Assembly (NCBI GenBank): GCA_041639695.1
Contig: JBEQBQ010000001.1
Span: forward strand, 31,634-95,633
Source: Candidatus Nanohaloarchaea archaeon
Lineage (GTDB): Archaea > Nanohalarchaeota > Nanosalinia > Nanosalinales > Nanosalinaceae
Direction of reading: 5' to 3'
DNA: 64,000 bases
Shown here: piece after piece, positions 1 through 64,000 of the stretch
How positions within the stretch are numbered: the first letter of the stretch is position 1
How the letters are laid out: each line of letters starts with the position of its first letter
Notes under the pieces: model-generated
Told to the model about the DNA's origin: nothing
Database searches by the model: none
Seen by the model: the letters and a program-made list of their open reading frames with translations, nothing else
Translations under genes and position numbers: made by a program

Positions 1-627
1 AGGTTCAGCACGGCAGTAGAAGCTGTTGAAGAAGTTGAAGGGGATCTTCAAGATACACTCGATCAGTATGACACATTCACAACCAAGGCTGAAGATCTAA
101 CAAACGTTGAAGGTGTCGGCCCTGCCGTAGAGAGCTCCCTAAGTGATGCCGATATCGACACAGTTTTCGATCTAGCCAGTGCAAGCGATAGAAGACTTCA
201 GAGAATGACAGAATCTAGGAACACTAGAGGCGATAACGCAGGTGAACTTAGAGACGCCGCACAGAGTTATATTCAAACTGAACTTGCACAGGAACTCGGC
301 CTCGGATCGCTGACTGAGCAGATGGAGGATACGCTACAAGTTGGCGACATGACAAGCATTCAGTATGCGATCATGGAACAAGCTGGTGCTGCTTACGAAT
401 CTATTGACACGGTTCAGAGATATGTCAACAGCATGATGGAGAACACTTTGCCTGAAAGTTCAGGTATTCAGTTTGAGGCAGATGGAGAAACCTATTCTGC
501 AGAAGAAGCACTTGAACTAGCATCAGGAGAAAGAGAAGAGGCTTACGAAGAGCTAGGGCTTAAGCCTACAGATCTTGATGACATAGGTTTCATAGAAGAC
601 ACTCAAGACATCAAATACGAGGAGTAA
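1..627 (+). CDS. Helix-hairpin-helix domain protein, 5'-truncated by the window edge
   Basis: Frame is open from base 1 (RFSTAVE...), upstream of the tracked ATG at 205; contains the HhH-like motif LTNVEGVGPAVESSLSDADIDTVFDLASAS. Confidence 0.65.
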   Translation, partial: RFSTAVEAVEEVEGDLQDTLDQYDTFTTKAEDLTNVEGVGPAVESSLSDADIDTVFDLASASDRRLQRMTESRNTRGDNAGELRDAAQSYIQTELAQELGLGSLTEQMEDTLQVGDMTSIQYAIMEQAGAAYESIDTVQRYVNSMMENTLPESSGIQFEADGETYSAEEALELASGEREEAYEELGLKPTDLDDIGFIEDTQDIKYEE

Positions 628-637
628 TTTTCTCCTC

Positions 638-1654
638 TTATTCTTTCTTTATTTCTACACAGACACGTTTCTCTGAAGGGCTTCTCTCACCGCACTCAAC
701 AATATTTACGATAGAAAGTTTTTCCGAAACATTTCTGACTTCGTTTTCAACAGGTCCAAAGTCATCGTTCTCAACAAACCTGTAATAGTGAATCGTTCCG
801 TCTTTTTCGAGGTGATTGTATGCAAGTTCGAGGAACTCGTTTGCTGATTCCGGTAAAGGCATTATGATCCGGTCGAACTTTCCAAGATCGGGAACAACTT
901 CGTTGACATCGCCTTCAATCCCTTTAACAGTGTCTTCAAGATCGTTTAACTCAATATTTTCTTTCATGTAGTCGGCAGCTACAGGATTTTTCTCAACGCC
1001 AACAACTTTCTCCGCACCCATCTTTCCAGCCAGTACGGCAAAGGGCCCTACGCCAGCAAACATTACAAGAACAGTTTCTCCTCCCTCTATCTGGTCGCAG
1101 ACTCTTTTTCTTTCCGTTCCGAAACGTTCTGAGAAGTAAACCTTGGTTGGATCCACTTTGTAACGAAGTCCGAACTCTTTGTGAAAGGTCTCTGTCTCTT
1201 CACCGTAAAGTTTTTCGTAGTCGCCTACACGGAACTCTCCTTTCAAACCGCCTTCCTCTTTCAGTAAAATAGTTTTAACCCGGGGATTGTGGTGTAGGAT
1301 TCCTTCAACAGCGTCCTCCTCCGAAACTTTTGCCAACTCATTAATGACTGCAACATCGCCGATCAACTCGTACGAAGGAATATCAAACTCTTCTTCATCT
1401 TCTTCATGGATTATCGAAACATCGTTCTCCAACTTTTCCTGAACTTCAGAAAGCCCTTCATCAACGAAAATATTATCGTCTTCACCGGTTTTCTCAATTA
1501 CTTCTTCGATCGAGTATTTTTCGGATGAGAACGGTTTCAAAGTTAGTTTGGTTTCCCCGTTTCTGGCGATGATCGAACCATTTTTTTCATCGAGTTCGAA
1601 GTCCTGTCTTTCGAACAGTTCTCTGACTTTTTCCTCGAGTTTTTCCTGCTCCAT
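638..1654 (-). CDS. trm5: tRNA (guanine37-N1)-methyltransferase, Trm5/Tyw2 family
   Basis: SYELIGDVAVI, KVYFSER, SAM-binding MFAGVGPFAV, EKNP, DRIIMPLP. Confidence 0.85.
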   Translation of the reverse strand: MEQEKLEEKVRELFERQDFELDEKNGSIIARNGETKLTLKPFSSEKYSIEEVIEKTGEDDNIFVDEGLSEVQEKLENDVSIIHEEDEEEFDIPSYELIGDVAVINELAKVSEEDAVEGILHHNPRVKTILLKEEGGLKGEFRVGDYEKLYGEETETFHKEFGLRYKVDPTKVYFSERFGTERKRVCDQIEGGETVLVMFAGVGPFAVLAGKMGAEKVVGVEKNPVAADYMKENIELNDLEDTVKGIEGDVNEVVPDLGKFDRIIMPLPESANEFLELAYNHLEKDGTIHYYRFVENDDFGPVENEVRNVSEKLSIVNIVECGERSPSEKRVCVEIKKE

Positions 1655-1689
1655 GCGATAAAAAGGTTTCCTGAGAGTTTTATACCGTA

Positions 1690-2394
1690 ATGCTACACAT
1701 CGTAGGTCTCGGACTTGATGACGGAGAAATAACGCAGAAAGGCTTAGAGGCCGTTGAAGATGCCGAAAAGGTTTTCGCCGAGTTCTACACTAACACGGAA
1801 ACGGTCGATCTAGAAAGACTTGAAGAGGAGACCTGTAGTGAAATTGAGAAACTTTCACGTGAAGAAGTTGAACGTGAAGACAGGATAATCGAATCAGCGA
1901 AAGAAACAGATACTGCATTCCTGGTCTCAGGAAACGCCCTTACTGCGACCACTCACTACGATATTAAACATAGAGCCGAGCAGGATGGGATTGAAACTAA
2001 TGTTGTCCATGCGCCTTCGATATTCACTTCTATAGCGGAAACCGGTTTGAACGTTTACAAGTTCGGCAGAACGGTTACGTTGCCGAAGGAAGGCGAACCT
2101 TCTTCGATCGTAAAGCATATTGAGAAGAATGATTCGATCGATCTCCACACACTGGTTTTACTGGATATCGACTATAATGCTTCTAAGGCGGCTGAGAAAC
2201 TGGTTTCGATGGACGAAAACTTAGGTCCGAGAAAGGTTGTTGTGCTTGAAAGAGCCAATCTAGAAACCCAGAATGTCTCAGTAATGACTCTGGAAGAAGC
2301 TGCGAAACAAGAGTTTGGAGATACACCTCACTCGATCATCTTTGTAGGCGAAACATCTCACAAGGAAGAAGAGTTCCTTTCGGCACACAGTTAA
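1690..2394 (+). CDS. dph5: Diphthine synthase
   Basis: MLHIVGLGL, AEFYT, ATTH, GLNVYKFGRTVTLP, HTLVLLDI. Confidence 0.93.
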   Translation: MLHIVGLGLDDGEITQKGLEAVEDAEKVFAEFYTNTETVDLERLEEETCSEIEKLSREEVEREDRIIESAKETDTAFLVSGNALTATTHYDIKHRAEQDGIETNVVHAPSIFTSIAETGLNVYKFGRTVTLPKEGEPSSIVKHIEKNDSIDLHTLVLLDIDYNASKAAEKLVSMDENLGPRKVVVLERANLETQNVSVMTLEEAAKQEFGDTPHSIIFVGETSHKEEEFLSAHS

Positions 2395-2418
2395 GTAAAT
2401 CTGGCTCTAAATGTCTGT

Positions 2419-2871
2419 ATGTCGGCGACCAGCAGGAACGGATCAGGTTCTAACTTGAATAAATCAAGTGAAGCTACTCAGGAAGAGATAGAGACTGTAG
2501 AGGAAATGAGGCAGACCCTTGTTGAGATGAAGAAAGAGTCTGAGCAGTTCAGATCTGAGATAATGGAGATTCTTAAATACGTGGTTGAGGCGGAAAGAGA
2601 GCTGAAAGACGTAAGATCAAAGGAGGTCGAGGCAAAAAGAACCGGAAACCCTCGAGAGCTTGCAGAAGCAGTAAGAGAAGAACACAGAACTATCGAAGAA
2701 CTTTCTCATGTAAAGGAGGGAATGTCGGATCTTGCGGAAAAGATAAAGATCCAGCGAGGTCTTCTAGAAGAGGCGTTAGGACTGGATGCTGAAGCAGTTG
2801 AAGAAGGCGAAACAGCACTCGAAATAGATGAAGAAGAGTTAGAAGAAATAAGGAGATCGCTTGAAACCTAA
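2419..2871 (+). CDS. Hypothetical acidic coiled-coil protein
   Basis: 150-aa E-rich ORF with heptad pattern, co-oriented with neighbours. Confidence 0.6.
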   Translation: MSATSRNGSGSNLNKSSEATQEEIETVEEMRQTLVEMKKESEQFRSEIMEILKYVVEAERELKDVRSKEVEAKRTGNPRELAEAVREEHRTIEELSHVKEGMSDLAEKIKIQRGLLEEALGLDAEAVEEGETALEIDEEELEEIRRSLET

Positions 2872-2884
2872 GGTGTTCTAGTTT

Positions 2885-3121
2885 TTGGAAAAAGATAGTA
2901 CTCAGGAAAGACTGGAAGAAGAAACCAGGAAATGGCTGGAGAAGCTTGAGAACAGGTTAGAGGACAGAGATGACTCTGTTGAACAGATGGAAAACGTTCT
3001 GGCGTACAAGGACGACACCTACCATTTTCTTGAGGAAGATGATTATGTCCGTGCTTGGGAGTCCGTGATCTATGCTTGGGGTATTCTTGAGACCTTGGAA
3101 AGGCTTGGAAAGTTTGAATAG
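2885..3121 (+). CDS. DUF357 family protein
   Basis: AYKDDTYHFLEEDDYVRAWESVIYAWGILE pattern; DUF357 commonly lies next to dph5 in archaea. Confidence 0.8.
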   Translation: MEKDSTQERLEEETRKWLEKLENRLEDRDDSVEQMENVLAYKDDTYHFLEEDDYVRAWESVIYAWGILETLERLGKFE

Positions 3122-3152
3122 TTAAAAACGAGCTAAGTCCAAACAGTTAATT

Positions 3153-3425
3153 ATGAGAGATCCCTGGAAGTATATTGCGTTCCCGGTCGCCGCGGTTTCA
3201 GGCTACTTCGTATCAATAGCGGCAACCCAGCAGGTAAAGGTTTACCTAGGTCTCTCAGACTTCTTGACAAGAATAATTGTATTAGCAGCTGTAGGACTTG
3301 TAGCAGGCTTCCTGGTCGATGAACTTATACCGGCTTACCTAGAAAAAGTTAGAGGAAGTTCTGGAGGCGTTGGAGGAGACGACTTCGGCGGAGGGGGTGG
3401 AGACGATTTCGACTTCGACAAATAA
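3153..3425 (+). CDS. Small two-TM membrane protein with Gly/Asp tail
   Basis: Two hydrophobic segments; C-terminus GGGGGDDFDFDK. Confidence 0.65.
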   Translation: MRDPWKYIAFPVAAVSGYFVSIAATQQVKVYLGLSDFLTRIIVLAAVGLVAGFLVDELIPAYLEKVRGSSGGVGGDDFGGGGGDDFDFDK

Positions 3426-3873
3426 ACTACTGATCGGGATACTCAGTATCGTAATGCTGTCAGGAGCTGTCGCAGGATACTACTACGGTGATAACACGGA
3501 TAGTTCATTTTCAACTGATAGCACAGAGTTCTCATTACCTAGTTATGATTCACAAGTTGAAATATTGGCGAAGCTCGTTGCGCCTTTCCTCCTGATCTTC
3601 ATAATCTTTTATCTAGGGCTTTTCAAGGCGCTCTGGTTTGCTTACGCCGACGATGACGGCCCGTTTTTAACGAAGAGCAAGAAGGAGGAGAAGAAACAGG
3701 TACGGAAGTACGCCGCGATAATCGCCATCCTTATAGCAGGTATGACCGTTCCATCGCCGCTTTTCCGGGCTTTAAATGAATTTACGGCTGTGGTATTCGG
3801 AGGCCTTACCTACATACTTCTTGGAGCTCTAGGCTTCGCCTTCCTACTCGTTCTCTGGAGCATCTTCACCTGA
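3370..3873 (+). CDS. Hypothetical membrane protein (start uncertain)
   Basis: About 4 hydrophobic segments; overlaps the upstream gene. Confidence 0.6.
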   Translation: MEETTSAEGVETISTSTNKLLIGILSIVMLSGAVAGYYYGDNTDSSFSTDSTEFSLPSYDSQVEILAKLVAPFLLIFIIFYLGLFKALWFAYADDDGPFLTKSKKEEKKQVRKYAAIIAILIAGMTVPSPLFRALNEFTAVVFGGLTYILLGALGFAFLLVLWSIFT

Positions 3874-3899
3874 TTCGGGCCAGATAATTTATAAATTAG

Positions 3900-5402
3900 G
3901 TGCGAATTAACTACTGTATGAATAACAAAATAAAGGCGATTCTAGCCTCCTTCTTTGTCCAGATCTCAACAGTTGCAGCTCAAAATGATCCTATCGGAGT
4001 AGCCAGCGGAAACGGAGAGTTCGCGGGCATTATACCGCTAATCACCGATATATTCGGCTTCCAGATAGGTGGATGGCAAGATGTGGCGGTATTTGGAGCA
4101 ACTGTGGGAGTCTTCTGGGTATCGTTCTATATTGTTATCGAGACAGCTCTCCGGAGAATGGGTAACGAATACCTGCTTGAAGCTTCAGGCCTGAAAAGCG
4201 GCGGTGTAGGTTCAAGTGGCGATGAAGGCATTAGCTCACGTATTGCGCTATTCTCGCTGCTTCTTGTAGTGTCTGCCTTCGGGGCTAATGGCGTGTTTGG
4301 AATAATGAACGGCCTCCAAAACATAGTCTTGCTTGCGATGGCTTTCGGGGTTATCGGTGCCCTTCTCTGGGCTTTAGGAGGTGGACTAATCTTCTCTGGT
4401 ATGGGAGCAAGAGTCACAGGAGAAGGAGCAAAAGAATGGGGGGATGCAGCCTCCGACCTAGGAAACTACTTAGAGGATGCAAGAGAACGCATGAATAATG
4501 GAGGAGATAATGCCGGCGATCAGGAAGACAATCTCGAAGGCGTTATACAGGACATTATGAACGCGGAAGCCGATGTTGAAGAAATGGTTGATGTAGATAT
4601 TGAAAGACTCCAACAAGTGATTAATGAGATAGAGGAAGAACTGGAACTAGAAAAAGATGAAGTCAAAGATGAAAGAAAAATTCAGGAAGTGCTTAGTGAC
4701 ATAGAAGAAAGATTAGAGGGGGTAGAGGGAAGCGAAAGTAGAAGAGAGATAAAGCGGATTTTTGGGGAGAAAGAATCTGGCGGTTCAAAGCTTAAACAGG
4801 ACATAAGCGCTCTTTACGAACTGATTGAAGATATAGAAGCAGATGAAGAAAGAGGAATTGACGTGGTAAAAGATGAGCTTCATGAGCTTCACGAAGTAAT
4901 CAAGGAAATTCAGAGAGACTTTGAAGCTGTCAAAGAAATTGGCCAGATTATAGAAGAAAGCGAAGCAGATTGGAATCAGGTAGCCCAAAGAGCTGGTCAA
5001 GACGAAGAACTTGCTATGGAAAAAAATCAAATCGAGAAATTAGAAGCAGAGTTCCAAGACCTAAGAGAAAAAGAGTCAACGGTAGCAGCTGAACTCGATA
5101 GGGTTATAGAGTTGCTTGAAAGCCAGGTAAAAATTGAGAAGGAAGAAGTTGAGATGCTTCAAACCGAGATTAGTGAGAGCGGACAATTAATAAAGAATTT
5201 AGGCACATTAAAGAACCAAATTAAATCCGTTAAATCTGACGATGATGACTGGATTGTTAGAGAGATGAACTCCATAATACCTATTATTGAAAAGCAGATT
5301 GAACCAGAATTGGAAAGGCTTGAGGATATGGATGAGAGAGAACTTCGTAAGGAGGAGGAAGTTCTCCAACATGCTAGAGAAGTTAGGGCTAGAATATCTT
5401 AA
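3900..5402 (+). CDS. Membrane protein with N-terminal TM helices and long acidic coiled-coil C-terminus
   Basis: Hydrophobic N-terminal ~165 aa followed by E-rich heptads; likely start is ATG at 3918. Confidence 0.7.
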   Translation: MRINYCMNNKIKAILASFFVQISTVAAQNDPIGVASGNGEFAGIIPLITDIFGFQIGGWQDVAVFGATVGVFWVSFYIVIETALRRMGNEYLLEASGLKSGGVGSSGDEGISSRIALFSLLLVVSAFGANGVFGIMNGLQNIVLLAMAFGVIGALLWALGGGLIFSGMGARVTGEGAKEWGDAASDLGNYLEDARERMNNGGDNAGDQEDNLEGVIQDIMNAEADVEEMVDVDIERLQQVINEIEEELELEKDEVKDERKIQEVLSDIEERLEGVEGSESRREIKRIFGEKESGGSKLKQDISALYELIEDIEADEERGIDVVKDELHELHEVIKEIQRDFEAVKEIGQIIEESEADWNQVAQRAGQDEELAMEKNQIEKLEAEFQDLREKESTVAAELDRVIELLESQVKIEKEEVEMLQTEISESGQLIKNLGTLKNQIKSVKSDDDDWIVREMNSIIPIIEKQIEPELERLEDMDERELRKEEEVLQHAREVRARIS

Positions 5403-5469
5403 TCCTCATCCCTTTGCCGTATATATTTAAACAGATAACAGGTAAAACGTACTAAGAGGTTTTCAAAAC

Positions 5470-5613
5470 ATGGCATGCAGTGGAACGATAATTCAGTGCG
5501 TCTCGAACAACCCGACAGTTGTGGCGGTTGGAGCGGTCGCAGGTTTTGTACTAGCAAAAGCGATGAACATGCGTAAAAGAAAGCGCGGAATGGGCGGCAT
5601 GGGAGGTTTCTAG
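5470..5613 (+). CDS. 47-aa single-TM protein (not in ORF track)
   Basis: MACSGTIIQCVSNNPTVVAVGAVAGFVLAKAMNMRKRKRGMGGMGGF; GAGGT RBS upstream; stop 1 nt before the next ATG. Confidence 0.7.
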   Translation: MACSGTIIQCVSNNPTVVAVGAVAGFVLAKAMNMRKRKRGMGGMGGF

Positions 5614-5614
5614 G

Positions 5615-5869
5615 ATGGCCGATAAAAAGAAGTTCCACGAATACCTGTATGAGGTCGAGAACTGGGTCGACGAGTTCGCGATCGCATTTCTGTCGTTCGG
5701 ATTTATAGTTGCGTTCATCGAGATCCTTTTCTTCCAGTCAAAGTCATTAACCTTCACGACGCTGGATGAAGAGATCTACAGATGGGTTATGATGATCGGT
5801 ATAATGGTTATTGGAAGAGAGCTGTGGTTGATGAACAGAAACATCAGGGAATACCTTGAAGGTGAATAA
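5615..5869 (+). CDS. Small two-TM membrane protein
   Basis: Hydrophobic segments; operonic spacing. Confidence 0.65.
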   Translation: MADKKKFHEYLYEVENWVDEFAIAFLSFGFIVAFIEILFFQSKSLTFTTLDEEIYRWVMMIGIMVIGRELWLMNRNIREYLEGE

Positions 5870-5873
5870 CTGA

Positions 5874-6458
5874 GTGGCTGTAACATTTAGCGGAATAATT
5901 CAAACATGGGCAGAAATGGACATCTTTACGGTTGTTCTGCCTTTCTTCCTTTCGCTACTGCTGTTTAACTTCATACTTAGGAATCTAGAAATCTTTGACA
6001 GCGATAACTTCGGTGAGAAGACTGCTGGCCTGATAGCAGTAGTGCTTTCGCTCTTCGTAGCACAGTTCCTTGTAGCTAATCCGTACTACCAGAGCTTTTT
6101 CACAGATTACTTTGCAAGGATAGCTATCGGTATCGCAGGTCTACTAGGCCTGTTGATCTTCCTGAGTTACGCTGGAGTGAAACCTGGCAAGATCCCTATA
6201 ATTACGGCGATAGTTGTGGCCGGAGCAGTTGGAGCCTTTGGAATGTCGAGAGGTTTCTCGGCCTTCCTTCCAACATCGCAACTTCCGATTTTTAACGTGT
6301 CCCTTAGGCAGATCTTCCAGGCATCATTAGAATACGGGGTAGTATACATCATAATCATCGGTGTAGCGGTATACTACATAGTTCACGATACAAGGGATAA
6401 TGACGATGAAACCAGGACAGGAGAGGTTCTAGAAGCACTACTAGGGCAAAGAGACTGA
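5874..6458 (+). CDS. Multi-pass membrane protein
   Basis: GGTGA RBS; N-terminus (EMDIFTVVLPFFL) resembles the next gene. Confidence 0.7.
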   Translation: MAVTFSGIIQTWAEMDIFTVVLPFFLSLLLFNFILRNLEIFDSDNFGEKTAGLIAVVLSLFVAQFLVANPYYQSFFTDYFARIAIGIAGLLGLLIFLSYAGVKPGKIPIITAIVVAGAVGAFGMSRGFSAFLPTSQLPIFNVSLRQIFQASLEYGVVYIIIIGVAVYYIVHDTRDNDDETRTGEVLEALLGQRD

Positions 6459-6470
6459 GGTGAATAAGAT

Positions 6471-7022
6471 ATGGGAATATTTGAGACGCTGGTTCAGAAC
6501 ATGTCACAGATGGACTTGTTCCATCTCTTCTTCCCATGGCTACTGATCGTCGCAGTTACCTACGGTGCTTTGAACAAGACAGATCTCTTCGAAGAAGATA
6601 CTATTGATGCCGCTGTTGCCTTATCGGTAGGATTTATCGCGATGGCGGGACTGCTTGCGTTCGTACCGGCAAACATGTTCCCTCAGTTTGGAGCTGCGAT
6701 AGGATTTATCGTGTTTGGAATCCTTGGTTTATTGATCGTGCTGGCGATGGCAGGAGTCGACGTGAACGATCTCGCCGATACCGGGGACACACCTTTACGG
6801 GGTAACCCGATAGCTGTCGGAGGAATCATCCTAGTTTCGATAGCGTTCATAGGAGTGTTCCTGAGTTACTTCAACCTTGGAGGATACCTTCCCGGCTTCT
6901 CCGGAGACATCGATCTAAGCCTAAGCATAGGTAATGAAGCAGTGATGCAGGTATTGACCATGGTATTCATGCTGGCTTTAGTCGGAGTCGTTATCTGGGC
7001 GACCGGGGAAGACGACGGATAA
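6471..7022 (+). CDS. Multi-pass membrane protein, probable paralog of 5874-6458
   Basis: GAGGTGA RBS; QMDLFHLFFPWLL, about 5 TM segments. Confidence 0.72.
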   Translation: MGIFETLVQNMSQMDLFHLFFPWLLIVAVTYGALNKTDLFEEDTIDAAVALSVGFIAMAGLLAFVPANMFPQFGAAIGFIVFGILGLLIVLAMAGVDVNDLADTGDTPLRGNPIAVGGIILVSIAFIGVFLSYFNLGGYLPGFSGDIDLSLSIGNEAVMQVLTMVFMLALVGVVIWATGEDDG

Positions 7023-7080
7023 AAACTTCTCTAATTTTCTAGTTAATAATTAAGATAGAAATATGGTTGGAAACGTTTCT

Positions 7081-7965
7081 TTACCAGTCATCCATGTCCA
7101 TGTCTTTGATGTCGTCCTCGGAGATGTTGGAGTCGGTTTCGATACCTCTCTCCTGTTTAATTTCTTGGACAAGCTGTGTTAATTCACGGACATTATCCAC
7201 AAGTGATGGAAGTACTTGCTGGAATGCTTTTTCGAGTCCGCCGATTCTTGACTGGTAGGAGTCGATGTCTTCCTCTATCTCGTTCATCTTGTCGATGAAC
7301 TGTGTCTGATCCTCGTCATCCCTGACCTCTAGATCGTGTACTCTCTCATCAAGCTCCTCTACTTTCTGTTTTAATTCGTCGATCTCTGAGTATGCGTTTT
7401 CGAACTCTTCCTCAACCTTCTGGAAGTTCTCCGCGACAATTGTCTCGATCAGTTCCTCGACCTGTGAGGTCTGGCCGTCTAACTGAGGTGCTTGCTGTTG
7501 GGAGTTTTGCTGGGGCGGAGGATTATTGTTGTCCATAGGTGGCTGTTGCTGTGGTGGTGCCGGTTCAGGGTTTGAGTCGTTCATTCCGTTTTCTTCTTGT
7601 TGGTTGTATCCTTCGTCCATAGGTGACACCTGGTCTCCGCCTCCCTGATAAGGAGTCATAGGTTCAGGTCCTTCAGAATCTCCTGAAGCTGTGGATGTTA
7701 CTGCCTGTGTCACAGCTTTCTGTATCTCCTGGTCGGAGTACTGGCCCTGAAGCTCGCTTTTTATCTCGTCTTCAGAATACCCCTGGTTAAACATTTCGTT
7801 TACCTGTCTTTCAAGCCCGGAGCTGAATTCGCTTCCTGAACCTAGGCCTGAAGACTGGTTCTGGTTCATGCCTCCTGAGCTGGATAAACTGTTAGAAGAA
7901 CTGGACGAACTTGTATCTTTAGAATCTTCTTCGTCTCTAAGCCGTCCAAAAAGTTTGAACTTCAT
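7081..7965 (-). CDS. Hypothetical protein with S/Q/P low-complexity linker and C-terminal coiled coil
   Basis: 294-aa ORF; ATGA overlap with the upstream gene. Confidence 0.7.
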   Translation of the reverse strand: MKFKLFGRLRDEEDSKDTSSSSSSNSLSSSGGMNQNQSSGLGSGSEFSSGLERQVNEMFNQGYSEDEIKSELQGQYSDQEIQKAVTQAVTSTASGDSEGPEPMTPYQGGGDQVSPMDEGYNQQEENGMNDSNPEPAPPQQQPPMDNNNPPPQQNSQQQAPQLDGQTSQVEELIETIVAENFQKVEEEFENAYSEIDELKQKVEELDERVHDLEVRDDEDQTQFIDKMNEIEEDIDSYQSRIGGLEKAFQQVLPSLVDNVRELTQLVQEIKQERGIETDSNISEDDIKDMDMDDW

Positions 7966-8423
7966 ATTTTGTCCTCTCCAAGGCCTTTACCTTCGGATTG
8001 TTGTTCCATGCTTTTAATCTTCCTGTCTATCATCCTCTCGACTTCATCCTTTGAAACGCCCTGTTTGCTGGACATCATCTTCTTAACCTCTTTTTTAGTC
8101 ATGAAAGAAGACTTTATAGGGTTCATTAGCTCCATGTAGTTTTCTATCTCTTCAATTTCCTGTTTGGAGACGTATTTTCTTTTTTCTCGGTTGAGGTCTT
8201 TGATGTCGACTTCCATGTTTGCCATTCTGTCCCGGATCTCCTCTATCTCGTCTTCAAGTTCCTGTATGTCGCCTGAAAGATCTTTTGTTTTCTCTAAGAC
8301 TGTGTCATCGAGAGTGTTGACTCTAGCGTTGATGTTTCTGACCTGTTCTTCCAGGTCTCGGACTCTTCGGTTGAAGTCGTTGACCCGGTTCACGATCCGG
8401 TTCATCAGGTCTTGCTGAGGCAC
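7962..8423 (-). CDS. Hypothetical coiled-coil protein divergent from the pilus ATPase
   Basis: Heptad repeats; GGTGA RBS before GTG. Confidence 0.7.
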   Translation of the reverse strand: MPQQDLMNRIVNRVNDFNRRVRDLEEQVRNINARVNTLDDTVLEKTKDLSGDIQELEDEIEEIRDRMANMEVDIKDLNREKRKYVSKQEIEEIENYMELMNPIKSSFMTKKEVKKMMSSKQGVSKDEVERMIDRKIKSMEQQSEGKGLGEDKI

Positions 8424-8452
8424 ACCTTTTATTCACCAACGGTTGAATATTA

Positions 8453-10714
8453 ATGGTAATGGCTGTACAGGACAAGGACGTCTTTGATTACGAGTACGAT
8501 GACGAGTCAGGAAAGATAGAGATAAACCTTCTAGGCTCGGTCTACGGTGCCTCTATCGAAGACTACCCCGAAGTAATGTCTAGGGTAATCAATATACTGC
8601 AAGAAGTGCCGGAAGCCAGTTCAGTAGTTCTCTCAGAATCAAGGGACTACGAATACGGCAAAGAACAGGTACAACTATTGAGAGAGATCTCAGATGCAAT
8701 AAGAGACATTTCATCACAAGGATATCTTTCGCAGAGCGTTAGAACCGATAAGTGCGAATCACTTTACTCAGAACAGTTGCCTGAAGTCCAGAGGATAGTT
8801 GTAGATCAGCTAAGAAAAGATCCTGTGGGTGCGTACGTACAGCTCAGAAGAAAGGAGAGACACTTGAAACAGCAGATGAACGATTCGTACCCTCAGAGAC
8901 AGCGCTGCATCAAGTTCTTCATACAGGATGTCGTGAACCCGGTTAAAGACAGGCTGGAAGAGTGTCAGCTAATACAGGACGCGGTAAGAGAAGATTTTGT
9001 TACAGGTCACCACGTAGGGGATAGAGAGGTTTACAGGGAGTACTTCCACCCTCTTGTTAGGCCGAACTTCATGCTTACAAAGTTCATGAGTCTACCTCCG
9101 GAGAGAGGTAAAGAGGTCGACCGCTACAAAGTAAAAGAAGATGTTGAGGTTTCGATCTACGAGGTACCGGACCAGGTACAGCCGGTTTACCATGTTGACC
9201 CGCCTGAGTTCAGTCTGCCGGAGGAAAAATACCGTTTGCTGGATGCGGCAAGACGTTTCCTTGCTTCGCACCAGCCCGAGTCAGGAGAGTTCGCAAGACC
9301 GGAGAGAATGAGGGACGTATTCCAGAACATCGGAAGGGACATGATACGTGATATCTCCCAGCAGATGGACATACAGTTATCCGGCGAAGAAATGGAGGAA
9401 ATGACCTCAATATTAAACCGTTACACTTCGGGTCTCGGCGTACTTGAACTATTGCTGGCTGATCCGAAGATTCAGGACGTTTTCATTAACTCTCCTATCG
9501 GCGACTCGCCTATCTACATCAAGCATCAGGACTACGAGGAATGTGAAACTAATCTAATACCTACAAAGGAGGAAGCAGAGTCCTGGGCAACAAGGTTCCG
9601 TATTAAGTCCGGAAGACCGTTAGACGAAGCTAATCCTGTACTGGATACTGAGGCTGAGGTGCCGGGAGGCCGTGCAAGGGTCGCAATTATACAGGAAAAC
9701 CTTTCGCCCGAAGGACTCGCATTTGCTTTCAGAAGACACCGTTCAAAGGCATGGACGCTACCGCTATTCATACACGAGAACTTCATCAACTCCCTAGGAG
9801 CAGCGCTCTTATCATTCATAGTTGATGGTAACCGGTCAGTACTGTTCGCAGGAACAAGAGGGGCAGGTAAGACCTCATTATTGTCGGCTTCGATGCTTGA
9901 ACTTCTTAAAAAAGATAGGATAGTAACTGTAGAGGACACGTTGGAACTCCCAATCCGTCAGATGAAAGATCTAGGTTTCAACCTTGAATCTATGAAGTCT
10001 CGCTCCGTAATTACCCAGGTAGAGAACGAGTTAGCGGCTCAGGACGCTATCAGAACCTCTCTGCGTTTAGGTGACTCAGCGTTGGTTATTGGTGAGGTAA
10101 GGTCGGATGAGGCCAAGACTTTGTACGAGGCTATGCGTGTCGGTGCGGTCGCAAACTTTGTAGGTGGAACAATCCACGGCGAAGACGCCTACTCCGTATT
10201 TGACAGGGTTGTAAACGACCTGAATGTGCCGAAAACATCGTTCAAGGCTACAGACATTATTGTACAGGTTAACAAGATTCAGTCGCCTGACGGACTTGAA
10301 ACATACAGAAGAGTTACAGGAATTACAGAGGTCAGGAAAGAGTGGACGGATGATCCTCAGGAGGAGGGTGCTTTCGTCGATCTTATGCGGTATGACTCGA
10401 ATAAAGACGAGTTGGTGCCTACAGACACTTTGCTTAACGGAGAGTCGCTTATTCTAAACAGGATTGCGGAAAACATCAGGGAATGGAAGAATGACTGGGA
10501 AGCCGTATGGAACAACATCCAGTTAAGGAAGGATATTAAGGAGGAGATTGTAAGGAAGGCGGAAGAGGAAGGGGAAGAATACTTGGAAGCCGATTTCACT
10601 GTTAAGGCAAACCAGAGATTCCACATCTTATCCAATAAGGTAGGCGAAGAGTACGGAAGTCAGGACCCGGAAAGGATCTTCGCCCGCTGGAAGGAATGGC
10701 TTCAACAGCAGTAG
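8453..10714 (+). CDS. Type II/IV secretion (VirB11/TadA/ArlI-like) ATPase with long N-terminal extension
   Basis: Walker A GTRGAGKT, VEDTLEL, LRLGDSALVIGEVR, GTIHG. Confidence 0.92.
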   Translation: MVMAVQDKDVFDYEYDDESGKIEINLLGSVYGASIEDYPEVMSRVINILQEVPEASSVVLSESRDYEYGKEQVQLLREISDAIRDISSQGYLSQSVRTDKCESLYSEQLPEVQRIVVDQLRKDPVGAYVQLRRKERHLKQQMNDSYPQRQRCIKFFIQDVVNPVKDRLEECQLIQDAVREDFVTGHHVGDREVYREYFHPLVRPNFMLTKFMSLPPERGKEVDRYKVKEDVEVSIYEVPDQVQPVYHVDPPEFSLPEEKYRLLDAARRFLASHQPESGEFARPERMRDVFQNIGRDMIRDISQQMDIQLSGEEMEEMTSILNRYTSGLGVLELLLADPKIQDVFINSPIGDSPIYIKHQDYEECETNLIPTKEEAESWATRFRIKSGRPLDEANPVLDTEAEVPGGRARVAIIQENLSPEGLAFAFRRHRSKAWTLPLFIHENFINSLGAALLSFIVDGNRSVLFAGTRGAGKTSLLSASMLELLKKDRIVTVEDTLELPIRQMKDLGFNLESMKSRSVITQVENELAAQDAIRTSLRLGDSALVIGEVRSDEAKTLYEAMRVGAVANFVGGTIHGEDAYSVFDRVVNDLNVPKTSFKATDIIVQVNKIQSPDGLETYRRVTGITEVRKEWTDDPQEEGAFVDLMRYDSNKDELVPTDTLLNGESLILNRIAENIREWKNDWEAVWNNIQLRKDIKEEIVRKAEEEGEEYLEADFTVKANQRFHILSNKVGEEYGSQDPERIFARWKEWLQQQ

Positions 10715-10787
10715 GTGATAGGAGATCGAAGACGAGGAACAAGAAAGGATTGAAGAGATCGTAAACGATCTTGACCGCGATTTAGAG

Positions 10788-12863
10788 ATGCCTCCTTACG
10801 ATGAAGGCTCCAGAAAAGGATACTCCAGAGAGTACAAGAACTACAAGGAGGATGAAGAGGTTGAAAGGTCGAAGACACGTTATGAGAAGCTCTGCATTAC
10901 GATGGCCTCCTACCTTAATTTAAAGGCAGAGGAGGATGCGCAGCAGAAACTTTCGCCGCCTTTAAGACTACTGGGCTGGGATATAACCCCGGGCATGGTT
11001 CTTTCTGCCTCTGTAGGTGTAGGCTTAACTTCTTTCGCTGCTTGGTTCATGCTTTTCGCCGTAAACATGGCTTTAGGTAATATTATTCCGCTCTCTATGA
11101 TGATTATCTCCGCAGTAGTGCCTATCGGCGCCGGAGTATACACATTTTACAAGCCGATCTACGCAGCAAAGAACAAGGTTATACAGTCTTCGGGGGAAAT
11201 GATTCTGTCCATACTCTACATGGTTATCTACATGCGTTCATCCCCTAACATCGAGGGCGCTATACGTTTCGCTGCCTTGAATCTTGAAGGACCTATTTCA
11301 AAAGACTTGAAAGGTGTTTTATGGGATGTAGAGGTAGGGAATTATGCTCGTATCGATCAAGCTCTTGAAGAATATACCAGAGCCTGGAAAAACTATAACG
11401 ACGACTACCTCGAGTCTTTACAGCTTTTGAGAGCTGCAACCAACGAACCTAACAAGGATAGAAGAGAAAAACTTTTGCAGGACTCTATTGACCGTATTCT
11501 GGATGGAACTCAGGAGAAGATGAAGCACTACGCACAAGGGCTGAAGACTCCGGTCATGATCCTGAACGCTATGGGCGCTATGCTTCCGGTGCTTGGCATG
11601 ATCATGCTACCACTTATCTCGGTTTTCATGGGCGGTGCGATCACAGAAATGCACCTATTCCTATTGTTTAACGTCATGCTGCCTTCGTTCCTCTACTGGT
11701 TCATGCAAAAAGTACTGAGTTCCAGGCCTCCTACTGTTAGTTCGCAGCCTACAAGCAAGAACGAATTGCCGGAAAGAGGAAAGTACCAGTTCGAATTAAT
11801 GGGTAAACAGATGAAGATTTCTACATGGCCGATAGGGCTTTTAATCTTCCTAACGGTCGGAATGTTCGGTTTCATAGGTTATTTGATCTTCCCGCACGTT
11901 TACCCGATAACAAACGAACTGGAGTATATTCCCGGTCTTTTCTCTACTGCGGCGGGAGAACCTAGCTCGCTTATGATGCTGATGAGAAGTGTTTCAATAA
12001 CTTTAGGCTTGGGTCTGGGTATAGGCGTTTCGAAGATTTTAGGTAACAAGGCCAGGAAGCAGGCGGAAGAACACCTGGAGAAGATTGAAGGCCAGTTCCC
12101 TACAGCCTTGTTCCAGCTAGGAAATAAGATTTCGGGTGGCACACCTGCCGAACTTGCGTTGGAGCAAGCTGCGGAGTCGACCTCGGATCTCGAGATTTCA
12201 GGGCTTTTCCAGTACGCTTCAAGAAACGTGAGGGACATGGGCATGACGTTCGAGGAGTCTCTGTTCGACGAAAAGTACGGTGCTTTGAGGAAGTACCCTT
12301 CGAAGATGATCAACACGGTTATGAGGGCGATACTTGAGTCCTCGGAGAAAGGTACGAAGATGGCATCTATGGCGATGATGACAATCTCCCGTTACCTAGA
12401 CAACATCCACAAGACCCAGGAAGATCTCAACGACCTGATGGAGGAGACTACTACAACAATCCAGATGCTTGCATATCTTTTGGCGCCGATAGTTTCCGGT
12501 GTAGCAGTAGGGATGTCTCAGACGATCATCAGCGCTATGTATAAGCTAAGCCAATCGTTTACACAGGCTCAGCAAAGCCTTCCCGACTCTGCAGGAGGCG
12601 GTACGGGAACAAGCTTTGGAGGTCTAATCAGTAACCTTGATACGGCTATTTCGCCCGAAATATTGCAGTTCGTTGTCGGTATCTACCTGATCCAGCTGTT
12701 GTTCATTCTTTCTACATTCTACATGAAGATTGAGCACGGAGAGAACATGACGTACAGAAATATGTTTATCGGAAAGGTTCTTATTGTCGGAATGATATTC
12801 TATAGTGTAACCCTAGTGATTATCTCACTGTTATTCGGAGGAATCGTGGCAAATGTCGCGTAA
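10788..12863 (+). CDS. Type IV pilus membrane platform protein (two T2SSF-like domains, TadC/ArlJ-like)
   Basis: Follows the ATPase; two TM-flanked soluble domains (SSPNIEGAIRFAA; QFPTALFQLGNKISGGTPAELAL). Confidence 0.82.
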   Translation: MPPYDEGSRKGYSREYKNYKEDEEVERSKTRYEKLCITMASYLNLKAEEDAQQKLSPPLRLLGWDITPGMVLSASVGVGLTSFAAWFMLFAVNMALGNIIPLSMMIISAVVPIGAGVYTFYKPIYAAKNKVIQSSGEMILSILYMVIYMRSSPNIEGAIRFAALNLEGPISKDLKGVLWDVEVGNYARIDQALEEYTRAWKNYNDDYLESLQLLRAATNEPNKDRREKLLQDSIDRILDGTQEKMKHYAQGLKTPVMILNAMGAMLPVLGMIMLPLISVFMGGAITEMHLFLLFNVMLPSFLYWFMQKVLSSRPPTVSSQPTSKNELPERGKYQFELMGKQMKISTWPIGLLIFLTVGMFGFIGYLIFPHVYPITNELEYIPGLFSTAAGEPSSLMMLMRSVSITLGLGLGIGVSKILGNKARKQAEEHLEKIEGQFPTALFQLGNKISGGTPAELALEQAAESTSDLEISGLFQYASRNVRDMGMTFEESLFDEKYGALRKYPSKMINTVMRAILESSEKGTKMASMAMMTISRYLDNIHKTQEDLNDLMEETTTTIQMLAYLLAPIVSGVAVGMSQTIISAMYKLSQSFTQAQQSLPDSAGGGTGTSFGGLISNLDTAISPEILQFVVGIYLIQLLFILSTFYMKIEHGENMTYRNMFIGKVLIVGMIFYSVTLVIISLLFGGIVANVA

Positions 12864-12957
12864 AGGAAACGTAGAAACAGTAGCGATGGTAGGAATATTC
12901 CTCGCAATAATAACCATGGCGTTCCTTGCGGTCTGGTTGGAGATGATCCCTGTATGA
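12853..12957 (+). CDS. 34-aa pilin-like peptide (not in track)
   Basis: MSRKG/NVETVAMVGIFLAIITMAFLAVWLEMIPV: class III-type leader plus hydrophobic helix; ATGA coupling to the next ORF. Confidence 0.65.
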   Translation: MSRKGNVETVAMVGIFLAIITMAFLAVWLEMIPV

Positions 12958-13133
12958 AGAAAGGAATGAACTTTGACATGGTTCTCTGGATATTCGTAGC
13001 TATTTTTCTCCTACTTGTCTTGGCTCCGGCCTCACTAACATTAGTTAATAACGCTCAAAATGCAGTTGAGGGGTGCTCGATGTGGGCATCAGTCCTCTCC
13101 GACATAACAGGAGGTCTCGTACAGTTCTGCTGA
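12954..13133 (+). CDS. 59-aa pilin-like protein (not in track)
   Basis: MKKG/MNFDMVLWIFVAIFLLLVLAP...GCSMW...VQFC; class III leader and a Cys pair. Confidence 0.75.
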   Translation: MKKGMNFDMVLWIFVAIFLLLVLAPASLTLVNNAQNAVEGCSMWASVLSDITGGLVQFC

Positions 13134-13142
13134 GGTAAAAAG

Positions 13143-15125
13143 ATGATAAACACAATATTCAAGATCGCGGTCATGGTGATAATCGGATCAGCCTTCATAG
13201 CTGTCCTAAACAGCATAAAGGTTAATTCGTTCGATCCCGCAACTCAGAACGCCTCAGGTACCATAGAAGACTTCGGAAGAGACAAGTTCGTCCAGATCGG
13301 TTTTGATGAGACTAAGAATGATGGAGAAGGGGGTATCAGTGAAGATCCTGATTTCTCGAGAAGGCAGTTCGAAGGACTTTTGGTATGGAATATGCTAGCG
13401 GCAAGCGATTGCCTTTTATTACATATAATAGAAGGAAGTTCGTCCGGGAGCGAACATGAGGTCGTTACTAAACCCCTTAAGGAACTTAGAAAGACGAGTA
13501 ATGTTAGAGGTTATACGGATGATTTTAATGGCTGGTCTGCGCTGAAAAAGGCCGACTTTGACATGAAATGCGCTCAAGCTGGCAGCATAGGCTTTGAAAT
13601 CGGCCAGAAACTGCCTTCGATCCCATCTCTTACTGAAAAGAGGGCAAGGCAACCAGGAAACGACATGGAAGGTAACTTTGGTAAAACTTATTTCAACATC
13701 AGCAGAACGTTCGGAATCGACAGTTTAGGTGATGATGACATACTTCTAGGTCTTAAAACTAAATACGAGAGAGATAGCCTCGCCCAGATACCTGATTTCT
13801 GGTCGGCGACAAGAGCATCAGTTCTTCTACCTCCGGGCCTAGACCCGAAAAATAAGGTTTCAGGGCAATTGAGCAATCATATGAAAGTTGTTAAGAAAGG
13901 TCCTCATAAGGAGGGCAAAAGAGCTGCCTTCGGAAGCCTGTTTAACAACTTTGACTATACCAGCGATCCGCCCGCTCACAAGTTCTCAGCGTGGAGGCCG
14001 AATGTAAAGGGCGGCACGTGGGTCTTCGAGAACGGTGGGGGAACCCCACATGAGCTAGAAGATAATATCGATAATGGAGGAGATCTTTTGAGAAACTCGT
14101 TGAAAAATGGAAAATGGTACTTCTGTATGGGAACGGAGGGATACGTTATTTCGAAGGCCCAGAGCTTCAGCAACCTTGGAGAGGCTTCAAAAAAGAGTCC
14201 GCCTAAAGAGGACAGCGTCTTTCCAAGTATAAACATAGATGATCTAGGCGTGGGAGAGACGTGTCAACCTGGCGGCCCAGAAGGATTCATCAACCCTGTA
14301 AATAATGATTATGATGCCGAACACACGGTGAATGGAGAAACATTCAGCTGTAGCCGTTTTGACGCTGCCAACAAGACCATAATAAGGAAAGACGATGTTA
14401 GAACAGAGCTAGGTTATAATGATCAGGGAGAGATGAAGTATCTTACTTACGGTTGTGGGCTAGATCCGCATACATTTGATTTCAGTAATGGCGACCATAA
14501 TTGGGGGGGAGATAACCAACAGCAAGATACAAACCAGTACCAATACCAGGGTGAGGAGAGTCACAGCGAACATGCGCAGCATTTCGATGGCGACATGGAT
14601 TATTACACTCCGCGCGTCTACGATAACTGTCCTGCAGGAACTGAGAACTACAACATACTTGGACTAAAAGAAAACATCGAAAACGGTGAAAGAAAGGCTC
14701 TTTCATCTTTAGGAGGCTCAGTGAACTTTAATACAGATCAGTTTAAGAATGTCAAAGGGGTTGAAATCGTCTACGAAAAGAGCGGTGGCGCCAATCTGGA
14801 AGTCGATCTAGGCGGACAAACTATTTCGGTTAACTCTGGTAATTCAGACTCAGAGCCTCAGATAGATGTAGGTTCTACCTCCGCATCAAACTTGGACAGC
14901 TACGAGTCGGGCGCTTATAAGCTTGAGTTAAGTTCTATTGAGCCTATTGCAGATGATGGTACAAATTCCGTGGCTTTGAGAGCTGAGGCGGGGGACGGAC
15001 AGACCTTGGGTGGTAACGGTGCTGAATATCATAAGGTGGATTCCTTCGATATAAGCAAACAGGATTCCGGGGAAATCGTTCTAAGGGAGGTGAGTGTCGA
15101 TGCAAAGCCAGCAGGATGCTCTTAA
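13143..15125 (+). CDS. Large extracellular protein with N-terminal hydrophobic helix (putative pilus adhesin/minor pilin)
   Basis: GAGGT RBS; N-terminal TM; G/D/N-rich body with scattered Cys. Confidence 0.7.
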   Translation: MINTIFKIAVMVIIGSAFIAVLNSIKVNSFDPATQNASGTIEDFGRDKFVQIGFDETKNDGEGGISEDPDFSRRQFEGLLVWNMLAASDCLLLHIIEGSSSGSEHEVVTKPLKELRKTSNVRGYTDDFNGWSALKKADFDMKCAQAGSIGFEIGQKLPSIPSLTEKRARQPGNDMEGNFGKTYFNISRTFGIDSLGDDDILLGLKTKYERDSLAQIPDFWSATRASVLLPPGLDPKNKVSGQLSNHMKVVKKGPHKEGKRAAFGSLFNNFDYTSDPPAHKFSAWRPNVKGGTWVFENGGGTPHELEDNIDNGGDLLRNSLKNGKWYFCMGTEGYVISKAQSFSNLGEASKKSPPKEDSVFPSINIDDLGVGETCQPGGPEGFINPVNNDYDAEHTVNGETFSCSRFDAANKTIIRKDDVRTELGYNDQGEMKYLTYGCGLDPHTFDFSNGDHNWGGDNQQQDTNQYQYQGEESHSEHAQHFDGDMDYYTPRVYDNCPAGTENYNILGLKENIENGERKALSSLGGSVNFNTDQFKNVKGVEIVYEKSGGANLEVDLGGQTISVNSGNSDSEPQIDVGSTSASNLDSYESGAYKLELSSIEPIADDGTNSVALRAEAGDGQTLGGNGAEYHKVDSFDISKQDSGEIVLREVSVDAKPAGCS

Positions 15126-15282
15126 AGGACTTGAGGCTATCGATACGACCACTAAAATCGCTTTAGCTATCATAATAATGGTTGCGCTTGTGGTTGCGAT
15201 AACAGGTCTTTTGGATCAAGGTCTCTCTGATTTCCTTACTGTTGCTTCGACCGGAGATGGAGGCGTTTTACCAGAGTTTTAG
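15094..15282 (+). CDS. Small pilin-like protein
   Basis: LKG/LEAIDTTTKIALAIIIMVALVVAI; likely start ATG 15100 after GAGGTGA. Confidence 0.68.
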   Translation: MSMQSQQDALKGLEAIDTTTKIALAIIIMVALVVAITGLLDQGLSDFLTVASTGDGGVLPEF

Positions 15283-15318
15283 TAAGCTATAAATTCGGTT
15301 AAAGGAAGTGAAGCTTGT

Positions 15319-15441
15319 ATGGAGGTATCCCTCAAAATCGTAATGTCGGTCGTTGCAGGTATATCAGTAATTCTCGTTCTGGCACTTATTGTAAATAGTC
15401 AGGCCAACGGCGCACTAAACTTCCTGGAGGGTATGCTATAA
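15319..15441 (+). CDS. 40-aa pilin-like peptide (not in track)
   Basis: MEVSLKIVMSVVAGISVILVLALIVNSQANGALNFLEGML; TAATG overlap with the next ORF. Confidence 0.62.
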   Translation: MEVSLKIVMSVVAGISVILVLALIVNSQANGALNFLEGML

Positions 15442-15671
15442 TGAATATGTCAGTGCATGCCGTGGTGGCTATTGCAATCGCTGTTCTGATGATGGTAGCT
15501 ATCTATGGTCTCGCAACCGGAGGTTTATCCGAGATAGAGGCAGCAATAACCGGGGATGAAAGTGGAAATATTCAAGATGAGGTTCAACAGCCTGACGGTG
15601 ATACCTGGAGCAGTCCGGACGAAATCAGTAAGAGGTTTAATAGCGAAAAAATGGTGATTCAGAATGGCTAA
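15441..15671 (+). CDS. Small pilin-like protein
   Basis: N-terminal hydrophobic helix VVAIAIAVLMMVAIYGL; GGAGG RBS. Confidence 0.65.
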   Translation: MNMSVHAVVAIAIAVLMMVAIYGLATGGLSEIEAAITGDESGNIQDEVQQPDGDTWSSPDEISKRFNSEKMVIQNG

Positions 15672-15822
15672 AATGTCGCCCACAATACTTGTAACAGCTA
15701 TACTTGGAGCTATAATGCTTGGAGCAGTTTTGGTCGTTGCAAGCAGCCAGTTAAACAATTTAGTGGGGGGTATAGGTTCAGTTTCGCTAGCGGGCTTAAA
15801 GTTAAGGGGGTTTAAAAAGTGA
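15664..15822 (+). CDS. 52-aa pilin-like peptide (not in track)
   Basis: MAKMSPTILVTAILGAIMLGAVLVVASSQL...; GGTGA RBS; GTGA overlap with the next ORF. Confidence 0.65.
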   Translation: MAKMSPTILVTAILGAIMLGAVLVVASSQLNNLVGGIGSVSLAGLKLRGFKK

Positions 15823-16232
15823 GAAGGAAAGGTTCTTCCGAAACAATTGCTCTGGCGATTGTAGGAATCGTTATCTTTGGGCTAATGGCTGTTATCGGAA
15901 TAAACAGGATGACGGATCTGGAGGATCGTATAAGAGTGAGGACTGTCGATATTCCTGCCGATAGGATGGGGCCGACCATGGATATGGCAAGTGCGTTGGA
16001 ACAAGCTGAGATAGAGCTGAAATTCGATGTCGAGTACGGTATAATGAGGAAGAACGGTGAGGTTCACCTCAACTACACTCATGATACCCTGATTAACTGG
16101 CCAGGATCTGATAAGAACAGTCATCCCATAGAACCTGAGTCAGGCTTTGAAGGCGTAACTGAGGGAATATCGGATAGGATATGTATACGCAAAAACTCGG
16201 CAGGCGTTTCGATAGCCGCAGAGGAGTGCTAG
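15819..16232 (+). CDS. Pilin-like protein with class III signal peptide
   Basis: MRRKG/SSETIALAIVGIVIFGLMAVI; C-terminal Cys pair. Confidence 0.75.
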   Translation: MRRKGSSETIALAIVGIVIFGLMAVIGINRMTDLEDRIRVRTVDIPADRMGPTMDMASALEQAEIELKFDVEYGIMRKNGEVHLNYTHDTLINWPGSDKNSHPIEPESGFEGVTEGISDRICIRKNSAGVSIAAEEC

Positions 16233-16233
16233 A

Positions 16234-16647
16234 ATGGATATAGAGCACTTTGAGATGATAGGGGGCATGATACTTTTCACCGCGGTACTTATCTTGGCTA
16301 TACAGTTTCAAGTGTCCCTAATGGAAGGTCTATCAGATGTTTCAGGTGCTTGGGTTACTGGTGAAGGCTTTAAGGCCGCAGCCTCATTCCATATTGCGAG
16401 CCAGCATGAAAGATTGGGCGAAGTACGGAGAGACCAGATTAACTCTATGGGAAGCACTGTATCTGTCGGATGTGCCGCCAATTTTCCCGGTCTCAGAAAC
16501 GAAGACTCTTTTCGGTACAAATGGGAACAATATAATATATGCGGCGACTTAAATCCGAAAGTAGTTCGTTTAGACATCCCTCTTAGAATAACAAAGACTA
16601 ATGGTGGTTCAAACATACGAATAATTCAGATAGGAGGTGGATCATAG
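16234..16647 (+). CDS. Pilin-like/secreted protein
   Basis: N-terminal hydrophobic helix, Cys pair, operonic. Confidence 0.62.
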   Translation: MDIEHFEMIGGMILFTAVLILAIQFQVSLMEGLSDVSGAWVTGEGFKAAASFHIASQHERLGEVRRDQINSMGSTVSVGCAANFPGLRNEDSFRYKWEQYNICGDLNPKVVRLDIPLRITKTNGGSNIRIIQIGGGS

Positions 16648-17298
16648 TTGAAAGGAGCTTTTGACTCGGCTGCAACTATAATACTTGTAGTTGTTTCCGT
16701 ATTGATGATTGTGATGACGTTATCTATAGTGACGTTGATGTACTCTCAGGGCGGAGAGCTTAAAGCTGATTCGAGCATGCAGGCCATAGTCGAGGACTAC
16801 AAGGAGGGATATCAGGCACATATGACTATGGCCGCTCTAACCAGTAAATTCGATTTTCGGAACGCGACAGGTTATTACTTTGCCAACGGAGAGAACAAGT
16901 TGAAAAACAACGTGATAATGCCAGAGGGACGGAGGATAATACTTCGACAAAGCAGTATACATCTTTTTACTGTAGGAGATGAGACTTTACTCCGGTCAGG
17001 GGGAACAATTACGGTCCCTGAGGATCCTACAGGACCTGCTGAATGTCCTGGCCGACTGAACTATGTACAGTTAGACATGGAACTTGACCTTGGACTTTCA
17101 GGATGCACGGTGCCTGAAAACGATGACGGGAGCTGTCCTCCGCAGGCAGAGAGAGGAACATTCAATAACAATATTTACTGTGTTATTGCTGGAGAATATA
17201 GCTTGGATGCTTCTTCAGCTGCGCATTCGAACATGTACATCGCGTCACCGAGTCCAAACCTTGCGAAACTAAGTGTGGGAGTAGGTGTCCAGAATTAA
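16648..17298 (+). CDS. Pilin-like protein with class III signal peptide
   Basis: MKG/AFDSAATIILVVVSVLMIV; GGAGGTG RBS; 4 Cys. Confidence 0.72.
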   Translation: MKGAFDSAATIILVVVSVLMIVMTLSIVTLMYSQGGELKADSSMQAIVEDYKEGYQAHMTMAALTSKFDFRNATGYYFANGENKLKNNVIMPEGRRIILRQSSIHLFTVGDETLLRSGGTITVPEDPTGPAECPGRLNYVQLDMELDLGLSGCTVPENDDGSCPPQAERGTFNNNIYCVIAGEYSLDASSAAHSNMYIASPSPNLAKLSVGVGVQN

Positions 17299-18292
17299 AG
17301 GACAGTTCACAAGTCTGGTAGGTCTCGGATTATTCCTTTTCATAGCCTCGGGCAACATATTCGGAGCGTTAGCCATAGACATGGAGACGGAGACGCTTAT
17401 CGAGCAGAACGCCGGAGATTATTCTAAAGTAGCTGAAACCGAACTGAAGAAAGATAACTACCTGGACAGAATGCCACGTGAGTTAAACTTTACCTCGAAT
17501 AATGCTGCCTTGGCGCTTGGTGTGGATGCGGGCATAGAGGGCAACGGCCTGATGTGGAGTTCTATACCTGACAAGCAGGAGCTTCGAGAGAACTACTATC
17601 TAAACCTGAGCGAACGCTTGGAGACACAGGGACAGGTGTTCGGCTGCCAGAGCCCTGGCGTGAAATCGCCTAGAACTGAAAACCTTGGTAAGCCCGACAA
17701 TATTGATAACGCGGTAAACACCGATATCCAGTGGAATCTATCGAATCCCTACATAGTTTGCTCGACGGGATCCGTTGAAGTCAACATCAGCGTTGGAAGA
17801 GACAGTTTCCACGTTAACAACACCAACAATCGTTACGTCAATCTTTCAGAGACTGCTGTGGATGTTGCACACGAGGTTGACAGGATTATAGACGACACCT
17901 CATGGCCTAGAGCAAGTAGCGATACAGAAGGGTGTAATTTGGATGAAGATGATGAGGAGTCAGTTCTAGAGTCGGCTATCTGGCAAGCAAAGACAAGAAC
18001 TAACATAGGGGGAAGTGCATATAGTAACGTTCAAAAACCAAATTATCAGGCTCTAGATGACAGTGAAATGTATTTTGAACTGTATACGAATGTCGATCAT
18101 TATCAGGCTGCGCCAGATAGGTGCGGAAATAATGGAAATCAACCAGAGGAGGGTATCGAGGCGGAAGCAGAGGTAACACATATCTACACTAACGTCAACA
18201 TTTCTGACAGTCAGAGAACTGTTTCTGGGCCTGATGGAAGTTGGGACAACAACATTAAGTTTGGGTTCAACTATTCGAAGTCGGTAAACTGA
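17285..18292 (+). CDS. Pilin-like protein with class III signal peptide
   Basis: MSRIKG/QFTSLVGLGLFLFIA; several N-x-S/T sequons. Confidence 0.72.
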   Translation: MSRIKGQFTSLVGLGLFLFIASGNIFGALAIDMETETLIEQNAGDYSKVAETELKKDNYLDRMPRELNFTSNNAALALGVDAGIEGNGLMWSSIPDKQELRENYYLNLSERLETQGQVFGCQSPGVKSPRTENLGKPDNIDNAVNTDIQWNLSNPYIVCSTGSVEVNISVGRDSFHVNNTNNRYVNLSETAVDVAHEVDRIIDDTSWPRASSDTEGCNLDEDDEESVLESAIWQAKTRTNIGGSAYSNVQKPNYQALDDSEMYFELYTNVDHYQAAPDRCGNNGNQPEEGIEAEAEVTHIYTNVNISDSQRTVSGPDGSWDNNIKFGFNYSKSVN

Positions 18293-18344
18293 TTAAGTAT
18301 TTATGAGTCCGCGGCTAAAAATGGGTATAACAGGTGAACTAACA

Positions 18345-18629
18345 GTGGCAGAAGAAGATGACAACACAGTATACGTCGGTTCGAAACCTGCAATGAGCTA
18401 CGTCCTGGCTGTAGTAACTCAATTCAGCGAAGGACATGAAACAGTTCATGTCAAGGCCAGAGGAAAAGCAATTTCCAGAGCGGTAGACGTAGCTGAAATG
18501 GTTCAAAGCAAGTTCGAAGAGGAAGCGGATGTCGACGATATAGCTATTGACACCGACCAGATCGAGACAGACGAGGGCGACGAACTTAACGTATCTTCGA
18601 TCCAGATCGATCTATCGAAGCCTGAGTGA
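18345..18629 (+). CDS. albA: DNA/RNA-binding protein Alba
   Basis: [37 protein letters not shown]; start moved to GTG 18345 after the AGGTGA RBS. Confidence 0.95.
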
Positions 18630-18691
18630 AGCCCTCAGTGGCGTGAACCAGCACCTTATCCACTCTTTTTTCTGACAAGTTTCTCCGGACA

Positions 18692-18702
18692 TTTTTTATA
18701 CA
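18692..18702 (+). promoter_or_regulatory. Putative TATA box for the pilin gene at 18724
   Basis: TTTTTTATAC roughly 25-30 nt upstream of an ATG that has no RBS (leaderless pattern). Confidence 0.45.
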
Positions 18703-18723
18703 GGTAAAGATATAGTTTCGACT

Positions 18724-19005
18724 ATGCGCAAGGGAATGTCCCAAACTCTGACTCTAATTGTAGCAGCATCAGTTCTAATGATGACAGCACTAACCGTAAT
18801 ATTCATGGTACAAGGAGGGCTGAGCGATGTATTCGGATCCTCAAACACACAATCATGCTACAACTCTATTCAATCAACATGCGAGTTTTCTAGCTCAGGT
18901 GGACATCCAACACCTGAAAGCTGCAGCAGGGCCGATATTTCAGAAGTGCCTATGCCGAACGGAGATCCTGTAGACGTAGGCGATAACACTTACTCCTGCT
19001 CCTAA
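18724..19005 (+). CDS. Type IV pilin, candidate major pilin
   Basis: MRKG/MSQTLTLIVAASVLMMTALTVIF; 4 Cys; own putative promoter. Confidence 0.8.
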   Translation: MRKGMSQTLTLIVAASVLMMTALTVIFMVQGGLSDVFGSSNTQSCYNSIQSTCEFSSSGGHPTPESCSRADISEVPMPNGDPVDVGDNTYSCS

Positions 19006-19018
19006 AAAGTGAATAAGA

Positions 19019-19378
19019 ATGGATAAGACGATTGAACTAGTGCTGGTGGCGATGGTAACTCTTATCACAGCGCTAGTCATCGTCTACATGGTTCAAGGAG
19101 AGGCCAGCGGCTTTGGTGACTTTCTTGACAGCCAGTCAGGAGATGCAGAGTGCCAGTTAGCTAAAGAAAAAGTGAATAACTGTCTAGTTGAAGAAGTGCC
19201 GCAAGTAGACGGTTGTAGTCCCGGCCCAATACCGGAAACATGCGGTGAGCCAGGTTCGTACGGTAGCTCCGGTCAGACAGAAAGTGAATCCGGTAGCCAG
19301 ACCGGTGATTCCGGTGAAACGGAGTCTGGAAGTGGTTCTGGAGACGATTCTGGTTCAAGTGGCGGTTCCGGGGAATAA
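19019..19378 (+). CDS. Pilin-like protein with G/S/E-rich tail
   Basis: MDKTIELVLVAMVTLITALVIVYMVQG is similar to the N-helix of the preceding pilin; 4 Cys. Confidence 0.7.
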   Translation: MDKTIELVLVAMVTLITALVIVYMVQGEASGFGDFLDSQSGDAECQLAKEKVNNCLVEEVPQVDGCSPGPIPETCGEPGSYGSSGQTESESGSQTGDSGETESGSGSGDDSGSSGGSGE

Positions 19379-19386
19379 AAAGTTAT

Positions 19387-20847
19387 TTAGTCAAGTAAAA
19401 GTTTTTCTAAAACTTTTTCTACTTCCCAAATCTCGTTCTCTTCAACAACTTCCTCCAACTCTAGATCAGTATTTACGCCGAACAAGGGCACATGATTCAA
19501 AGTGTGGGAAGTATTAGGTTCTTCTAGTCCCATGTCCTCGCAGTTGCCGTGGTCCGCAGTCACAAACATCGAGTACTCGGTGTCCTTCACCTTTTCGGCC
19601 AGTCTCCCTATGTTTCTGTCCACGGTTTCTACTGCCTTGATCGCAGCTTCTAAATCTCCTGTATGACCTACTAGATCGCAGTTAGCAAAGTTAAGCAAAA
19701 TGAAATCTTTCTCAGACTCATCTATTGCTTCCAGAACCACCTCGGTTATATCGTTCGCATGCATCTCCGGTTTTTCATCGTAGGACTTGATCTTATCGCT
19801 CTCAACGAAATTTCTTTCTTCATGTTCGAACTCGAGCTCTCTCTGACCGTTGAAGAAGAATGTTACGTGCGGTCTTTTCTGGGATTCCGCAACCCGTAAC
19901 TGGGAAAGCCCTGCGTCCTCGATTTTTTCGCCTAGAGTGTTTTCAACTATTTTTTTGTCGAAGATAGCAGGGTTCTCGATCTCGTGCTCGTATCTGAACA
20001 TGGAAACAAAGTCAGGTTCGATTGGTTCCTCGTAATCGTCCGGATCAACATCCTCCACGAGTTCTTCTTCTATCTGTCTCTCCCTGTCGGCCCTGAAATT
20101 GTAGAAAATTACTTGGTCTTCGTTATTCATTCCTTCGTAACCTTTCCTGACGGAAGGTTGTATGAAGTAGTCGTAATCGTCTTCTTCGTAAGTTTTCTGA
20201 ATCGCTTCACGTGGATCTTCAAAGTCAAAACCTTCTGCTTCGGCCATAGCTTGGTAGGCTTTGTGTGTTCTTTCCCAGTTGTGGTCTCGGTCCATCGAGT
20301 AGTAACGGCCCATAACTGTGGCGATCTCGCCTGTATACTCGGAAGTCCAGCCCTCGATTTTTGAGATGAACTTTTCAGCGGATTTAGGTGCTACGTCTCT
20401 GCCATCCGTAAAACAGTGGATCTTAACGTCCACATCGTAGTTTGAGGCGATTTCTAGAAGTGCTTTTAGGTGGTCAATATGGCCGTGGATACCGCCGTCC
20501 GATATTATGCCGGCGAAATGTACTGTCGAATTTTCTTTTTCTGCTTTTTCAAGCGAGTTCTTCAGTGCTTCTTTTTCCGGTAGTTCGTTGTTTTCTATAG
20601 CCTGTTTTATTCTCGTGAGTCGTTGAGGTATAGTTCGACCTGCGCCTAGGTGCAGATGGCCCACCTCTGAGTTGCCTGTAAATCCTTCGGGCAGTCCTAC
20701 AGCCGGACCGGACGCCTCTAATTTTGTAAACCCGTTTCTGGACATAAGTTTTCCTATATTGGGTGTGCTCGCTTGCTTGAATGCGTTTCCTTCCGTCTCC
20801 TTTCTAAGCCCTACGCCGTCCATAACCACGAGAAGCACTTTTTGCAT
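19387..20847 (-). CDS. gpmI: 2,3-bisphosphoglycerate-independent phosphoglycerate mutase
   Basis: DGVG, GNSEVGH, SDGGIHGH, FTDGRD, NFRADR, DLVGHTG, TADHGN. Confidence 0.95.
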   Translation of the reverse strand: MQKVLLVVMDGVGLRKETEGNAFKQASTPNIGKLMSRNGFTKLEASGPAVGLPEGFTGNSEVGHLHLGAGRTIPQRLTRIKQAIENNELPEKEALKNSLEKAEKENSTVHFAGIISDGGIHGHIDHLKALLEIASNYDVDVKIHCFTDGRDVAPKSAEKFISKIEGWTSEYTGEIATVMGRYYSMDRDHNWERTHKAYQAMAEAEGFDFEDPREAIQKTYEEDDYDYFIQPSVRKGYEGMNNEDQVIFYNFRADRERQIEEELVEDVDPDDYEEPIEPDFVSMFRYEHEIENPAIFDKKIVENTLGEKIEDAGLSQLRVAESQKRPHVTFFFNGQRELEFEHEERNFVESDKIKSYDEKPEMHANDITEVVLEAIDESEKDFILLNFANCDLVGHTGDLEAAIKAVETVDRNIGRLAEKVKDTEYSMFVTADHGNCEDMGLEEPNTSHTLNHVPLFGVNTDLELEEVVEENEIWEVEKVLEKLLLD

Positions 20848-20899
20848 ACTTCTGGTTTGCCGGAGCAGGTTTATTAACCACCAGACGTGTCATAGACTT

Positions 20900-21937
20900 A
20901 TGGGGGACGACATAAAATCCAGGATAGAGAAGGCGAAAAAGCTACTGGGCGACGAAGAAACGCCAGAAGACCCGGACGAAGGCCTTAAAAAGGAACTTGA
21001 CGACCTGAAATCCGAGATAGAGGCCGGAAACGAATCGGTAGAGGCTAGCAAAGAGGTGGCCGAAACACCCTCTGAAACGGAAAATCCTGGTTCAAAAGAG
21101 GAAGTCGATAAACAGTTAGAACATGATATCCGGGTTATGGAGTCCGGTATGGAACCGAATGATGTAGAAGTTTCTCCGGAAGATTTCGAGACAGAAGAAC
21201 CCGGCGAAGAAAGCCCGGGTAACAAAGCGGGGCTGGACAAACGTGTGGAGGTTCTTGAAAGAAAGATAGGTGAGATAGGTGAAAGCCTGAGAACATTCGA
21301 GGAAGAAATGATTTCTGAGGAATCAGAAGAACTTTCAAACATAGGAGATCTCCAACAAAGGGTGGAAAAACTTGAGTTCAAAGACTATGAAGCGCTTCAA
21401 GACCGTCTAGACATCTTAGAATCTCGTTTAGATTCTTCCAACCAAGGAGAAATAGTCGAAAGACTCAACGAATTGGAAAAACAGATCTTGAAGAACGGAA
21501 GCTTCGAGGAAAGGATTAAGGAAGAAGTAAGAAAGGTAGAGTCCGAGAGAATTGAAGGGCTTGAAGATAAAATGGAGGAGATCCATGGAAGAATCGATAC
21601 GGTAAACAGTCGTCTTGATGAGGTTAATTCTGAACAGGAAAGGCTTGAGGAGAGAGGGGACGAACTTGAAGATGAACGCTCGCAGGTTCTTGACAGGATA
21701 GATGAGATAGCGGAGAAACAGGCAGAGCTTGAACGTGAGCTTGATGAAGGTCATGCCCAGAGGCAGAAAGATGTTGAAGAGCTTAAGCACAGGATCGACA
21801 AACTCTGGGAAGGACTTGACGAAGAAGTTGCCACGCTTGAATCCAGTATCCATGAAAACAGGGAGCAGACTGAGGACCTTCTTGAGGACGTGCTGGAGCT
21901 TTCCGAGGCCGTGAAACAAGGTCTCAACCACCGTTAG
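20900..21937 (+). CDS. Acidic coiled-coil protein
   Basis: Start reassigned to ATG 20900 (MGDDIKSR) because the tracked start overlaps gpmI; repeated RVE.LE/RL..LE heptads. Confidence 0.72.
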   Translation: MGDDIKSRIEKAKKLLGDEETPEDPDEGLKKELDDLKSEIEAGNESVEASKEVAETPSETENPGSKEEVDKQLEHDIRVMESGMEPNDVEVSPEDFETEEPGEESPGNKAGLDKRVEVLERKIGEIGESLRTFEEEMISEESEELSNIGDLQQRVEKLEFKDYEALQDRLDILESRLDSSNQGEIVERLNELEKQILKNGSFEERIKEEVRKVESERIEGLEDKMEEIHGRIDTVNSRLDEVNSEQERLEERGDELEDERSQVLDRIDEIAEKQAELERELDEGHAQRQKDVEELKHRIDKLWEGLDEEVATLESSIHENREQTEDLLEDVLELSEAVKQGLNHR

Positions 21938-21981
21938 TGTTTTAACATTTTGACCACTTCTAGGTATTAAGTGAATTCTAA

Positions 21982-23892
21982 ATGGCCGAAGATGTAATAT
22001 TCGGAGAGGAAGAAGAGGAGGACGAATCAAATCAGGAAACACTTTTCGGACCTGAAGACGAAGAAGAGGAGGACGAAGAAGAGCTTTTCGGGCCCGAGGA
22101 AGATGAGGACGAAGAATCCGAAGATGAGGACGTCCTATTCGGCGAAGAAGACGAGGAAGAAACTGAAGAAAAAGAAGAAAGCGGTTCTGAAGACTCAGAT
22201 GAAACACTTTTCGGTTCTGAAGACGAAGAAGAGGAAAGCGAAGAAAACGATACTGAAGTCGAGGAAGAAACTGAAGAAGAAAACTCAGAGGAAGTTCTCG
22301 AAGAAGAAAAGGAGGAAGACAAGAGTTCAGAGGAATCTGTAGAAGAAGAAAGCTCCGAAAGCCAAGAAGAGGTTTCGGATGCTGAAAATCTAGGTCAGAG
22401 AATAGAGGAGCTAGAGTCTGAAATCGAAAAAATAGAGGCAAACGACACCTCTGATATAGAACAGAGAATTGAAGAGCTGGAAGAATCTCTGGAGACAGAC
22501 GAGGAAGTCGAGGAAATAAGAGAGGAGATAGAGGATCTAAAAACTGAAACGGCGGATGAAGAAGAATTAAAGCAGGAACTACAAGACGAGATAGAAGTTC
22601 CTGATTTCGACGACGAAATTGAAGATCTCAGAGAGAAAATAGAATCTCTTGAAGGGTCTGGAGAAACAGAAAATGAGATCGAAACTCTTAGATCTACACT
22701 AAACAGTCTAGAAGAAAAAGTAGAGAGCAAAGATCTTGAAAAAGAGGTAGAGGAGGTAAAGGACAGGCTTGCAGAGAAATCTGATCTCGTCAAAGACCTG
22801 AAGCAAAGGATCGATAAAGAAGTAGATGAATTAGAAGAACAGATAGAAGAATCCGGTTCCGAAGAAGTAGAATCCTTAGAAGAACGGATTGAAGAACTGG
22901 AAGATCTTGAAGAAAAAATTAATTCTTTAGAGGAAGAGATCGAATCAGCAACCGATAACGAGCTTGAGGAAGATGTCGACCAGTTAAGAAACGAGCTTGA
23001 AGGCGTTGAAGAAGCAGTAGCTGACTTGGAAGATCGTTTCGATGATCAAGACTTTGAGGAAAGAGCGGAAGCAATTGAGACCGAGCTCGAAGACTTCAGA
23101 ACACAGTTAGAAGAGTTGGAAGAAGCTGAAGATGTCGAAGAGATTCAAGAACAGGTAGAGGATCTGGAGAAAACGGTTCAAGATCTCGATGTAGAGAAGA
23201 TTCAGCAGGAACTTTCAAGTGAGATTGAAAGTCTTGAAGAAAGGTTTGAAGATCTGGAAGATGGATCTAAAGAGATCGAAGGCTTGAAGGATGATATCTC
23301 TGAACTTGAAAAAGATCTAGAGGCGACCAAAGCCGATCAGATCGGCGAACTAAAAGTCGAAATGGAGAACCTCCGGAAAGACATAGAGAAACTTGAAAAA
23401 CAGAAAGAGGAACAGGACGTTTCACAGCTCGAGAAACAGGTAGAGCAGCTAAAAGGAATGGTCTCGGACTTCAAATGGATCTTCAACGACTTTGAAGATC
23501 TTGCAGAACTCAAACTGCTGTCAAAAGAGGAGTATAAGCAGCTCCAGCGGAAGATAGAAGAGGCAGAAGTCTCAGAGAAAAAGAAGAAGGCAAGCTCCAA
23601 AGCCGTAGAACGCTTGAATGATAACTTGGAGGAGATGACTGAAAGACTTGCCGATAACAGTTCGGAAGAAAGACTTCAGAGACTTGAAAAAAGAATGGAT
23701 GAACTCGAGTCAGAGGCCTCGGATTCAAACGACGAAGTTGTAGAAGAGCTTCTTTCAGAGGTTGAGAGACAAGACGAAGAGATCAAAGAGATTAGAGAGG
23801 GTTACAAAGAACTTGGAGAAATGATGCAGCTTGTGCTGAAAGAGTTGAGAGAGACAAGGGGCACAAGTCTAGACAAAACTGCCCAGTCCTGA
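21982..23892 (+). CDS. Very acidic long coiled-coil protein with N-terminal (L/I)FG-acidic repeats
   Basis: Five xxFGxE motifs separated by E/D runs, then about 500 aa of heptads; no ATPase motif. Confidence 0.75.
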   Translation: MAEDVIFGEEEEEDESNQETLFGPEDEEEEDEEELFGPEEDEDEESEDEDVLFGEEDEEETEEKEESGSEDSDETLFGSEDEEEESEENDTEVEEETEEENSEEVLEEEKEEDKSSEESVEEESSESQEEVSDAENLGQRIEELESEIEKIEANDTSDIEQRIEELEESLETDEEVEEIREEIEDLKTETADEEELKQELQDEIEVPDFDDEIEDLREKIESLEGSGETENEIETLRSTLNSLEEKVESKDLEKEVEEVKDRLAEKSDLVKDLKQRIDKEVDELEEQIEESGSEEVESLEERIEELEDLEEKINSLEEEIESATDNELEEDVDQLRNELEGVEEAVADLEDRFDDQDFEERAEAIETELEDFRTQLEELEEAEDVEEIQEQVEDLEKTVQDLDVEKIQQELSSEIESLEERFEDLEDGSKEIEGLKDDISELEKDLEATKADQIGELKVEMENLRKDIEKLEKQKEEQDVSQLEKQVEQLKGMVSDFKWIFNDFEDLAELKLLSKEEYKQLQRKIEEAEVSEKKKKASSKAVERLNDNLEEMTERLADNSSEERLQRLEKRMDELESEASDSNDEVVEELLSEVERQDEEIKEIREGYKELGEMMQLVLKELRETRGTSLDKTAQS

Positions 23893-24897
23893 CTGCCGGG
23901 ACTCCATCGCTTTCTCTAACTTTTCAATTCCGGAGTTTACACGATCCTCGGAGAACTCGTGTTTTTCAACCAGTATCTCTTTAATCCTTTCAGGGTCCGG
24001 CTCCTCGAAACTGTAATCTGCGGTTTTCACCGGCGGTTCCATAAAGAAATCCCTAATTATGTAAGGATCGTTATCCGATTCCCACTCAACTTTATCGTCT
24101 TCAAGCAGTTTCTCCAGACTTTCATAGTTTTTTACAAGTTTCAACGCTGTCTTTGGACCGATACCTTTCACACCGTCGGGATTGAAATCCGTTCCCATCA
24201 GAACGCCCATCCAAACCAGTTTCTCACGTGAAACCTCCAGTTCACCTAAAACCGTTTCCAGTTCAATTCTTTCCGTCGATATCTTCTTCCTGTTGCCTGC
24301 TGACGTCTTTCTTGTCTTCCTAGAAGTAAGGTTTCTTACCATGGTTTCTGCGCCGAACAGTAGGCAGTCCCAGTCCTGCGAACCAACCGCATAAATCTCA
24401 TTATCGTTATTTGAGGCCATATATGCGGCTTGCGCCTCTCCCTCGCTTGGAGCCTGTACGTAAGGAAGACCCATGGCTTCAAGTAGTTCTTTAGACTCTT
24501 CTATCATATCTCTGGTTATCTTGGAGCTCTGAGTGGCTTTAGAGTAAGCTTCCGAAATTTTTCCTTCTTCCTTCAATCTTTCCCATTCCTTTTTTGCTTC
24601 CTCGCGTTTCTTCCTTCTCTTAGAAGTTTCTTTCTGCTTTAAATCAGGCATCTCTCCGTCAAAAACAAAAACAGGCCTAATATTCTTTTCGAGTAGGTTT
24701 ATGTTTCGGTAGAAAAGCCCTGAAAGATGTGACGTAACGTTGCCGTCCGAGTCCTTCAAAGGGGTTCCGTCACGCTGCCTAATTATTGAAAGGAACTGGT
24801 AGAGCGTATTCATCGCGTCAATCGCGACTTCTTTATCGTTGAGATCGTCAAAACTGATTTCTTCCGGTTCAACAAGCTCGCCCAGGTCTACTCCCAT
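23869..24897 (-). CDS. fen: Flap endonuclease 1
   Basis: MGVDLG, DAMNTLYQFLSIIRQRDG, EGEAQAA, SQDWD, GTDFNPDGVKGIGPKTA, PIP-like QSGLGSF. Confidence 0.97.
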   Translation of the reverse strand: MGVDLGELVEPEEISFDDLNDKEVAIDAMNTLYQFLSIIRQRDGTPLKDSDGNVTSHLSGLFYRNINLLEKNIRPVFVFDGEMPDLKQKETSKRRKKREEAKKEWERLKEEGKISEAYSKATQSSKITRDMIEESKELLEAMGLPYVQAPSEGEAQAAYMASNNDNEIYAVGSQDWDCLLFGAETMVRNLTSRKTRKTSAGNRKKISTERIELETVLGELEVSREKLVWMGVLMGTDFNPDGVKGIGPKTALKLVKNYESLEKLLEDDKVEWESDNDPYIIRDFFMEPPVKTADYSFEEPDPERIKEILVEKHEFSEDRVNSGIEKLEKAMESRQSGLGSFV

Positions 24898-24940
24898 GAC
24901 AACAGATTTACGGCCTCAGCTTTAAACAGTTCATAGTAGG

Positions 24941-25075
24941 ATGGAACTAGACAAACTGTGTGAAAATTGCACAAGGAGAATGGCTGTAACCAACTGTGAA
25001 TTATGCGGTGCGGCAGTATGTGGAGATTGCAAGCTTGAAAACGGCTGTAAGGTATGTAACGGGAAAACAGTTTAG
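24941..25075 (+). CDS. 44-aa zinc-finger protein with four CxxC motifs (not in track)
   Basis: MELDKLCENCTRRMAVTNCELCGAAVCGDCKLENGCKVCNGKTV. Confidence 0.78.
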   Translation: MELDKLCENCTRRMAVTNCELCGAAVCGDCKLENGCKVCNGKTV

Positions 25076-25989
25076 ATCTGTTTGAGTACTTTCTTCCCTA
25101 GCTTGTAGCCTAAAATTCCTGGGATCGTCAGACCTACTAAGATCATCAACAGTTTGAAACCTCTGAACATCCACTCTACTGCGTCCGTGAAAGTTGTTAA
25201 GGTAATCGTAGATATTGAGTCAACAGTATCCTGCACCTCGCTTTTCAGACGGCTCCAGAGGTCATCAGGAACCAGTTCGATATCTCTCTGTTCCTCAAGC
25301 CTGATGTTCACGGTAGCTAACTCGCTTTTTGCTTTCTTGTTGTTAAGATCCTGTAAGAAGTTATTCATTTCTTGAGCGACTTGTTTCTCTTTGTCAGTAA
25401 GCTGTTTCAGTAACTCGATTCTGTCGGAATAGCTCTCAATATTTTTGACCTGCTGTCTTAAATCTTCGTAGTCGTCGAGAGTCCTGTTCAGTATTGTTAT
25501 CTCCGAAATCGTTCTCGCGGTTGAAATTCTGTAGTTCCTGACGGTGTAAGATTCAACGTTGAACTGTTGCTTCAAGCGTTCTGTAAGATTGGAGAAGTTA
25601 TCTCTTGGAACTCTAACTGTCAGATCTGCGTTTATGTAGAGGTCGGTTGTGGTTTTTGAAGAGCTTTCGACAAAGCCGTTGAAACTCTTTGACACTGTTG
25701 TTATCTGGTCTATGTCGTCTTCAATATTTTCCGAGTCTATGTCCATATCCGCCTCTTTCACTTCGACACTACTTCCTGAGCTTGGATCGTCCGGATTGAT
25801 CGGCCCGGGAAAACCGCCTGAATCACCGTAACGTGCTTTATCAAGATATGCAGCCTGTTGGTTATTGCTTAATGAACTTGTCTGTAGAACTACTGCTGCC
25901 AGTCCTAGAAAGATTAGTAGAAGGACTCCTGCGGCAACTGATAGCTCTTTGTGTTCGAGTAGTTTCTGCTTCAGTTCCTCGGAATCCAT
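25072..25989 (-). CDS. DUF4349-like membrane protein
   Basis: N- and C-terminal TMs, NGFVESSS...ADLTVRVP, coiled coil, ATVNIRLEE. Confidence 0.72.
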   Translation of the reverse strand: MDSEELKQKLLEHKELSVAAGVLLLIFLGLAAVVLQTSSLSNNQQAAYLDKARYGDSGGFPGPINPDDPSSGSSVEVKEADMDIDSENIEDDIDQITTVSKSFNGFVESSSKTTTDLYINADLTVRVPRDNFSNLTERLKQQFNVESYTVRNYRISTARTISEITILNRTLDDYEDLRQQVKNIESYSDRIELLKQLTDKEKQVAQEMNNFLQDLNNKKAKSELATVNIRLEEQRDIELVPDDLWSRLKSEVQDTVDSISTITLTTFTDAVEWMFRGFKLLMILVGLTIPGILGYKLGKKVLKQI

Positions 25990-26053
25990 TATAGAAAATA
26001 ATACTGGAACGCTTGTTTAAAAACAAGAAGGTTTTTGGTGGATAAAAATCGAA

Positions 26054-26308
26054 CTAGAGCTTGTCGAAGTGCTCTAGCTCGAAGCTCTGAACGTTTTCAA
26101 GCTTCTCAAGCTCTTCTTCAACAGCGTCAGTGCCGCCTTCCTCATCGGTTGTGATGCACGACATCTTGATGGCTTTTAGACCGAAAGCAACTTCCTCCTC
26201 TCCGAGGTCTTCAACATCAAGTTTTTCCCTTAGCTCTTCCTTGATTTGTTCTAAATCGGTATCAGCGTCTTCAGGGCTGATCTTGTATACGCATGAAATC
26301 TTTCCCAT
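26054..26308 (-). CDS. ef1b: Translation elongation factor aEF-1 beta
   Basis: YKISPEDADTDLE, EEEVAFGLKAI, DEEGGTDAVEE. Confidence 0.93.
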   Translation of the reverse strand: MGKISCVYKISPEDADTDLEQIKEELREKLDVEDLGEEEVAFGLKAIKMSCITTDEEGGTDAVEEELEKLENVQSFELEHFDKL

Positions 26309-26426
26309 TTGAATTACCTCTTAACCTCAGGTTCGAATAGAAGATTTAAAACAGCTTTAGTGAAAGATGGGTGACCGGGAAAAAACAGTCCCGGCCGGTA
26401 AAATAGAGAAAAAATCGTTGTAGTAT

Positions 26427-26474
26427 TTAGAAGAGGTTGTTCAGCTTTCTCTTGATCTTTTCGATAATTCCCAT
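26427..26474 (-). CDS. Putative 15-aa cationic amphipathic peptide (not in track)
   Basis: MGIIEKIKRKLNNLF preceded by a perfect GAGGTGA RBS and followed by a T-rich tract. Confidence 0.5.
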   Translation of the reverse strand: MGIIEKIKRKLNNLF

Positions 26475-26624
26475 TTTTTGTCACCTCGCATCGGTCTTTC
26501 CACAGGTTTTGGCTTCGGCCGGGATCTCTAAACGCCTTTACTAACTGCTATTCGAATTTTCAGCGTGGAGAAACTTAAAAACCCGGTCACTACTTTTAAA
26601 ACCTGAGAACTATTTCGACGTTAG

Positions 26625-26696
26625 GCCCGCATGGTCTAGTGGAAAGACGGCACCTTGCGGAGGTGCAGATCCAGGGTTCAAATCCCTGTGCGGGCG
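26625..26696 (+). tRNA. tRNA-Arg(GCG)
   Basis: Acceptor GCCCGCA/TGCGGGC, anticodon stem GCACC/GGTGC with loop TTGCGGA, T-loop TTCAAAT; TTTTAAA upstream. Confidence 0.95.
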
Positions 26697-26774
26697 TTTA
26701 AACGTTCTCATTCTCAACCTTGTTCAATACTGGAATCTTCTTCTATAGGCCGCTTCTACCACAGTAAAAACAGG

Positions 26775-26990
26775 GTGGAAACGGGGTTGAGGTTCGAATG
26801 CAAAAACTGCGGTTCTGAAGTAGAAAGACAGATACTTGGTCTATCACATGCGATAAGAGGCTGTGGGATGATGCTGGAAAGGGAGAGGGACTGCTGCGAA
26901 TCCCCCGCATACATGGATGAAAAAGGAATACTGGAAAACGGTAACACGCCAACCATGAGATTTTTCTCCTTAGTCCGAAGACGGTTCTGA
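26775..26990 (+). CDS. Small Cys-containing (zinc-ribbon-like) protein
   Basis: FECKNCG...CC; start moved downstream of the tRNA to GTG 26775. Confidence 0.5.
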   Translation: METGLRFECKNCGSEVERQILGLSHAIRGCGMMLERERDCCESPAYMDEKGILENGNTPTMRFFSLVRRRF

Positions 26991-27013
26991 CCTATAACTT
27001 TTTCAATCAATAC

Positions 27014-27721
27014 ATGAAACTCCTGATTATGGTTTCAGTAGTCGAAGTCCTGGCCAACCTAACGCTTTTACTCGATCTAACATTAATAGCAGCTCTTGGA
27101 CTTTACGGCTACACCAAAATATTTGGAAACAAACCCGAACTATTCGGACTGCTTGAAAAAGCCGAAAGAGTTCTCAATCGGTTTGGAAACGAACTTGTAT
27201 TCTTATTATCTCTTACAGCGACTTCCGGAAGCCTTTACATGTCACAGATACTTGGCTGGACGCCATGCATGCTCTGCTGGATTCAAAGAGCTTTTATCTA
27301 TCCTATAGCAGTAATTTCCGGACTTTTCCTAGCCTCAAAATATATTAACAGACAGGAAATCTTTGGTTTCCGTAAGGAAAGCTTCCGCGACTTCGGGATC
27401 GCAGCTTTCTTCCTAGCAGCCAGTTACTGGAACAAGTTCTTCCTTTTAGGCTTCACAGTATTCCTGGTCGCAAAGTTCTTCCTTGAAGACATCAGGATGA
27501 AGGACTATGTATTACCTCTAGCCACTCTAGGACTTCCTGTCTCCATCTACCACGCTCTTGACCAGAGAATAGTCCAGTTCAGTGAAGCAGGTTGTTCACT
27601 GTTCGAAGTATCCTGTAAAACAAAGTACACGTTCCACTACGAGTACATTACTATCCCGGTAATGGCTGCAACGGCTTTAATGGCAATAATTGTCTTGATG
27701 TGGAAATATTCGGATGAATAA
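27014..27721 (+). CDS. Disulfide bond formation protein, DsbB/BdbC family
   Basis: ATSGSLYMS, PCMLCWIQR, second Cys pair CSLFEVSC, YITIPVMA. Confidence 0.88.
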   Translation: MKLLIMVSVVEVLANLTLLLDLTLIAALGLYGYTKIFGNKPELFGLLEKAERVLNRFGNELVFLLSLTATSGSLYMSQILGWTPCMLCWIQRAFIYPIAVISGLFLASKYINRQEIFGFRKESFRDFGIAAFFLAASYWNKFFLLGFTVFLVAKFFLEDIRMKDYVLPLATLGLPVSIYHALDQRIVQFSEAGCSLFEVSCKTKYTFHYEYITIPVMAATALMAIIVLMWKYSDE

Positions 27722-28699
27722 CTAGTTTACCGTGTTCTCACGGCTTCTTATATTTTCCAGTGTCGTGTCAGCAATCCTTTGCATAGCCTCTTTACTGTTG
27801 AAAGCGTTATGTGGGGTTATGATGACATCGTCCCTCTTCATCAAAATATGGTCCTCGAGAATCAGTTTAGGATCACATTCGTCCTCAAGATCGCCCATTA
27901 CCTCGATATCGTCCTCAACATAGCATTCTTCTTCAAGAACGTCAAGACCTGCCGCACCAATATTATCATTTTCTAATGCCTTAATCAAGGCTTCTGTATC
28001 CACAAGTTCTCCTCTAGCCGTGTTAACAAGTAAAGAACCGTCCATCAACTCAAACTCATCTTTTGAAAGAAGATGGTGGTTTTCATCGGTTAAAGGGCAG
28101 TGAAGCGTTACAATATCAGCTTTTTGCAGTAAATCTTCTGTACTGACGTACATAAAACCTAGTTCCTCTGCCACGTCATCCTTCGGGTAAGGATCCGATG
28201 CGATCACGTTCATATCAAAGCCGTTCGCGATACGGATAACGTTCTGGCCTATAGTGCCGGTACCTATCACGCCCAAGGTTTTGCCTTTCAGATCAAACCC
28301 TTTCAAACCGGAATGGTCGAACTCACCTTCCTCGACCGTTTCAACTGCCTCAGGTATCTTTCTCGACAGTGAAAGAATGAGTCCGAACGTATGTTCTGCT
28401 ACAGTGGTTCCGCCGTACGCCGGAACGTTACATACATCAATTCCTTCCTCTGAAGCCTTCTCAAGGTCCACATGGTCGAAGCCTGTAGAACGACAGCACA
28501 CAAGGTCTGCGTCTAGTTTTTCAAGAACATTCGAGTTTAGATCTGAGGACACAAAAACAGCTACAGCATCAAAACCTTCTGCTTTTTCCACATTATTTTC
28601 GTTAAGCGATTCCTCGAAGAACTCGACTTCAAAGTTCAATTCTTTGTCTGAAAGATACTCTTTCTCCCATTTCTCGGCGTCGAACCATGCGACCTTCAT
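27722..28699 (-). CDS. D-lactate/D-2-hydroxyacid dehydrogenase
   Basis: RSTGFDHVD, VAEHT, GTGTIG, LHCPLT, NTARG, LDVLEEE, TPHNAF. Confidence 0.92.
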   Translation of the reverse strand: MKVAWFDAEKWEKEYLSDKELNFEVEFFEESLNENNVEKAEGFDAVAVFVSSDLNSNVLEKLDADLVCCRSTGFDHVDLEKASEEGIDVCNVPAYGGTTVAEHTFGLILSLSRKIPEAVETVEEGEFDHSGLKGFDLKGKTLGVIGTGTIGQNVIRIANGFDMNVIASDPYPKDDVAEELGFMYVSTEDLLQKADIVTLHCPLTDENHHLLSKDEFELMDGSLLVNTARGELVDTEALIKALENDNIGAAGLDVLEEECYVEDDIEVMGDLEDECDPKLILEDHILMKRDDVIITPHNAFNSKEAMQRIADTTLENIRSRENTVN

Positions 28700-28750
28700 A
28701 TATTCTGGAAGGGCAGGGCTTGAATAAAAACATCAGCCAAAAATTTCTGT

Positions 28751-29098
28751 GTGGAAAAAACCAGTATAAAATCGGAGAAAGAAGAGTTCGAAGTTGAAAC
28801 AGCCCGTTCGTTCCTTTCGAAAAGCTGGGGCTTAAGCCTCAGAACCAAGGGAAAAATGCTCTTCGTATTCAATAGAGATACTAGAGCGAAAGTTGATATG
28901 ATGCTTCTCTCAAACCCTCTCCACCTATACTTCCTGGATTCCGATAAGAAAGTGATAGAGGTTCAGAAGGCGGAGCCGTGGAGCCTTGATCCTAGAACGT
29001 GGAAGCTCTACTCTCCTGATAAAAAGTACAGGTACCTGCTTGAATCATTTGAAAGGCTTGAAATCCGGGAAGGCGAAACTCTGGAGTTCGAGGTTTAA
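28751..29098 (+). CDS. DUF192 family protein
   Basis: ARSFLSKSWGL, MLFVF, FLDSDKKV, YLLE. Confidence 0.75.
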   Translation: MEKTSIKSEKEEFEVETARSFLSKSWGLSLRTKGKMLFVFNRDTRAKVDMMLLSNPLHLYFLDSDKKVIEVQKAEPWSLDPRTWKLYSPDKKYRYLLESFERLEIREGETLEFEV

Positions 29099-29123
29099 AG
29101 CTTTCAACCACAAATACTCGATT

Positions 29124-29804
29124 ATGGAACTTACAAAATTCTGTCCGCGGTGCGGAAAAAAGACAGACAATCTTTACGGTGAGAAGCAGAAGCTCTGTCC
29201 TGAATGTTATCCGGACAAGAATGATCTTCTGGAGATCCCGGACGTTGTCGCTCTTCATATCTGTTCGACCTGTGGACGGATGAGGAAACACGGCGAATGG
29301 GTCGAAGAATACACGCTTGAAGACCAGTTAGCTGCACGTTTCGAAGAATTTTCAGATGAAGAAGTTGATATGGAGCTTCAGTACTGGGAGGAGGACGACA
29401 AAATGTTCGTAAGAGTCCACGCGTTTAAAGGAGAGATACAAGATCATTACGACACGGAGCTAAGAACCGAAAAACACCAGTGCCCTACTTGTTCACAGTT
29501 CGAAGGCGGTTTCTACAAGGTGAAGATGCAGCTTAGAGGAGACGCGGATCTAGACCGTGTTTCAAACCAGATGGCGGATGTAGCCGCGGAAACCACGAAC
29601 GAGGACAGAAAACACTTTCTCTCAAACATCGACAGGATGGATCACGGCTTTGACTTCTATCTCTCGACAGAGAAAATTGCGAAAGAACTTCTTGACTCCA
29701 TTAAAGCCAAGCATGATCCTGAGGTAAAGAGAAGCTATGAATTGATCGGAGAGGAAGACGGACAAGAGGTTTACAGGAACGTTATCTCGGTCCGGATAGA
29801 TTGA
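29124..29804 (+). CDS. NMD3-like ribosome biogenesis protein
   Basis: FCPRCG, LCPEC, CSTCG, CPTCS, KMQLRG, YRNVISVR; start reassigned to ATG 29124. Confidence 0.85.
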   Translation: MELTKFCPRCGKKTDNLYGEKQKLCPECYPDKNDLLEIPDVVALHICSTCGRMRKHGEWVEEYTLEDQLAARFEEFSDEEVDMELQYWEEDDKMFVRVHAFKGEIQDHYDTELRTEKHQCPTCSQFEGGFYKVKMQLRGDADLDRVSNQMADVAAETTNEDRKHFLSNIDRMDHGFDFYLSTEKIAKELLDSIKAKHDPEVKRSYELIGEEDGQEVYRNVISVRID

Positions 29805-29853
29805 TTGACTTGCTTGCGTTGGAATTATTAAGGAGGAAGTTTAGATTTCGGTT

Positions 29854-30821
29854 ATGGAATCAGAGCTAAAAGAAATCTTTGATGATGAGGAGAAGGCCGA
29901 GAAGCTATCCAGAGTCCTGGATAAAGAGGTTGAACGCCGGGTCGAGGAAAAAATTAACGGCCAGAGGAGGAAAAAGAAAGTTAAACAAACTGAAGAATTT
30001 TCTCGAAGATCTTTCCTGAAAAAGGTCGGTGCTGGCGCTGCGGGTATCGGAGCGATGGGATTGGCTTCGGCATCTGGACTAAAACTGACCGAAAGCGGCG
30101 TGTCAGGAATATCGGGTTTTAATATATCGGATTCTGGGTCAGATTATTTCAGGGTTAAAGATGGAGGTCCTGTGGAGGTTCTAAATGCTGGTTTAAGGAT
30201 TCCGACAGGCAAAAGCATTCAGGATGGGGGTGGCGGCGACAGACTAAACATCCTTTCAAATGGCACCTTCCTCTACGACGAATCCGGGCAAACAAAATTC
30301 GGGACACAGGATGGCTCTTATACAAGAATATACGCGGATTCTAGCCAACCATTTTACATAAGAGATCAGGAAGGAGGTTTCGATGCAGTTGAATACTCCA
30401 CGTCATCTTCTAAACCTGGAACTTTCAAGCTATCTAATTCAGTGCTGAAAACAGGGAAAGCGGCTTTAGGCTCCTTTCAAACCGATATTGTACAGGACTC
30501 GGATGGCGGCCAGACAAGGATGGAGCAGTTTGAAGACACTGTTTCTCAGACTGATGTGGAAATTGCTAGCGGGTTTGAAGGTTCTTTCGTAGTTGTGTCT
30601 GGCAGATCAAACGACGGAGGGGGCGGTATCCATTTACGGACTTAGTTCTAATGACTTGGAATAATACCTCTGCGACAACTCACTCTGTGGTGGCGCAGAC
30701 AGGTAGGAATTCGCCTGCCGCCAGAAACTACAGCTCTGACACAGGATCTCTCGAACTTAATATGGCTTCGGGAACCTACAGGGTGCGAGCAGCTTCAATT
30801 GTACTAACTGTCGGAGGATAA
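29854..30821 (+). pseudogene. Twin-arginine signal protein with tail-fibre-like beta repeats; apparent -1 frameshift near 30619-30624
   Basis: SRRSFLKKVGAGAAG motif; ORF stops at 30645 but a protein-like frame (RYPFTDLV...MASGTYRV...VGG*) continues to TAA at 30821 across a G-run. Confidence 0.62.
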
Positions 30822-30883
30822 CCGAATTTAGGTAAGGGTTGAAAGACGCTCTATTTTAAAAATCAGGGCTTTAATTAGTAGAT

Positions 30884-31195
30884 ATGCCCGAAGACGAGGA
30901 AGAAGGAGTTGGACGTGTACGTGAACCGGAAGGAAAAGAAGTGCTAGGAATCGTCCTCAGAAAAGAAGGTGGCGGAAAGTACCGCGTATACTGTACAGAC
31001 GGCGAAGAAAGAATCTGCAGAATCCCGGGAAGCAGAAAAAGAGCTGTCTGGGTTAAAAGAGATACTGTAGTACTTGTTGAACCTTGGAAGGTTCAGGGCG
31101 ACGAAAAAGGAGATATTGTACAGAGCTACTCTCAGGCCGAGACCGACTGGCTGGAAGATCATGATTACTTGGATGAAATCTCTGAGTTCCTCTAA
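30884..31195 (+). CDS. eif1a: Translation initiation factor aIF-1A
   Basis: CTDGEERICRIPG, VWVKRD, VEPWKVQGDEKGDI. Confidence 0.93.
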   Translation: MPEDEEEGVGRVREPEGKEVLGIVLRKEGGGKYRVYCTDGEERICRIPGSRKRAVWVKRDTVVLVEPWKVQGDEKGDIVQSYSQAETDWLEDHDYLDEISEFL

Positions 31196-31258
31196 ATCTA
31201 TCGTTTCGAGGATTGACAAAGGTTTAATTAAGGCGTTTTATAATTTTTTAATGTCTGA

Positions 31259-31804
31259 ATGAGAAAGATGAAAGGTTTGAGAGCCGATTATCTCGTATTT
31301 CTGATTGTACATCTAATTACGTCGGTTCTACTTGGTTTAATGATTGCGATCAACGGTGGCGGCTACTTATGCGCGTTTGGTTCGATGGCTGGTTGCGGAC
31401 CAAGCTTCCCGGTAGAGCTCTTGTTGTCCATCGGAGGGGCCGGTATCTTTTCAGGCGTATTTATAGGCGTAATTTTTCTCACGTATGGTTTATATCAGAG
31501 GCTCTCAGATCGCCGTAGCTTCGAATCTAGGCAGTTCCTAACGATTTTTCTAATCTCGGCGATGATTGCGGGTGGTTCGGCCGGTTTAGGCCTCTTCTTG
31601 GAGGAACGCGATAAAAGACAGGCCAAGATTGAAGAATGTGTTAACATAGTACAGGCGAAATATCAGGTAAAGGAAAGTCCTGTCCGTGTATCTGATCGAT
31701 GTATAGAGCCGTTGAGACAGGTAACTGGGAATCAAGATCTGGCAAGTGAGGATCGTCTGCGTTACACCAAAGACGGTATAGAGGTCGTTAATCCGGGCGG
31801 TTAA
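31259..31804 (+). CDS. Hypothetical three-TM membrane protein
   Basis: Hydrophobic segments with a Cys-pair loop. Confidence 0.6.
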   Translation: MRKMKGLRADYLVFLIVHLITSVLLGLMIAINGGGYLCAFGSMAGCGPSFPVELLLSIGGAGIFSGVFIGVIFLTYGLYQRLSDRRSFESRQFLTIFLISAMIAGGSAGLGLFLEERDKRQAKIEECVNIVQAKYQVKESPVRVSDRCIEPLRQVTGNQDLASEDRLRYTKDGIEVVNPGG

Positions 31805-31830
31805 ATAAGTCCGCCGTCCTGTAAAAACAC

Positions 31831-32595
31831 ATGGCCGAGGATCCACGTGACTTCGAGGAACGCTGGAGAGAAAAGTCAAGGCAGATGTTCGACTCCTCGG
31901 AGGCGAAAAAAGCCTTCCAGAACGTCTTCGATCACTCCACATCAAAGGCTTTGCTGAAGCTAGCGGATAGAAACGTTGTTGACAAGGTGTATGGAACTAT
32001 TGAGGCGGGTAAGGAATCTGCTGTTTTTCTAGCGGACACGCCTGAGGGCGACAGGGTACTTCTGAAAATTTACATGGCGCAGGCAGGCGGATTTAGGAAC
32101 ATGAAAGACTATCTTAGAGGCGACAAGCGCTTCAGGAATGTAAAAGATGATAGAAGATCGATTATCTACGAGTGGACTAAGAAGGAGTTCAGGAATCTGA
32201 AGAAAACCGAGAAAATTACTAATGTCCCTGAACCGATCTCTGTAGAAAAGAATATTCTGGCTATGGAGTTTCTAGGAGAAGATTTCTCGCCTTACCCGAA
32301 GCTGAAAGATGTAGAGATTGAAAACCCGGAAGAAGGATATCAACAGATGCTTGATAGGATTGAAAGGCTTTGGAACGAGGCTAACCTGGTTCACGGCGAC
32401 TTATCTGAGTATAATGTTCTGGTAGATCGGGAAGGTAACAGTTACTGGATCGACTTTTCCCAGGGCGTGCATTTCACTCATCCTGAGGCCGAAGAACTGT
32501 TGAAGCGGGATATCGAGAATATCGCGAACTTCTTTGAGAAACAGGGGGCCGACCTCGAACCCCGGAACGACTGGAAGCGGATTATTTCTAACTGA
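31831..32595 (+). CDS. rio1: RIO1 serine/threonine kinase
   Basis: GKESAVF, KEFRNL, LVHGDLSEYNVL, IDFSQGV. Confidence 0.93.
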   Translation: MAEDPRDFEERWREKSRQMFDSSEAKKAFQNVFDHSTSKALLKLADRNVVDKVYGTIEAGKESAVFLADTPEGDRVLLKIYMAQAGGFRNMKDYLRGDKRFRNVKDDRRSIIYEWTKKEFRNLKKTEKITNVPEPISVEKNILAMEFLGEDFSPYPKLKDVEIENPEEGYQQMLDRIERLWNEANLVHGDLSEYNVLVDREGNSYWIDFSQGVHFTHPEAEELLKRDIENIANFFEKQGADLEPRNDWKRIISN

Positions 32596-32654
32596 GACGG
32601 CCTGAATCCCGAGTTTAACCTATAAAAAGGTTGGAGACGTCAAACTTCATAGGG

Positions 32655-33158
32655 ATGAGAGAGGTTCGTATACCGGAGGAACGAGTCGCCATACTTATTG
32701 GAGAAGGCGGAGAAACCAAGGAAGATATAGAGGACATGACTTCCTGCGACCTTGAGGTAAAAGATAACCTTGCAACTATAGATGGTGAACCTCTCGACGA
32801 AATGGATGCGGTCAACGTAGTAAAGGCTATTGGAAGAGGTTTCAACCCTGAAAAGGCTTTGAAGCTCGTTGAAAAAGACAAGGTTCTGCATCTGATTGAT
32901 ATAAAGAACTATGCGGAGACACAGAACTCTCAGGAACGTTTAAAAGGAAGAGTTATTGGAAGAGATGGTGAGACAAGAAGACATCTCGAGAAAGAAGGCA
33001 ACGTTGAGATATCGGTCTACGGTAAAACCGTAGGTATCATCGGTGTTGCACAAAACATCCAGATCGTTTCTGAAGTGATTAACCAGCTTCTTAACGGAAG
33101 AAGTCACAGCTCCGCCTACAACTACTTGGAGAAAAACCAGTCTAAGATCAAAAGATAA
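32655..33158 (+). CDS. KH-domain RNA-processing protein (Dim2/Pno1)
   Basis: RVAILIGEGG, KAIGRGFNPE, KGRVIGRDG; start ATG 32655. Confidence 0.9.
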   Translation: MREVRIPEERVAILIGEGGETKEDIEDMTSCDLEVKDNLATIDGEPLDEMDAVNVVKAIGRGFNPEKALKLVEKDKVLHLIDIKNYAETQNSQERLKGRVIGRDGETRRHLEKEGNVEISVYGKTVGIIGVAQNIQIVSEVINQLLNGRSHSSAYNYLEKNQSKIKR

Positions 33159-33186
33159 ACAAATAATTTCAGAGGAAGATTATACT

Positions 33187-34782
33187 ATGCCAAACAGCCT
33201 AGACGAACAGTCGATGGAGGAAACCGGAGGAGACCACCGCGAAATTTCCGTGGCGGAATTCTTCGAGAAAAACAAACACCTCCTAGGATTCGAAAACGCA
33301 CAGAAATCGATTATCACAGTTGTGAAGGAGGCTGTCGACAACTCGCTGGACGCATGCGAGGAAGACGAAATCCTTCCCGAAATACAGGTCTTGATCGACG
33401 AATACGACGATAAGAAATGTCGTGTTGAGATCAGGGACAACGCAATCGGGCTTGACCGAGAAACAATACCTAAAGTATTCGGAAAACTTCTCTACGGTTC
33501 GAAGTTCCACAAGCTTCAACAGAGTAGAGGCCAGCAGGGAATCGGGATCTCCGCATCCGCGATGTATGCGCAGCTAACGACAGGAGAGCCTGTAACCGTT
33601 TACTCGAAGCAGGAAGGCGAGCCATGCCACAAGTTCGTTGTAAGAATTGATACGGAGAAGAACGAACCGGAAATTATCGAGGACGAGGTAATTGAACCTG
33701 ATACGGACGAGTTTCCTAGAGATCAGGATTACTACTTCGATCACGGTACGACGATCGAGATGAAGGTAGAGGCCAAGTACACGAAAGGCCACCACTCAAT
33801 CAGGAACTACCTAAAACACACAGCCATCATGAACCCTTACGCAAGAATTGTACTGCGTGAGCCTGATGGAAACAAGATAGAATATCCGAGAGTTTCGAAA
33901 GAGCTTCCTGAAAAACCTAAGGAGATCAAGCCACACCTTCACGGTGTAGAACTCGGTGTGGTACTGAGGATGGTTGACAACTCGGACGCAAGAACCGTCT
34001 CCTCATTTTTACAGAACGAGTTTACCCGTGTCGGGAGAACAAGCGCCGACAACATATGTGAAGAAGCTGATATCGATGAAGGCCGAAGACCTAACACTTT
34101 AGACAAGGAAGAGGTCGAAGACCTATTGAAGGCAGCTGAAAACGTTAAGCTTCAGTCCCCGCCTACAGACTGCCTCTCACCTATTGGAGAAGATCTCACA
34201 CTAAAAGGCTTGAAGAAGGAGCTCAATCCCGAGTTCACGACAGCTATTACCAGAAAACCGACTGTATACAAAGGAAATCCTTTCCAGATAGAAGTAGGAA
34301 TCGCTTACGGCGGAGATATTGAGGACGAAGGAAGCTACGAAGAACTTAGATACGCGAACAAAGTACCGCTTCTGTACAAGAAATCCGCTTGTGTAACCAC
34401 CAAAGCTATCGAGGAGGTTTCCTGGAACCGCTACAACGTTTCCCAGACAGGTAACCGTCCGCAAGGACCGGTATACATCCTTGTGCACATCGCCTCTGTA
34501 TGGGTTCCGTTCACATCCGAAGGAAAGGAAGCTATCGCGAACTACGATCCTATCAGGAAAGAAATGAAACTGGCTCTGCAGGAAGCAGGAAGAAAGCTTG
34601 GCCGTTACATCGGAAGAAAGGAAAGAAAAGAGATCCAGGAAAAGAAGAAGCGGAAGCTTACATCTTATGCAAAGGAGATGGCTCCTGCGATCGCAGAACT
34701 TGCTGAAGCCGGGGACGCGGACGAGCTTGAAAACCAGATACAGCAGCTTGTAGAAGCTGACTACAACCCGGAACAGCTTTAG
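33187..34782 (+). CDS. top6B: DNA topoisomerase VI subunit B
   Basis: ISVAEFFEKNKHLLGF, KEAVDNSLDACE, SRGQQGIGIS, RYANKVPLLY. Confidence 0.97.
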   Translation: MPNSLDEQSMEETGGDHREISVAEFFEKNKHLLGFENAQKSIITVVKEAVDNSLDACEEDEILPEIQVLIDEYDDKKCRVEIRDNAIGLDRETIPKVFGKLLYGSKFHKLQQSRGQQGIGISASAMYAQLTTGEPVTVYSKQEGEPCHKFVVRIDTEKNEPEIIEDEVIEPDTDEFPRDQDYYFDHGTTIEMKVEAKYTKGHHSIRNYLKHTAIMNPYARIVLREPDGNKIEYPRVSKELPEKPKEIKPHLHGVELGVVLRMVDNSDARTVSSFLQNEFTRVGRTSADNICEEADIDEGRRPNTLDKEEVEDLLKAAENVKLQSPPTDCLSPIGEDLTLKGLKKELNPEFTTAITRKPTVYKGNPFQIEVGIAYGGDIEDEGSYEELRYANKVPLLYKKSACVTTKAIEEVSWNRYNVSQTGNRPQGPVYILVHIASVWVPFTSEGKEAIANYDPIRKEMKLALQEAGRKLGRYIGRKERKEIQEKKKRKLTSYAKEMAPAIAELAEAGDADELENQIQQLVEADYNPEQL

Positions 34783-34792
34783 GTGATCTAGA

Positions 34793-35923
34793 ATGCCAAA
34801 GAAAGACTTAGAGAACGACGAAGGAACACTTGACAGGTTAAAACACCTGGGTAAAACCCTGAAAAACCAGCTAGGCGACCCTGATTCAGATAACCTTACG
34901 ATAGAGACAAAGGTGCGTTCAAGATCGAACGTCCACTACGACGAGGATGAGGAAAGACTTGAACTAGGAGAATCTTATTCTGAAAGAAAGTTCCTCAACA
35001 TTTCACATGCGAGGAAGTTCATGCAGACCACTCTGGTTGCGAACAAGACGAAAGAGCTTGTTGAAAGCGGAAGAACAGCATCAATCAGAGAGGTCTACTA
35101 CCAACTGAAGCACTCAGTTCCAGGACTGGATGAGAACACGTTCGAGGACCAGGACGAGTCCAACAACGTTGTTGTCGACATCGAAACAGCTACAGGAGCA
35201 ATCAGAGAAGACCTACACCTTTTCGCAGAACCGAAAGGAACACTGTTCGGACCTGTCGTAATCAACGACTCCGGAGACAGTATCGACTGCATGAACATGG
35301 GAACATCAGGTCTCTCAATTCCTTCGATCGTAGACCATTACGAATTCGAGGAATGCAACGCAGACTTTCTCTTGGTTGTTGAGACCGCGGCGATGGTTAA
35401 CAGACTGGTCGAGGAAGACTTCCACAAGGAGCAGAACGCAATCATCCTCGGTACAGGAGGTCAGCCTGCCAGAGGAGCAAGAAGACTCATCAACATCATG
35501 CACAACAGACTGGATCTACCGGTCTACGTCTTTACCGACGGCGACCCATGGGGATACTACATCTACTCAGTCCTGAAATCAGGATCCATGAGTCTTGCGT
35601 TCCAGTCCGACAGACTCGCTACGCCGGACGCGAAGCTCATCGGTATGACCATGGAAGACATCGACGAATACGGATTGGAACACGTTACCGAGGACCTGAA
35701 AGGGAAGCCAGACGATAACGGCGGTCCGACAAAGGACTACAAGCGTATCCACGATGTCATGGACTACGAATGGATGCAGACAGAGCAGTGGCAGAAACAG
35801 TTCCAGAAGATGCTTGATAAAGGAGTCAGGGTTGAGCAGCAGGCTCTCGCAGCCAACAGCCTTGAGTTCGTTGCGAACGAGTACCTGCCTCAGAAGATCG
35901 AGAACAAGAACTTCCTCGATTAG
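34793..35923 (+). CDS. top6A: DNA topoisomerase VI subunit A
   Basis: SIREVYY, VVET, GGQPARGAR, FTDGDPWG, EQQAL. Confidence 0.97.
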   Translation: MPKKDLENDEGTLDRLKHLGKTLKNQLGDPDSDNLTIETKVRSRSNVHYDEDEERLELGESYSERKFLNISHARKFMQTTLVANKTKELVESGRTASIREVYYQLKHSVPGLDENTFEDQDESNNVVVDIETATGAIREDLHLFAEPKGTLFGPVVINDSGDSIDCMNMGTSGLSIPSIVDHYEFEECNADFLLVVETAAMVNRLVEEDFHKEQNAIILGTGGQPARGARRLINIMHNRLDLPVYVFTDGDPWGYYIYSVLKSGSMSLAFQSDRLATPDAKLIGMTMEDIDEYGLEHVTEDLKGKPDDNGGPTKDYKRIHDVMDYEWMQTEQWQKQFQKMLDKGVRVEQQALAANSLEFVANEYLPQKIENKNFLD

Positions 35924-35949
35924 ACTAGCTAAGCCCGGTTTAATGCCGG

Positions 35950-35975
35950 CACTTTCTTTTCTCACTCTTTTTCTA
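35950..35975 (+). terminator. Putative T-rich archaeal terminator after top6A
   Basis: CACTTTCTTTTCTCACTCTTTTTCT. Confidence 0.4.
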
Positions 35976-36014
35976 CCGTAGGTATTTCAAAATTGTCTCC
36001 GGAAACTTTTTTTT

Positions 36015-37805
36015 ATGAAGAGGACGCACCGCTGCGGAGAACTCAGAGAGACAGATGTTGGAGAAAAAGCCGAGATAGTAGGATGGATCCACAGGATCCG
36101 GGACCACGGAGGAAAAAGATTCGTAGACCTTAGAGATAGAAACGGACTGGTCCAGACCGTTATGGAAGAAGATATAACCAATAATTTCGAGGACGCAGCG
36201 GATCTAGGAAGAGAATACGTAGTAAAGATCGAAGGAGAGGTCAGAGAAAGACCTGACGAAATGATAAACGAAGAGCTCGACACCGGGAAAGTTGAAATCG
36301 GTGTAGAAAGCTTCGAAGTTGTCAGCGACTCCGAAGTACCTCCTTTCTCACTTGACGAGGAGAAACACAGCGAGATAAGCGAAGAGGTCAGGATGGAGCA
36401 CCGCTACCTCGACATGAGAAGACAAAGTGTCGCAGATACGATCCAGAAAAGACATGAGTTCGTACAATCCGTAAGAAATACCTTAAACAACAGCGAATTC
36501 CTTGAAGTCGAGACACCTGAACTAACGAAATCTTCGCCTGAAGGAGCAAGAGACTTCATCGTTCCATCAAGAAACGAGCCAGGAAACTTCTACGCACTAC
36601 CACAAAGCCCTCAGCTATTCAAACAGCTGTTAATGGTTGGAGGAGTCGAAAGATACTACCAGCTGGCTAAATGCTTTAGAGACGAGGACACAAGAAAGGA
36701 CAGACAGCCAGAATTCACACAGATCGATATAGAAGTCTCCTTCATGGACCAAGAAGACTTCCTTTCGTTGATGGAAAAAACTGTTTCTAATGCGGCCAAG
36801 GAAGCGTTCGATGTAGACCTTGAGACTCCTGTCGACAGGATTACATGGCAGGAAGCCATGGACAAGTACGGAACAGACAGACCGGACAGAAGGTACGGAA
36901 TGGAGCTCCACGAGTTCTCCTCCACAGTAAAAGACTCCGACTTCAACGTCTTCTCCAACACTGTAGAAGAAGGCGGGGTTGTCAAAGGATTCAAGCTTGA
37001 AGGAAAAGCCGAAGACATCTCCAACAGAGGAATGGACGAATTTGAAGAAGTTGTAACTGAAGAAGGTGTTGGAGGACTTGTCTGGATCAAAATCGAGGAA
37101 GACGGCTACAACTCGCCTGTAGGAAAGTACATCGAGGACGAATACCTCGACCACTTCAAAGAAGAGCTTGGAGCTGAAGAAGGCGATGTAATCTTCATCG
37201 TTGCGGACGAGAGAAGAACTGCAAACGAAGCACTCGGCTCTCTTAGAAGACATCTTGGCGAAAAATACGAGATGGCTGGCGACGAATACGACATGCTGTG
37301 GGTTGTCGACTTCCCATTATTCGGTTATGAGGACGGAGACTTCGACTACGAACACCACCCGTTCACGATGCCGCAGGACCGAGAAAAAGTCGAGAACATG
37401 GACTTTGACGAAGTAACTGAGGAAGAACTTCTCGAGCTTGAAGCAGACGCATACGATCTTGTATTGAACGGTTTCGAGATCGGAGGCGGATCAAAACGTA
37501 TCCACGACCTGGATCTACAGAGAAAAGTCTTCGACCTGATTGGATTAGAAGATGAAGAGGTTGAGGAAAGATTCGGATGGTTCCTCGAAGCTTTCAAGTA
37601 CGGTGCACCACCTCACAGAGGTCTCGCATTCGGTCTTGAAAGAATCCTGATGATTCTGCAGGGAGAGCCAAACATTAGAGAGGTTATTCCGTTCCCGAAG
37701 AGCAAGACAGGGAAAGATCACTTGACAGGTGCTCCGGCAGAACCGAGAGACAACCAGTTAGAAGGTCTAGGACTTGAGGTAAAAGAAGAGTTCCAGGAGG
37801 ATTAA
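36015..37805 (+). CDS. aspS: Aspartate-tRNA ligase, bacterial type (GAD insertion domain)
   Basis: MKRTHRCGELR, ALPQSPQLFKQLLMVGG, CFRDED..KDRQPEFTQID, GAPPHRGLAFG; 596 aa. Confidence 0.96.
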   Translation: MKRTHRCGELRETDVGEKAEIVGWIHRIRDHGGKRFVDLRDRNGLVQTVMEEDITNNFEDAADLGREYVVKIEGEVRERPDEMINEELDTGKVEIGVESFEVVSDSEVPPFSLDEEKHSEISEEVRMEHRYLDMRRQSVADTIQKRHEFVQSVRNTLNNSEFLEVETPELTKSSPEGARDFIVPSRNEPGNFYALPQSPQLFKQLLMVGGVERYYQLAKCFRDEDTRKDRQPEFTQIDIEVSFMDQEDFLSLMEKTVSNAAKEAFDVDLETPVDRITWQEAMDKYGTDRPDRRYGMELHEFSSTVKDSDFNVFSNTVEEGGVVKGFKLEGKAEDISNRGMDEFEEVVTEEGVGGLVWIKIEEDGYNSPVGKYIEDEYLDHFKEELGAEEGDVIFIVADERRTANEALGSLRRHLGEKYEMAGDEYDMLWVVDFPLFGYEDGDFDYEHHPFTMPQDREKVENMDFDEVTEEELLELEADAYDLVLNGFEIGGGSKRIHDLDLQRKVFDLIGLEDEEVEERFGWFLEAFKYGAPPHRGLAFGLERILMILQGEPNIREVIPFPKSKTGKDHLTGAPAEPRDNQLEGLGLEVKEEFQED

Positions 37806-38009
37806 GCCGCCAAACACTCCCTGTGACTGCAGAAAGTGCCGTTACAGACCTCATCCCCCTCAATTTCTTTACCGCAAAATATACACTCCTTCACTTTTTC
37901 TTCACCTTTGATCCAATAATGGTGTTACCGGGTTTATATCTGCTAGACAACCCCGAAGTAAGTCAACAAAGGTTGACGGTAAAAAGCTTTACCGGAAACA
38001 GGTATTTTC

Positions 38010-38462
38010 ATGACTCAGAACTGGGAGGAACACCTCGAAACTGTAAGCAGGATCGATACCGAAAGTGATGAATCAGAGACGTATCTCGATAAAGTTATGT
38101 ACGCCGTTGATACAGGAAAGGCGCAGGCTCATGAACAGCTTGAAATGTACGATACTGATGATATAGATCCTGAGGACGTAGATGAGATGGATCCCGAGGT
38201 GAGGGAAGAGTTCGTGATGAAGGCCTCCCCGAAAGCGGAAGAAGCAGCACAGTTCGACCAAGCATACAGTGTTATTGCTGATATACTTCTAGCAAACCTA
38301 GAGGAGCCTTACCTCGATACAACAGGTTATGCAGAAGATATGCAGGTAGCTGTAGAAGAATGGGGTCAAGAACCCCTCGAAAGATATAGTGATATGGAGG
38401 ACAGAGATGATATCATGGTCGAGATTATTGAGGAAGAACTTCCTGACCCGACCGAGCTATAG
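38010..38462 (+). CDS. Hypothetical acidic protein
   Basis: 150 aa with D/E-rich composition typical of this genome. Confidence 0.62.
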   Translation: MTQNWEEHLETVSRIDTESDESETYLDKVMYAVDTGKAQAHEQLEMYDTDDIDPEDVDEMDPEVREEFVMKASPKAEEAAQFDQAYSVIADILLANLEEPYLDTTGYAEDMQVAVEEWGQEPLERYSDMEDRDDIMVEIIEEELPDPTEL

Positions 38463-38509
38463 ACTTCGGTATGGTTTAAAAAACTCAACGTTGACAGTCA
38501 AGTATAGTT

Positions 38510-38599
38510 GCCCAGGTAGCTCAGTAGGTAGAGCGCTGCGCTGTTACCCCTTACGGGACAGACACGCAGTGGTCGCAGGTTCGAGCCCTGCCCTGGGCG
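38510..38599 (+). tRNA. tRNA-Asn(GTT) with 17-nt intron at 37/38 (38547-38563)
   Basis: Acceptor GCCCAGG/CCTGGGC, anticodon stem CTGCG/CGCAG, bulge-helix-bulge with central CTGT/ACAG helix. Confidence 0.93.
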
Positions 38600-38644
38600 C
38601 ATTCTACGTAAACTTCAAGTTCCAGCTTTCACAAATTCTTCGAG

Positions 38645-39319
38645 ATGGCCAATCCGTTCGCCGACATGATAAGACTGAATACTGCCGCATTAAACGTTGC
38701 AACCACGCAAATGAAGGATTTTAACGGGGATCCGGAGCTTCCTTTCGAAACCGATCTTGAAGGAATTTACTCACACAACCCGGACGCAGATAAACTAAGG
38801 ATTTACGCTCACGGTCTTCAGGAGAACTGTTTTGCCTGGGAAGACCATATCGGAAAAGCGTCTAATGATGTAAGTCACTGGGCTGTCAGCTTTGATTCTA
38901 ACCGGCCGTGGGAAATGGCGGAAACTTACAGCGACTTCGTTGAACAGGTCCAGGACTTTACGGGTATCGATGATTACGATGCTGTAGCTCACTCTCTAGG
39001 AGGCCTGGCGGTACACGAATACTTTGAAGATACGGATAACTTGCCTGAGAACGCGGTTCTTCTGGGCTCGCCGCTTGACGGTTCAAGACTCGGATTCGGT
39101 TTCCTGGATACTGACTCGGATTATCTCGACCGTTTTGACTCCGCTGTCCAAGATGTAGATGTCTATACGATGTGTGGAACTGATGATCCTAGTTACCGCA
39201 AGAATCCTGAGAGTCCTATGCTTGAAGGCGCTGAAAACATAGTTATTGACCAAAGCCACCACGGAATAAGAGATTCCGATGAAGCCGTGGACGTGGTGGA
39301 AAATGTTCTCAGTCCTTGA
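38645..39319 (+). CDS. Alpha/beta hydrolase (lipase/esterase-like)
   Basis: HGL oxyanion motif, AHSLGG nucleophile elbow, LGSP, C-terminal His. Confidence 0.85.
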   Translation: MANPFADMIRLNTAALNVATTQMKDFNGDPELPFETDLEGIYSHNPDADKLRIYAHGLQENCFAWEDHIGKASNDVSHWAVSFDSNRPWEMAETYSDFVEQVQDFTGIDDYDAVAHSLGGLAVHEYFEDTDNLPENAVLLGSPLDGSRLGFGFLDTDSDYLDRFDSAVQDVDVYTMCGTDDPSYRKNPESPMLEGAENIVIDQSHHGIRDSDEAVDVVENVLSP

Positions 39320-40454
39320 AATCTACGGTATTTTCGTAGTAAACCATGAAGGGAATGCTCAGTGCTGCAAGTGCAAACACCGAGTTGAAAGCTGTTTTTG
39401 GGTTAAAAAACAGTCCTGCCATGAATAAACCGGACGCAAGAACTTTACCTAAGGACGTAAATATTCTTTTAGCAGTGTAGAAACCGGTTTCGCCGTTTTT
39501 ACCTGCCTCATCTGCGAACTCGGAGAAAAGAGGTATGTGGTAGAGCTTGAAACCTATACCACCGACTATAGATACTAAATAGGCCTCAAAGGGTGTGCTG
39601 ACAAACACCCTTCCGATATAAGTTAATGCTGCAAGAGCTGAACCTGTAAGTATGACCTTTCTGCGGGAGTACTTTGAGGAGATATAGCCTGATAGGTAAG
39701 CCACCAGTATGAAGCCTACTGTATCTAGGGAACGTACCGCACCTGAGTTAAAGAATCCTCCTACCACGACAAAGGTGAACAACGAGAATACGGCTACTGA
39801 GGCAACAGCTTGGATCCCTCTGGAGATAAAAACAGGAAAGAACGGTCTGAACTCTTTCTTGAACGCGCTCTCAAGCTTCGGATCTGTTTCATGCTTCGAG
39901 CTGACAAAGTAAAGCGGTACTACTGAGGCCAGAACTGCTGCAAGTGAGACCGTGACCATGGCTTGGAAACCGTAAAGACCTGCCGCAGCACCTCCGACAA
40001 CCGGGCCAAGCAATCTTCCCAGGTTAGGTAAAGCCATCAGTTCGGCAGCCTTCTTCTCCCTCTCATCTTCATCGGTGTCCTCAGCAAATTCAAGGTTGAG
40101 ACTTTCCCTGTGAAGGCTTCTACCTACTGAAAAAAGTATTGCAAGAGCTAGAACGCTTAGTAGGTCGGCCTGTATGAAATATGCAAGTCCTATGCCTGGA
40201 AGCAGGAATATGTATGAGAGACCGAGTCCGGTGTAGAAACCTTCGCGTTCAAGCACCTTCATTACGGGTAGTGCGATCACTATACTCGTTAAACCTGCTG
40301 CAAGCAAGAAGAGGCCGGAGAGCAAAAGGTTGCCAGTCTGCTCGTAGATTAATATAGGTATAAAGATTCCCAGCATGCTCAGAGCGAAGTTCTTGAAACC
40401 TTCGTACATAAGCAAGCCTCTGAAATCGTTTTCGCCCGAGCCTTCTGCCATCAA
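39309..40454 (-). CDS. MFS transporter
   Basis: About 12 TM segments, LLGPVVGG, GYISSKYSRRKV. Confidence 0.85.
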   Translation of the reverse strand: MMAEGSGENDFRGLLMYEGFKNFALSMLGIFIPILIYEQTGNLLLSGLFLLAAGLTSIVIALPVMKVLEREGFYTGLGLSYIFLLPGIGLAYFIQADLLSVLALAILFSVGRSLHRESLNLEFAEDTDEDEREKKAAELMALPNLGRLLGPVVGGAAAGLYGFQAMVTVSLAAVLASVVPLYFVSSKHETDPKLESAFKKEFRPFFPVFISRGIQAVASVAVFSLFTFVVVGGFFNSGAVRSLDTVGFILVAYLSGYISSKYSRRKVILTGSALAALTYIGRVFVSTPFEAYLVSIVGGIGFKLYHIPLFSEFADEAGKNGETGFYTAKRIFTSLGKVLASGLFMAGLFFNPKTAFNSVFALAALSIPFMVYYENTVDFKD

Positions 40455-40536
40455 CCAAAAGTTTGACCTGGCGGCTTAAAACCGCTTCGAAAGACCGGTC
40501 GGTGGCTATATCAGCGCCCACGCATAACTATAACCT

Positions 40537-41313
40537 ATGAACATTCTGGTAGCCGGCAAAGGCTTCATAGGACAGAAAATAGGGGAAAAACTCAAGGAAG
40601 AACACGAAGTAAAGTACTTGGATCGTTCAGACGCCGACTTTGAACACGATGTGACAGAGGAGTTTGATATAGAGGAAGAGTTTGACGTTGTCTATCACAC
40701 AATCGGTTTGGCGCCGGGTTTCTTCGAAAAAGAACAGTACAGACAGGTACACGTCGAAGGAACACGAAACATCGTAGATGCTGTTGAAGCCGATAAAATA
40801 ATTTACATCAGTGCGTTGAACGCTGGAGAGGTCGAACACAGCTTCATGCAGACCAAGAAACAGGCCGAAGAAATAATTGAAGACTCGGAGATGAACTACA
40901 CTATTGTCAGACCTTCCACGGTTTACGGTAAAGGAAACAAGCTTCTGGATATGATGAGGAAGACTGCGCCGACAAGATTATTCCCGGACATTAAAACAGA
41001 GACTCAGCCTATACTGCGCGAAGATCTCATAGACCTGTTCGTGGAAGTAGCTGAAGGACACGAAAATGACGTGATCAACGCTGCGGGACCGGAGAAGATC
41101 TCGGTCGGAAGGATGGCTGGAAAGATTTATGCGGAAGAAGGCTATAACTGTATTCTTGTTCCTTATCCACAGTTCCTCCTGGAATGGAAACTCGTTGGCC
41201 TAAGTTTTCTGCCGCCGCCTTTCCAGAAAGAAAACGTTCAGCTGTTAAGGGCTGGCAATACCACTGAAAGAAACGATGCGGAAGAGATAATTGAGTTGAA
41301 TCAAATCTTCTGA
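40537..41313 (+). CDS. NAD-dependent epimerase/dehydratase family (SDR) protein
   Basis: ILVAGKGFIG, VHVEGTRNIV, TKKQAE, RPSTVYG. Confidence 0.85.
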   Translation: MNILVAGKGFIGQKIGEKLKEEHEVKYLDRSDADFEHDVTEEFDIEEEFDVVYHTIGLAPGFFEKEQYRQVHVEGTRNIVDAVEADKIIYISALNAGEVEHSFMQTKKQAEEIIEDSEMNYTIVRPSTVYGKGNKLLDMMRKTAPTRLFPDIKTETQPILREDLIDLFVEVAEGHENDVINAAGPEKISVGRMAGKIYAEEGYNCILVPYPQFLLEWKLVGLSFLPPPFQKENVQLLRAGNTTERNDAEEIIELNQIF

Positions 41314-41435
41314 GATATCGACTCATTAATCAAATTCGTTGTTTTACGTTCTCTCCACTTAAGTTAAGTTTTCGCTTTTAGAGGTCAGAGGGTGCGGCTG
41401 GCACCTTTATAATCCGTTAATCCCCATTTAGAATC

Positions 41436-43796
41436 GTGCTTAATCGTAATAAGGGCAAGGGCGTTTCTCCTTTAGTTGCCGCTGTTTTGTTGATTGCTTT
41501 TGTTATGGCTGTCGCGGGCTTGACCGGACCGTTTTTCACTGATGTTTTAGAGAGCAGTCAGAAAGGTGTTTCTGATAACTCTCAAAGTGTTTTGAGTGCC
41601 TCTAAGTCCAGTATCGAAGTTGAAAAAGCTGTTTTGGATGCAGGTAATGTTTCCGGTTACTTTCAGAACACTGGCCAGACCACTTTGGAAAATTTTACTG
41701 TAACTGTTTTCGGAGACAATCCGCGACAAGTCCGTGTTTTTGAGAGTTTGAATCCTGAGGAGTTGACGACTTTTGAGGTTGACGATGTTTCCGACCCTGA
41801 GAGAGTTGTTGTTAGGTCGGAGAATTTGCCTGTAAAAGATCAGAAGGACGTTATTTTAGATGGGGGGTATGGAGATGCGATAATCACTCCGGTCTCATAC
41901 TTTAACGGATTCGACCAGTTTAGAAGCGATGCAAGAGAGTATGGTACGTCAGAGACTGTTGAAATAAGGCAAGAATGGGGTATTGACTGGAGTTTGGATA
42001 TGCCTTTAGACTGGAAGTCTGGTCCAAGTTTGGTAAATGGAACTGTTTATGTGGGCGATAGCGATGGCGTTTTTCATTCTGTTAATGCGTCAACAGGCGA
42101 AGAACTATGGAACTATTCTACAGGCTTTGTTATTGACAGTATGCCTGCTGTAGGCGACAATAAGGTTTATTTTACGAATCATAATGGCGCTCTATTTAGC
42201 CTGAATACTGATAATGGTCAGAAAGCTTGGAGTAGAGAGTATAATATTCCGGATTATTCTTCAGTATACCTGACAGATGATTATCTGTATGCCCATGGAA
42301 ATGATTATCTTATCTCAATCTATCCTGGAAATGGGTCTTACAGATGGTTTAAGAGTGTTCCAACAAACTCTTACTCGTCCCCGGTGGCGCATGAGGGAGT
42401 CGTATACAGTGCTGCAAACGGCAATATAAGAGCTTTTGATACAAATGGCACCCTGCTTTGGGACACCTCGATATCCCAAGATGTTTATGCGACCCCGGTC
42501 ATAAAAAAAGGCAATCTCTACGTTACTGGCGGTAGCAGCGGCATATTTTCTTTGGATACGGATACAGGAAATAAGAATTGGCACAAGACGTATGGGGGTG
42601 GAGGCTCATATGCCAGTCCGGTTTATCACGAGGGCAAAATTTACTCAAATATCTATAATGTGGGAATGGTTGCTGTTAATGCCTCTAACGGCAATCTGAT
42701 CTGGGATACTAGCTATAGTACAAGTGCATCAACGCCTGTGATAGTAAATGAAACAGTTTATGCCGGAGCATATAGTACTGTTTTATTTGGACTGGACGAT
42801 GATACCGGAAACAAGCTATGGACTTTTAACGAGGGTGCCGGGACAGCTTCGACGCCCGCTGTAAGCAAAAGCGGAAAGATTTATCTACTTACTTATAATG
42901 GAAAATTACGTAGTATCAAGCCTGAAAGAGATTACGTCTATAACGGCGAGCCTTTCATTATGAACGTTAATACAAGTGTTTATGGCGATACGGGTAAGGA
43001 TAGGTTCCGACTAAAAATAGGGGATGAGACATACCTATACGATTACAACATCTCGGTGAACGGTTCAACGACGAATAGTAGTACGGACTTAAGCAATCTA
43101 AAGAGTGATGCCTTAATCGAATGGAGCGATCCGGGAGTATATCAGATTAATGTTACTGGCAAGATGCCGCATATAGGATACTGGTCTGATACCGACAGCC
43201 CTAAAATCACGGAAGTCAGTCGATGGGGTGATATAAAATGGAAGAAAATGGATAATATGTTCCGACAGGCCGAGAACATGCGTATGACTGCTTCGGATCG
43301 TCCTAACCTAACACGTGTGAAAAGTATGCGGTTCATGTTCTCCGGTGCTTCTAGTTTCAACGCCAGTATTGGTTCTTGGGATGTTTCAAGTATCACAGAT
43401 ATGAAAGGTATGTTTGATGGTGCTTCTAGTTTCAACGCCAGTATTGGTTCTTGGGATGTTTCAAGTGTGAAAAACATGGCCATAATGTTTGGAGATGCTT
43501 CTAGTTTCAATCAGGATATCGGATCTTGGGATACGTCCAGTGTAACAAACATGGCTACCATGTTCGATGGTGCTTCTAGTTTCAACGCCAGTATTGGTTC
43601 TTGGAACACTTCGAGCGTTACAGACATGACCTCTATGTTCCATGGTACTTCCAGTTTCGGTCAGAACATCAGTAATTGGTGTGTAAGTCAAATTGGTAGT
43701 GAGCCGGTTGACTTCGATCTAAATGCTGGTTTTGAGGGAATAAATAGTAAGCAGCCGGACTGGGGAACTCTTAATGGGTGTTCTGCTAGCTCTTAA
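41436..43796 (+). CDS. Pilin-N-terminal surface protein with PQQ-like beta-propeller and DUF285/BspA-like repeats
   Basis: [16 protein letters not shown] leader; repeated TG..lW / SSPV propeller blades; [18 protein letters not shown] repeats. Confidence 0.85.
43335..43690 (+). repeat. 75-bp coding tandem repeat, about 5 units (25-aa DUF285-type)
   Basis: ATGTT units at 43335, 43410, 43485, 43560 and 43635 share variants of GGTGCTTCTAGTTTCAACGCCAGTATTGGTTCTTGG. Confidence 0.9.
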
Positions 43797-43962
43797 TAGT
43801 GAGGGATCAGATGATGTATCTGACAATATGCTGTTCCAGTGACTTTTTATCAGCCCGCAGCTAGCTGCGATTAATTTATTTGACGTAATAAAACTGATAG
43901 TAATAATATAGAGGAGATAATAGAGCTAAGTGAAGTGTTTTAGAGCTCCCAGACTGCCATCT

Positions 43963-44438
43963 TCAGGCTGTTCTCATCTCTCCTGAACTTTTTCGGGGCT
44001 GGAAGGTTTGAGTCCCAGATAGGTCTACTATGCCGTGGCCGCTCAGCTTGATTCTAGGTGAAGCCTCCGGCAGTCCTTCCTTATAGTGGTGGATGTCCTG
44101 TGTTGAGACGGTGTAGTCGACCGTTCTCTCCTCGTTCATGAACTTGAGTTTGTGTGTGGCCCAGTCGGAATCGCCTTTGGTTACAGGGCTTCTGATATTT
44201 GTGGCGACGTATTCATCGTCTAAAAGGTTGGAAAAGCCTTCTTCCAAGCCCCTAACTATGTCAACGGTCTCTGGCTGAAGTTCGGCATTCTCAACGAGTG
44301 GATCTCTGTAGCCTCCGCTTTCCGGTTCGTACCGGCGGTTGCCACTATTGCCTTTTACTCCCCAGCTACCTCTGTTCAGAGCGAGTTCGTATAGATCTTC
44401 TCCTGAAAGAATATTTCCGGGTAGTTCTCCTCTCCCAT
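43963..44438 (-). pseudogene. Hypothetical protein, probably frameshifted near the 5' end
   Basis: The 44247 ORF frame stays open upstream (EDLYELALNRGSWG...) without a canonical start; ATG 44438 (MGEENYPEI) is in another frame and stops after 20 codons. Confidence 0.45.
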
Positions 44439-44541
44439 AACCAATTTAGAGGTCAAACTTTAACGGGCCTTCACCTTCTACCGGAACTTCCGGCACTCTA
44501 CGCCCCGGTTACGTTACTTAACCTTTTCGCACAACCAAAGA

Positions 44542-45132
44542 GTGATGGAAAAAACTTTGATCGAATCCGGCCCCGAGATAGTTGAGGGAGTCAACCTTGT
44601 ATCGGGAGAACCCGACTTCCAGTCATTACTAGGCAAGAAACTGGAGGGAAAAGCTGTCTGGATAGATTCGGGTAACCAAGCGTCCACTTACAGGTTGGCG
44701 GCGGCCGGAGGAGAAAAAATACTAGAACAAGTCTATATCGGTAGGGCTTTTACTTCTTTACAGCACTACTGGCTGTGTCAGCGCCTCGAAGAGTTTGTTA
44801 CAGAAGAAACAGAGATACTAGTTCTTCCATCGTTCAACCTTCTGTACGAAGAGTCCCAGATCTCTGCCGAGGAGTCCGAAGACCTGTTCAGACAGTCCTT
44901 AGAACAAGTCAAAAAGGTAAGAGAAGAATACGGGCTGAAAGTTCTTGTTTCTCTCGTGGATGGTTCTCTGAAGTTCATGATTGAGTATGACAACAGGATA
45001 GAGATGGAAAAAACTTCGGAAGGAAGAAAGACCTGCGAGCAACACTTCTACAGGAAAGGCATGCAGCTTCAGACCACGATCCCTTACTGGCAAACCACGA
45101 AAACCGAGGAAATCAAGATCGAAGCTGTCTAG
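44542..45132 (+). CDS. Inactivated RecA/RadA-like protein of the PolB2 operon
   Basis: AVWIDSGN, VYIGRAFTSLQH; no Walker A; operon context. Confidence 0.75.
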   Translation: MMEKTLIESGPEIVEGVNLVSGEPDFQSLLGKKLEGKAVWIDSGNQASTYRLAAAGGEKILEQVYIGRAFTSLQHYWLCQRLEEFVTEETEILVLPSFNLLYEESQISAEESEDLFRQSLEQVKKVREEYGLKVLVSLVDGSLKFMIEYDNRIEMEKTSEGRKTCEQHFYRKGMQLQTTIPYWQTTKTEEIKIEAV

Positions 45133-45133
45133 A

Positions 45134-45385
45134 ATGGGAAGAACTAACTCAACATACCGGAACCATTTGGACAACTTAATAGACCGGTTTAAACCTTTTA
45201 GAAATGCTTTGAGGAAAGAGAACAGAAGACATCTCGATAGGCTATGGGAGCACGTCCACCAGTACGCTTCGGCAGGAGACTACATGAATGCCTCAAACCC
45301 TGTCTTCCCGGCTTTAATCTCGATAATGATAGGTCAGCAGAAGAAAATCTCCGAACTTGAAGAAAGAGTAGAAGCCTTAGAATAA
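45134..45385 (+). CDS. PolB2-associated small protein (arCOG07300-like)
   Basis: MGRTNSTYR...FRNALRKENR..LDRLW; directly upstream of PolB2. Confidence 0.78.
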   Translation: MGRTNSTYRNHLDNLIDRFKPFRNALRKENRRHLDRLWEHVHQYASAGDYMNASNPVFPALISIMIGQQKKISELEERVEALE

Positions 45386-47437
45386 ATGGTTTTCAAAATC
45401 GATCTCCGTTCCGGGAAAGCCATAGAATGGAGGAAGAAAAATGGCAGAGCTGTCAAGAAAGAATTTATTGAATACAGGCCGCGCTTCTATGTAAAAGGTT
45501 CGAAAAAAGATCTTCTGAAACTTAGAAAAGATGTTGCGGCCCGGGAAGGCGTGAAAACCACTTGTTTTGAGCTCTGGAAACCGGATCCATCCTTTTACAG
45601 CAAAAAAGAAGTTTTGAGAATCGACTGTTCCTCGGATAAATCGCTGAAAACTACCGCATACCATATAGCTAGGAGTTATAGCAGAGGACGTTTCCGCCTG
45701 TACAACGTAGGTCTTTCACCCCAGTTCCGTTACTGTCTGCAGAAAGGTATAGAGCCGGTGCCGGAAGAAAACCTAGAGGTTATGGAGCTCGGTCTTCCAA
45801 GAAAGAACTTGGCGAACAAGGATCTCTCAAAGCTCAAGGTCAACGGAAGTGAGGCCACTCTAACCGAGCTGGAGAACAGGATGAACTCCCGGGATCCGGA
45901 TATACTGCTTGTTGATAGAGCGAACCTGCTGGAGCTCCTGCAGAAACAAATTGATCTGGGTCGTTCGAACGGCTTTGAAAGACTGGCGGGTGAGAACACT
46001 GTGAACTCGTATGGCAAAACCGTTCATTCGAACGCGCGTTACAACGTGCCGGGTAGGGCTGTAGTCGACAAGTCAAACTCATTCCTCTACGGAGAAGCCA
46101 CCCTGGAAGGCCTCTGGGACTTGGTGTCCAGAAGCTACCGTCCGATTCAGGAACTTGCATGGGGAAGCATCGGAAGAATCCTCACAAGCATCGAAACACG
46201 GAAAGCCTACCTCGAAAAAGACATTCTGAAGCCATGGAAAAAATGGAGCGGTGAAAAACCGAAGAAAGCCTCAAAGCTGCATAAAGCAGATAGAGGCGGC
46301 TTCATCTTCAACCCGGAACCTTCGATACACAGAAATGTCTACGAGGCCGACTTCGCCTCCCTCTTTCCCAACATAATGATAGAGAAGAATATCAGTCCGG
46401 AAACCGTTTGCTGCGACTGCTGCAACAACTCCAAGGTACCGGAACTAGATTTCTCAATATGCGAAAAACGTGAAGGCTTCATACCCGAAGTTCTAGAGCC
46501 TTTAGTCAAAGACAGACAGAGAATGAAAGAGATAGTTGGGAGTTTGGAAGGTGAAAAAAGGCGTGAAGTACAGGGGTCTATAGACGCCATAAAATGGCTT
46601 TTAGTATCGTGTTTCGGCTACATGGGCCACAAACATGCGTCCTTCGGTGCAATAAGATGTCACCAAGCTATACAGGCGTTTGACAGACGAATAATGCTTC
46701 GAACCAAGAATATTTTCGAAGAAAACGGTTACTCGGTAGCTCACGGAATAATAGACAGCATATGGGTTCAAGAAAAAGAGAAACTGATCGGTTTCGATAG
46801 TCTCTGTAAGGAGATCTCTGATGAAATCGGTATACTGTTGGAGCCTGAACATAAGTTCGAGTGGTGTGCTTTCGTGCCAAGAAGCTCCTCCGAAGCCAAT
46901 ATAGCCACTTTAAACCGGTACTTCGGAAAAAAGGAAGGCGGGGGCTTCAAGACTGCGGGTATAGAGATGGAGCAGAGATCTACATCGGAGTTCATCAAAC
47001 ATTCTCAAAAATCCATGATAGAGGCTTTAGATCAGGAAATGGAAGCTTCTGACGTACTTAATATAGTTGAAAACAAGGCTGAACAGCTTGAAAACTATGG
47101 TGTTGATCCTGGAGATCTGGTTAAACGGAGGAAGGTGTCCAAAAAGATCGAATCCTACAGCGTTGAAAACCGGTCTGTCGCCGCCATGAAGAGAGCCAGA
47201 AAACATGGGATCGAGATAAAACCTGGTCAAGATGTCAGCTACGTTGTCAGAGACGACAGAGCCAACTCTATGGATCGTGTAAGACTAAGTTTTGAACTTG
47301 ATTCTTACGACCCACGTTACTACAAGCAGGAGCTTTTCAGGGCAGCTGAATCAATATTATCGCCGCTTGGCTGGGAAAAAGAAGAGATTGAAAGAGAGGT
47401 AGACGGCTCGAAGCAACAAACACTTCGAAACCTTTAG
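45386..47437 (+). CDS. polB2: Family B DNA polymerase, PolB2 group (degenerate catalytic and exonuclease motifs)
   Basis: DFASLFPNIM, NISPET, KWLLVSCFGYMG, HGIIDS in place of YGDTDS. Confidence 0.9.
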   Translation: MVFKIDLRSGKAIEWRKKNGRAVKKEFIEYRPRFYVKGSKKDLLKLRKDVAAREGVKTTCFELWKPDPSFYSKKEVLRIDCSSDKSLKTTAYHIARSYSRGRFRLYNVGLSPQFRYCLQKGIEPVPEENLEVMELGLPRKNLANKDLSKLKVNGSEATLTELENRMNSRDPDILLVDRANLLELLQKQIDLGRSNGFERLAGENTVNSYGKTVHSNARYNVPGRAVVDKSNSFLYGEATLEGLWDLVSRSYRPIQELAWGSIGRILTSIETRKAYLEKDILKPWKKWSGEKPKKASKLHKADRGGFIFNPEPSIHRNVYEADFASLFPNIMIEKNISPETVCCDCCNNSKVPELDFSICEKREGFIPEVLEPLVKDRQRMKEIVGSLEGEKRREVQGSIDAIKWLLVSCFGYMGHKHASFGAIRCHQAIQAFDRRIMLRTKNIFEENGYSVAHGIIDSIWVQEKEKLIGFDSLCKEISDEIGILLEPEHKFEWCAFVPRSSSEANIATLNRYFGKKEGGGFKTAGIEMEQRSTSEFIKHSQKSMIEALDQEMEASDVLNIVENKAEQLENYGVDPGDLVKRRKVSKKIESYSVENRSVAAMKRARKHGIEIKPGQDVSYVVRDDRANSMDRVRLSFELDSYDPRYYKQELFRAAESILSPLGWEKEEIEREVDGSKQQTLRNL

Positions 47438-48057
47438 AAATCAAAACTTCCTTCTGAAACAGTTTCGTCCAGCGGTTTTCTACCCGATACCTGTTCTCTT
47501 TCCTGCATTTCTTCGTTAAGCTCCTCTTTCGGCGCTCTTTTACCTATTGCGGCCATAGCCTCTATCTCAAATTCTTCAGGAACTCCAAGTTTTTCGCGGG
47601 CTTTTTCATAGTCGAATCCCTGCATTCCGTGTACAACCAGCTCTCTTCTTGCTCCTTCTAACGCTAGGTTTTCCCATCCTGCACCGGTATCAAAGCTGTG
47701 GGTCCTTGAATTTTCGCCGTTGTGGTCGAAAGTGGTCTTAGAGGCTATCACAACTAATACGGAACCTTTTTCCGCCCACTCTCTGTTGAAATCGCTTAGA
47801 AGGTCTAGGAAGTTCTCCCAGTCTTCTGTACCTCTTTTTGCGTAGATGAAGCGCCAGGACTGGTTGTTGTAGCTGGAGGGCGCCCAACGAGCTGCTTCAA
47901 ACAAGGGCATGAAGTCTTCTTCGTCCAGTTCTGCCGGTTTTATGGCTCTTGGCGACCAGCGCGCCGGAAAGATGGGGTCGATATCGTAGTCAGGTTCTCT
48001 TTCTTCCAGAGCTTCCTCTGTAAGGTTCTCAGAGTCTTCTGTTTGGTAAGGTTTCAT
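47434..48057 (-). CDS. Nitroreductase family protein
   Basis: RWSPRA, EAARWAPSSYNNQSWRF, FDTGA, HGMQGFD. Confidence 0.92.
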   Translation of the reverse strand: MKPYQTEDSENLTEEALEEREPDYDIDPIFPARWSPRAIKPAELDEEDFMPLFEAARWAPSSYNNQSWRFIYAKRGTEDWENFLDLLSDFNREWAEKGSVLVVIASKTTFDHNGENSRTHSFDTGAGWENLALEGARRELVVHGMQGFDYEKAREKLGVPEEFEIEAMAAIGKRAPKEELNEEMQEREQVSGRKPLDETVSEGSFDF

Positions 48058-48153
48058 AATGTTACCCGGATTTTGGCTGGAGTGTTAAAAGCGGCAAGGT
48101 TTCCTCAACATAACCGTACAACTCGTTATAAACAAGCGCGAGAAACATACTGT

Positions 48154-48519
48154 ATGGTAGCTACAGAGGTTTCTGGAAGCTTCGTACTCAAGAACAAAAA
48201 CCTTCTAATGGTCAAAGATGAGGAAACCGGCAAACTAAACATCCCTTCCGACACAGGTAAACGAGGAGAATTATCCGCCGATACCGCGGAAAGAGTTATT
48301 GAAGAACACGTAGGATGCGAATGCATCGAAATGAAGTACAAAAAACGGTTGAAAACAGTTTTTGAACTTGAAGGCGACGAGTATAGGCTGCAACCTTACC
48401 ACGTTGAAATTGAAGGAGAGCCAGACGAAGCTGAATGGGTTCACATCGAAGAACTGGATGAGAAAGAACTTGCAACGCCTATCGAATCAATAAAAAAGGA
48501 GATTAAGGAAAGGTTCTAG
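48154..48519 (+). CDS. NUDIX-fold protein with degenerate Nudix box
   Basis: LLMVK...LNIPSDTGKRGELSADTAERVIEEHVG, AEWV; start ATG 48154. Confidence 0.62.
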   Translation: MVATEVSGSFVLKNKNLLMVKDEETGKLNIPSDTGKRGELSADTAERVIEEHVGCECIEMKYKKRLKTVFELEGDEYRLQPYHVEIEGEPDEAEWVHIEELDEKELATPIESIKKEIKERF

Positions 48520-49331
48520 TTCCACGGACCGAAGTCCGGATCAACCTTTCTCTCACTTCCTTTCAACTCTTTAATCTCCTCCATCTCTTCTTCACTTAGT
48601 TCAAAGTCGAAAACATCAAGGTTCTGTTTTATGTGATCCTCCGAAGTCGCTTTAGGTATTGCACAGACATTTTCCTGCTGCACAAGCCATCTGAGCGAAA
48701 CCTGTGCGGGCGACTTTCCGAACTGCGTCCCTATCTGCTTCAGTGTTTCGTTCTTCATCACTTCTCCTCTTGCGAGAGGGGAGTAAGCCGTCAGCATTAC
48801 ACCCATCTCTTCGCACTTTTCCAGTAGCTCCTCCTGATCTAGGAAAGGGTGGTACTCAACTTGGTTGGTCAAAATCTTTGTATCAGAAAGTTCTTGAGCT
48901 CTCTCCATCTGCTCGGGCGTAAAGTTCGAGACGCCGATGTTCTTGACTTTACCTTCGTCAACCAGTTCATTCATCTCTTCAAGAACGGCTTCAAGGTCCA
49001 TCTCCTCGAAAGGCCAGTGAATCAACAGAAGATCAACGTACTCGGTTCCAAGCTTCTCAAGACTCTCCTCAACCGAAGATTTCAGATCCTCTCTGTTTAA
49101 TCTGTCACGCCAGACCTTTGTAGTTAACCAGATATCCTCCCGGTCAACATCTGACTCTTCGATTCCTTTTCCGACCTTTTCCTCGTTGCCGTAGGCCTGC
49201 GCTGTATCAACATGCCTGTAGCCATTATTCAAAGCGGTTTTAACTGCTTTTACACAGTCATCGTCTTTTGATTGCCAGGTTCCGATCCCGATCTTCGGTA
49301 CTTGCTCTCCGTTAACGTTTACGTTATCCAT
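48516..49331 (-). CDS. Aldo/keto reductase
   Basis: GIGTWQ, GYRHVDTAQAYGNE, DLLLIHWP, IGVSNF, AYSPLARG, IPKA. Confidence 0.95.
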   Translation of the reverse strand: MDNVNVNGEQVPKIGIGTWQSKDDDCVKAVKTALNNGYRHVDTAQAYGNEEKVGKGIEESDVDREDIWLTTKVWRDRLNREDLKSSVEESLEKLGTEYVDLLLIHWPFEEMDLEAVLEEMNELVDEGKVKNIGVSNFTPEQMERAQELSDTKILTNQVEYHPFLDQEELLEKCEEMGVMLTAYSPLARGEVMKNETLKQIGTQFGKSPAQVSLRWLVQQENVCAIPKATSEDHIKQNLDVFDFELSEEEMEEIKELKGSERKVDPDFGPWN

Positions 49332-49378
49332 AGATTAGACACCTCTAGTAAATACTTGTTCACGGGGTCACTTGAACT

Positions 49379-50386
49379 TCATTCTGGTTCGAACTTCTTG
49401 AAAGCTTCCGCAACCAGCAAAGGAAATACAAGGGTTGCCTCGGCCTCAACCTGTGTATAGTTTCTCTTCTCATCCTCGACGATCTTACCCCAGGAAACAG
49501 CTTCCTTAGGCGGCGCACCTGAAAGACTTCCATCGCCTTCCATACCGGTTGAAATATAGGTTGCGTAGTCCGCACCGCCCTTAAACAGGTTGGACATGAT
49601 AGCCTGATGCTTCGGAACACCGTCACCGACCGCGATTATACCTGTCTTTTCTGCCTCAACAGCTTCATGGATTAAAGAGTCCCAGTCATCCAGTATTTCG
49701 ATACCGATCTCAGGATCCTGCTCCTGCCTGTAGTAGAACATGAAGTCACCAATCTCGGCGTCAATCAAAGCAGGACAGTAAACCGGGATATCATTTCTCG
49801 ATGCATGATAGATGAAAGAGTCTGATTCATTCAGGTCTTCGTCTTCACCAACCTTTCTGCCAATCTCCTTCGCAAACTCGCTAGGGGTCCGCATCTTCTT
49901 ATCATCGAAGAACTCTGGGAAGAAATCTTCGTTAAGCCAGTTTTCAAGCCAGACATAGTTGTCCGACTCGACGTAAATATTTCCTAAACGGTTGATACCT
50001 TGCTCTCTTAGCTCGGCTTCGTCTGCATCCCATTCACCCATCTTGAACTCGTGGGCGGTCTTGATAACGTCCTCTGTGTGGGATCCTGCTGAAGTAATGA
50101 CTACATCGATGTAATCCTTTCTGGCAAGATATGCAACAGTTTCCCTAAGACCTGAAGAAATAATATTTGATGTAAAGGTTAGGAAAATCTTTGCATCATC
50201 CTCTCTCATCTGTTTAACGATCTCTATGGCTTCCTTCAGGTGTGTGGCTTGGAAGCCTGTTGTCTCGTATTTTTCAAGCATCTCCCCGAGGTTAAAATCT
50301 CCGCGAAAGTCGTATCCTTCAGTTCTCTCCCCTTCGTGGTTCTCTTTGGTTCCCGGTAAAACGTGGTCACGTGTTTCTTCCGTCAT
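49379..50386 (-). CDS. dys: Deoxyhypusine synthase
   Basis: GFQATHL, TSNIISSGLRE, GINRLGN, GVPKH, DGSLSGAPPKEAVSWGK. Confidence 0.95.
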   Translation of the reverse strand: MTEETRDHVLPGTKENHEGERTEGYDFRGDFNLGEMLEKYETTGFQATHLKEAIEIVKQMREDDAKIFLTFTSNIISSGLRETVAYLARKDYIDVVITSAGSHTEDVIKTAHEFKMGEWDADEAELREQGINRLGNIYVESDNYVWLENWLNEDFFPEFFDDKKMRTPSEFAKEIGRKVGEDEDLNESDSFIYHASRNDIPVYCPALIDAEIGDFMFYYRQEQDPEIGIEILDDWDSLIHEAVEAEKTGIIAVGDGVPKHQAIMSNLFKGGADYATYISTGMEGDGSLSGAPPKEAVSWGKIVEDEKRNYTQVEAEATLVFPLLVAEAFKKFEPE

Positions 50387-50543
50387 AGTTGAAAACTGGT
50401 TACAGTATCTTCAAAAATCTGGCAGGGTTGACGTTTTATTTCTTAAAGCTCATGTTCGAATGGTGATTTAGTGCTGAGATTAGGTCGTTGAAAAAGATTT
50501 AACGAACCTAAAATCAAAATTGAAGCAATTTAATCACTTTAGA

Positions 50544-50617
50544 GGCCGATTAGCTCAGCCTGGGAGAGCGCTGCACTGAAGATGCAGTTGTCCCCGGTTC
50601 AAATCCGGGATCGGCCA
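50544..50617 (+). tRNA. tRNA-Phe(GAA)
   Basis: Acceptor GGCCGAT/ATCGGCC, anticodon stem CTGCA/TGCAG with loop CTGAAGA, T-loop TTCAAAT. Confidence 0.95.
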
Positions 50618-50956
50618 ATCAAATTAGATTACTTTCGTTCTCTTTCCGAGAACTATGATTTTGAAACAGTTAATTCTTCGAGGGGCAGAGAAATTGTCTC
50701 CGGACGGCAGCCCGGCGCAGAATATGTTTTGCCTGAAGGCAAACTAGGACTTTTCGAATACGAAACCGGTTTCAGAGAACTTCTACATCCTTTCAGACCC
50801 TCCGGAAATATACTGGTAGAGTTTGAACCTTCCACTATAGAAGCAGATATACGGCTCTACCTATCGGGGGACGAGCAAGCCTTCCGTGAGCTGGATCAAG
50901 ATTTACTTGATAGAATAGACTCTCTTGACTCCGATTACAAGAAACAGATAATTTAA
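50618..50956 (+). CDS. Hypothetical protein or gene remnant directly after tRNA-Phe (start unclear)
   Basis: Protein-like acidic open frame, but the only ATG lies inside the tRNA. Confidence 0.35.
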   Translation: MKLDYFRSLSENYDFETVNSSRGREIVSGRQPGAEYVLPEGKLGLFEYETGFRELLHPFRPSGNILVEFEPSTIEADIRLYLSGDEQAFRELDQDLLDRIDSLDSDYKKQII

Positions 50957-50957
50957 T

Positions 50958-51164
50958 TTACCACGGGTCGTGTTCAAAGCCGTGTTCTTCAGCTCTCTCA
51001 ATCATGTCATCTTCATCGAACTCTGAACAGGGTGCTTTCTGCCATTCCTCGAAATCATCGTTGATCTTGGCTGTGGCTTCCGCCTCCTCTTTGCTCATAA
51101 TCGAAACATTTGCGGTATCATCGTTGTAGAGCTCGATTATCCAGAAGTTCTCTTCCTCGGCCAT
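50958..51164 (-). CDS. Small acidic hypothetical protein
   Basis: 68 aa with typical composition. Confidence 0.6.
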   Translation of the reverse strand: MAEEENFWIIELYNDDTANVSIMSKEEAEATAKINDDFEEWQKAPCSEFDEDDMIERAEEHGFEHDPW

Positions 51165-51195
51165 ACCAAAATTTACTCCCGGACTTATTTATTAT

Positions 51196-52212
51196 TCAAC
51201 GGGTTCCGATTCTTATCTTCGAGCTGTTCGAGTAAAGCTTCCTGACGTAAAGCCCTATATCTCCGGACAGCCTGTCACTAAATCCTTTTACGCTGTATGC
51301 CGGTTCGTAGCCTACGTTTATCAGCGGGTTTTTCGGAATGCTGAAACCGAAGCTGGCCTCTTCTAATTCAAGAAAACTCCGGCTGTTTATCCTGTTTACC
51401 TCGTCCTCTATCTCCGAATAGCTTTTTGTGTTAGGGACTAGGAAGCTACCGCTTGTCTGAACCATTTCCAAGCTATCCGGTTCTCCGGAAACGTATCTTA
51501 TCTGTTTAAGTTCGCCGTAACTGACGAGTCCCAGACCCTCCTCGGTCGCAATATAAGGATTTGAAAGCTCTAAAGTGTTGAATATTCCTCCGGAGGACTG
51601 CTCGCCGTCAACATAAACATCTCCGGCATCAGTACTGAGTTCAAGAGAAATATTGTCGACTTTTTCAGTCTCCTGACACACCTGATACTTGAAGTGGCCC
51701 GGTTCAGCTACGTGTGAGTCAGATTTAGAGTGCAGCGAAAAGATCGGAGTATCGCAGCTCTGGTTAACAGAGGTTTCGAATCCATCGACACAGACATTCC
51801 AACGGTACTCGCTGAAAGTTGAAGCATGAGAATCGTTCCTCTGGAACATCGATATAACGGAGCTCTCCCCTGTTTTACAGCTATCTCTTATTTGTGCGGT
51901 TGAAACACCTTCGCCACACATCTGATACTTGAAATGGCCTGCTTCAGCGATATTACCGCCTTTTCTGTCGGTCAGGGAGAACAGGTTGACTTCCTGAGAA
52001 CTACAGCTCTGCTTGATCGAGAAAGATGGTTCTGCAGATGCCAGACCTCCAAAAAGAATTATCAGGCTGATGAAGATTTTGACTTTCACGTATTCTAGTT
52101 CGGTTCTCTGAGTTTTAACGGTTGCATTTTTCATCAACTGTTTAAACAATAAGAAAGAAACAAAGTGGTATGAAAGACAAAATCGTTCTAGTACTGGTCT
52201 TGATCGGTTCAA
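51196..52212 (-). CDS. Secreted protein with three Cys-containing repeats (true start probably downstream, near ATG 52134)
   Basis: Signal-like IFISLIILFGGLASA; repeats C...lFSl.....h.A..GHFKYQ.C. Confidence 0.7.
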   Translation of the reverse strand: MNRSRPVLERFCLSYHFVSFLLFKQLMKNATVKTQRTELEYVKVKIFISLIILFGGLASAEPSFSIKQSCSSQEVNLFSLTDRKGGNIAEAGHFKYQMCGEGVSTAQIRDSCKTGESSVISMFQRNDSHASTFSEYRWNVCVDGFETSVNQSCDTPIFSLHSKSDSHVAEPGHFKYQVCQETEKVDNISLELSTDAGDVYVDGEQSSGGIFNTLELSNPYIATEEGLGLVSYGELKQIRYVSGEPDSLEMVQTSGSFLVPNTKSYSEIEDEVNRINSRSFLELEEASFGFSIPKNPLINVGYEPAYSVKGFSDRLSGDIGLYVRKLYSNSSKIRIGTR

Positions 52213-52706
52213 TTATCTCTTTGGCTACGGCCCCCCAGCCTGAGCAAAGCCATAACCTTTCGGAGATAAATCCTATCGATGTAGATCTGAACATGTCGAG
52301 GATGGATATCTTCAACGTTACTGAACTAGATCTTTATTCTGGCTTAACTTTCTCCGGGAACTGGATAAGCGCGCCTGGCGGCCAAGATCTTTTAGGCTGG
52401 GATCTTGTCAACACCCAGCTTGAGGTGAAGAACGGCAACCTTAGTCTTGAAGGAAACCGGTTAATCAATATCGGCGGTATCTCGACCTGTACTCCAACTG
52501 AACTCGTTATGGGTGACGGAAGTTGTAAATCCTCATCCGACCTTTCAGTCTCCGATAACTGGGTAAACGAGACAGGCGACAACATGACCGGAGACCTTGA
52601 TATGAACGGAAACGAGATCAAAAACGCAACTATGGACAAGAGAGACTGTGCTTCAAACCCTCCCACACAGGTAGGTCAGATGGTCTACTGCACCAACGCG
52701 GACTGA
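52170..52706 (+). CDS. Cassette 1 gene A: signal-peptide protein with tail-fibre-like motif
   Basis: Sec-type signal; WVNETGDNMTGDLDMNGNEI; paralog of 55229-55576. Confidence 0.72.
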   Translation: MKDKIVLVLVLIGSIISLATAPQPEQSHNLSEINPIDVDLNMSRMDIFNVTELDLYSGLTFSGNWISAPGGQDLLGWDLVNTQLEVKNGNLSLEGNRLINIGGISTCTPTELVMGDGSCKSSSDLSVSDNWVNETGDNMTGDLDMNGNEIKNATMDKRDCASNPPTQVGQMVYCTNAD

Positions 52707-52708
52707 TA

Positions 52709-52921
52709 ATGATGGTTGAAGAATCGAGAAGGGAGTTTCTGAAGAAGGTAGCTGTTAGCCTGCCTGCGGTAGCCTTTCTTTTCTCCTCTCTACCCGTTTC
52801 ATCAGTAGTGATGTCAGAATTTTCGGAATCCTCTCAAGATTCAAGGGAGGTTGAGGAAAGAACAGATGATCCTTCAAAACCTGAAAATGGGAAAATCTGG
52901 TTCAGAAAAGATCTTTCCTGA
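52709..52921 (+). CDS. Cassette 1 gene B: small twin-arginine protein
   Basis: SRREFLKK plus hydrophobic helix; C-terminal RTDDPSKPENGKIWFRKDL. Confidence 0.72.
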   Translation: MMVEESRREFLKKVAVSLPAVAFLFSSLPVSSVVMSEFSESSQDSREVEERTDDPSKPENGKIWFRKDLS

Positions 52922-52941
52922 AACATTAAGGTAAACTCTAG

Positions 52942-55188
52942 ATGCCTAAGACTTACAATTTTGACGATAAAACAGAGGGAACGTTTACGATTAACAACAG
53001 TGCTTTTGACGATCAGGTCGGTCAACGCGCACAATCAGGTTCATATTCGGGCGGTGTAAGTGATGACCTGCCGCACGATCCGGCTGGGTTTGCCACATGG
53101 GAGCCGTGGGATGGTGAGGGCAGGAAGGTAAAAGAGATAGAATTTTACTATCAGGAGGACTATGACTCTTACGGAGGAGGACTACGCCTCATAAATTCTA
53201 ACGGGAATTATGAGTGCGGTTTTGCTACTGACAACGCGGCTTGGAAAGTATCGCATTCTTCAGGTGTTAGCAAAATAAACAGTTACAGCGATTATGACGT
53301 TTGGGTAAGGGTAAAAGTCACTTTTGACTGGTCTAATGACGAATTTACCGTCACATATGAAGGCCCATATGGTAGTTCAACCACTAAAACATTCTCTCTT
53401 AAGTATGGAATCGATGTAAAAGGCCTAGTTATGCATAATTTTAAGAGCGGGAGCTGGGATACTTCGGATAACTGCTACATGTGGTGGGATTCCCTGTATG
53501 CAGATGGGGGAACCTCTTCACCGTCCTCTCCGCAGAATGTATCAGCTAAAGTTGATTCGAACGATAAGATAAGTTTATCATGGGATCCTCCATCTGATTG
53601 GGGAGGGGAGGAAGGAAACTACAAAGTTCATATCTCCCGGGATAGTAACTCGTATACAGGCCCTTCCGGCGGTCCGACAACGCCTGGTTCGGGTACTGCT
53701 AGTGCCACCTATGGCCCAAACTCCGATAATTCGTATGATTCTCAGGTTGGTATTGACTCCAGTTTTCGTTTCCGTGTCCGTGCGGAGAACTCGGCCGGGA
53801 ACTCTGGCTGGACTTACTCGGGAACAGTTTACACCACTCCTACTGCTCCGAAGAAACCCTCGATTAGTAGACCGGATGCTAACACTGTCGAGATCTCTTG
53901 GACGTCGAATACTGATATAGGGAGTAATGCAAGAACGGATATTGAGTACCGTAAAGATACTGGTTCAGGTTACAGTGGCTGGTCTAACGTTGAAACAATA
54001 TCGGCGTCATCTAAAGGAACCCGAAGGACTAAGACCTATAGCGTGTCTTCTGACGGTTTCATGCAGGTAGATGCCCGCTACCAGTTCAGAATAGCACACT
54101 ACTTATATCAGGACACGGATGGAGATGGAAACAGTACCCTTTGGGAATCTCCTTATGTGTACGCTGACTACGGTAATGAAGGCAATATTTATTTTGAAGA
54201 TGATTTTGAATCCGGCGATCTCTCAAATTGGGGAGGCACAAGCTTGAATGATGCGCAGAGCGGTATCCGGTCCGGAAGTAATGGGGATCTGGGAATCTCA
54301 GGTGCCGATCAGGGAACATACTATGTCCGGTTAGATGGAGGTGATTGGATTAAGATACTGAATAGTTGGGATAAAGAGCCCAATAGCTATCCTTCAGATA
54401 CAGATATTATTGTAAAAGCCGTAGTGGCTGCGGGCTCTCTGGATTCGGCTTCCGAAACTACCAAAATACAGTGGTATGATGGCTCGAGTTGGAATAACCT
54501 CAGAACTTTCGGCCCAGAGTATAATAAACAAGGGTGGTTTGAAGTATCAGTTATAGTACCTTCCTCTCTGATTTCTAGTAACGTTGACCTACGTTTACTG
54601 GGTTATGGCGGTGGAGGAGATTATCTGGCTGTTGATAGAGTGGTTGTCTCGGATATCCTACACGAGTACACGAAACCTTCTGCACCTACAAACCTGGTTT
54701 CGAGATCAACGGGAACTGATAGTTTGGAGCTGGGCTGGACTGATAATGCAAGCTTCGAGGACAGGTACGAGATCCTTTACCGACAGACAGGGAGCGTGAG
54801 CTGGACCAGAGATCATAATGAACCCTCAAACTCTGAGTCCGGAGTGATCAACGGACTTCCTAAAGCTACACGTTTCGAGTTGAAGACACGGGACGTTGTT
54901 GAACAGCCTAGAAACGGCTCGATCAACAGTTACTGGTACCACGACAACATCCACCCGAACATCTCGACAGCGCTGGCGGAGACCATGTTAAACACGCCAT
55001 CGGGGAACGTTAAGGTCCCGGTTTTCGATCTGCAGGATGTCCAGAGGGATTTCATGAGAACGAAGACGCCCAACGGTATTGGGGCGTTAAACTTTGTTCC
55101 GACTAGTGATGCTGATCTTGATCAGGTTAGGATCTATACAGAAAGTTATGGCACTCTGGGTTTGAAGAGTGAGACTGAGAATAACTGA
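52942..55188 (+). CDS. Cassette 1 gene C: fibronectin type III repeat, lectin-like adhesin without signal peptide
   Basis: PSSPQNVSA..ISLSWDPP..FRFRVRAENSAG; PSAPTNL..LELGWTDNASFEDRY; FEDDFESGDLSNW. Confidence 0.78.
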   Translation: MPKTYNFDDKTEGTFTINNSAFDDQVGQRAQSGSYSGGVSDDLPHDPAGFATWEPWDGEGRKVKEIEFYYQEDYDSYGGGLRLINSNGNYECGFATDNAAWKVSHSSGVSKINSYSDYDVWVRVKVTFDWSNDEFTVTYEGPYGSSTTKTFSLKYGIDVKGLVMHNFKSGSWDTSDNCYMWWDSLYADGGTSSPSSPQNVSAKVDSNDKISLSWDPPSDWGGEEGNYKVHISRDSNSYTGPSGGPTTPGSGTASATYGPNSDNSYDSQVGIDSSFRFRVRAENSAGNSGWTYSGTVYTTPTAPKKPSISRPDANTVEISWTSNTDIGSNARTDIEYRKDTGSGYSGWSNVETISASSKGTRRTKTYSVSSDGFMQVDARYQFRIAHYLYQDTDGDGNSTLWESPYVYADYGNEGNIYFEDDFESGDLSNWGGTSLNDAQSGIRSGSNGDLGISGADQGTYYVRLDGGDWIKILNSWDKEPNSYPSDTDIIVKAVVAAGSLDSASETTKIQWYDGSSWNNLRTFGPEYNKQGWFEVSVIVPSSLISSNVDLRLLGYGGGGDYLAVDRVVVSDILHEYTKPSAPTNLVSRSTGTDSLELGWTDNASFEDRYEILYRQTGSVSWTRDHNEPSNSESGVINGLPKATRFELKTRDVVEQPRNGSINSYWYHDNIHPNISTALAETMLNTPSGNVKVPVFDLQDVQRDFMRTKTPNGIGALNFVPTSDADLDQVRIYTESYGTLGLKSETENN

Positions 55189-55228
55189 ACTGCGAACTGT
55201 TTTTAACGAATCGTGAGTATTTACAATT

Positions 55229-55576
55229 ATGCTGAAGAAAATCATTCTGACCACACTCCTCCTGCTTTCGGTGGCAGCTGCCGTAGCGCCAGCTAGTGAA
55301 CCCCGACACCCGTTTTCGCAGATAACTCCTGTGGACGTAAATCTTAACATGTCAAGGATGAACATATTCAACGTGACAGAAGTCGACCTGTACTCCGGGC
55401 TCGTCTTCTCCGGAAACGTGATACAGACTCCTGGGAACGCAGATATGCTTCTTTGGAACGGTGTAGAGAACAGGATTGATATAGAGCAAGACGTGAATAC
55501 CGGAGGCAATAACCTGAACCTGAGTGGCGGGAACCTGACATCGGACACGGAAGTATGTATAGGAGATCAGTGCTAG
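55229..55576 (+). CDS. Cassette 2 gene A: signal-peptide protein, paralog of 52170-52706
   Basis: Shared P.DV.LNMSRM.IFNVTE.DLYSGL.FSGN block; ends VCIGDQC. Confidence 0.72.
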   Translation: MLKKIILTTLLLLSVAAAVAPASEPRHPFSQITPVDVNLNMSRMNIFNVTEVDLYSGLVFSGNVIQTPGNADMLLWNGVENRIDIEQDVNTGGNNLNLSGGNLTSDTEVCIGDQC

Positions 55577-56308
55577 GTGAATAAAATGACTGAGATTGAG
55601 GATATAGTTGAAGATGAAGATAAGGCCAAGAGGCTTGAGGAGATAATAGAGAGAAAGGTCGAAGAGAGGGTCTCCTCGAATAAAAAAACTGGAGATGAAA
55701 GGAGTGAAGAGGTCTCTAGAAGAGGTTTCTTGAGGAAAATCGGGGCGGGTGCTTTAGGTTTCGGTGTTCTATCTCTTCCAGCTGCATCAGCCTTTAACAT
55801 CAGATCCAGTGATGCCTTGGAGGTCTATTCGAACGGAAACAAGTACTTTGATGTGGAGCCCGGCGGTCCTGTGAAAACAAATAACGCCGATTTACAGGTC
55901 GATGGTCAGTTGACGGCAGGAACCAACGGCAATTTTTATACGGATACAGGCATACTTTCCAGTGTCAGGTTAGATGGAGAGCAGACATTTTTCGAGGCTA
56001 ATACAACGGATTCTACGGGTCATGCAGGTATCGAACTTATAGGTAATGGTGAGAGCAAAGCGCGTTTTGAGTGGTCGGCAGGATCCGGTCATGCTAATAT
56101 AGAGGATGCTGTGAACAACAGTAACTGGGTCGTGTTTAATCCTGGAGGTTCGGTGGATGTAAAAACAAATCTTGAGGTAAACGGCAGTACTGTTTGGCAC
56201 GCCGGGAACGATGGCTCCGGTTCCTCACTTGAAGCGGACCAGATAGATGGTTATGACGTTCAAAAGGATGGGACGGATGGCAGCGGAGTCATAAACTTCA
56301 AGACCTAA
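55577..56308 (+). CDS. Cassette 2 gene B: twin-arginine protein with tail-fibre-like C-terminus; paralog of 29854
   Basis: SRRGFLRKIGAGALG; VWHAGNDGSGSSLEADQIDG; likely start ATG 55586 after AGGTGA. Confidence 0.75.
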   Translation: MNKMTEIEDIVEDEDKAKRLEEIIERKVEERVSSNKKTGDERSEEVSRRGFLRKIGAGALGFGVLSLPAASAFNIRSSDALEVYSNGNKYFDVEPGGPVKTNNADLQVDGQLTAGTNGNFYTDTGILSSVRLDGEQTFFEANTTDSTGHAGIELIGNGESKARFEWSAGSGHANIEDAVNNSNWVVFNPGGSVDVKTNLEVNGSTVWHAGNDGSGSSLEADQIDGYDVQKDGTDGSGVINFKT

Positions 56309-56309
56309 G

Positions 56310-57206
56310 ATGACAATCAACATAGATGGTTCCAAGGTTAAGAGTATAACTATAGATGGAATAACGGTCCAAGAGGTTACTATAGATGGAACAGTCGTCT
56401 TTACCGCCGATTTTAGCTCTTCTGGAATCTCTCTAGATGATTATTCTAATATAAGTGGTAATGCTTCAGGTGCAAGAGGGGGTATAGAAGTCAAAGGTAA
56501 GACGGCAGGGAGGATATGGGCAGGAGGTAGCAATAGGGTAATGCAGTTCAGTCTTTCATCAGGTAGTTTTATTTCAACCAGTTTCGAGTCTGAAATCTAT
56601 ATAGGCGATACAGAATATCTCTTCTCCATCTCCTGGGGTCCAAACGGGGAGAATCTGGTAGCTATAGGTTCACAAGAAGAAGCAGTAATTAATGTCGATA
56701 CGAAATATGACATCAGTACGGGCTCTGTATCCTATTATAGCACTAACTACGCATACGGCAACACTAGAGGTTGTGACATCTTTCAGGATAGTGATGGAAA
56801 CACTGGCATGTTAACGGTTACACGAGATACAAATAAGATTTTCCAGTATGACCTCAGTATAAACTCTTCAACAGGTACTAATCCAAGTTCCTCAGGTTCA
56901 TATAACTATGAAGATGATATAAATAATGCGGTTAAAGGAGTTTCAATAACTAATAATGGGGAAACCGTTATTTTGAATACCAGCAGTACATCGCCAACGA
57001 GCGCGGTTATAGCAGAGTATAATCTTTCTACTCCCTACGATATAAGCACTGCGTCTCTAGAATCTACAACAGAAGTAACTACTGAATATGGATCCTTCAC
57101 CGAAACCGATCTTAACCGTCTAGCTGTCGGCGAAGATGGAATGAAACTCTACACATTAAACGATTATGCTTCAGAGAATGAATACTACATAGGTATGTAC
57201 TCTTGA
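56310..57206 (+). CDS. Cassette 2 gene C: signal-less S/T/N-rich beta-propeller-like adhesin
   Basis: N-terminal IDG triple repeat (INIDGSKVKSITIDGITVQEVTIDGTVVF); YNLSTPYDISTA blade motifs. Confidence 0.7.
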   Translation: MTINIDGSKVKSITIDGITVQEVTIDGTVVFTADFSSSGISLDDYSNISGNASGARGGIEVKGKTAGRIWAGGSNRVMQFSLSSGSFISTSFESEIYIGDTEYLFSISWGPNGENLVAIGSQEEAVINVDTKYDISTGSVSYYSTNYAYGNTRGCDIFQDSDGNTGMLTVTRDTNKIFQYDLSINSSTGTNPSSSGSYNYEDDINNAVKGVSITNNGETVILNTSSTSPTSAVIAEYNLSTPYDISTASLESTTEVTTEYGSFTETDLNRLAVGEDGMKLYTLNDYASENEYYIGMYS

Positions 57207-57212
57207 AATTTT

Positions 57213-57680
57213 TTACTTGCTAACATCTATAGAGTCGGTACTAACTTCTTTTTCAGGGCATTCCGAACTCGATACAATTATCGTATCAGGTATTTTCTCG
57301 GAACGAAGCTCTGTTACTAGTTCATCCCGGACCTCCAGTTCTTTCAGAGTTTTCTGTCCTGTAACTTCCGATCTGTTAAGGGCCACAACCGTTAGATCGT
57401 TGTAGAGGCTGATTGTACCGGTGTTAACGATTTCAACTTCGGCTACGTTACCTGTAATATCGTAGCTAACCGATCTTATGTTAAAGCCGGCGTTTCGACA
57501 TGTAATCTGATTGTTAGCTTGGTCTACGGCTTCTTGGGTGGCGTCTTCTGATATTTCTGGAGCCCAAGAGGAGTAGATTCCGGCTATTGAAACAGCTACT
57601 GCCAGAAGCAGGACAGAGGAAACTAGTGCCGATATTCCTACCGAGTTATGTCGTCCAGCCTGTCCGTTGCTGAAGTGCAT
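57213..57680 (-). CDS. Archaeal type IV pilin-like protein
   Basis: VG/ISALVSSVLLLAVAVSIAGI; paralog of the neighbour (SSWAP); Cys pair. Confidence 0.8.
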   Translation of the reverse strand: MHFSNGQAGRHNSVGISALVSSVLLLAVAVSIAGIYSSWAPEISEDATQEAVDQANNQITCRNAGFNIRSVSYDITGNVAEVEIVNTGTISLYNDLTVVALNRSEVTGQKTLKELEVRDELVTELRSEKIPDTIIVSSSECPEKEVSTDSIDVSK

Positions 57681-58069
57681 CTTGTTGAAAATGTTTTAAC
57701 GTATGAGGGTTTGTCGCTTAGGCTTTCAAGCCTTGTATCGTTCACTTCGCCGTTTGAAAGGTTTAAATTCTCTCCCTGTTTTAGTATAACGTTGTTTGAG
57801 TCGAATGCAGCAACTACAACTTTCTCTAGAGGTACGTTTCCTGTGTTTCTAGCTGTAACAGTTAAATTAGTGCTTGACGAGTTGTAGTAAGCCGATACGG
57901 TATTTATAGAAGCTTTGTCGCAGTTAAGCGTGTTTAGAGTCTGGTTAGTCGTTCTATCGGTCACATCTTCCGCAAGGTTAGGAGCCCATGACGAAAATAT
58001 TACGACCGTTGACATCGTCACCGCAAGTAAAAGTACGGAGGCAACAATAGGAGAGATTCCCTTTCTCAT
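57638..58069 (-). CDS. Archaeal type IV pilin
   Basis: MRKG/ISPIVASVLLLAVT; RNTGNV; Cys pair. Confidence 0.88.
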   Translation of the reverse strand: MRKGISPIVASVLLLAVTMSTVVIFSSWAPNLAEDVTDRTTNQTLNTLNCDKASINTVSAYYNSSSTNLTVTARNTGNVPLEKVVVAAFDSNNVILKQGENLNLSNGEVNDTRLESLSDKPSYVKTFSTRCTSATDRLDDITR

Positions 58070-58122
58070 ACATTTAGAATCCGTTCTGCCGCTATTTAAA
58101 GCCTCCAGAAAATTGTTTTTGA

Positions 58123-59340
58123 TTATAGGAAGAATGTTGTCGCCAGGTATCCTATCGCGAAAAGAACGGCCATGTGTTTAAATCCTGCTTTAAGCTCTCC
58201 TTCTGCCAGTTTACCGATTATAAGTCCTGAGAAGAGAGCCTGGAAGTAGACAAGTCTAGAGAACCATGAGTTGTAAAGTGTTATGTTTTGTTGGAGGCTT
58301 GCGCCGCCACCACCATTTCCAAGAACGGAGAATCCGCCTGAACCTCCTAATGATTGCTGTGCGTCAGCAAGATTAGGCAAAAGATAGTTTGTAAGTGCGA
58401 CAAGAATTCCGATAAAGATAAAGAAGACGATGTATCCGGTAACCATCTCGCCGTAAAGCTGGGATTCTCTTTCCTCCTTCAACTGTTTAATCGTTCTAAT
58501 ATTGTCGCCTACGGATTCCAGCACGTCCTGAATATTTCCTCCGGAGCTGTAAGCCTGTATGATTGTGTCGACTGATCTTCTTACAACGTCTGATTGTGTT
58601 TCCTCTGCAAAGTTTTGTAGAACATCTTCGAAAGGCACTCCCCAGTCGAGCTGGGCGTTCATCTTCTCTATTTTTTCGTCTAAAGGTCCATAGCTTCCTG
58701 TCTCGGTGTTCTGGATTGCTTGGGGGAGAGACATTCCGGCTCTTGTACCTTCAACAACATCTCTCAAGAGCTCCGGGAACTTTTCTTCCATCTTTTTCCT
58801 AGCTACGTACTGCTCGTACTTGACATACATGATCGGTGCCGCCATCAAAAGCAGCGAGAAAATGTTGAACAGTACGAACATTAGCTGCTGGAAGTTGGTC
58901 TGTGAGGTAACTTCGGCGTCCACAAGCGCCTGAGACTGGAATCCAATACTAGGTCTTGTGATTCTTACGGTGTTGTTTACCTGTATCCTTTCTGCACTAG
59001 GTTTTATGAGGGCAGTATTAGAGTCCACGCTATCCAGACTCTCGCCGTTAAGGTAAACATCAACTCCGTTGCCTGAAGAAATGTTCCTGAACGTAAGTGA
59101 AATGGTCGTGCCTTTTGCGAGAGAAGGCTGATTTATCGTGAAATTGAAACTGGCATCCTGTTCGTTATCGATGGTTATAGGCTCCTCCAGCTGGAATTTG
59201 ACCATGTTCTGCTCGCTCTGGTGGAAGTTGAACAGCATCAAGGAAGCTCCAACTATGAAAGCTACTGAGATCAAGACAATAAGTCTTTCATTCTTCCTCC
59301 AGAAGTTCTTTGCCTTCAGCTTCATTCTTTGCTTGTCCAT
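58123..59340 (-). CDS. Type II secretion F (TadC-like) platform protein with extracellular insertion
   Basis: FPELLRDVVEGTRAGMSLPQAI, WGVPFEDVL, SSGGNIQDVL. Confidence 0.88.
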   Translation of the reverse strand: MDKQRMKLKAKNFWRKNERLIVLISVAFIVGASLMLFNFHQSEQNMVKFQLEEPITIDNEQDASFNFTINQPSLAKGTTISLTFRNISSGNGVDVYLNGESLDSVDSNTALIKPSAERIQVNNTVRITRPSIGFQSQALVDAEVTSQTNFQQLMFVLFNIFSLLLMAAPIMYVKYEQYVARKKMEEKFPELLRDVVEGTRAGMSLPQAIQNTETGSYGPLDEKIEKMNAQLDWGVPFEDVLQNFAEETQSDVVRRSVDTIIQAYSSGGNIQDVLESVGDNIRTIKQLKEERESQLYGEMVTGYIVFFIFIGILVALTNYLLPNLADAQQSLGGSGGFSVLGNGGGGASLQQNITLYNSWFSRLVYFQALFSGLIIGKLAEGELKAGFKHMAVLFAIGYLATTFFL

Positions 59341-59341
59341 T

Positions 59342-60265
59342 TTAGTCCACCGTTAATGCGAGGAATGCTACGAATAGAGAGTTTATTGCCGGAATTATTA
59401 TGTGTACGCCAAGCCACATCAGGTCTCTAATAGCAAAACCTCCAATTGAGCCGCCAAGAAGGTTCATAACCGCCAGTACAACCACGAGGAAGACAGGTGC
59501 CGCGATCAGGATTGCTGTGTAGAAAGATGCGTAGGTCGATAGTTTTTCGATCTCCTTCTCCCTTTCCATGTTGTAGTCGAAAAGCGCCTCGTCCGCTTTC
59601 TCATTAATGTACGACTCGAGATCACCCCCAGTTTCTACAGTTGAAATTATGCCGTAGAGTACTTCGCTCCAGTCTTCGGAAGGTGATTTTTCGGCAACTT
59701 CTTTCAAAGCAGTGGTGAGATCCTCTCCGAATACGTTCACACGTCTTGAAATCTCTTCCGCCTCGTCTGAGATACCTCCGTACTCGTCAAAAGTGGTTAA
59801 TAATTCAAACATCGACTTTGGAGGGATTCCGGATGTCGCAATCGCGCCCAAGTGGTTTAATGCGAAAGGAAGGTTGTCATCGATGTCTTGTTTCCTTGAT
59901 TTAGCTTTCTGCGAAGGATAGATGTACATGAAGCCGAAGATCGCTAGTGCAAGTGCGAAGGGAACTCCTACCACAAATCTCATCGCGTTTAACAGTCCGA
60001 AACCGCTTGAAACTGAGAAAACTATTCCGCCTAGCAGCCCGATAATCGCCGCGAAACAGCTGAAAAGAAATGCCTTAGACATGTAAGTCCTGAATAGGAC
60101 ATCCATATCGGCTTCTTTCAGGTCCTGCTTTACGTCTTGGAAGCTATCGGAGTACTTGTCAACGGTGGGGCCGAATAAAGCATTAGCTGCAGCGTTGATG
60201 TTGTCTGTCTTGGAGGCCTGCTTCAGCCTGTCCAGAAACTTGGACTCAAACGGGTCTTGGCTCAT
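59342..60265 (-). CDS. Type II secretion F (TadB/TadC-like) platform protein
   Basis: IDDNLPFALNHLGAIATSG, FGEDLTTAL, ETGGDL. Confidence 0.88.
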   Translation of the reverse strand: MSQDPFESKFLDRLKQASKTDNINAAANALFGPTVDKYSDSFQDVKQDLKEADMDVLFRTYMSKAFLFSCFAAIIGLLGGIVFSVSSGFGLLNAMRFVVGVPFALALAIFGFMYIYPSQKAKSRKQDIDDNLPFALNHLGAIATSGIPPKSMFELLTTFDEYGGISDEAEEISRRVNVFGEDLTTALKEVAEKSPSEDWSEVLYGIISTVETGGDLESYINEKADEALFDYNMEREKEIEKLSTYASFYTAILIAAPVFLVVVLAVMNLLGGSIGGFAIRDLMWLGVHIIIPAINSLFVAFLALTVD

Positions 60266-60900
60266 TGAACCTTAATTCCATCGTTTTTGAAGACGTATTT
60301 ATGGACTCCGTGGCTGTAGTCGGATCCACGAAGCTTCTTGACAAATATCTGTCTTTCTATCTTGCCCTGGTTTCTATTAACCTCCATCTCGATAATTCCG
60401 TCAGCTATCTCTTCCTCAATCTCTGTGGCTTCACCTTTCTCCGCAACCAAGAAGGTGGTGGCGTTGAGGTTTCTCAACTCTTTTTTGAGAGATAGAAGGT
60501 TTTTCCTAACGTCCTTCCTCGAATCAATATAAAGATCTAAGTCCGTGATAGGGTCTATTACTACGCGTGAAGCGTTGTTTTCTTTGACGCTACCTCTCAC
60601 CATGTCCGGGACTTGTTCGCTCCTGTAAGGATCCATTTTCCTGATGTTAATACTGCCGTCTTCAACCTGCTGGTCGAAACGCCAGTCAAAAGTGTTTGCT
60701 CTAAGTATATCGTCTTCGGTCTCCTGGAAAGAAACGAAAAGACCGTTCTGACCGTCTACTGCACCCCGGTAAAGGAATTCAAGCCCCATGTTAGACTTTC
60801 CCGCACCAGGCTCACCCTTAATCAAAATCATCTGGCCTTCGGGTATACCTCCTCCCAGAAGCCTATCTAGATTATGTATTCCGGATTGGATCTTTCGCAT
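60262..60900 (-). CDS. KaiC/RAD55-like ATPase (ArlH-like position)
   Basis: GIHNLDRLLGGGIP, GEPGAGKS, RVVIDP, ADGII, VKKLRG. Confidence 0.88.
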   Translation of the reverse strand: MRKIQSGIHNLDRLLGGGIPEGQMILIKGEPGAGKSNMGLEFLYRGAVDGQNGLFVSFQETEDDILRANTFDWRFDQQVEDGSINIRKMDPYRSEQVPDMVRGSVKENNASRVVIDPITDLDLYIDSRKDVRKNLLSLKKELRNLNATTFLVAEKGEATEIEEEIADGIIEMEVNRNQGKIERQIFVKKLRGSDYSHGVHKYVFKNDGIKVQ

Positions 60901-60903
60901 TAT

Positions 60904-62913
60904 TTAAGCCTCGAATGGGTTTTCGTCCTGTTTTTTCTCTCCCTTAAATGGGTTTTCCTCTGTTTCATCGTCGAAACGGATTTCGTTTATCTTCTCCCTC
61001 TCCGCTTTAAGCTTTCTCTCTAAATCCTCTACAGGATTTTTTTCCGATCTTTTCTTGTGATCTATAGGTGTTTTAGAATCTATTTCTCTCTCATTTTTTT
61101 CTTCAGGCTTATCTTCAGATGCCGGTTTTTCTTGATCGGCCTTGGAACCTGAGTTTTCGTCCTCGACCTCAGACTCGAAATCCTCCTTCAAGTTATCCTT
61201 CTGCTTGTTATCCTTTTCTATGGCGTCGTCAAGACCTTTCCGGTCTCTCGACAGATCCACTTTTTCCTCGGCCTCAATAATATCATCAAGTTTGTACTCG
61301 TCTTCCTCCGAGTTAACCATCTTCAAGATCTCGTCTTTGTTCTTATAGTATTCTGCAATTACGTCTGAGACTGTATGGAAGTCTTTCACGCCTTTGTCCT
61401 GAAGCCATTCGAGTACCTTTGTCCTACGTTCCATCTCGGTGTTAAGCTTCTGTTTCGATACACCGAAGTCTTTCGAGATCTGGTCAAACAGATAAGGTTC
61501 GCCTCTCTGGTTAAAGCTGTCATCGATCGCTGTCCATGAAAACGCTTCGTTGGTTCTCGCAGAAGCTGATTCGCCGACAACCTTCTGGAGTTCGTGAATG
61601 CCTTTAGCCCTTCTTGCAGATTTCTCTACGCCTTTAGCGTGTGTCATGATAACCATGACATCGATCGCCTCAATTAGGGCGGGGGAAAGCGAGATTGGAG
61701 GCGTAATAAGCCTTTTCACAACTGCGTTTGGTGAGGATGCGTGCATAGTACCGATTGAAGGGTGTCCGGAGGACATACCCTGGAAAAGCACGGATGCCTC
61801 TTCACCACGGACCTCACCGACTACAACGTAGTCCGGGTTCTGCCTGAAAGACTCTTTTAGCAGCTGATCCATGTCTACGTCGCCCTGGCTTGAAGTACCA
61901 AACATCTCTCTTGTAACTGAAGGGATCCAGTTCTCGTGAGGTAGCTGAAGCTCACGAGTGTCCTCAATAGAAACAATTTTGTCCTCTGGAGGAATGAAGG
62001 AAACTATAGAGTTCAAAAATGATGTTTTTCCTGTAGCTGTTCCTCCGCATACAAGTATTGACTGGTTGTACTGCTGACATATCCACATGTATGCCATTAG
62101 TTCGGCGTTCGCAGTACCTAAATCCATTATATCGATCGCGGAGAAAGGTGTATCTTGGAACTTTCTGATCGAGAATGTAGGTCCGTGCGCTGTAACATCT
62201 TCCGTCAGCGATGCGTTTACACGCGAACCATCAGGTAAAGCTCCGTCAAGCAACGGATTGGCATATGAAACATAACGTCCGCAACGTTCCGCAAGTTTAA
62301 TTACAAGGTTTTCGAGTTTATCTCCGTCTTCAAAAACAATATCTGATTTGACCGACCCAAATTCGCTGTGAACAGCGAATATAGGGGTGTTTGTGCCGTC
62401 ACAACCCAGGTCTTCAATATATGGGTCGTGCATGAAAGGTTCGACCTTTCCAAGTCCGACAAAGTCTCTGTAAATATAGTAGAGTATTTTATCGTGCTGT
62501 TCCTCCGATAGACTGATACCTAATTCTAACAGAAGTTCGTTGATCTTGTCCTGAAGATAGTCGATAATCTTTTCTCGGCCATCCAGAGAGCTTAGTGAGA
62601 CATCAATTTTCTCGGAGAGGTTATCTTTGATCTTGTTAAGTGCTTCTTCGTCCGCTTCCTCCAGTTCGGGTTCTATAATTCTATAGATCAGTTCTTTTTG
62701 GTCTTTGTCCCACTTGATGTGTGCGTATGCAAAAGGTTTAATCAGAGGGTATTTTACATCGACATCTGCCATCTTTTCGATATTGGATGTAATCTTTACG
62801 TCTTTCTGGTCGCTTAAAGTAAAGTCTATCCGCTCTCCTGTGTTCTCGAACGCTAAATCTCGCGTATCCTCATCGTCCGAGAAAGCTTCCCTGATTGAGT
62901 CGACCAGTGACAT
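60904..62913 (-). CDS. Type II/IV secretion (VirB11/TadA/ArlI-like) ATPase with charged C-terminal tail
   Basis: LPDGSRVNA, FSIRKF, GGTATGKT, IEDTREL, RQNPDYVVVGEVRG, TMHA. Confidence 0.93.
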   Translation of the reverse strand: MSLVDSIREAFSDDEDTRDLAFENTGERIDFTLSDQKDVKITSNIEKMADVDVKYPLIKPFAYAHIKWDKDQKELIYRIIEPELEEADEEALNKIKDNLSEKIDVSLSSLDGREKIIDYLQDKINELLLELGISLSEEQHDKILYYIYRDFVGLGKVEPFMHDPYIEDLGCDGTNTPIFAVHSEFGSVKSDIVFEDGDKLENLVIKLAERCGRYVSYANPLLDGALPDGSRVNASLTEDVTAHGPTFSIRKFQDTPFSAIDIMDLGTANAELMAYMWICQQYNQSILVCGGTATGKTSFLNSIVSFIPPEDKIVSIEDTRELQLPHENWIPSVTREMFGTSSQGDVDMDQLLKESFRQNPDYVVVGEVRGEEASVLFQGMSSGHPSIGTMHASSPNAVVKRLITPPISLSPALIEAIDVMVIMTHAKGVEKSARRAKGIHELQKVVGESASARTNEAFSWTAIDDSFNQRGEPYLFDQISKDFGVSKQKLNTEMERRTKVLEWLQDKGVKDFHTVSDVIAEYYKNKDEILKMVNSEEDEYKLDDIIEAEEKVDLSRDRKGLDDAIEKDNKQKDNLKEDFESEVEDENSGSKADQEKPASEDKPEEKNEREIDSKTPIDHKKRSEKNPVEDLERKLKAEREKINEIRFDDETEENPFKGEKKQDENPFEA

Positions 62914-62959
62914 CTCTAGTTGAAATTAAGGAGGGCTGTTAATAATGGTTGCCAAATCT

Positions 62960-64000
62960 CTACATCTCCTCGAGGGGCTCGATACCAAGCAGCTCGAGTC
63001 CCTGGTCAGTTACATCCACGAAAAGTTCAACTACTCTTAGACGTCTCTTAGTTGTTTTCTCGTCCTCGCCCAGGACCGGACAGTCATGGTAGAAGCTGTT
63101 GAACTCTTCGGACAGAGTCGAAAGGTAGTTGGCGACCTTCGCAGGATCTCGTTTTTCTGCGGCCGCTTCCACCTTTTCGGGGAACTCGGCCAAGTTCTTC
63201 AATAAGCGGTACTCTTCTTCCGTAAATTTGCCGCTTAACTCACCTCCTTTTTCGGTCTTCTTCAAAATACTTTTTGCGCGTACGTTCGAGTACTGTAGGT
63301 AAGGCCCTGAGTCACCTTCGAACGAAAGAACAGATTCCCAGTCAAACTCGATATCTTTCTGTCTTGAAACAGAAAGGTTGGCGTAACGAATAGCGCCGAG
63401 ACCGACTTTCTCCGCGTTATCAATATCTTTATCCTCTATACGTTTTTCGGCTTCTTTTTCGGCCTTGTCCATTACCTCGGAGAGCTCAATTATGTTGCCC
63501 TTGCTCGAGGACATCGAGCCTTCCTCTAAATGAAGCATTCCGTATGAGATATGCTGATTCTCCATTTCCGTAAAGCTGAACATTTCTGCTGTTTCAAACA
63601 ACTGCTGGAAGTGCAGATCCTGTTCTGAGGCAACGATGTAGAGGTTCTGGTCGAACCCCTCTTTTTCACGTTTCTCGATGTTCGCTATGTCTCTTGAAAT
63701 GTAAAGGGTTGATCCGTCGCTCCTCTTCACAACTGTCGAAGGCAGGTCTGATTCGAACTCGACGTAGACACTTCCGTCTTCGTCTTCCTTGAAGATACCT
63801 TTCTCAAGGCCTTCCTGAATTATCTCTTCAGCTCTTTCCGCAACTTTAGATTCTCCGGTCCAACGATCGAAGCTGATATTCATTCTTTCGTATTCCTTCT
63901 CGTTGTACTCGATCGTGGCTTCTCTAAACTTTTCCCAGATCGAGAAAGCCTCGTCTTCACCTTCTTCTATCTTTTTTGACCATTCTCGGGCTTTTTCCTG
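62960..64000 (-). CDS. argS: Arginine-tRNA ligase, 5'-truncated by the window edge
   Basis: Frame open to base 64000; SDGSTLYISRDIA, EQDLHFQQLF, MSSSKGN, FEGDSGPYLQY, FNSFYH. Confidence 0.96.
   Translation of the reverse strand, partial: QEKAREWSKKIEEGEDEAFSIWEKFREATIEYNEKEYERMNISFDRWTGESKVAERAEEIIQEGLEKGIFKEDEDGSVYVEFESDLPSTVVKRSDGSTLYISRDIANIEKREKEGFDQNLYIVASEQDLHFQQLFETAEMFSFTEMENQHISYGMLHLEEGSMSSSKGNIIELSEVMDKAEKEAEKRIEDKDIDNAEKVGLGAIRYANLSVSRQKDIEFDWESVLSFEGDSGPYLQYSNVRAKSILKKTEKGGELSGKFTEEEYRLLKNLAEFPEKVEAAAEKRDPAKVANYLSTLSEEFNSFYHDCPVLGEDEKTTKRRLRVVELFVDVTDQGLELLGIEPLEEM

What the first reader, a model, noticed from the sequence alone, without database searches (positions are those of the whole stretch)
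52170..57206. Tandem three-gene cassettes: a candidate domesticated tail-fibre-like attachment system (Sec protein + Tat fibre + signal-less variable tip)
Seen in sequence: the same A-B-C layout occurs twice (52170/52709/52942 and 55229/55577/56310), each copy after its own AT-rich gap. The A genes are clear paralogs with signal peptides. The B genes carry twin-arginine motifs (SRREFLKK, SRRGFLRK). The two C genes are unrelated to each other, look extracellular (FN3/lectin-like; beta-propeller-like) and lack a signal peptide. From memory, several motifs resemble phage tail-fibre proteins: WVNETGDNMTGDLDMNGN, DDPSKPENGKIWFR, VWHAGNDGSGSSLEADQIDG and the N-terminal IDG repeat. No capsid, terminase or integrase gene is nearby, and the block abuts a type IV pilus locus. 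Inference: fibre-plus-swappable-tip modules, analogous to T-even gp37/gp38, were repurposed as cell-surface host-recognition fibres of a DPANN symbiont.
Basis: partly seen in the sequence, partly recalled or inferred. Interest (0 to 1): 0.88.

Follow-up and report, generated by a model that had tools for sequence, protein, structure and literature searches.

The report
Virus-derived attachment fibres with Tat export
A tiny symbiotic salt-lake archaeon carries tail-fibre and tail-tip genes like those of viruses that infect its hosts, fitted with cellular export signals, so it probably uses viral host-recognition parts to attach to its own host.

Summary
The six ORFs are real and form two tightly packed operons, A1-B1-C1 and A2-B2-C2.

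- **C1:** 40% identical over 480 aa (E 2e-89) to a protein two genes after the tape measure in Halorubrum siphovirus Humcor1. In 6 of 6 haloarchaeal genome loci the homolog sits in such a provirus tail module.
- **B2 to C2:** the junction (…GVINFKT stop, then an IDG-repeat start) recurs in 5 of 5 viral contigs, twice directly after baseplate genes.
- **C2:** models as a five-bladed beta-propeller.
- **No other virion genes:** no capsid, terminase, portal, integrase, baseplate or sheath family was found anywhere in the 971-kb assembly.
- **Added export signals:** all five nanohaloarchaeal C1 homologs examined are preceded by a small twin-arginine protein.
- **B2's family:** it belongs to a 26-30-member family with a 40-58-aa charged, heptad-like stretch before the RR motif. 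This family clusters with tatAC.
- **A:** a stalk-less member of a Sec adhesin family that lies beside pilin-like operons.

Best reading: these are domesticated viral receptor-binding modules, with the signal-less C proteins riding out on B through Tat. Export, B-C binding and host attachment are inferred, not shown.

The parts
51196..52212 (-). D1: secreted Cys-repeat protein, divergent partner of A1. The true start is probably downstream of the listed TTG.
   Evidence: ORF. Paralogs lie beside A3 and A4 in L005. D-like genes lie within 1-2 genes of the A-family gene in 5 of 5 loci examined from other genera. No Pfam family.
52141..52146 (+). TATA-like box 24-29 nt upstream of the A1 start
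   Evidence: Sequence read; inferred promoter.
52170..52706 (+). A1: Sec-type signal (by eye), A-domain (H28..S31..P35.D37 invariant in 14 sequences) and a C-module ending ..MDKRDCASNPPTQVGQMVYCTNAD
   Evidence: The C-module is shared with the 538-aa gene upstream of the B1/C1 orthologs in G021.
52709..52921 (+). B1: 70-aa mini Tat protein, with an RR signal and a conserved C-terminal peptide DPSKPENGKIWFRKDLS
   Evidence: Orthologs of 70 and 75 aa in G002 and G021. Small Tat proteins of 126 and 124 aa ending ..APSNP.TNDIWIDTS stand in the same position in L042 and L045.
52942..55188 (+). C1: signal-less FN3/lectin-like protein, homolog of haloarchaeal siphovirus tail-tip proteins
55200..55207 (+). 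TATA-like box 22-29 nt upstream of the A2 start
   Evidence: Sequence read; inferred promoter.
55229..55576 (+). A2: minimal A-family protein (signal, A-domain, C-terminal CIGDQC)
55577..56308 (+). B2: 47-aa charged n-region, SRRGFLRK Tat signal, tail-fibre-like shaft and the C-terminal junction ..GYDVQKDGTDGSGVINFKT
56310..57206 (+). C2: signal-less tip protein, with an IDG-repeat head (residues 1-32) and a five-bladed beta-propeller
57213..62913 (-). Adjacent type IV pilus-like locus: two pilin-like genes, two T2SSF genes, a KaiC-like ATPase and a T2SSE/PilB3 ATPase
29854..30645 (+). Another member of the coiled-coil/Tat (B) family in the window, standing alone

Best explanation
The block holds two operons of a nanohaloarchaeon. 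I read them as building cell-surface attachment fibres from receptor-binding modules that also serve in tailed viruses of halophilic archaea.

Shown:
- C1 is a cellular copy of the FN3/lectin-like core of a tail-tip protein of Halorubrum-type siphoviruses. It lacks that protein's first ~240 residues.
- B2 and C2 are a shaft-plus-tip pair with the same junction as in viral tail modules: the shaft ends ..GVINFKT and the tip starts with IDG repeats.
- The cellular versions differ from the viral ones by added export signals. B2 has a ~47-aa charged, heptad-like n-region followed by a canonical twin-arginine signal. C1 is always preceded by a mini Tat protein (B1).
- tatA and tatC are present and cluster with this gene family.

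Inferred:
- The fibre parts fold and join in the cytoplasm, as they do during virion assembly.
- They are exported folded by TatAC. The signal-less C proteins ride on B (hitchhiking). B1 acts as a signal peptide supplied in trans, through its conserved C-terminal peptide.
- The coiled-coil n-region may pre-assemble the fibre chains.
- A, a stalk-less member of a Sec-secreted adhesin family linked to D and pilin-like genes, may be the cell-side adaptor.
- The C domains bind the surface of the haloarchaeal host.
For: **C1 and the viruses**
- C1 against Humcor1 HrrHm1_100: 193/480 identical, E 2e-89. C1 residues 60-185 also match viral residues 806-935.
- The viral gene lies two genes after the tape measure. 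The CGphi46 homolog is placed likewise.
- In 6 of 6 haloarchaeal genome loci the C1 homolog follows a Hum_095 homolog. In 5 of 6 a Hum_105 homolog follows it; the sixth locus ends at the contig end.
- C1 residues 674-735 match the region just after the baseplate genes of HGTV-1.

**The B2-C2 junction**
- In 5 of 5 IMG/VR contigs found with the IDG-repeat profile, the upstream gene ends ..Y[DEK]I[QV]K[DN]G.D..GVINFKT(N/Q). The IDG gene starts 0-3 nt later.
- In L038 and L040 the gene order is baseplate wedge (phrog_6, E 1.7e-51 and 5.3e-51), baseplate protein (phrog_1160), shaft, tip.
- A second such pair occurs in G000 at L028 6824-7246(-) / 5687-6817(-).

**C2**
- AF2 model: pLDDT 82.3, pTM 0.82.
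- Best viral-library matches have TMq 0.65-0.68.
- Five-bladed propeller matches reach Z 18.9. The staphylococcal phage phi11 host-recognition device scores Z 15.6 over model residues 1-298.

**B2**
- tblastn hits to phage tail fibres: CRP-603 E 2e-5, MED4-213 E 8e-4.
- phrog_30299 tail fibre, E 1.7e-3.

**Not a provirus**
- Of 27 Humcor1 proteins, only HrrHm1_100 plus the cellular-type Orc1 and MCM hit G000.
- No PF05065, PF03237, PF00589, PF04860, phrog_6, phrog_1160 or PF04984 in G000.
- GC is 0.41-0.51, like the flanks, against 0.62-0.64 in the haloarchaeal provirus loci.
- Flanking genes are housekeeping: deoxyhypusine synthase and ArgRS.

**Conservation**
- A1-B1-C1 and A2-B2 are syntenic in G002.
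- The trio of a Sec protein with the A1 C-module, a 75-aa Tat mini protein and a 755-aa C1 ortholog occurs in G021, a different genus.

**Tat link**
- 5 of 5 nanohaloarchaeal C1 homologs (G000, G002, G021, L042, L045) are preceded by a small RR protein ending P..P...[IL]W.... In G002 one extra gene lies between.
- None of the 6 haloarchaeal loci has this arrangement; there Hum_095 precedes the homolog.
- TatA (E 1.4e-11) and TatC (E 3e-54) lie among B-family genes in L005.
- In 5 of the 6 related genomes that have both TatC and B-family matches, they lie 0.6-9 kb apart.
- The B family has 26 members by motif and 30 matches by search in G000.
- In 23 of 26 members the n-region is 40 aa or longer (median 50). 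It is half charged, with hydrophobic occupancy of 0.485 at heptad a/d positions against 0.235 overall.
Against: - No experiment or prediction here shows export, a B-C contact, trimer formation, surface display or host binding.
- The Tat-signal HMM falls just below its cut-off for both B proteins.
- The direction of transfer is unresolved. In the C1 tree the nanohaloarchaeal rows are not one clade and lie among haloarchaeal/viral rows. 17 of 55 inner branches are unsupported, and the root is the midpoint only.
- FN3, lectin-like and propeller domains are promiscuous surface modules.
- Most B-family genes (about 20 of 26) have no C-like neighbour, and A is next to B for only 3 of 4 A genes. The three-part scheme is therefore not general.
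- A published analysis of two other cultivated nanohaloarchaea judged their Tat system likely inactive because only TatC was found (PMC10266531, passage read).
- The phage likeness of the A1 and B1 motifs found no support.
- The A1 model was too poor to use.
- PHROGs gave nothing for C2 itself.
Confidence: 0.6

Rival explanations
1. These are ordinary nanohaloarchaeal surface adhesins drawn from a shared pool of FN3, lectin, propeller and fibre modules. The viruses took these modules from cells, or both drew on a common pool, so nothing was 'domesticated'. The targets may be polysaccharides or the organism's own envelope rather than the host.
For: - Operons of LamG, TAA-like and pyocin-knob proteins are already described as attachment candidates in other nanohaloarchaea (PMC10266531, section 10, read).
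- The C1 tree does not resolve direction.
- A-family relatives carry YadA-head repeats (E 2.3e-75).
- Solved-structure sequence searches find only FN3.
Against: - The INFKT/IDG junction sits directly after baseplate genes in viral contigs.
- 6 of 6 haloarchaeal homologs of C1 lie in provirus tail modules.
- Full-length C1 is patchy in nanohaloarchaea, found in 3 of 41 genomes searched.
- The cellular forms look derived: the viral N-terminus is replaced by an export signal.
Confidence: 0.2
2. B is exported by Tat, but the C proteins are not its passengers. They stay cytoplasmic, leave by another route (for example the neighbouring pilus-type machinery or cell-cell bridges), or serve as folding/assembly factors for B in the way phage tail-fibre assembly proteins do. 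B1 would then be an independent small secreted or membrane peptide.
For: - The position after the fibre gene is where phages often place assembly chaperones (established knowledge of P2 gpG and T4 gp38 types).
- No B-C contact was shown here.
- A type IV pilus-like locus is adjacent.
Against: - C1 is 748 aa of FN3/lectin-like domains, like the virion tail protein.
- C2 has the fold of a phage receptor-binding platform.
- The B1 C-terminal peptide is conserved across genera while its signal and linker drift.
- Small Tat proteins precede 5 of 5 nanohaloarchaeal C1 homologs.
Confidence: 0.13
3. The block is the decayed tail-fibre end of a provirus of the nanohaloarchaeon itself, or part of a tailocin-like particle, with no role for the cell.
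For: - Tailed viruses of nanohaloarchaea exist and exchange structural genes with haloarchaeal viruses (bioRxiv 10.1101/2025.02.15.638363; abstract and passages read).
- Some B-like genes in L005 look split.
Against: - No capsid, terminase, portal, integrase, baseplate, sheath or reverse-transcriptase family was found in the 89%-complete assembly.
- All six ORFs are intact.
- Synteny is kept in two genera.
- Sec and Tat signals are unexpected on virion tail parts. The five viral shaft proteins have no RR signal.
- GC matches the host genome.
Confidence: 0.07

Closest known systems
Tail-fibre shaft plus tip gene pairs of tailed viruses (the INFKT/IDG junction type seen in IMG/VR contigs L037-L041; by analogy T4 gp37/gp38 and P2 gpH/gpG, recalled)
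   Same: Same shaft C-terminus and same tip N-terminus. Genes abut within 0-3 nt. Tips carry interchangeable C-terminal domains.
   Different: In the viruses the pair follows baseplate genes and the shaft has no export signal. Here there is no baseplate, and the shaft starts with a charged n-region plus a Tat signal.
Tail-tip proteins HrrHm1_100 (Halorubrum virus Humcor1) and HALG_00046 (CGphi46), Graaviviridae siphoviruses
   Same: 40% identity over the FN3/lectin-like core. The N-terminal C1 domain is also present in the viral protein.
   Different: C1 lacks the viral N-terminal ~240 residues and the Laminin_G_3 end. It is not flanked by Hum_095, Hum_105 or the tape measure. It is preceded instead by a mini Tat protein.
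Tat 'hitchhiker' export of signal-less partners (E. coli hydrogenase-2 HybO/HybC, DmsA/DmsB; established knowledge, recalled)
   Same: The signal is on one subunit only, the partner is encoded next to it, and a Tat translocase is present.
   Different: The carrier B1 has almost no mature part (about 35 aa). The cargo is a virus-like adhesin, not a redox enzyme. Export was not tested here.
Adhesin operons of cultivated nanohaloarchaea (LamG, trimeric-autotransporter-like and pyocin-knob proteins of Ca. Nanohalococcus SVXNc; PMC10266531 section 10)
   Same: Same phylum. Large strain-specific sets of surface proteins proposed to fix the symbiont to its host. TAA-like and fibre-knob modules are present.
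   Different: That paper, in the section and passages I read, reports no homology to halovirus tail proteins, no Tat coupling and no signal-less partners, and it regards Tat as probably inactive in those strains.
Host-recognition device of staphylococcal phage phi11 (PDB 5efv)
   Same: A five-bladed propeller platform preceded by an N-terminal stem. Z 15.6, rmsd 4.8, 248 residues aligned over the whole C2 model.
   Different: 8% identity. Cellular five-bladed propellers score as well or better (YjiK C-terminal domain Z 18.9, glutaminyl cyclase Z 18.4). This is a fold resemblance only.
R-type pyocins / tailocins
   Same: Phage tail-fibre modules kept by a cell for its own use. The B2 motif also occurs in a protein named 'pyocin knob domain-containing'.
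   Different: No sheath, tube or baseplate family in the genome. The proteins carry Sec/Tat signals.

Membership tests
Viral tail-fibre shaft/tip pair (INFKT/IDG junction type) | Shaft protein ends ..Y[DEK]I[QV]K[DN]G.D..GVINFKT at or 1 residue before the stop | tested here: met
   B2 ends ..GYDVQKDGTDGSGVINFKT. Same in L028 6824-7246(-) and in 5 of 5 viral contigs.
Viral tail-fibre shaft/tip pair (INFKT/IDG junction type) | Next gene starts within a few nt and opens with three IDG-type repeats | tested here: met
   C2 starts 1 nt after the B2 stop with MTINIDGSKVKSITIDGITVQEVTIDG. In the viral loci the distance is 0-3 nt.
Viral tail-fibre shaft/tip pair (INFKT/IDG junction type) | Lies in a virion tail module after baseplate genes | tested here: not met
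   phrog_6, phrog_1160 and PF04984 were not found in G000. The neighbours are A2 and a pilus locus.
Viral tail-fibre shaft/tip pair (INFKT/IDG junction type) | Shaft and tip bind each other in a trimeric fibre | not testable with these tools
   Inferred only from the conserved junction in 7 of 7 pairs. No B2 model was made.
Graaviviridae-type siphovirus tail-tip protein (HrrHm1_100 family) | Sequence homology over the FN3/lectin-like core | tested here: met
   193/480 identical, E 2e-89. tblastn against CGphi46 gave E 1e-74.
Graaviviridae-type siphovirus tail-tip protein (HrrHm1_100 family) | Viral N-terminal ~240 residues, and position between the Hum_095 and Hum_105 homologs after the tape measure | tested here: not met
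   The C1 alignment starts at viral residue 241. No Hum_095 or tape-measure match in G000. In the two nanohaloarchaeal loci L042/L045 there is no Hum_095; Hum_105 gives only weak hits overlapping the 3' end of the C1-like gene.
Twin-arginine (Tat) substrates | S/T-R-R-x-F-L-K motif followed by a hydrophobic stretch | tested here: met
   SRREFLKK and SRRGFLRK are read directly. The TIGR01409 HMM scores 15.0 and 15.7 bits against a 16.7 cut-off, so the curated model itself is narrowly missed.
Twin-arginine (Tat) substrates | TatA and TatC encoded by the genome | tested here: met
   TatA_B_E E 1.4e-11 and TatC E 3e-54 in L005. One TatC match in G000.
Twin-arginine (Tat) substrates | Export depends on Tat | not testable with these tools
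   Needs genetics or biochemistry.
Tat hitchhiker complexes | Signal on one partner only, with the partner genes adjacent | tested here: met
   C1 and C2 have no hydrophobic N-terminus and cannot be extended upstream. Small RR proteins precede 5 of 5 nanohaloarchaeal C1 homologs.
Tat hitchhiker complexes | Partners bind before export and cross together | not testable with these tools
   Inference only.
Trimeric autotransporter-like adhesins (for the A family) | YadA-type head repeats | tested here: not met
   None in A1 or A2. Present in the 2722-aa A-family protein of G013 (E 2.3e-75, 12 stretches) and weakly in G006.
Integrated provirus | Capsid, terminase, portal and integrase genes | tested here: not met
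   PF05065, PF03237, PF04860 and PF00589 gave no match in G000. Humcor1 virion proteins other than HrrHm1_100 gave no match. The assembly is 89% complete.

The most novel reading that the evidence does not exclude
A symbiont has converted the receptor-binding parts of its hosts' viruses into its own attachment organ, and solved the export problem in an undescribed way.

- A 70-aa protein (B1) would act as a Tat signal peptide supplied in trans. Through its conserved last ~17 residues it would carry a folded, signal-less viral tail-tip protein out of the cell.
- A family of about 30 Tat substrates would carry a 40-58-aa coiled coil inside the signal's n-region. This coil would pre-assemble fibre chains in the cytoplasm before TatAC exports them.
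- A1, whose C-terminus ends in a loosely similar P...G.hh motif, might then receive C1 on the cell surface.
Probability: 0.35. Interest if true: 0.9.

Novelty: new variant of a known kind. Interest (0 to 1): 0.78.

Why it matters
How DPANN symbionts recognise their hosts is an open question. If this reading holds, host recognition in at least some nanohaloarchaea uses the same molecular keys as the viruses of those hosts. That gives concrete, testable candidates: C1 and C2, and the C1 ortholog that its source names as a Ca. Nanohalobium constans protein. It also predicts competition between symbiont and virus for the same receptors.

It would also be a clear case of viral tail-fibre domestication in archaea. 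Further, it would extend Tat biology to a signal supplied in trans by a mini protein and to coiled-coil n-regions, both useful for engineering export of folded oligomers in halophiles.

Tried and rejected
- **Complex prediction:** C2 (alignment A2) with B2 residues 73-243 (alignment A3) scored 0.00 twice. No verdict; not used for or against binding.
- **AF2 of A1 (alignment A4, 14 rows):** pLDDT 64.1, pTM 0.32. Too poor, so no fold search was made with it.
- **ESM Atlas for A1:** best score 0.87, to viral clusters including Mtd_N and T4 gp9/10. Below the level that counts; kept as a lead only.
- **tblastn against 50,697 phage records:** no match for A1 or C2.
- **PHROGs:** nothing for C2. Only 8 families, each hit by 1 of 27 members of A2.
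- **Pfam and NCBIfam:** nothing for A1, A2, C2 or D.
- **PDB sequence searches:** only a Tat signal for the B profile, FN3 for C1, and nothing for A.
- **Word-based homolog search for C2:** only 5 weak hits beside itself.
- **Motif scan for the B1-type C-terminal peptide:** none in the Humcor1, CGphi46 or HGTV-1 loci. My first pattern was too strict and missed even B1.
- **Diversity-generating retroelement idea:** no RVT_1 match in G000.
- **Tandem DNA duplication:** no direct repeat of 40 nt or more.
- **Expression:** no RNA holder listed. The only run that holds the stretch may be its source.
- **Tree of the C1 core:** does not settle the direction of transfer. I ran no AU test.
- **Supplementary tables:** I did not open them, as the session instructions say they are closed. 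Those of PMC10266531 (transcriptome) and of bioRxiv 10.1101/2025.02.15.638363 (transferred genes) may bear on expression and on virus-cell exchange.
- **Literature searches for prior description:**. I found no description of halovirus tail-protein homologs or Tat-coupled fibres in nanohaloarchaea. This covers only the held library and the terms used.

Full report
**What is there.**
- Genes within a trio are 1 to 20 nt apart.
- Each trio is preceded by a short gap with a TATA-like box 22-29 nt before the A start. These are two operons.
- A1 and A2 are paralogs: 44/89 identical, E 4e-26.
- B1 and B2 share only the twin-arginine signal.
- C1 and C2 are unrelated.
- There is no DNA-level repeat. 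This is a repeated layout, not a recent duplication.
- The minus-strand neighbour is a type IV pilus-like locus.
- The other flank is housekeeping.
- The window belongs to a 971-kb, 89%-complete genome. Sources name the best hits of its proteins as Ca. Nanohalobium or Nanohaloarchaea.

**C1 is a virus-type tail protein.** tblastn against 50,697 phage records hit only haloarchaeal tailed viruses and one uncultured 484-kb phage.
- Against Humcor1 protein HrrHm1_100, C1 is 40% identical over 480 residues (E 2e-89). Its N-terminal domain matches a second part of the same viral protein.
- That gene lies two genes after the tape measure. The paper on Humcor1 left it unannotated (PMC7911831, passages read).
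- The C1 C-terminus matches the start of HGTV-1 gene 33, which lies after the baseplate genes.
- A scan of one genome per species found 10 loci. One of them (L043) was not examined.
- All 6 haloarchaeal loci have the homolog right after a Hum_095 homolog. In 5 of 6 it is followed by a Hum_105 homolog; the sixth ends at the contig end. Their GC is 0.62-0.64. In haloarchaea, therefore, this family lives in provirus tail modules.
- In nanohaloarchaea full-length C1 is patchy: 3 of 41 related genomes.
- A tree of the shared core does not make the nanohaloarchaeal rows one clade and is weakly resolved. Exchange is evident, but its direction is not.

**B2-C2 is a viral shaft-tip pair.**
- C2 has 441 relatives at E <= 1e-3 among 1.84 billion representatives. 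They are built from a 'DGxKxY…LSTPxDISTAS' blade.
- C2 models confidently (pLDDT 82.3, pTM 0.82) as a five-bladed propeller. The best solved match has Z 18.9, and the phage phi11 host-recognition device scores Z 15.6 across the whole model.
- Matches to predicted viral proteins (TMq 0.65-0.68) are better than Foldseek matches to solved structures (0.4-0.5).
- 8 of 26 aligned relatives share the N-terminal IDG repeats.
- A profile of those relatives found 5 viral contigs. In all 5 the upstream gene ends ..GVINFKT and the IDG gene starts 0-3 nt later, exactly as B2 and C2 do.
- In two contigs the order is baseplate wedge, baseplate protein, shaft, tip.
- The viral proteins are very acidic, as expected for viruses of salt-in hosts.
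- G000 holds a second such pair, plus a third IDG-headed gene with a different C-terminal domain.
- B2 also hits phage tail fibres weakly. It shares the WHAGNDGSGSxLxAD motif with a protein named as pyocin-knob-containing.

**What is cellular about them.**
- The genome shows none of seven hallmark virion families.
- Of 27 Humcor1 proteins, only HrrHm1_100 and the cellular-type Orc1 and MCM find a match.
- GC equals that of the surroundings.
- The same-genus genome G002 keeps D, A1, B1, C1 (enlarged to 1402 aa), A2 and B2 in order. In the C2 position it has a glycine-rich protein.
- A different genus (G021) keeps a Sec protein with the A1 C-module, a 75-aa B1 and a 755-aa C1.
- The viral shafts have no RR signal, whereas B2 has one.
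- C1 lacks the viral N-terminal ~240 residues. In 5 of 5 nanohaloarchaeal cases it is preceded by a small RR protein. The signal and linker of that protein drift, but its last ~17 residues are conserved.
- tatA and tatC sit among such genes. In 5 of 6 related genomes with both, tatC lies within 9 kb of them.

**The B family.**
- B2 is one of 26 genes by motif, or 30 matches by search, in this ~1-Mb genome. Other genomes have 0 to 8.
- 23 of 26 have 40 or more residues before the RR (median 50). That stretch is half charged and has heptad-like spacing of hydrophobic residues.
- I know of no description of such n-regions. The searches listed under Tried and rejected found none.

**The A family.**
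- The A domain occurs in 17 of 41 related genomes.
- Outside this genus it forms the two ends of long Sec proteins of 518-2722 aa. These begin HP[LF]S.I.P.D and end C.G..C. One of them is full of YadA-head repeats.
- In 5 of 5 loci examined a D-like gene lies within two genes of the A-family gene. In 4 of 5 pilin-like genes follow it.
- The short A genes of this genus are stalk-less forms. In G000, 3 of 4 are followed by a B gene.
- What A does is open. An anchor role is a guess from position alone.

**Mechanism, with its status.**
- Shown: homology, junctions, signals, gene order, distribution, and the absence of other virion genes.
- Inferred: cytoplasmic assembly as in virions, Tat export of B with C as passenger, B1 as a trans signal, the coiled-coil n-region as an assembly aid, and host binding by the C domains.
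- Tat hitchhiking itself is established for redox enzymes (recalled knowledge).

**Comparison with what is known.** Nanohaloarchaeal adhesin operons with LamG, TAA-like and pyocin-knob proteins have been described and proposed for host attachment (PMC10266531, section 10). Exchange of structural genes between viruses of haloarchaea and of nanohaloarchaea has also been reported (bioRxiv 10.1101/2025.02.15.638363). New here, as far as my searches reach, are:
- the direct homology of chromosomal symbiont genes to tail-tip and tail-fibre modules of haloviruses;
- the conserved junctions;
- the Tat coupling, with signal-less partners.

**Verdict.**
- Observation: confirmed.
- Interpretation: partly supported, and sharpened.
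- Novelty: a new variant of a known kind.
- Interest: 0.78.

Noticed in passing
whole genome G000; in the window 29854-30645 (+): A family of 26-30 Tat-signal proteins whose signal is preceded by a 40-58-aa charged, heptad-like stretch and followed by ..SASGLKLT.NG. It makes up about 3% of the genes and is far more expanded here than in relatives (0-8 matches).
   Followed up: partly
window 51196-52212 (-); L005 5398-6309 (-) and 6816-7730 (-): The D family: secreted ~300-aa proteins with three Cys-containing repeats (…H.AEPGHFKYQVC…). They are divergently paired with A genes and, in other genera, head operons of pilin-like genes. No known family.
   Followed up: partly
L020 2141-10309 (G013): A 2722-aa A-family protein with 12 stretches of YadA-head repeats (E 2.3e-75). 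This is a trimeric-autotransporter-like adhesin in an archaeon without an outer membrane.
   Followed up: no
L036 10199-10978 (-) (G021): A pilin-like protein (class III-type N-terminus by eye) ends ..CMGQTC, the same C.G..C end as A-family proteins. This hints at a link between A proteins and the pilus.
   Followed up: no
L005 11532-12006 and 12295-13021: Two B-like genes appear split into overlapping ORFs, one of them the closest paralog of B2. They may be frameshifts, pseudogenes or assembly errors.
   Followed up: no
L018 3232-3963 and 10519-11250 (G002): Two paralogous 243-aa genes of no known family. One is inserted between the B1 and C1 orthologs. They may be mobile.
   Followed up: no
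L018 16626-17783 (G002): A 385-aa Sec protein after an A gene carries three repeats of G.LW[VI]E..…H[WF]IDQNGDER, reminiscent of the B1-type ..IWF.. peptide.
   Followed up: no
window 52942-53500 (C1 residues 13-186): The N-terminal domain of C1 matches a 484-kb uncultured phage record (LR756508.1, 31.6% identity, E 2e-10). It also matches two other places in G000 (C4:17331-17558 and C2:25716-26123).
   Followed up: partly
L005 7797-8135 / 8107-9024: A4 and the following Tat gene overlap by 29 nt. That Tat protein has weak Collar (E 4e-4) and T4 Gp10_C (E 2e-3) matches, both below their cut-offs.
   Followed up: no
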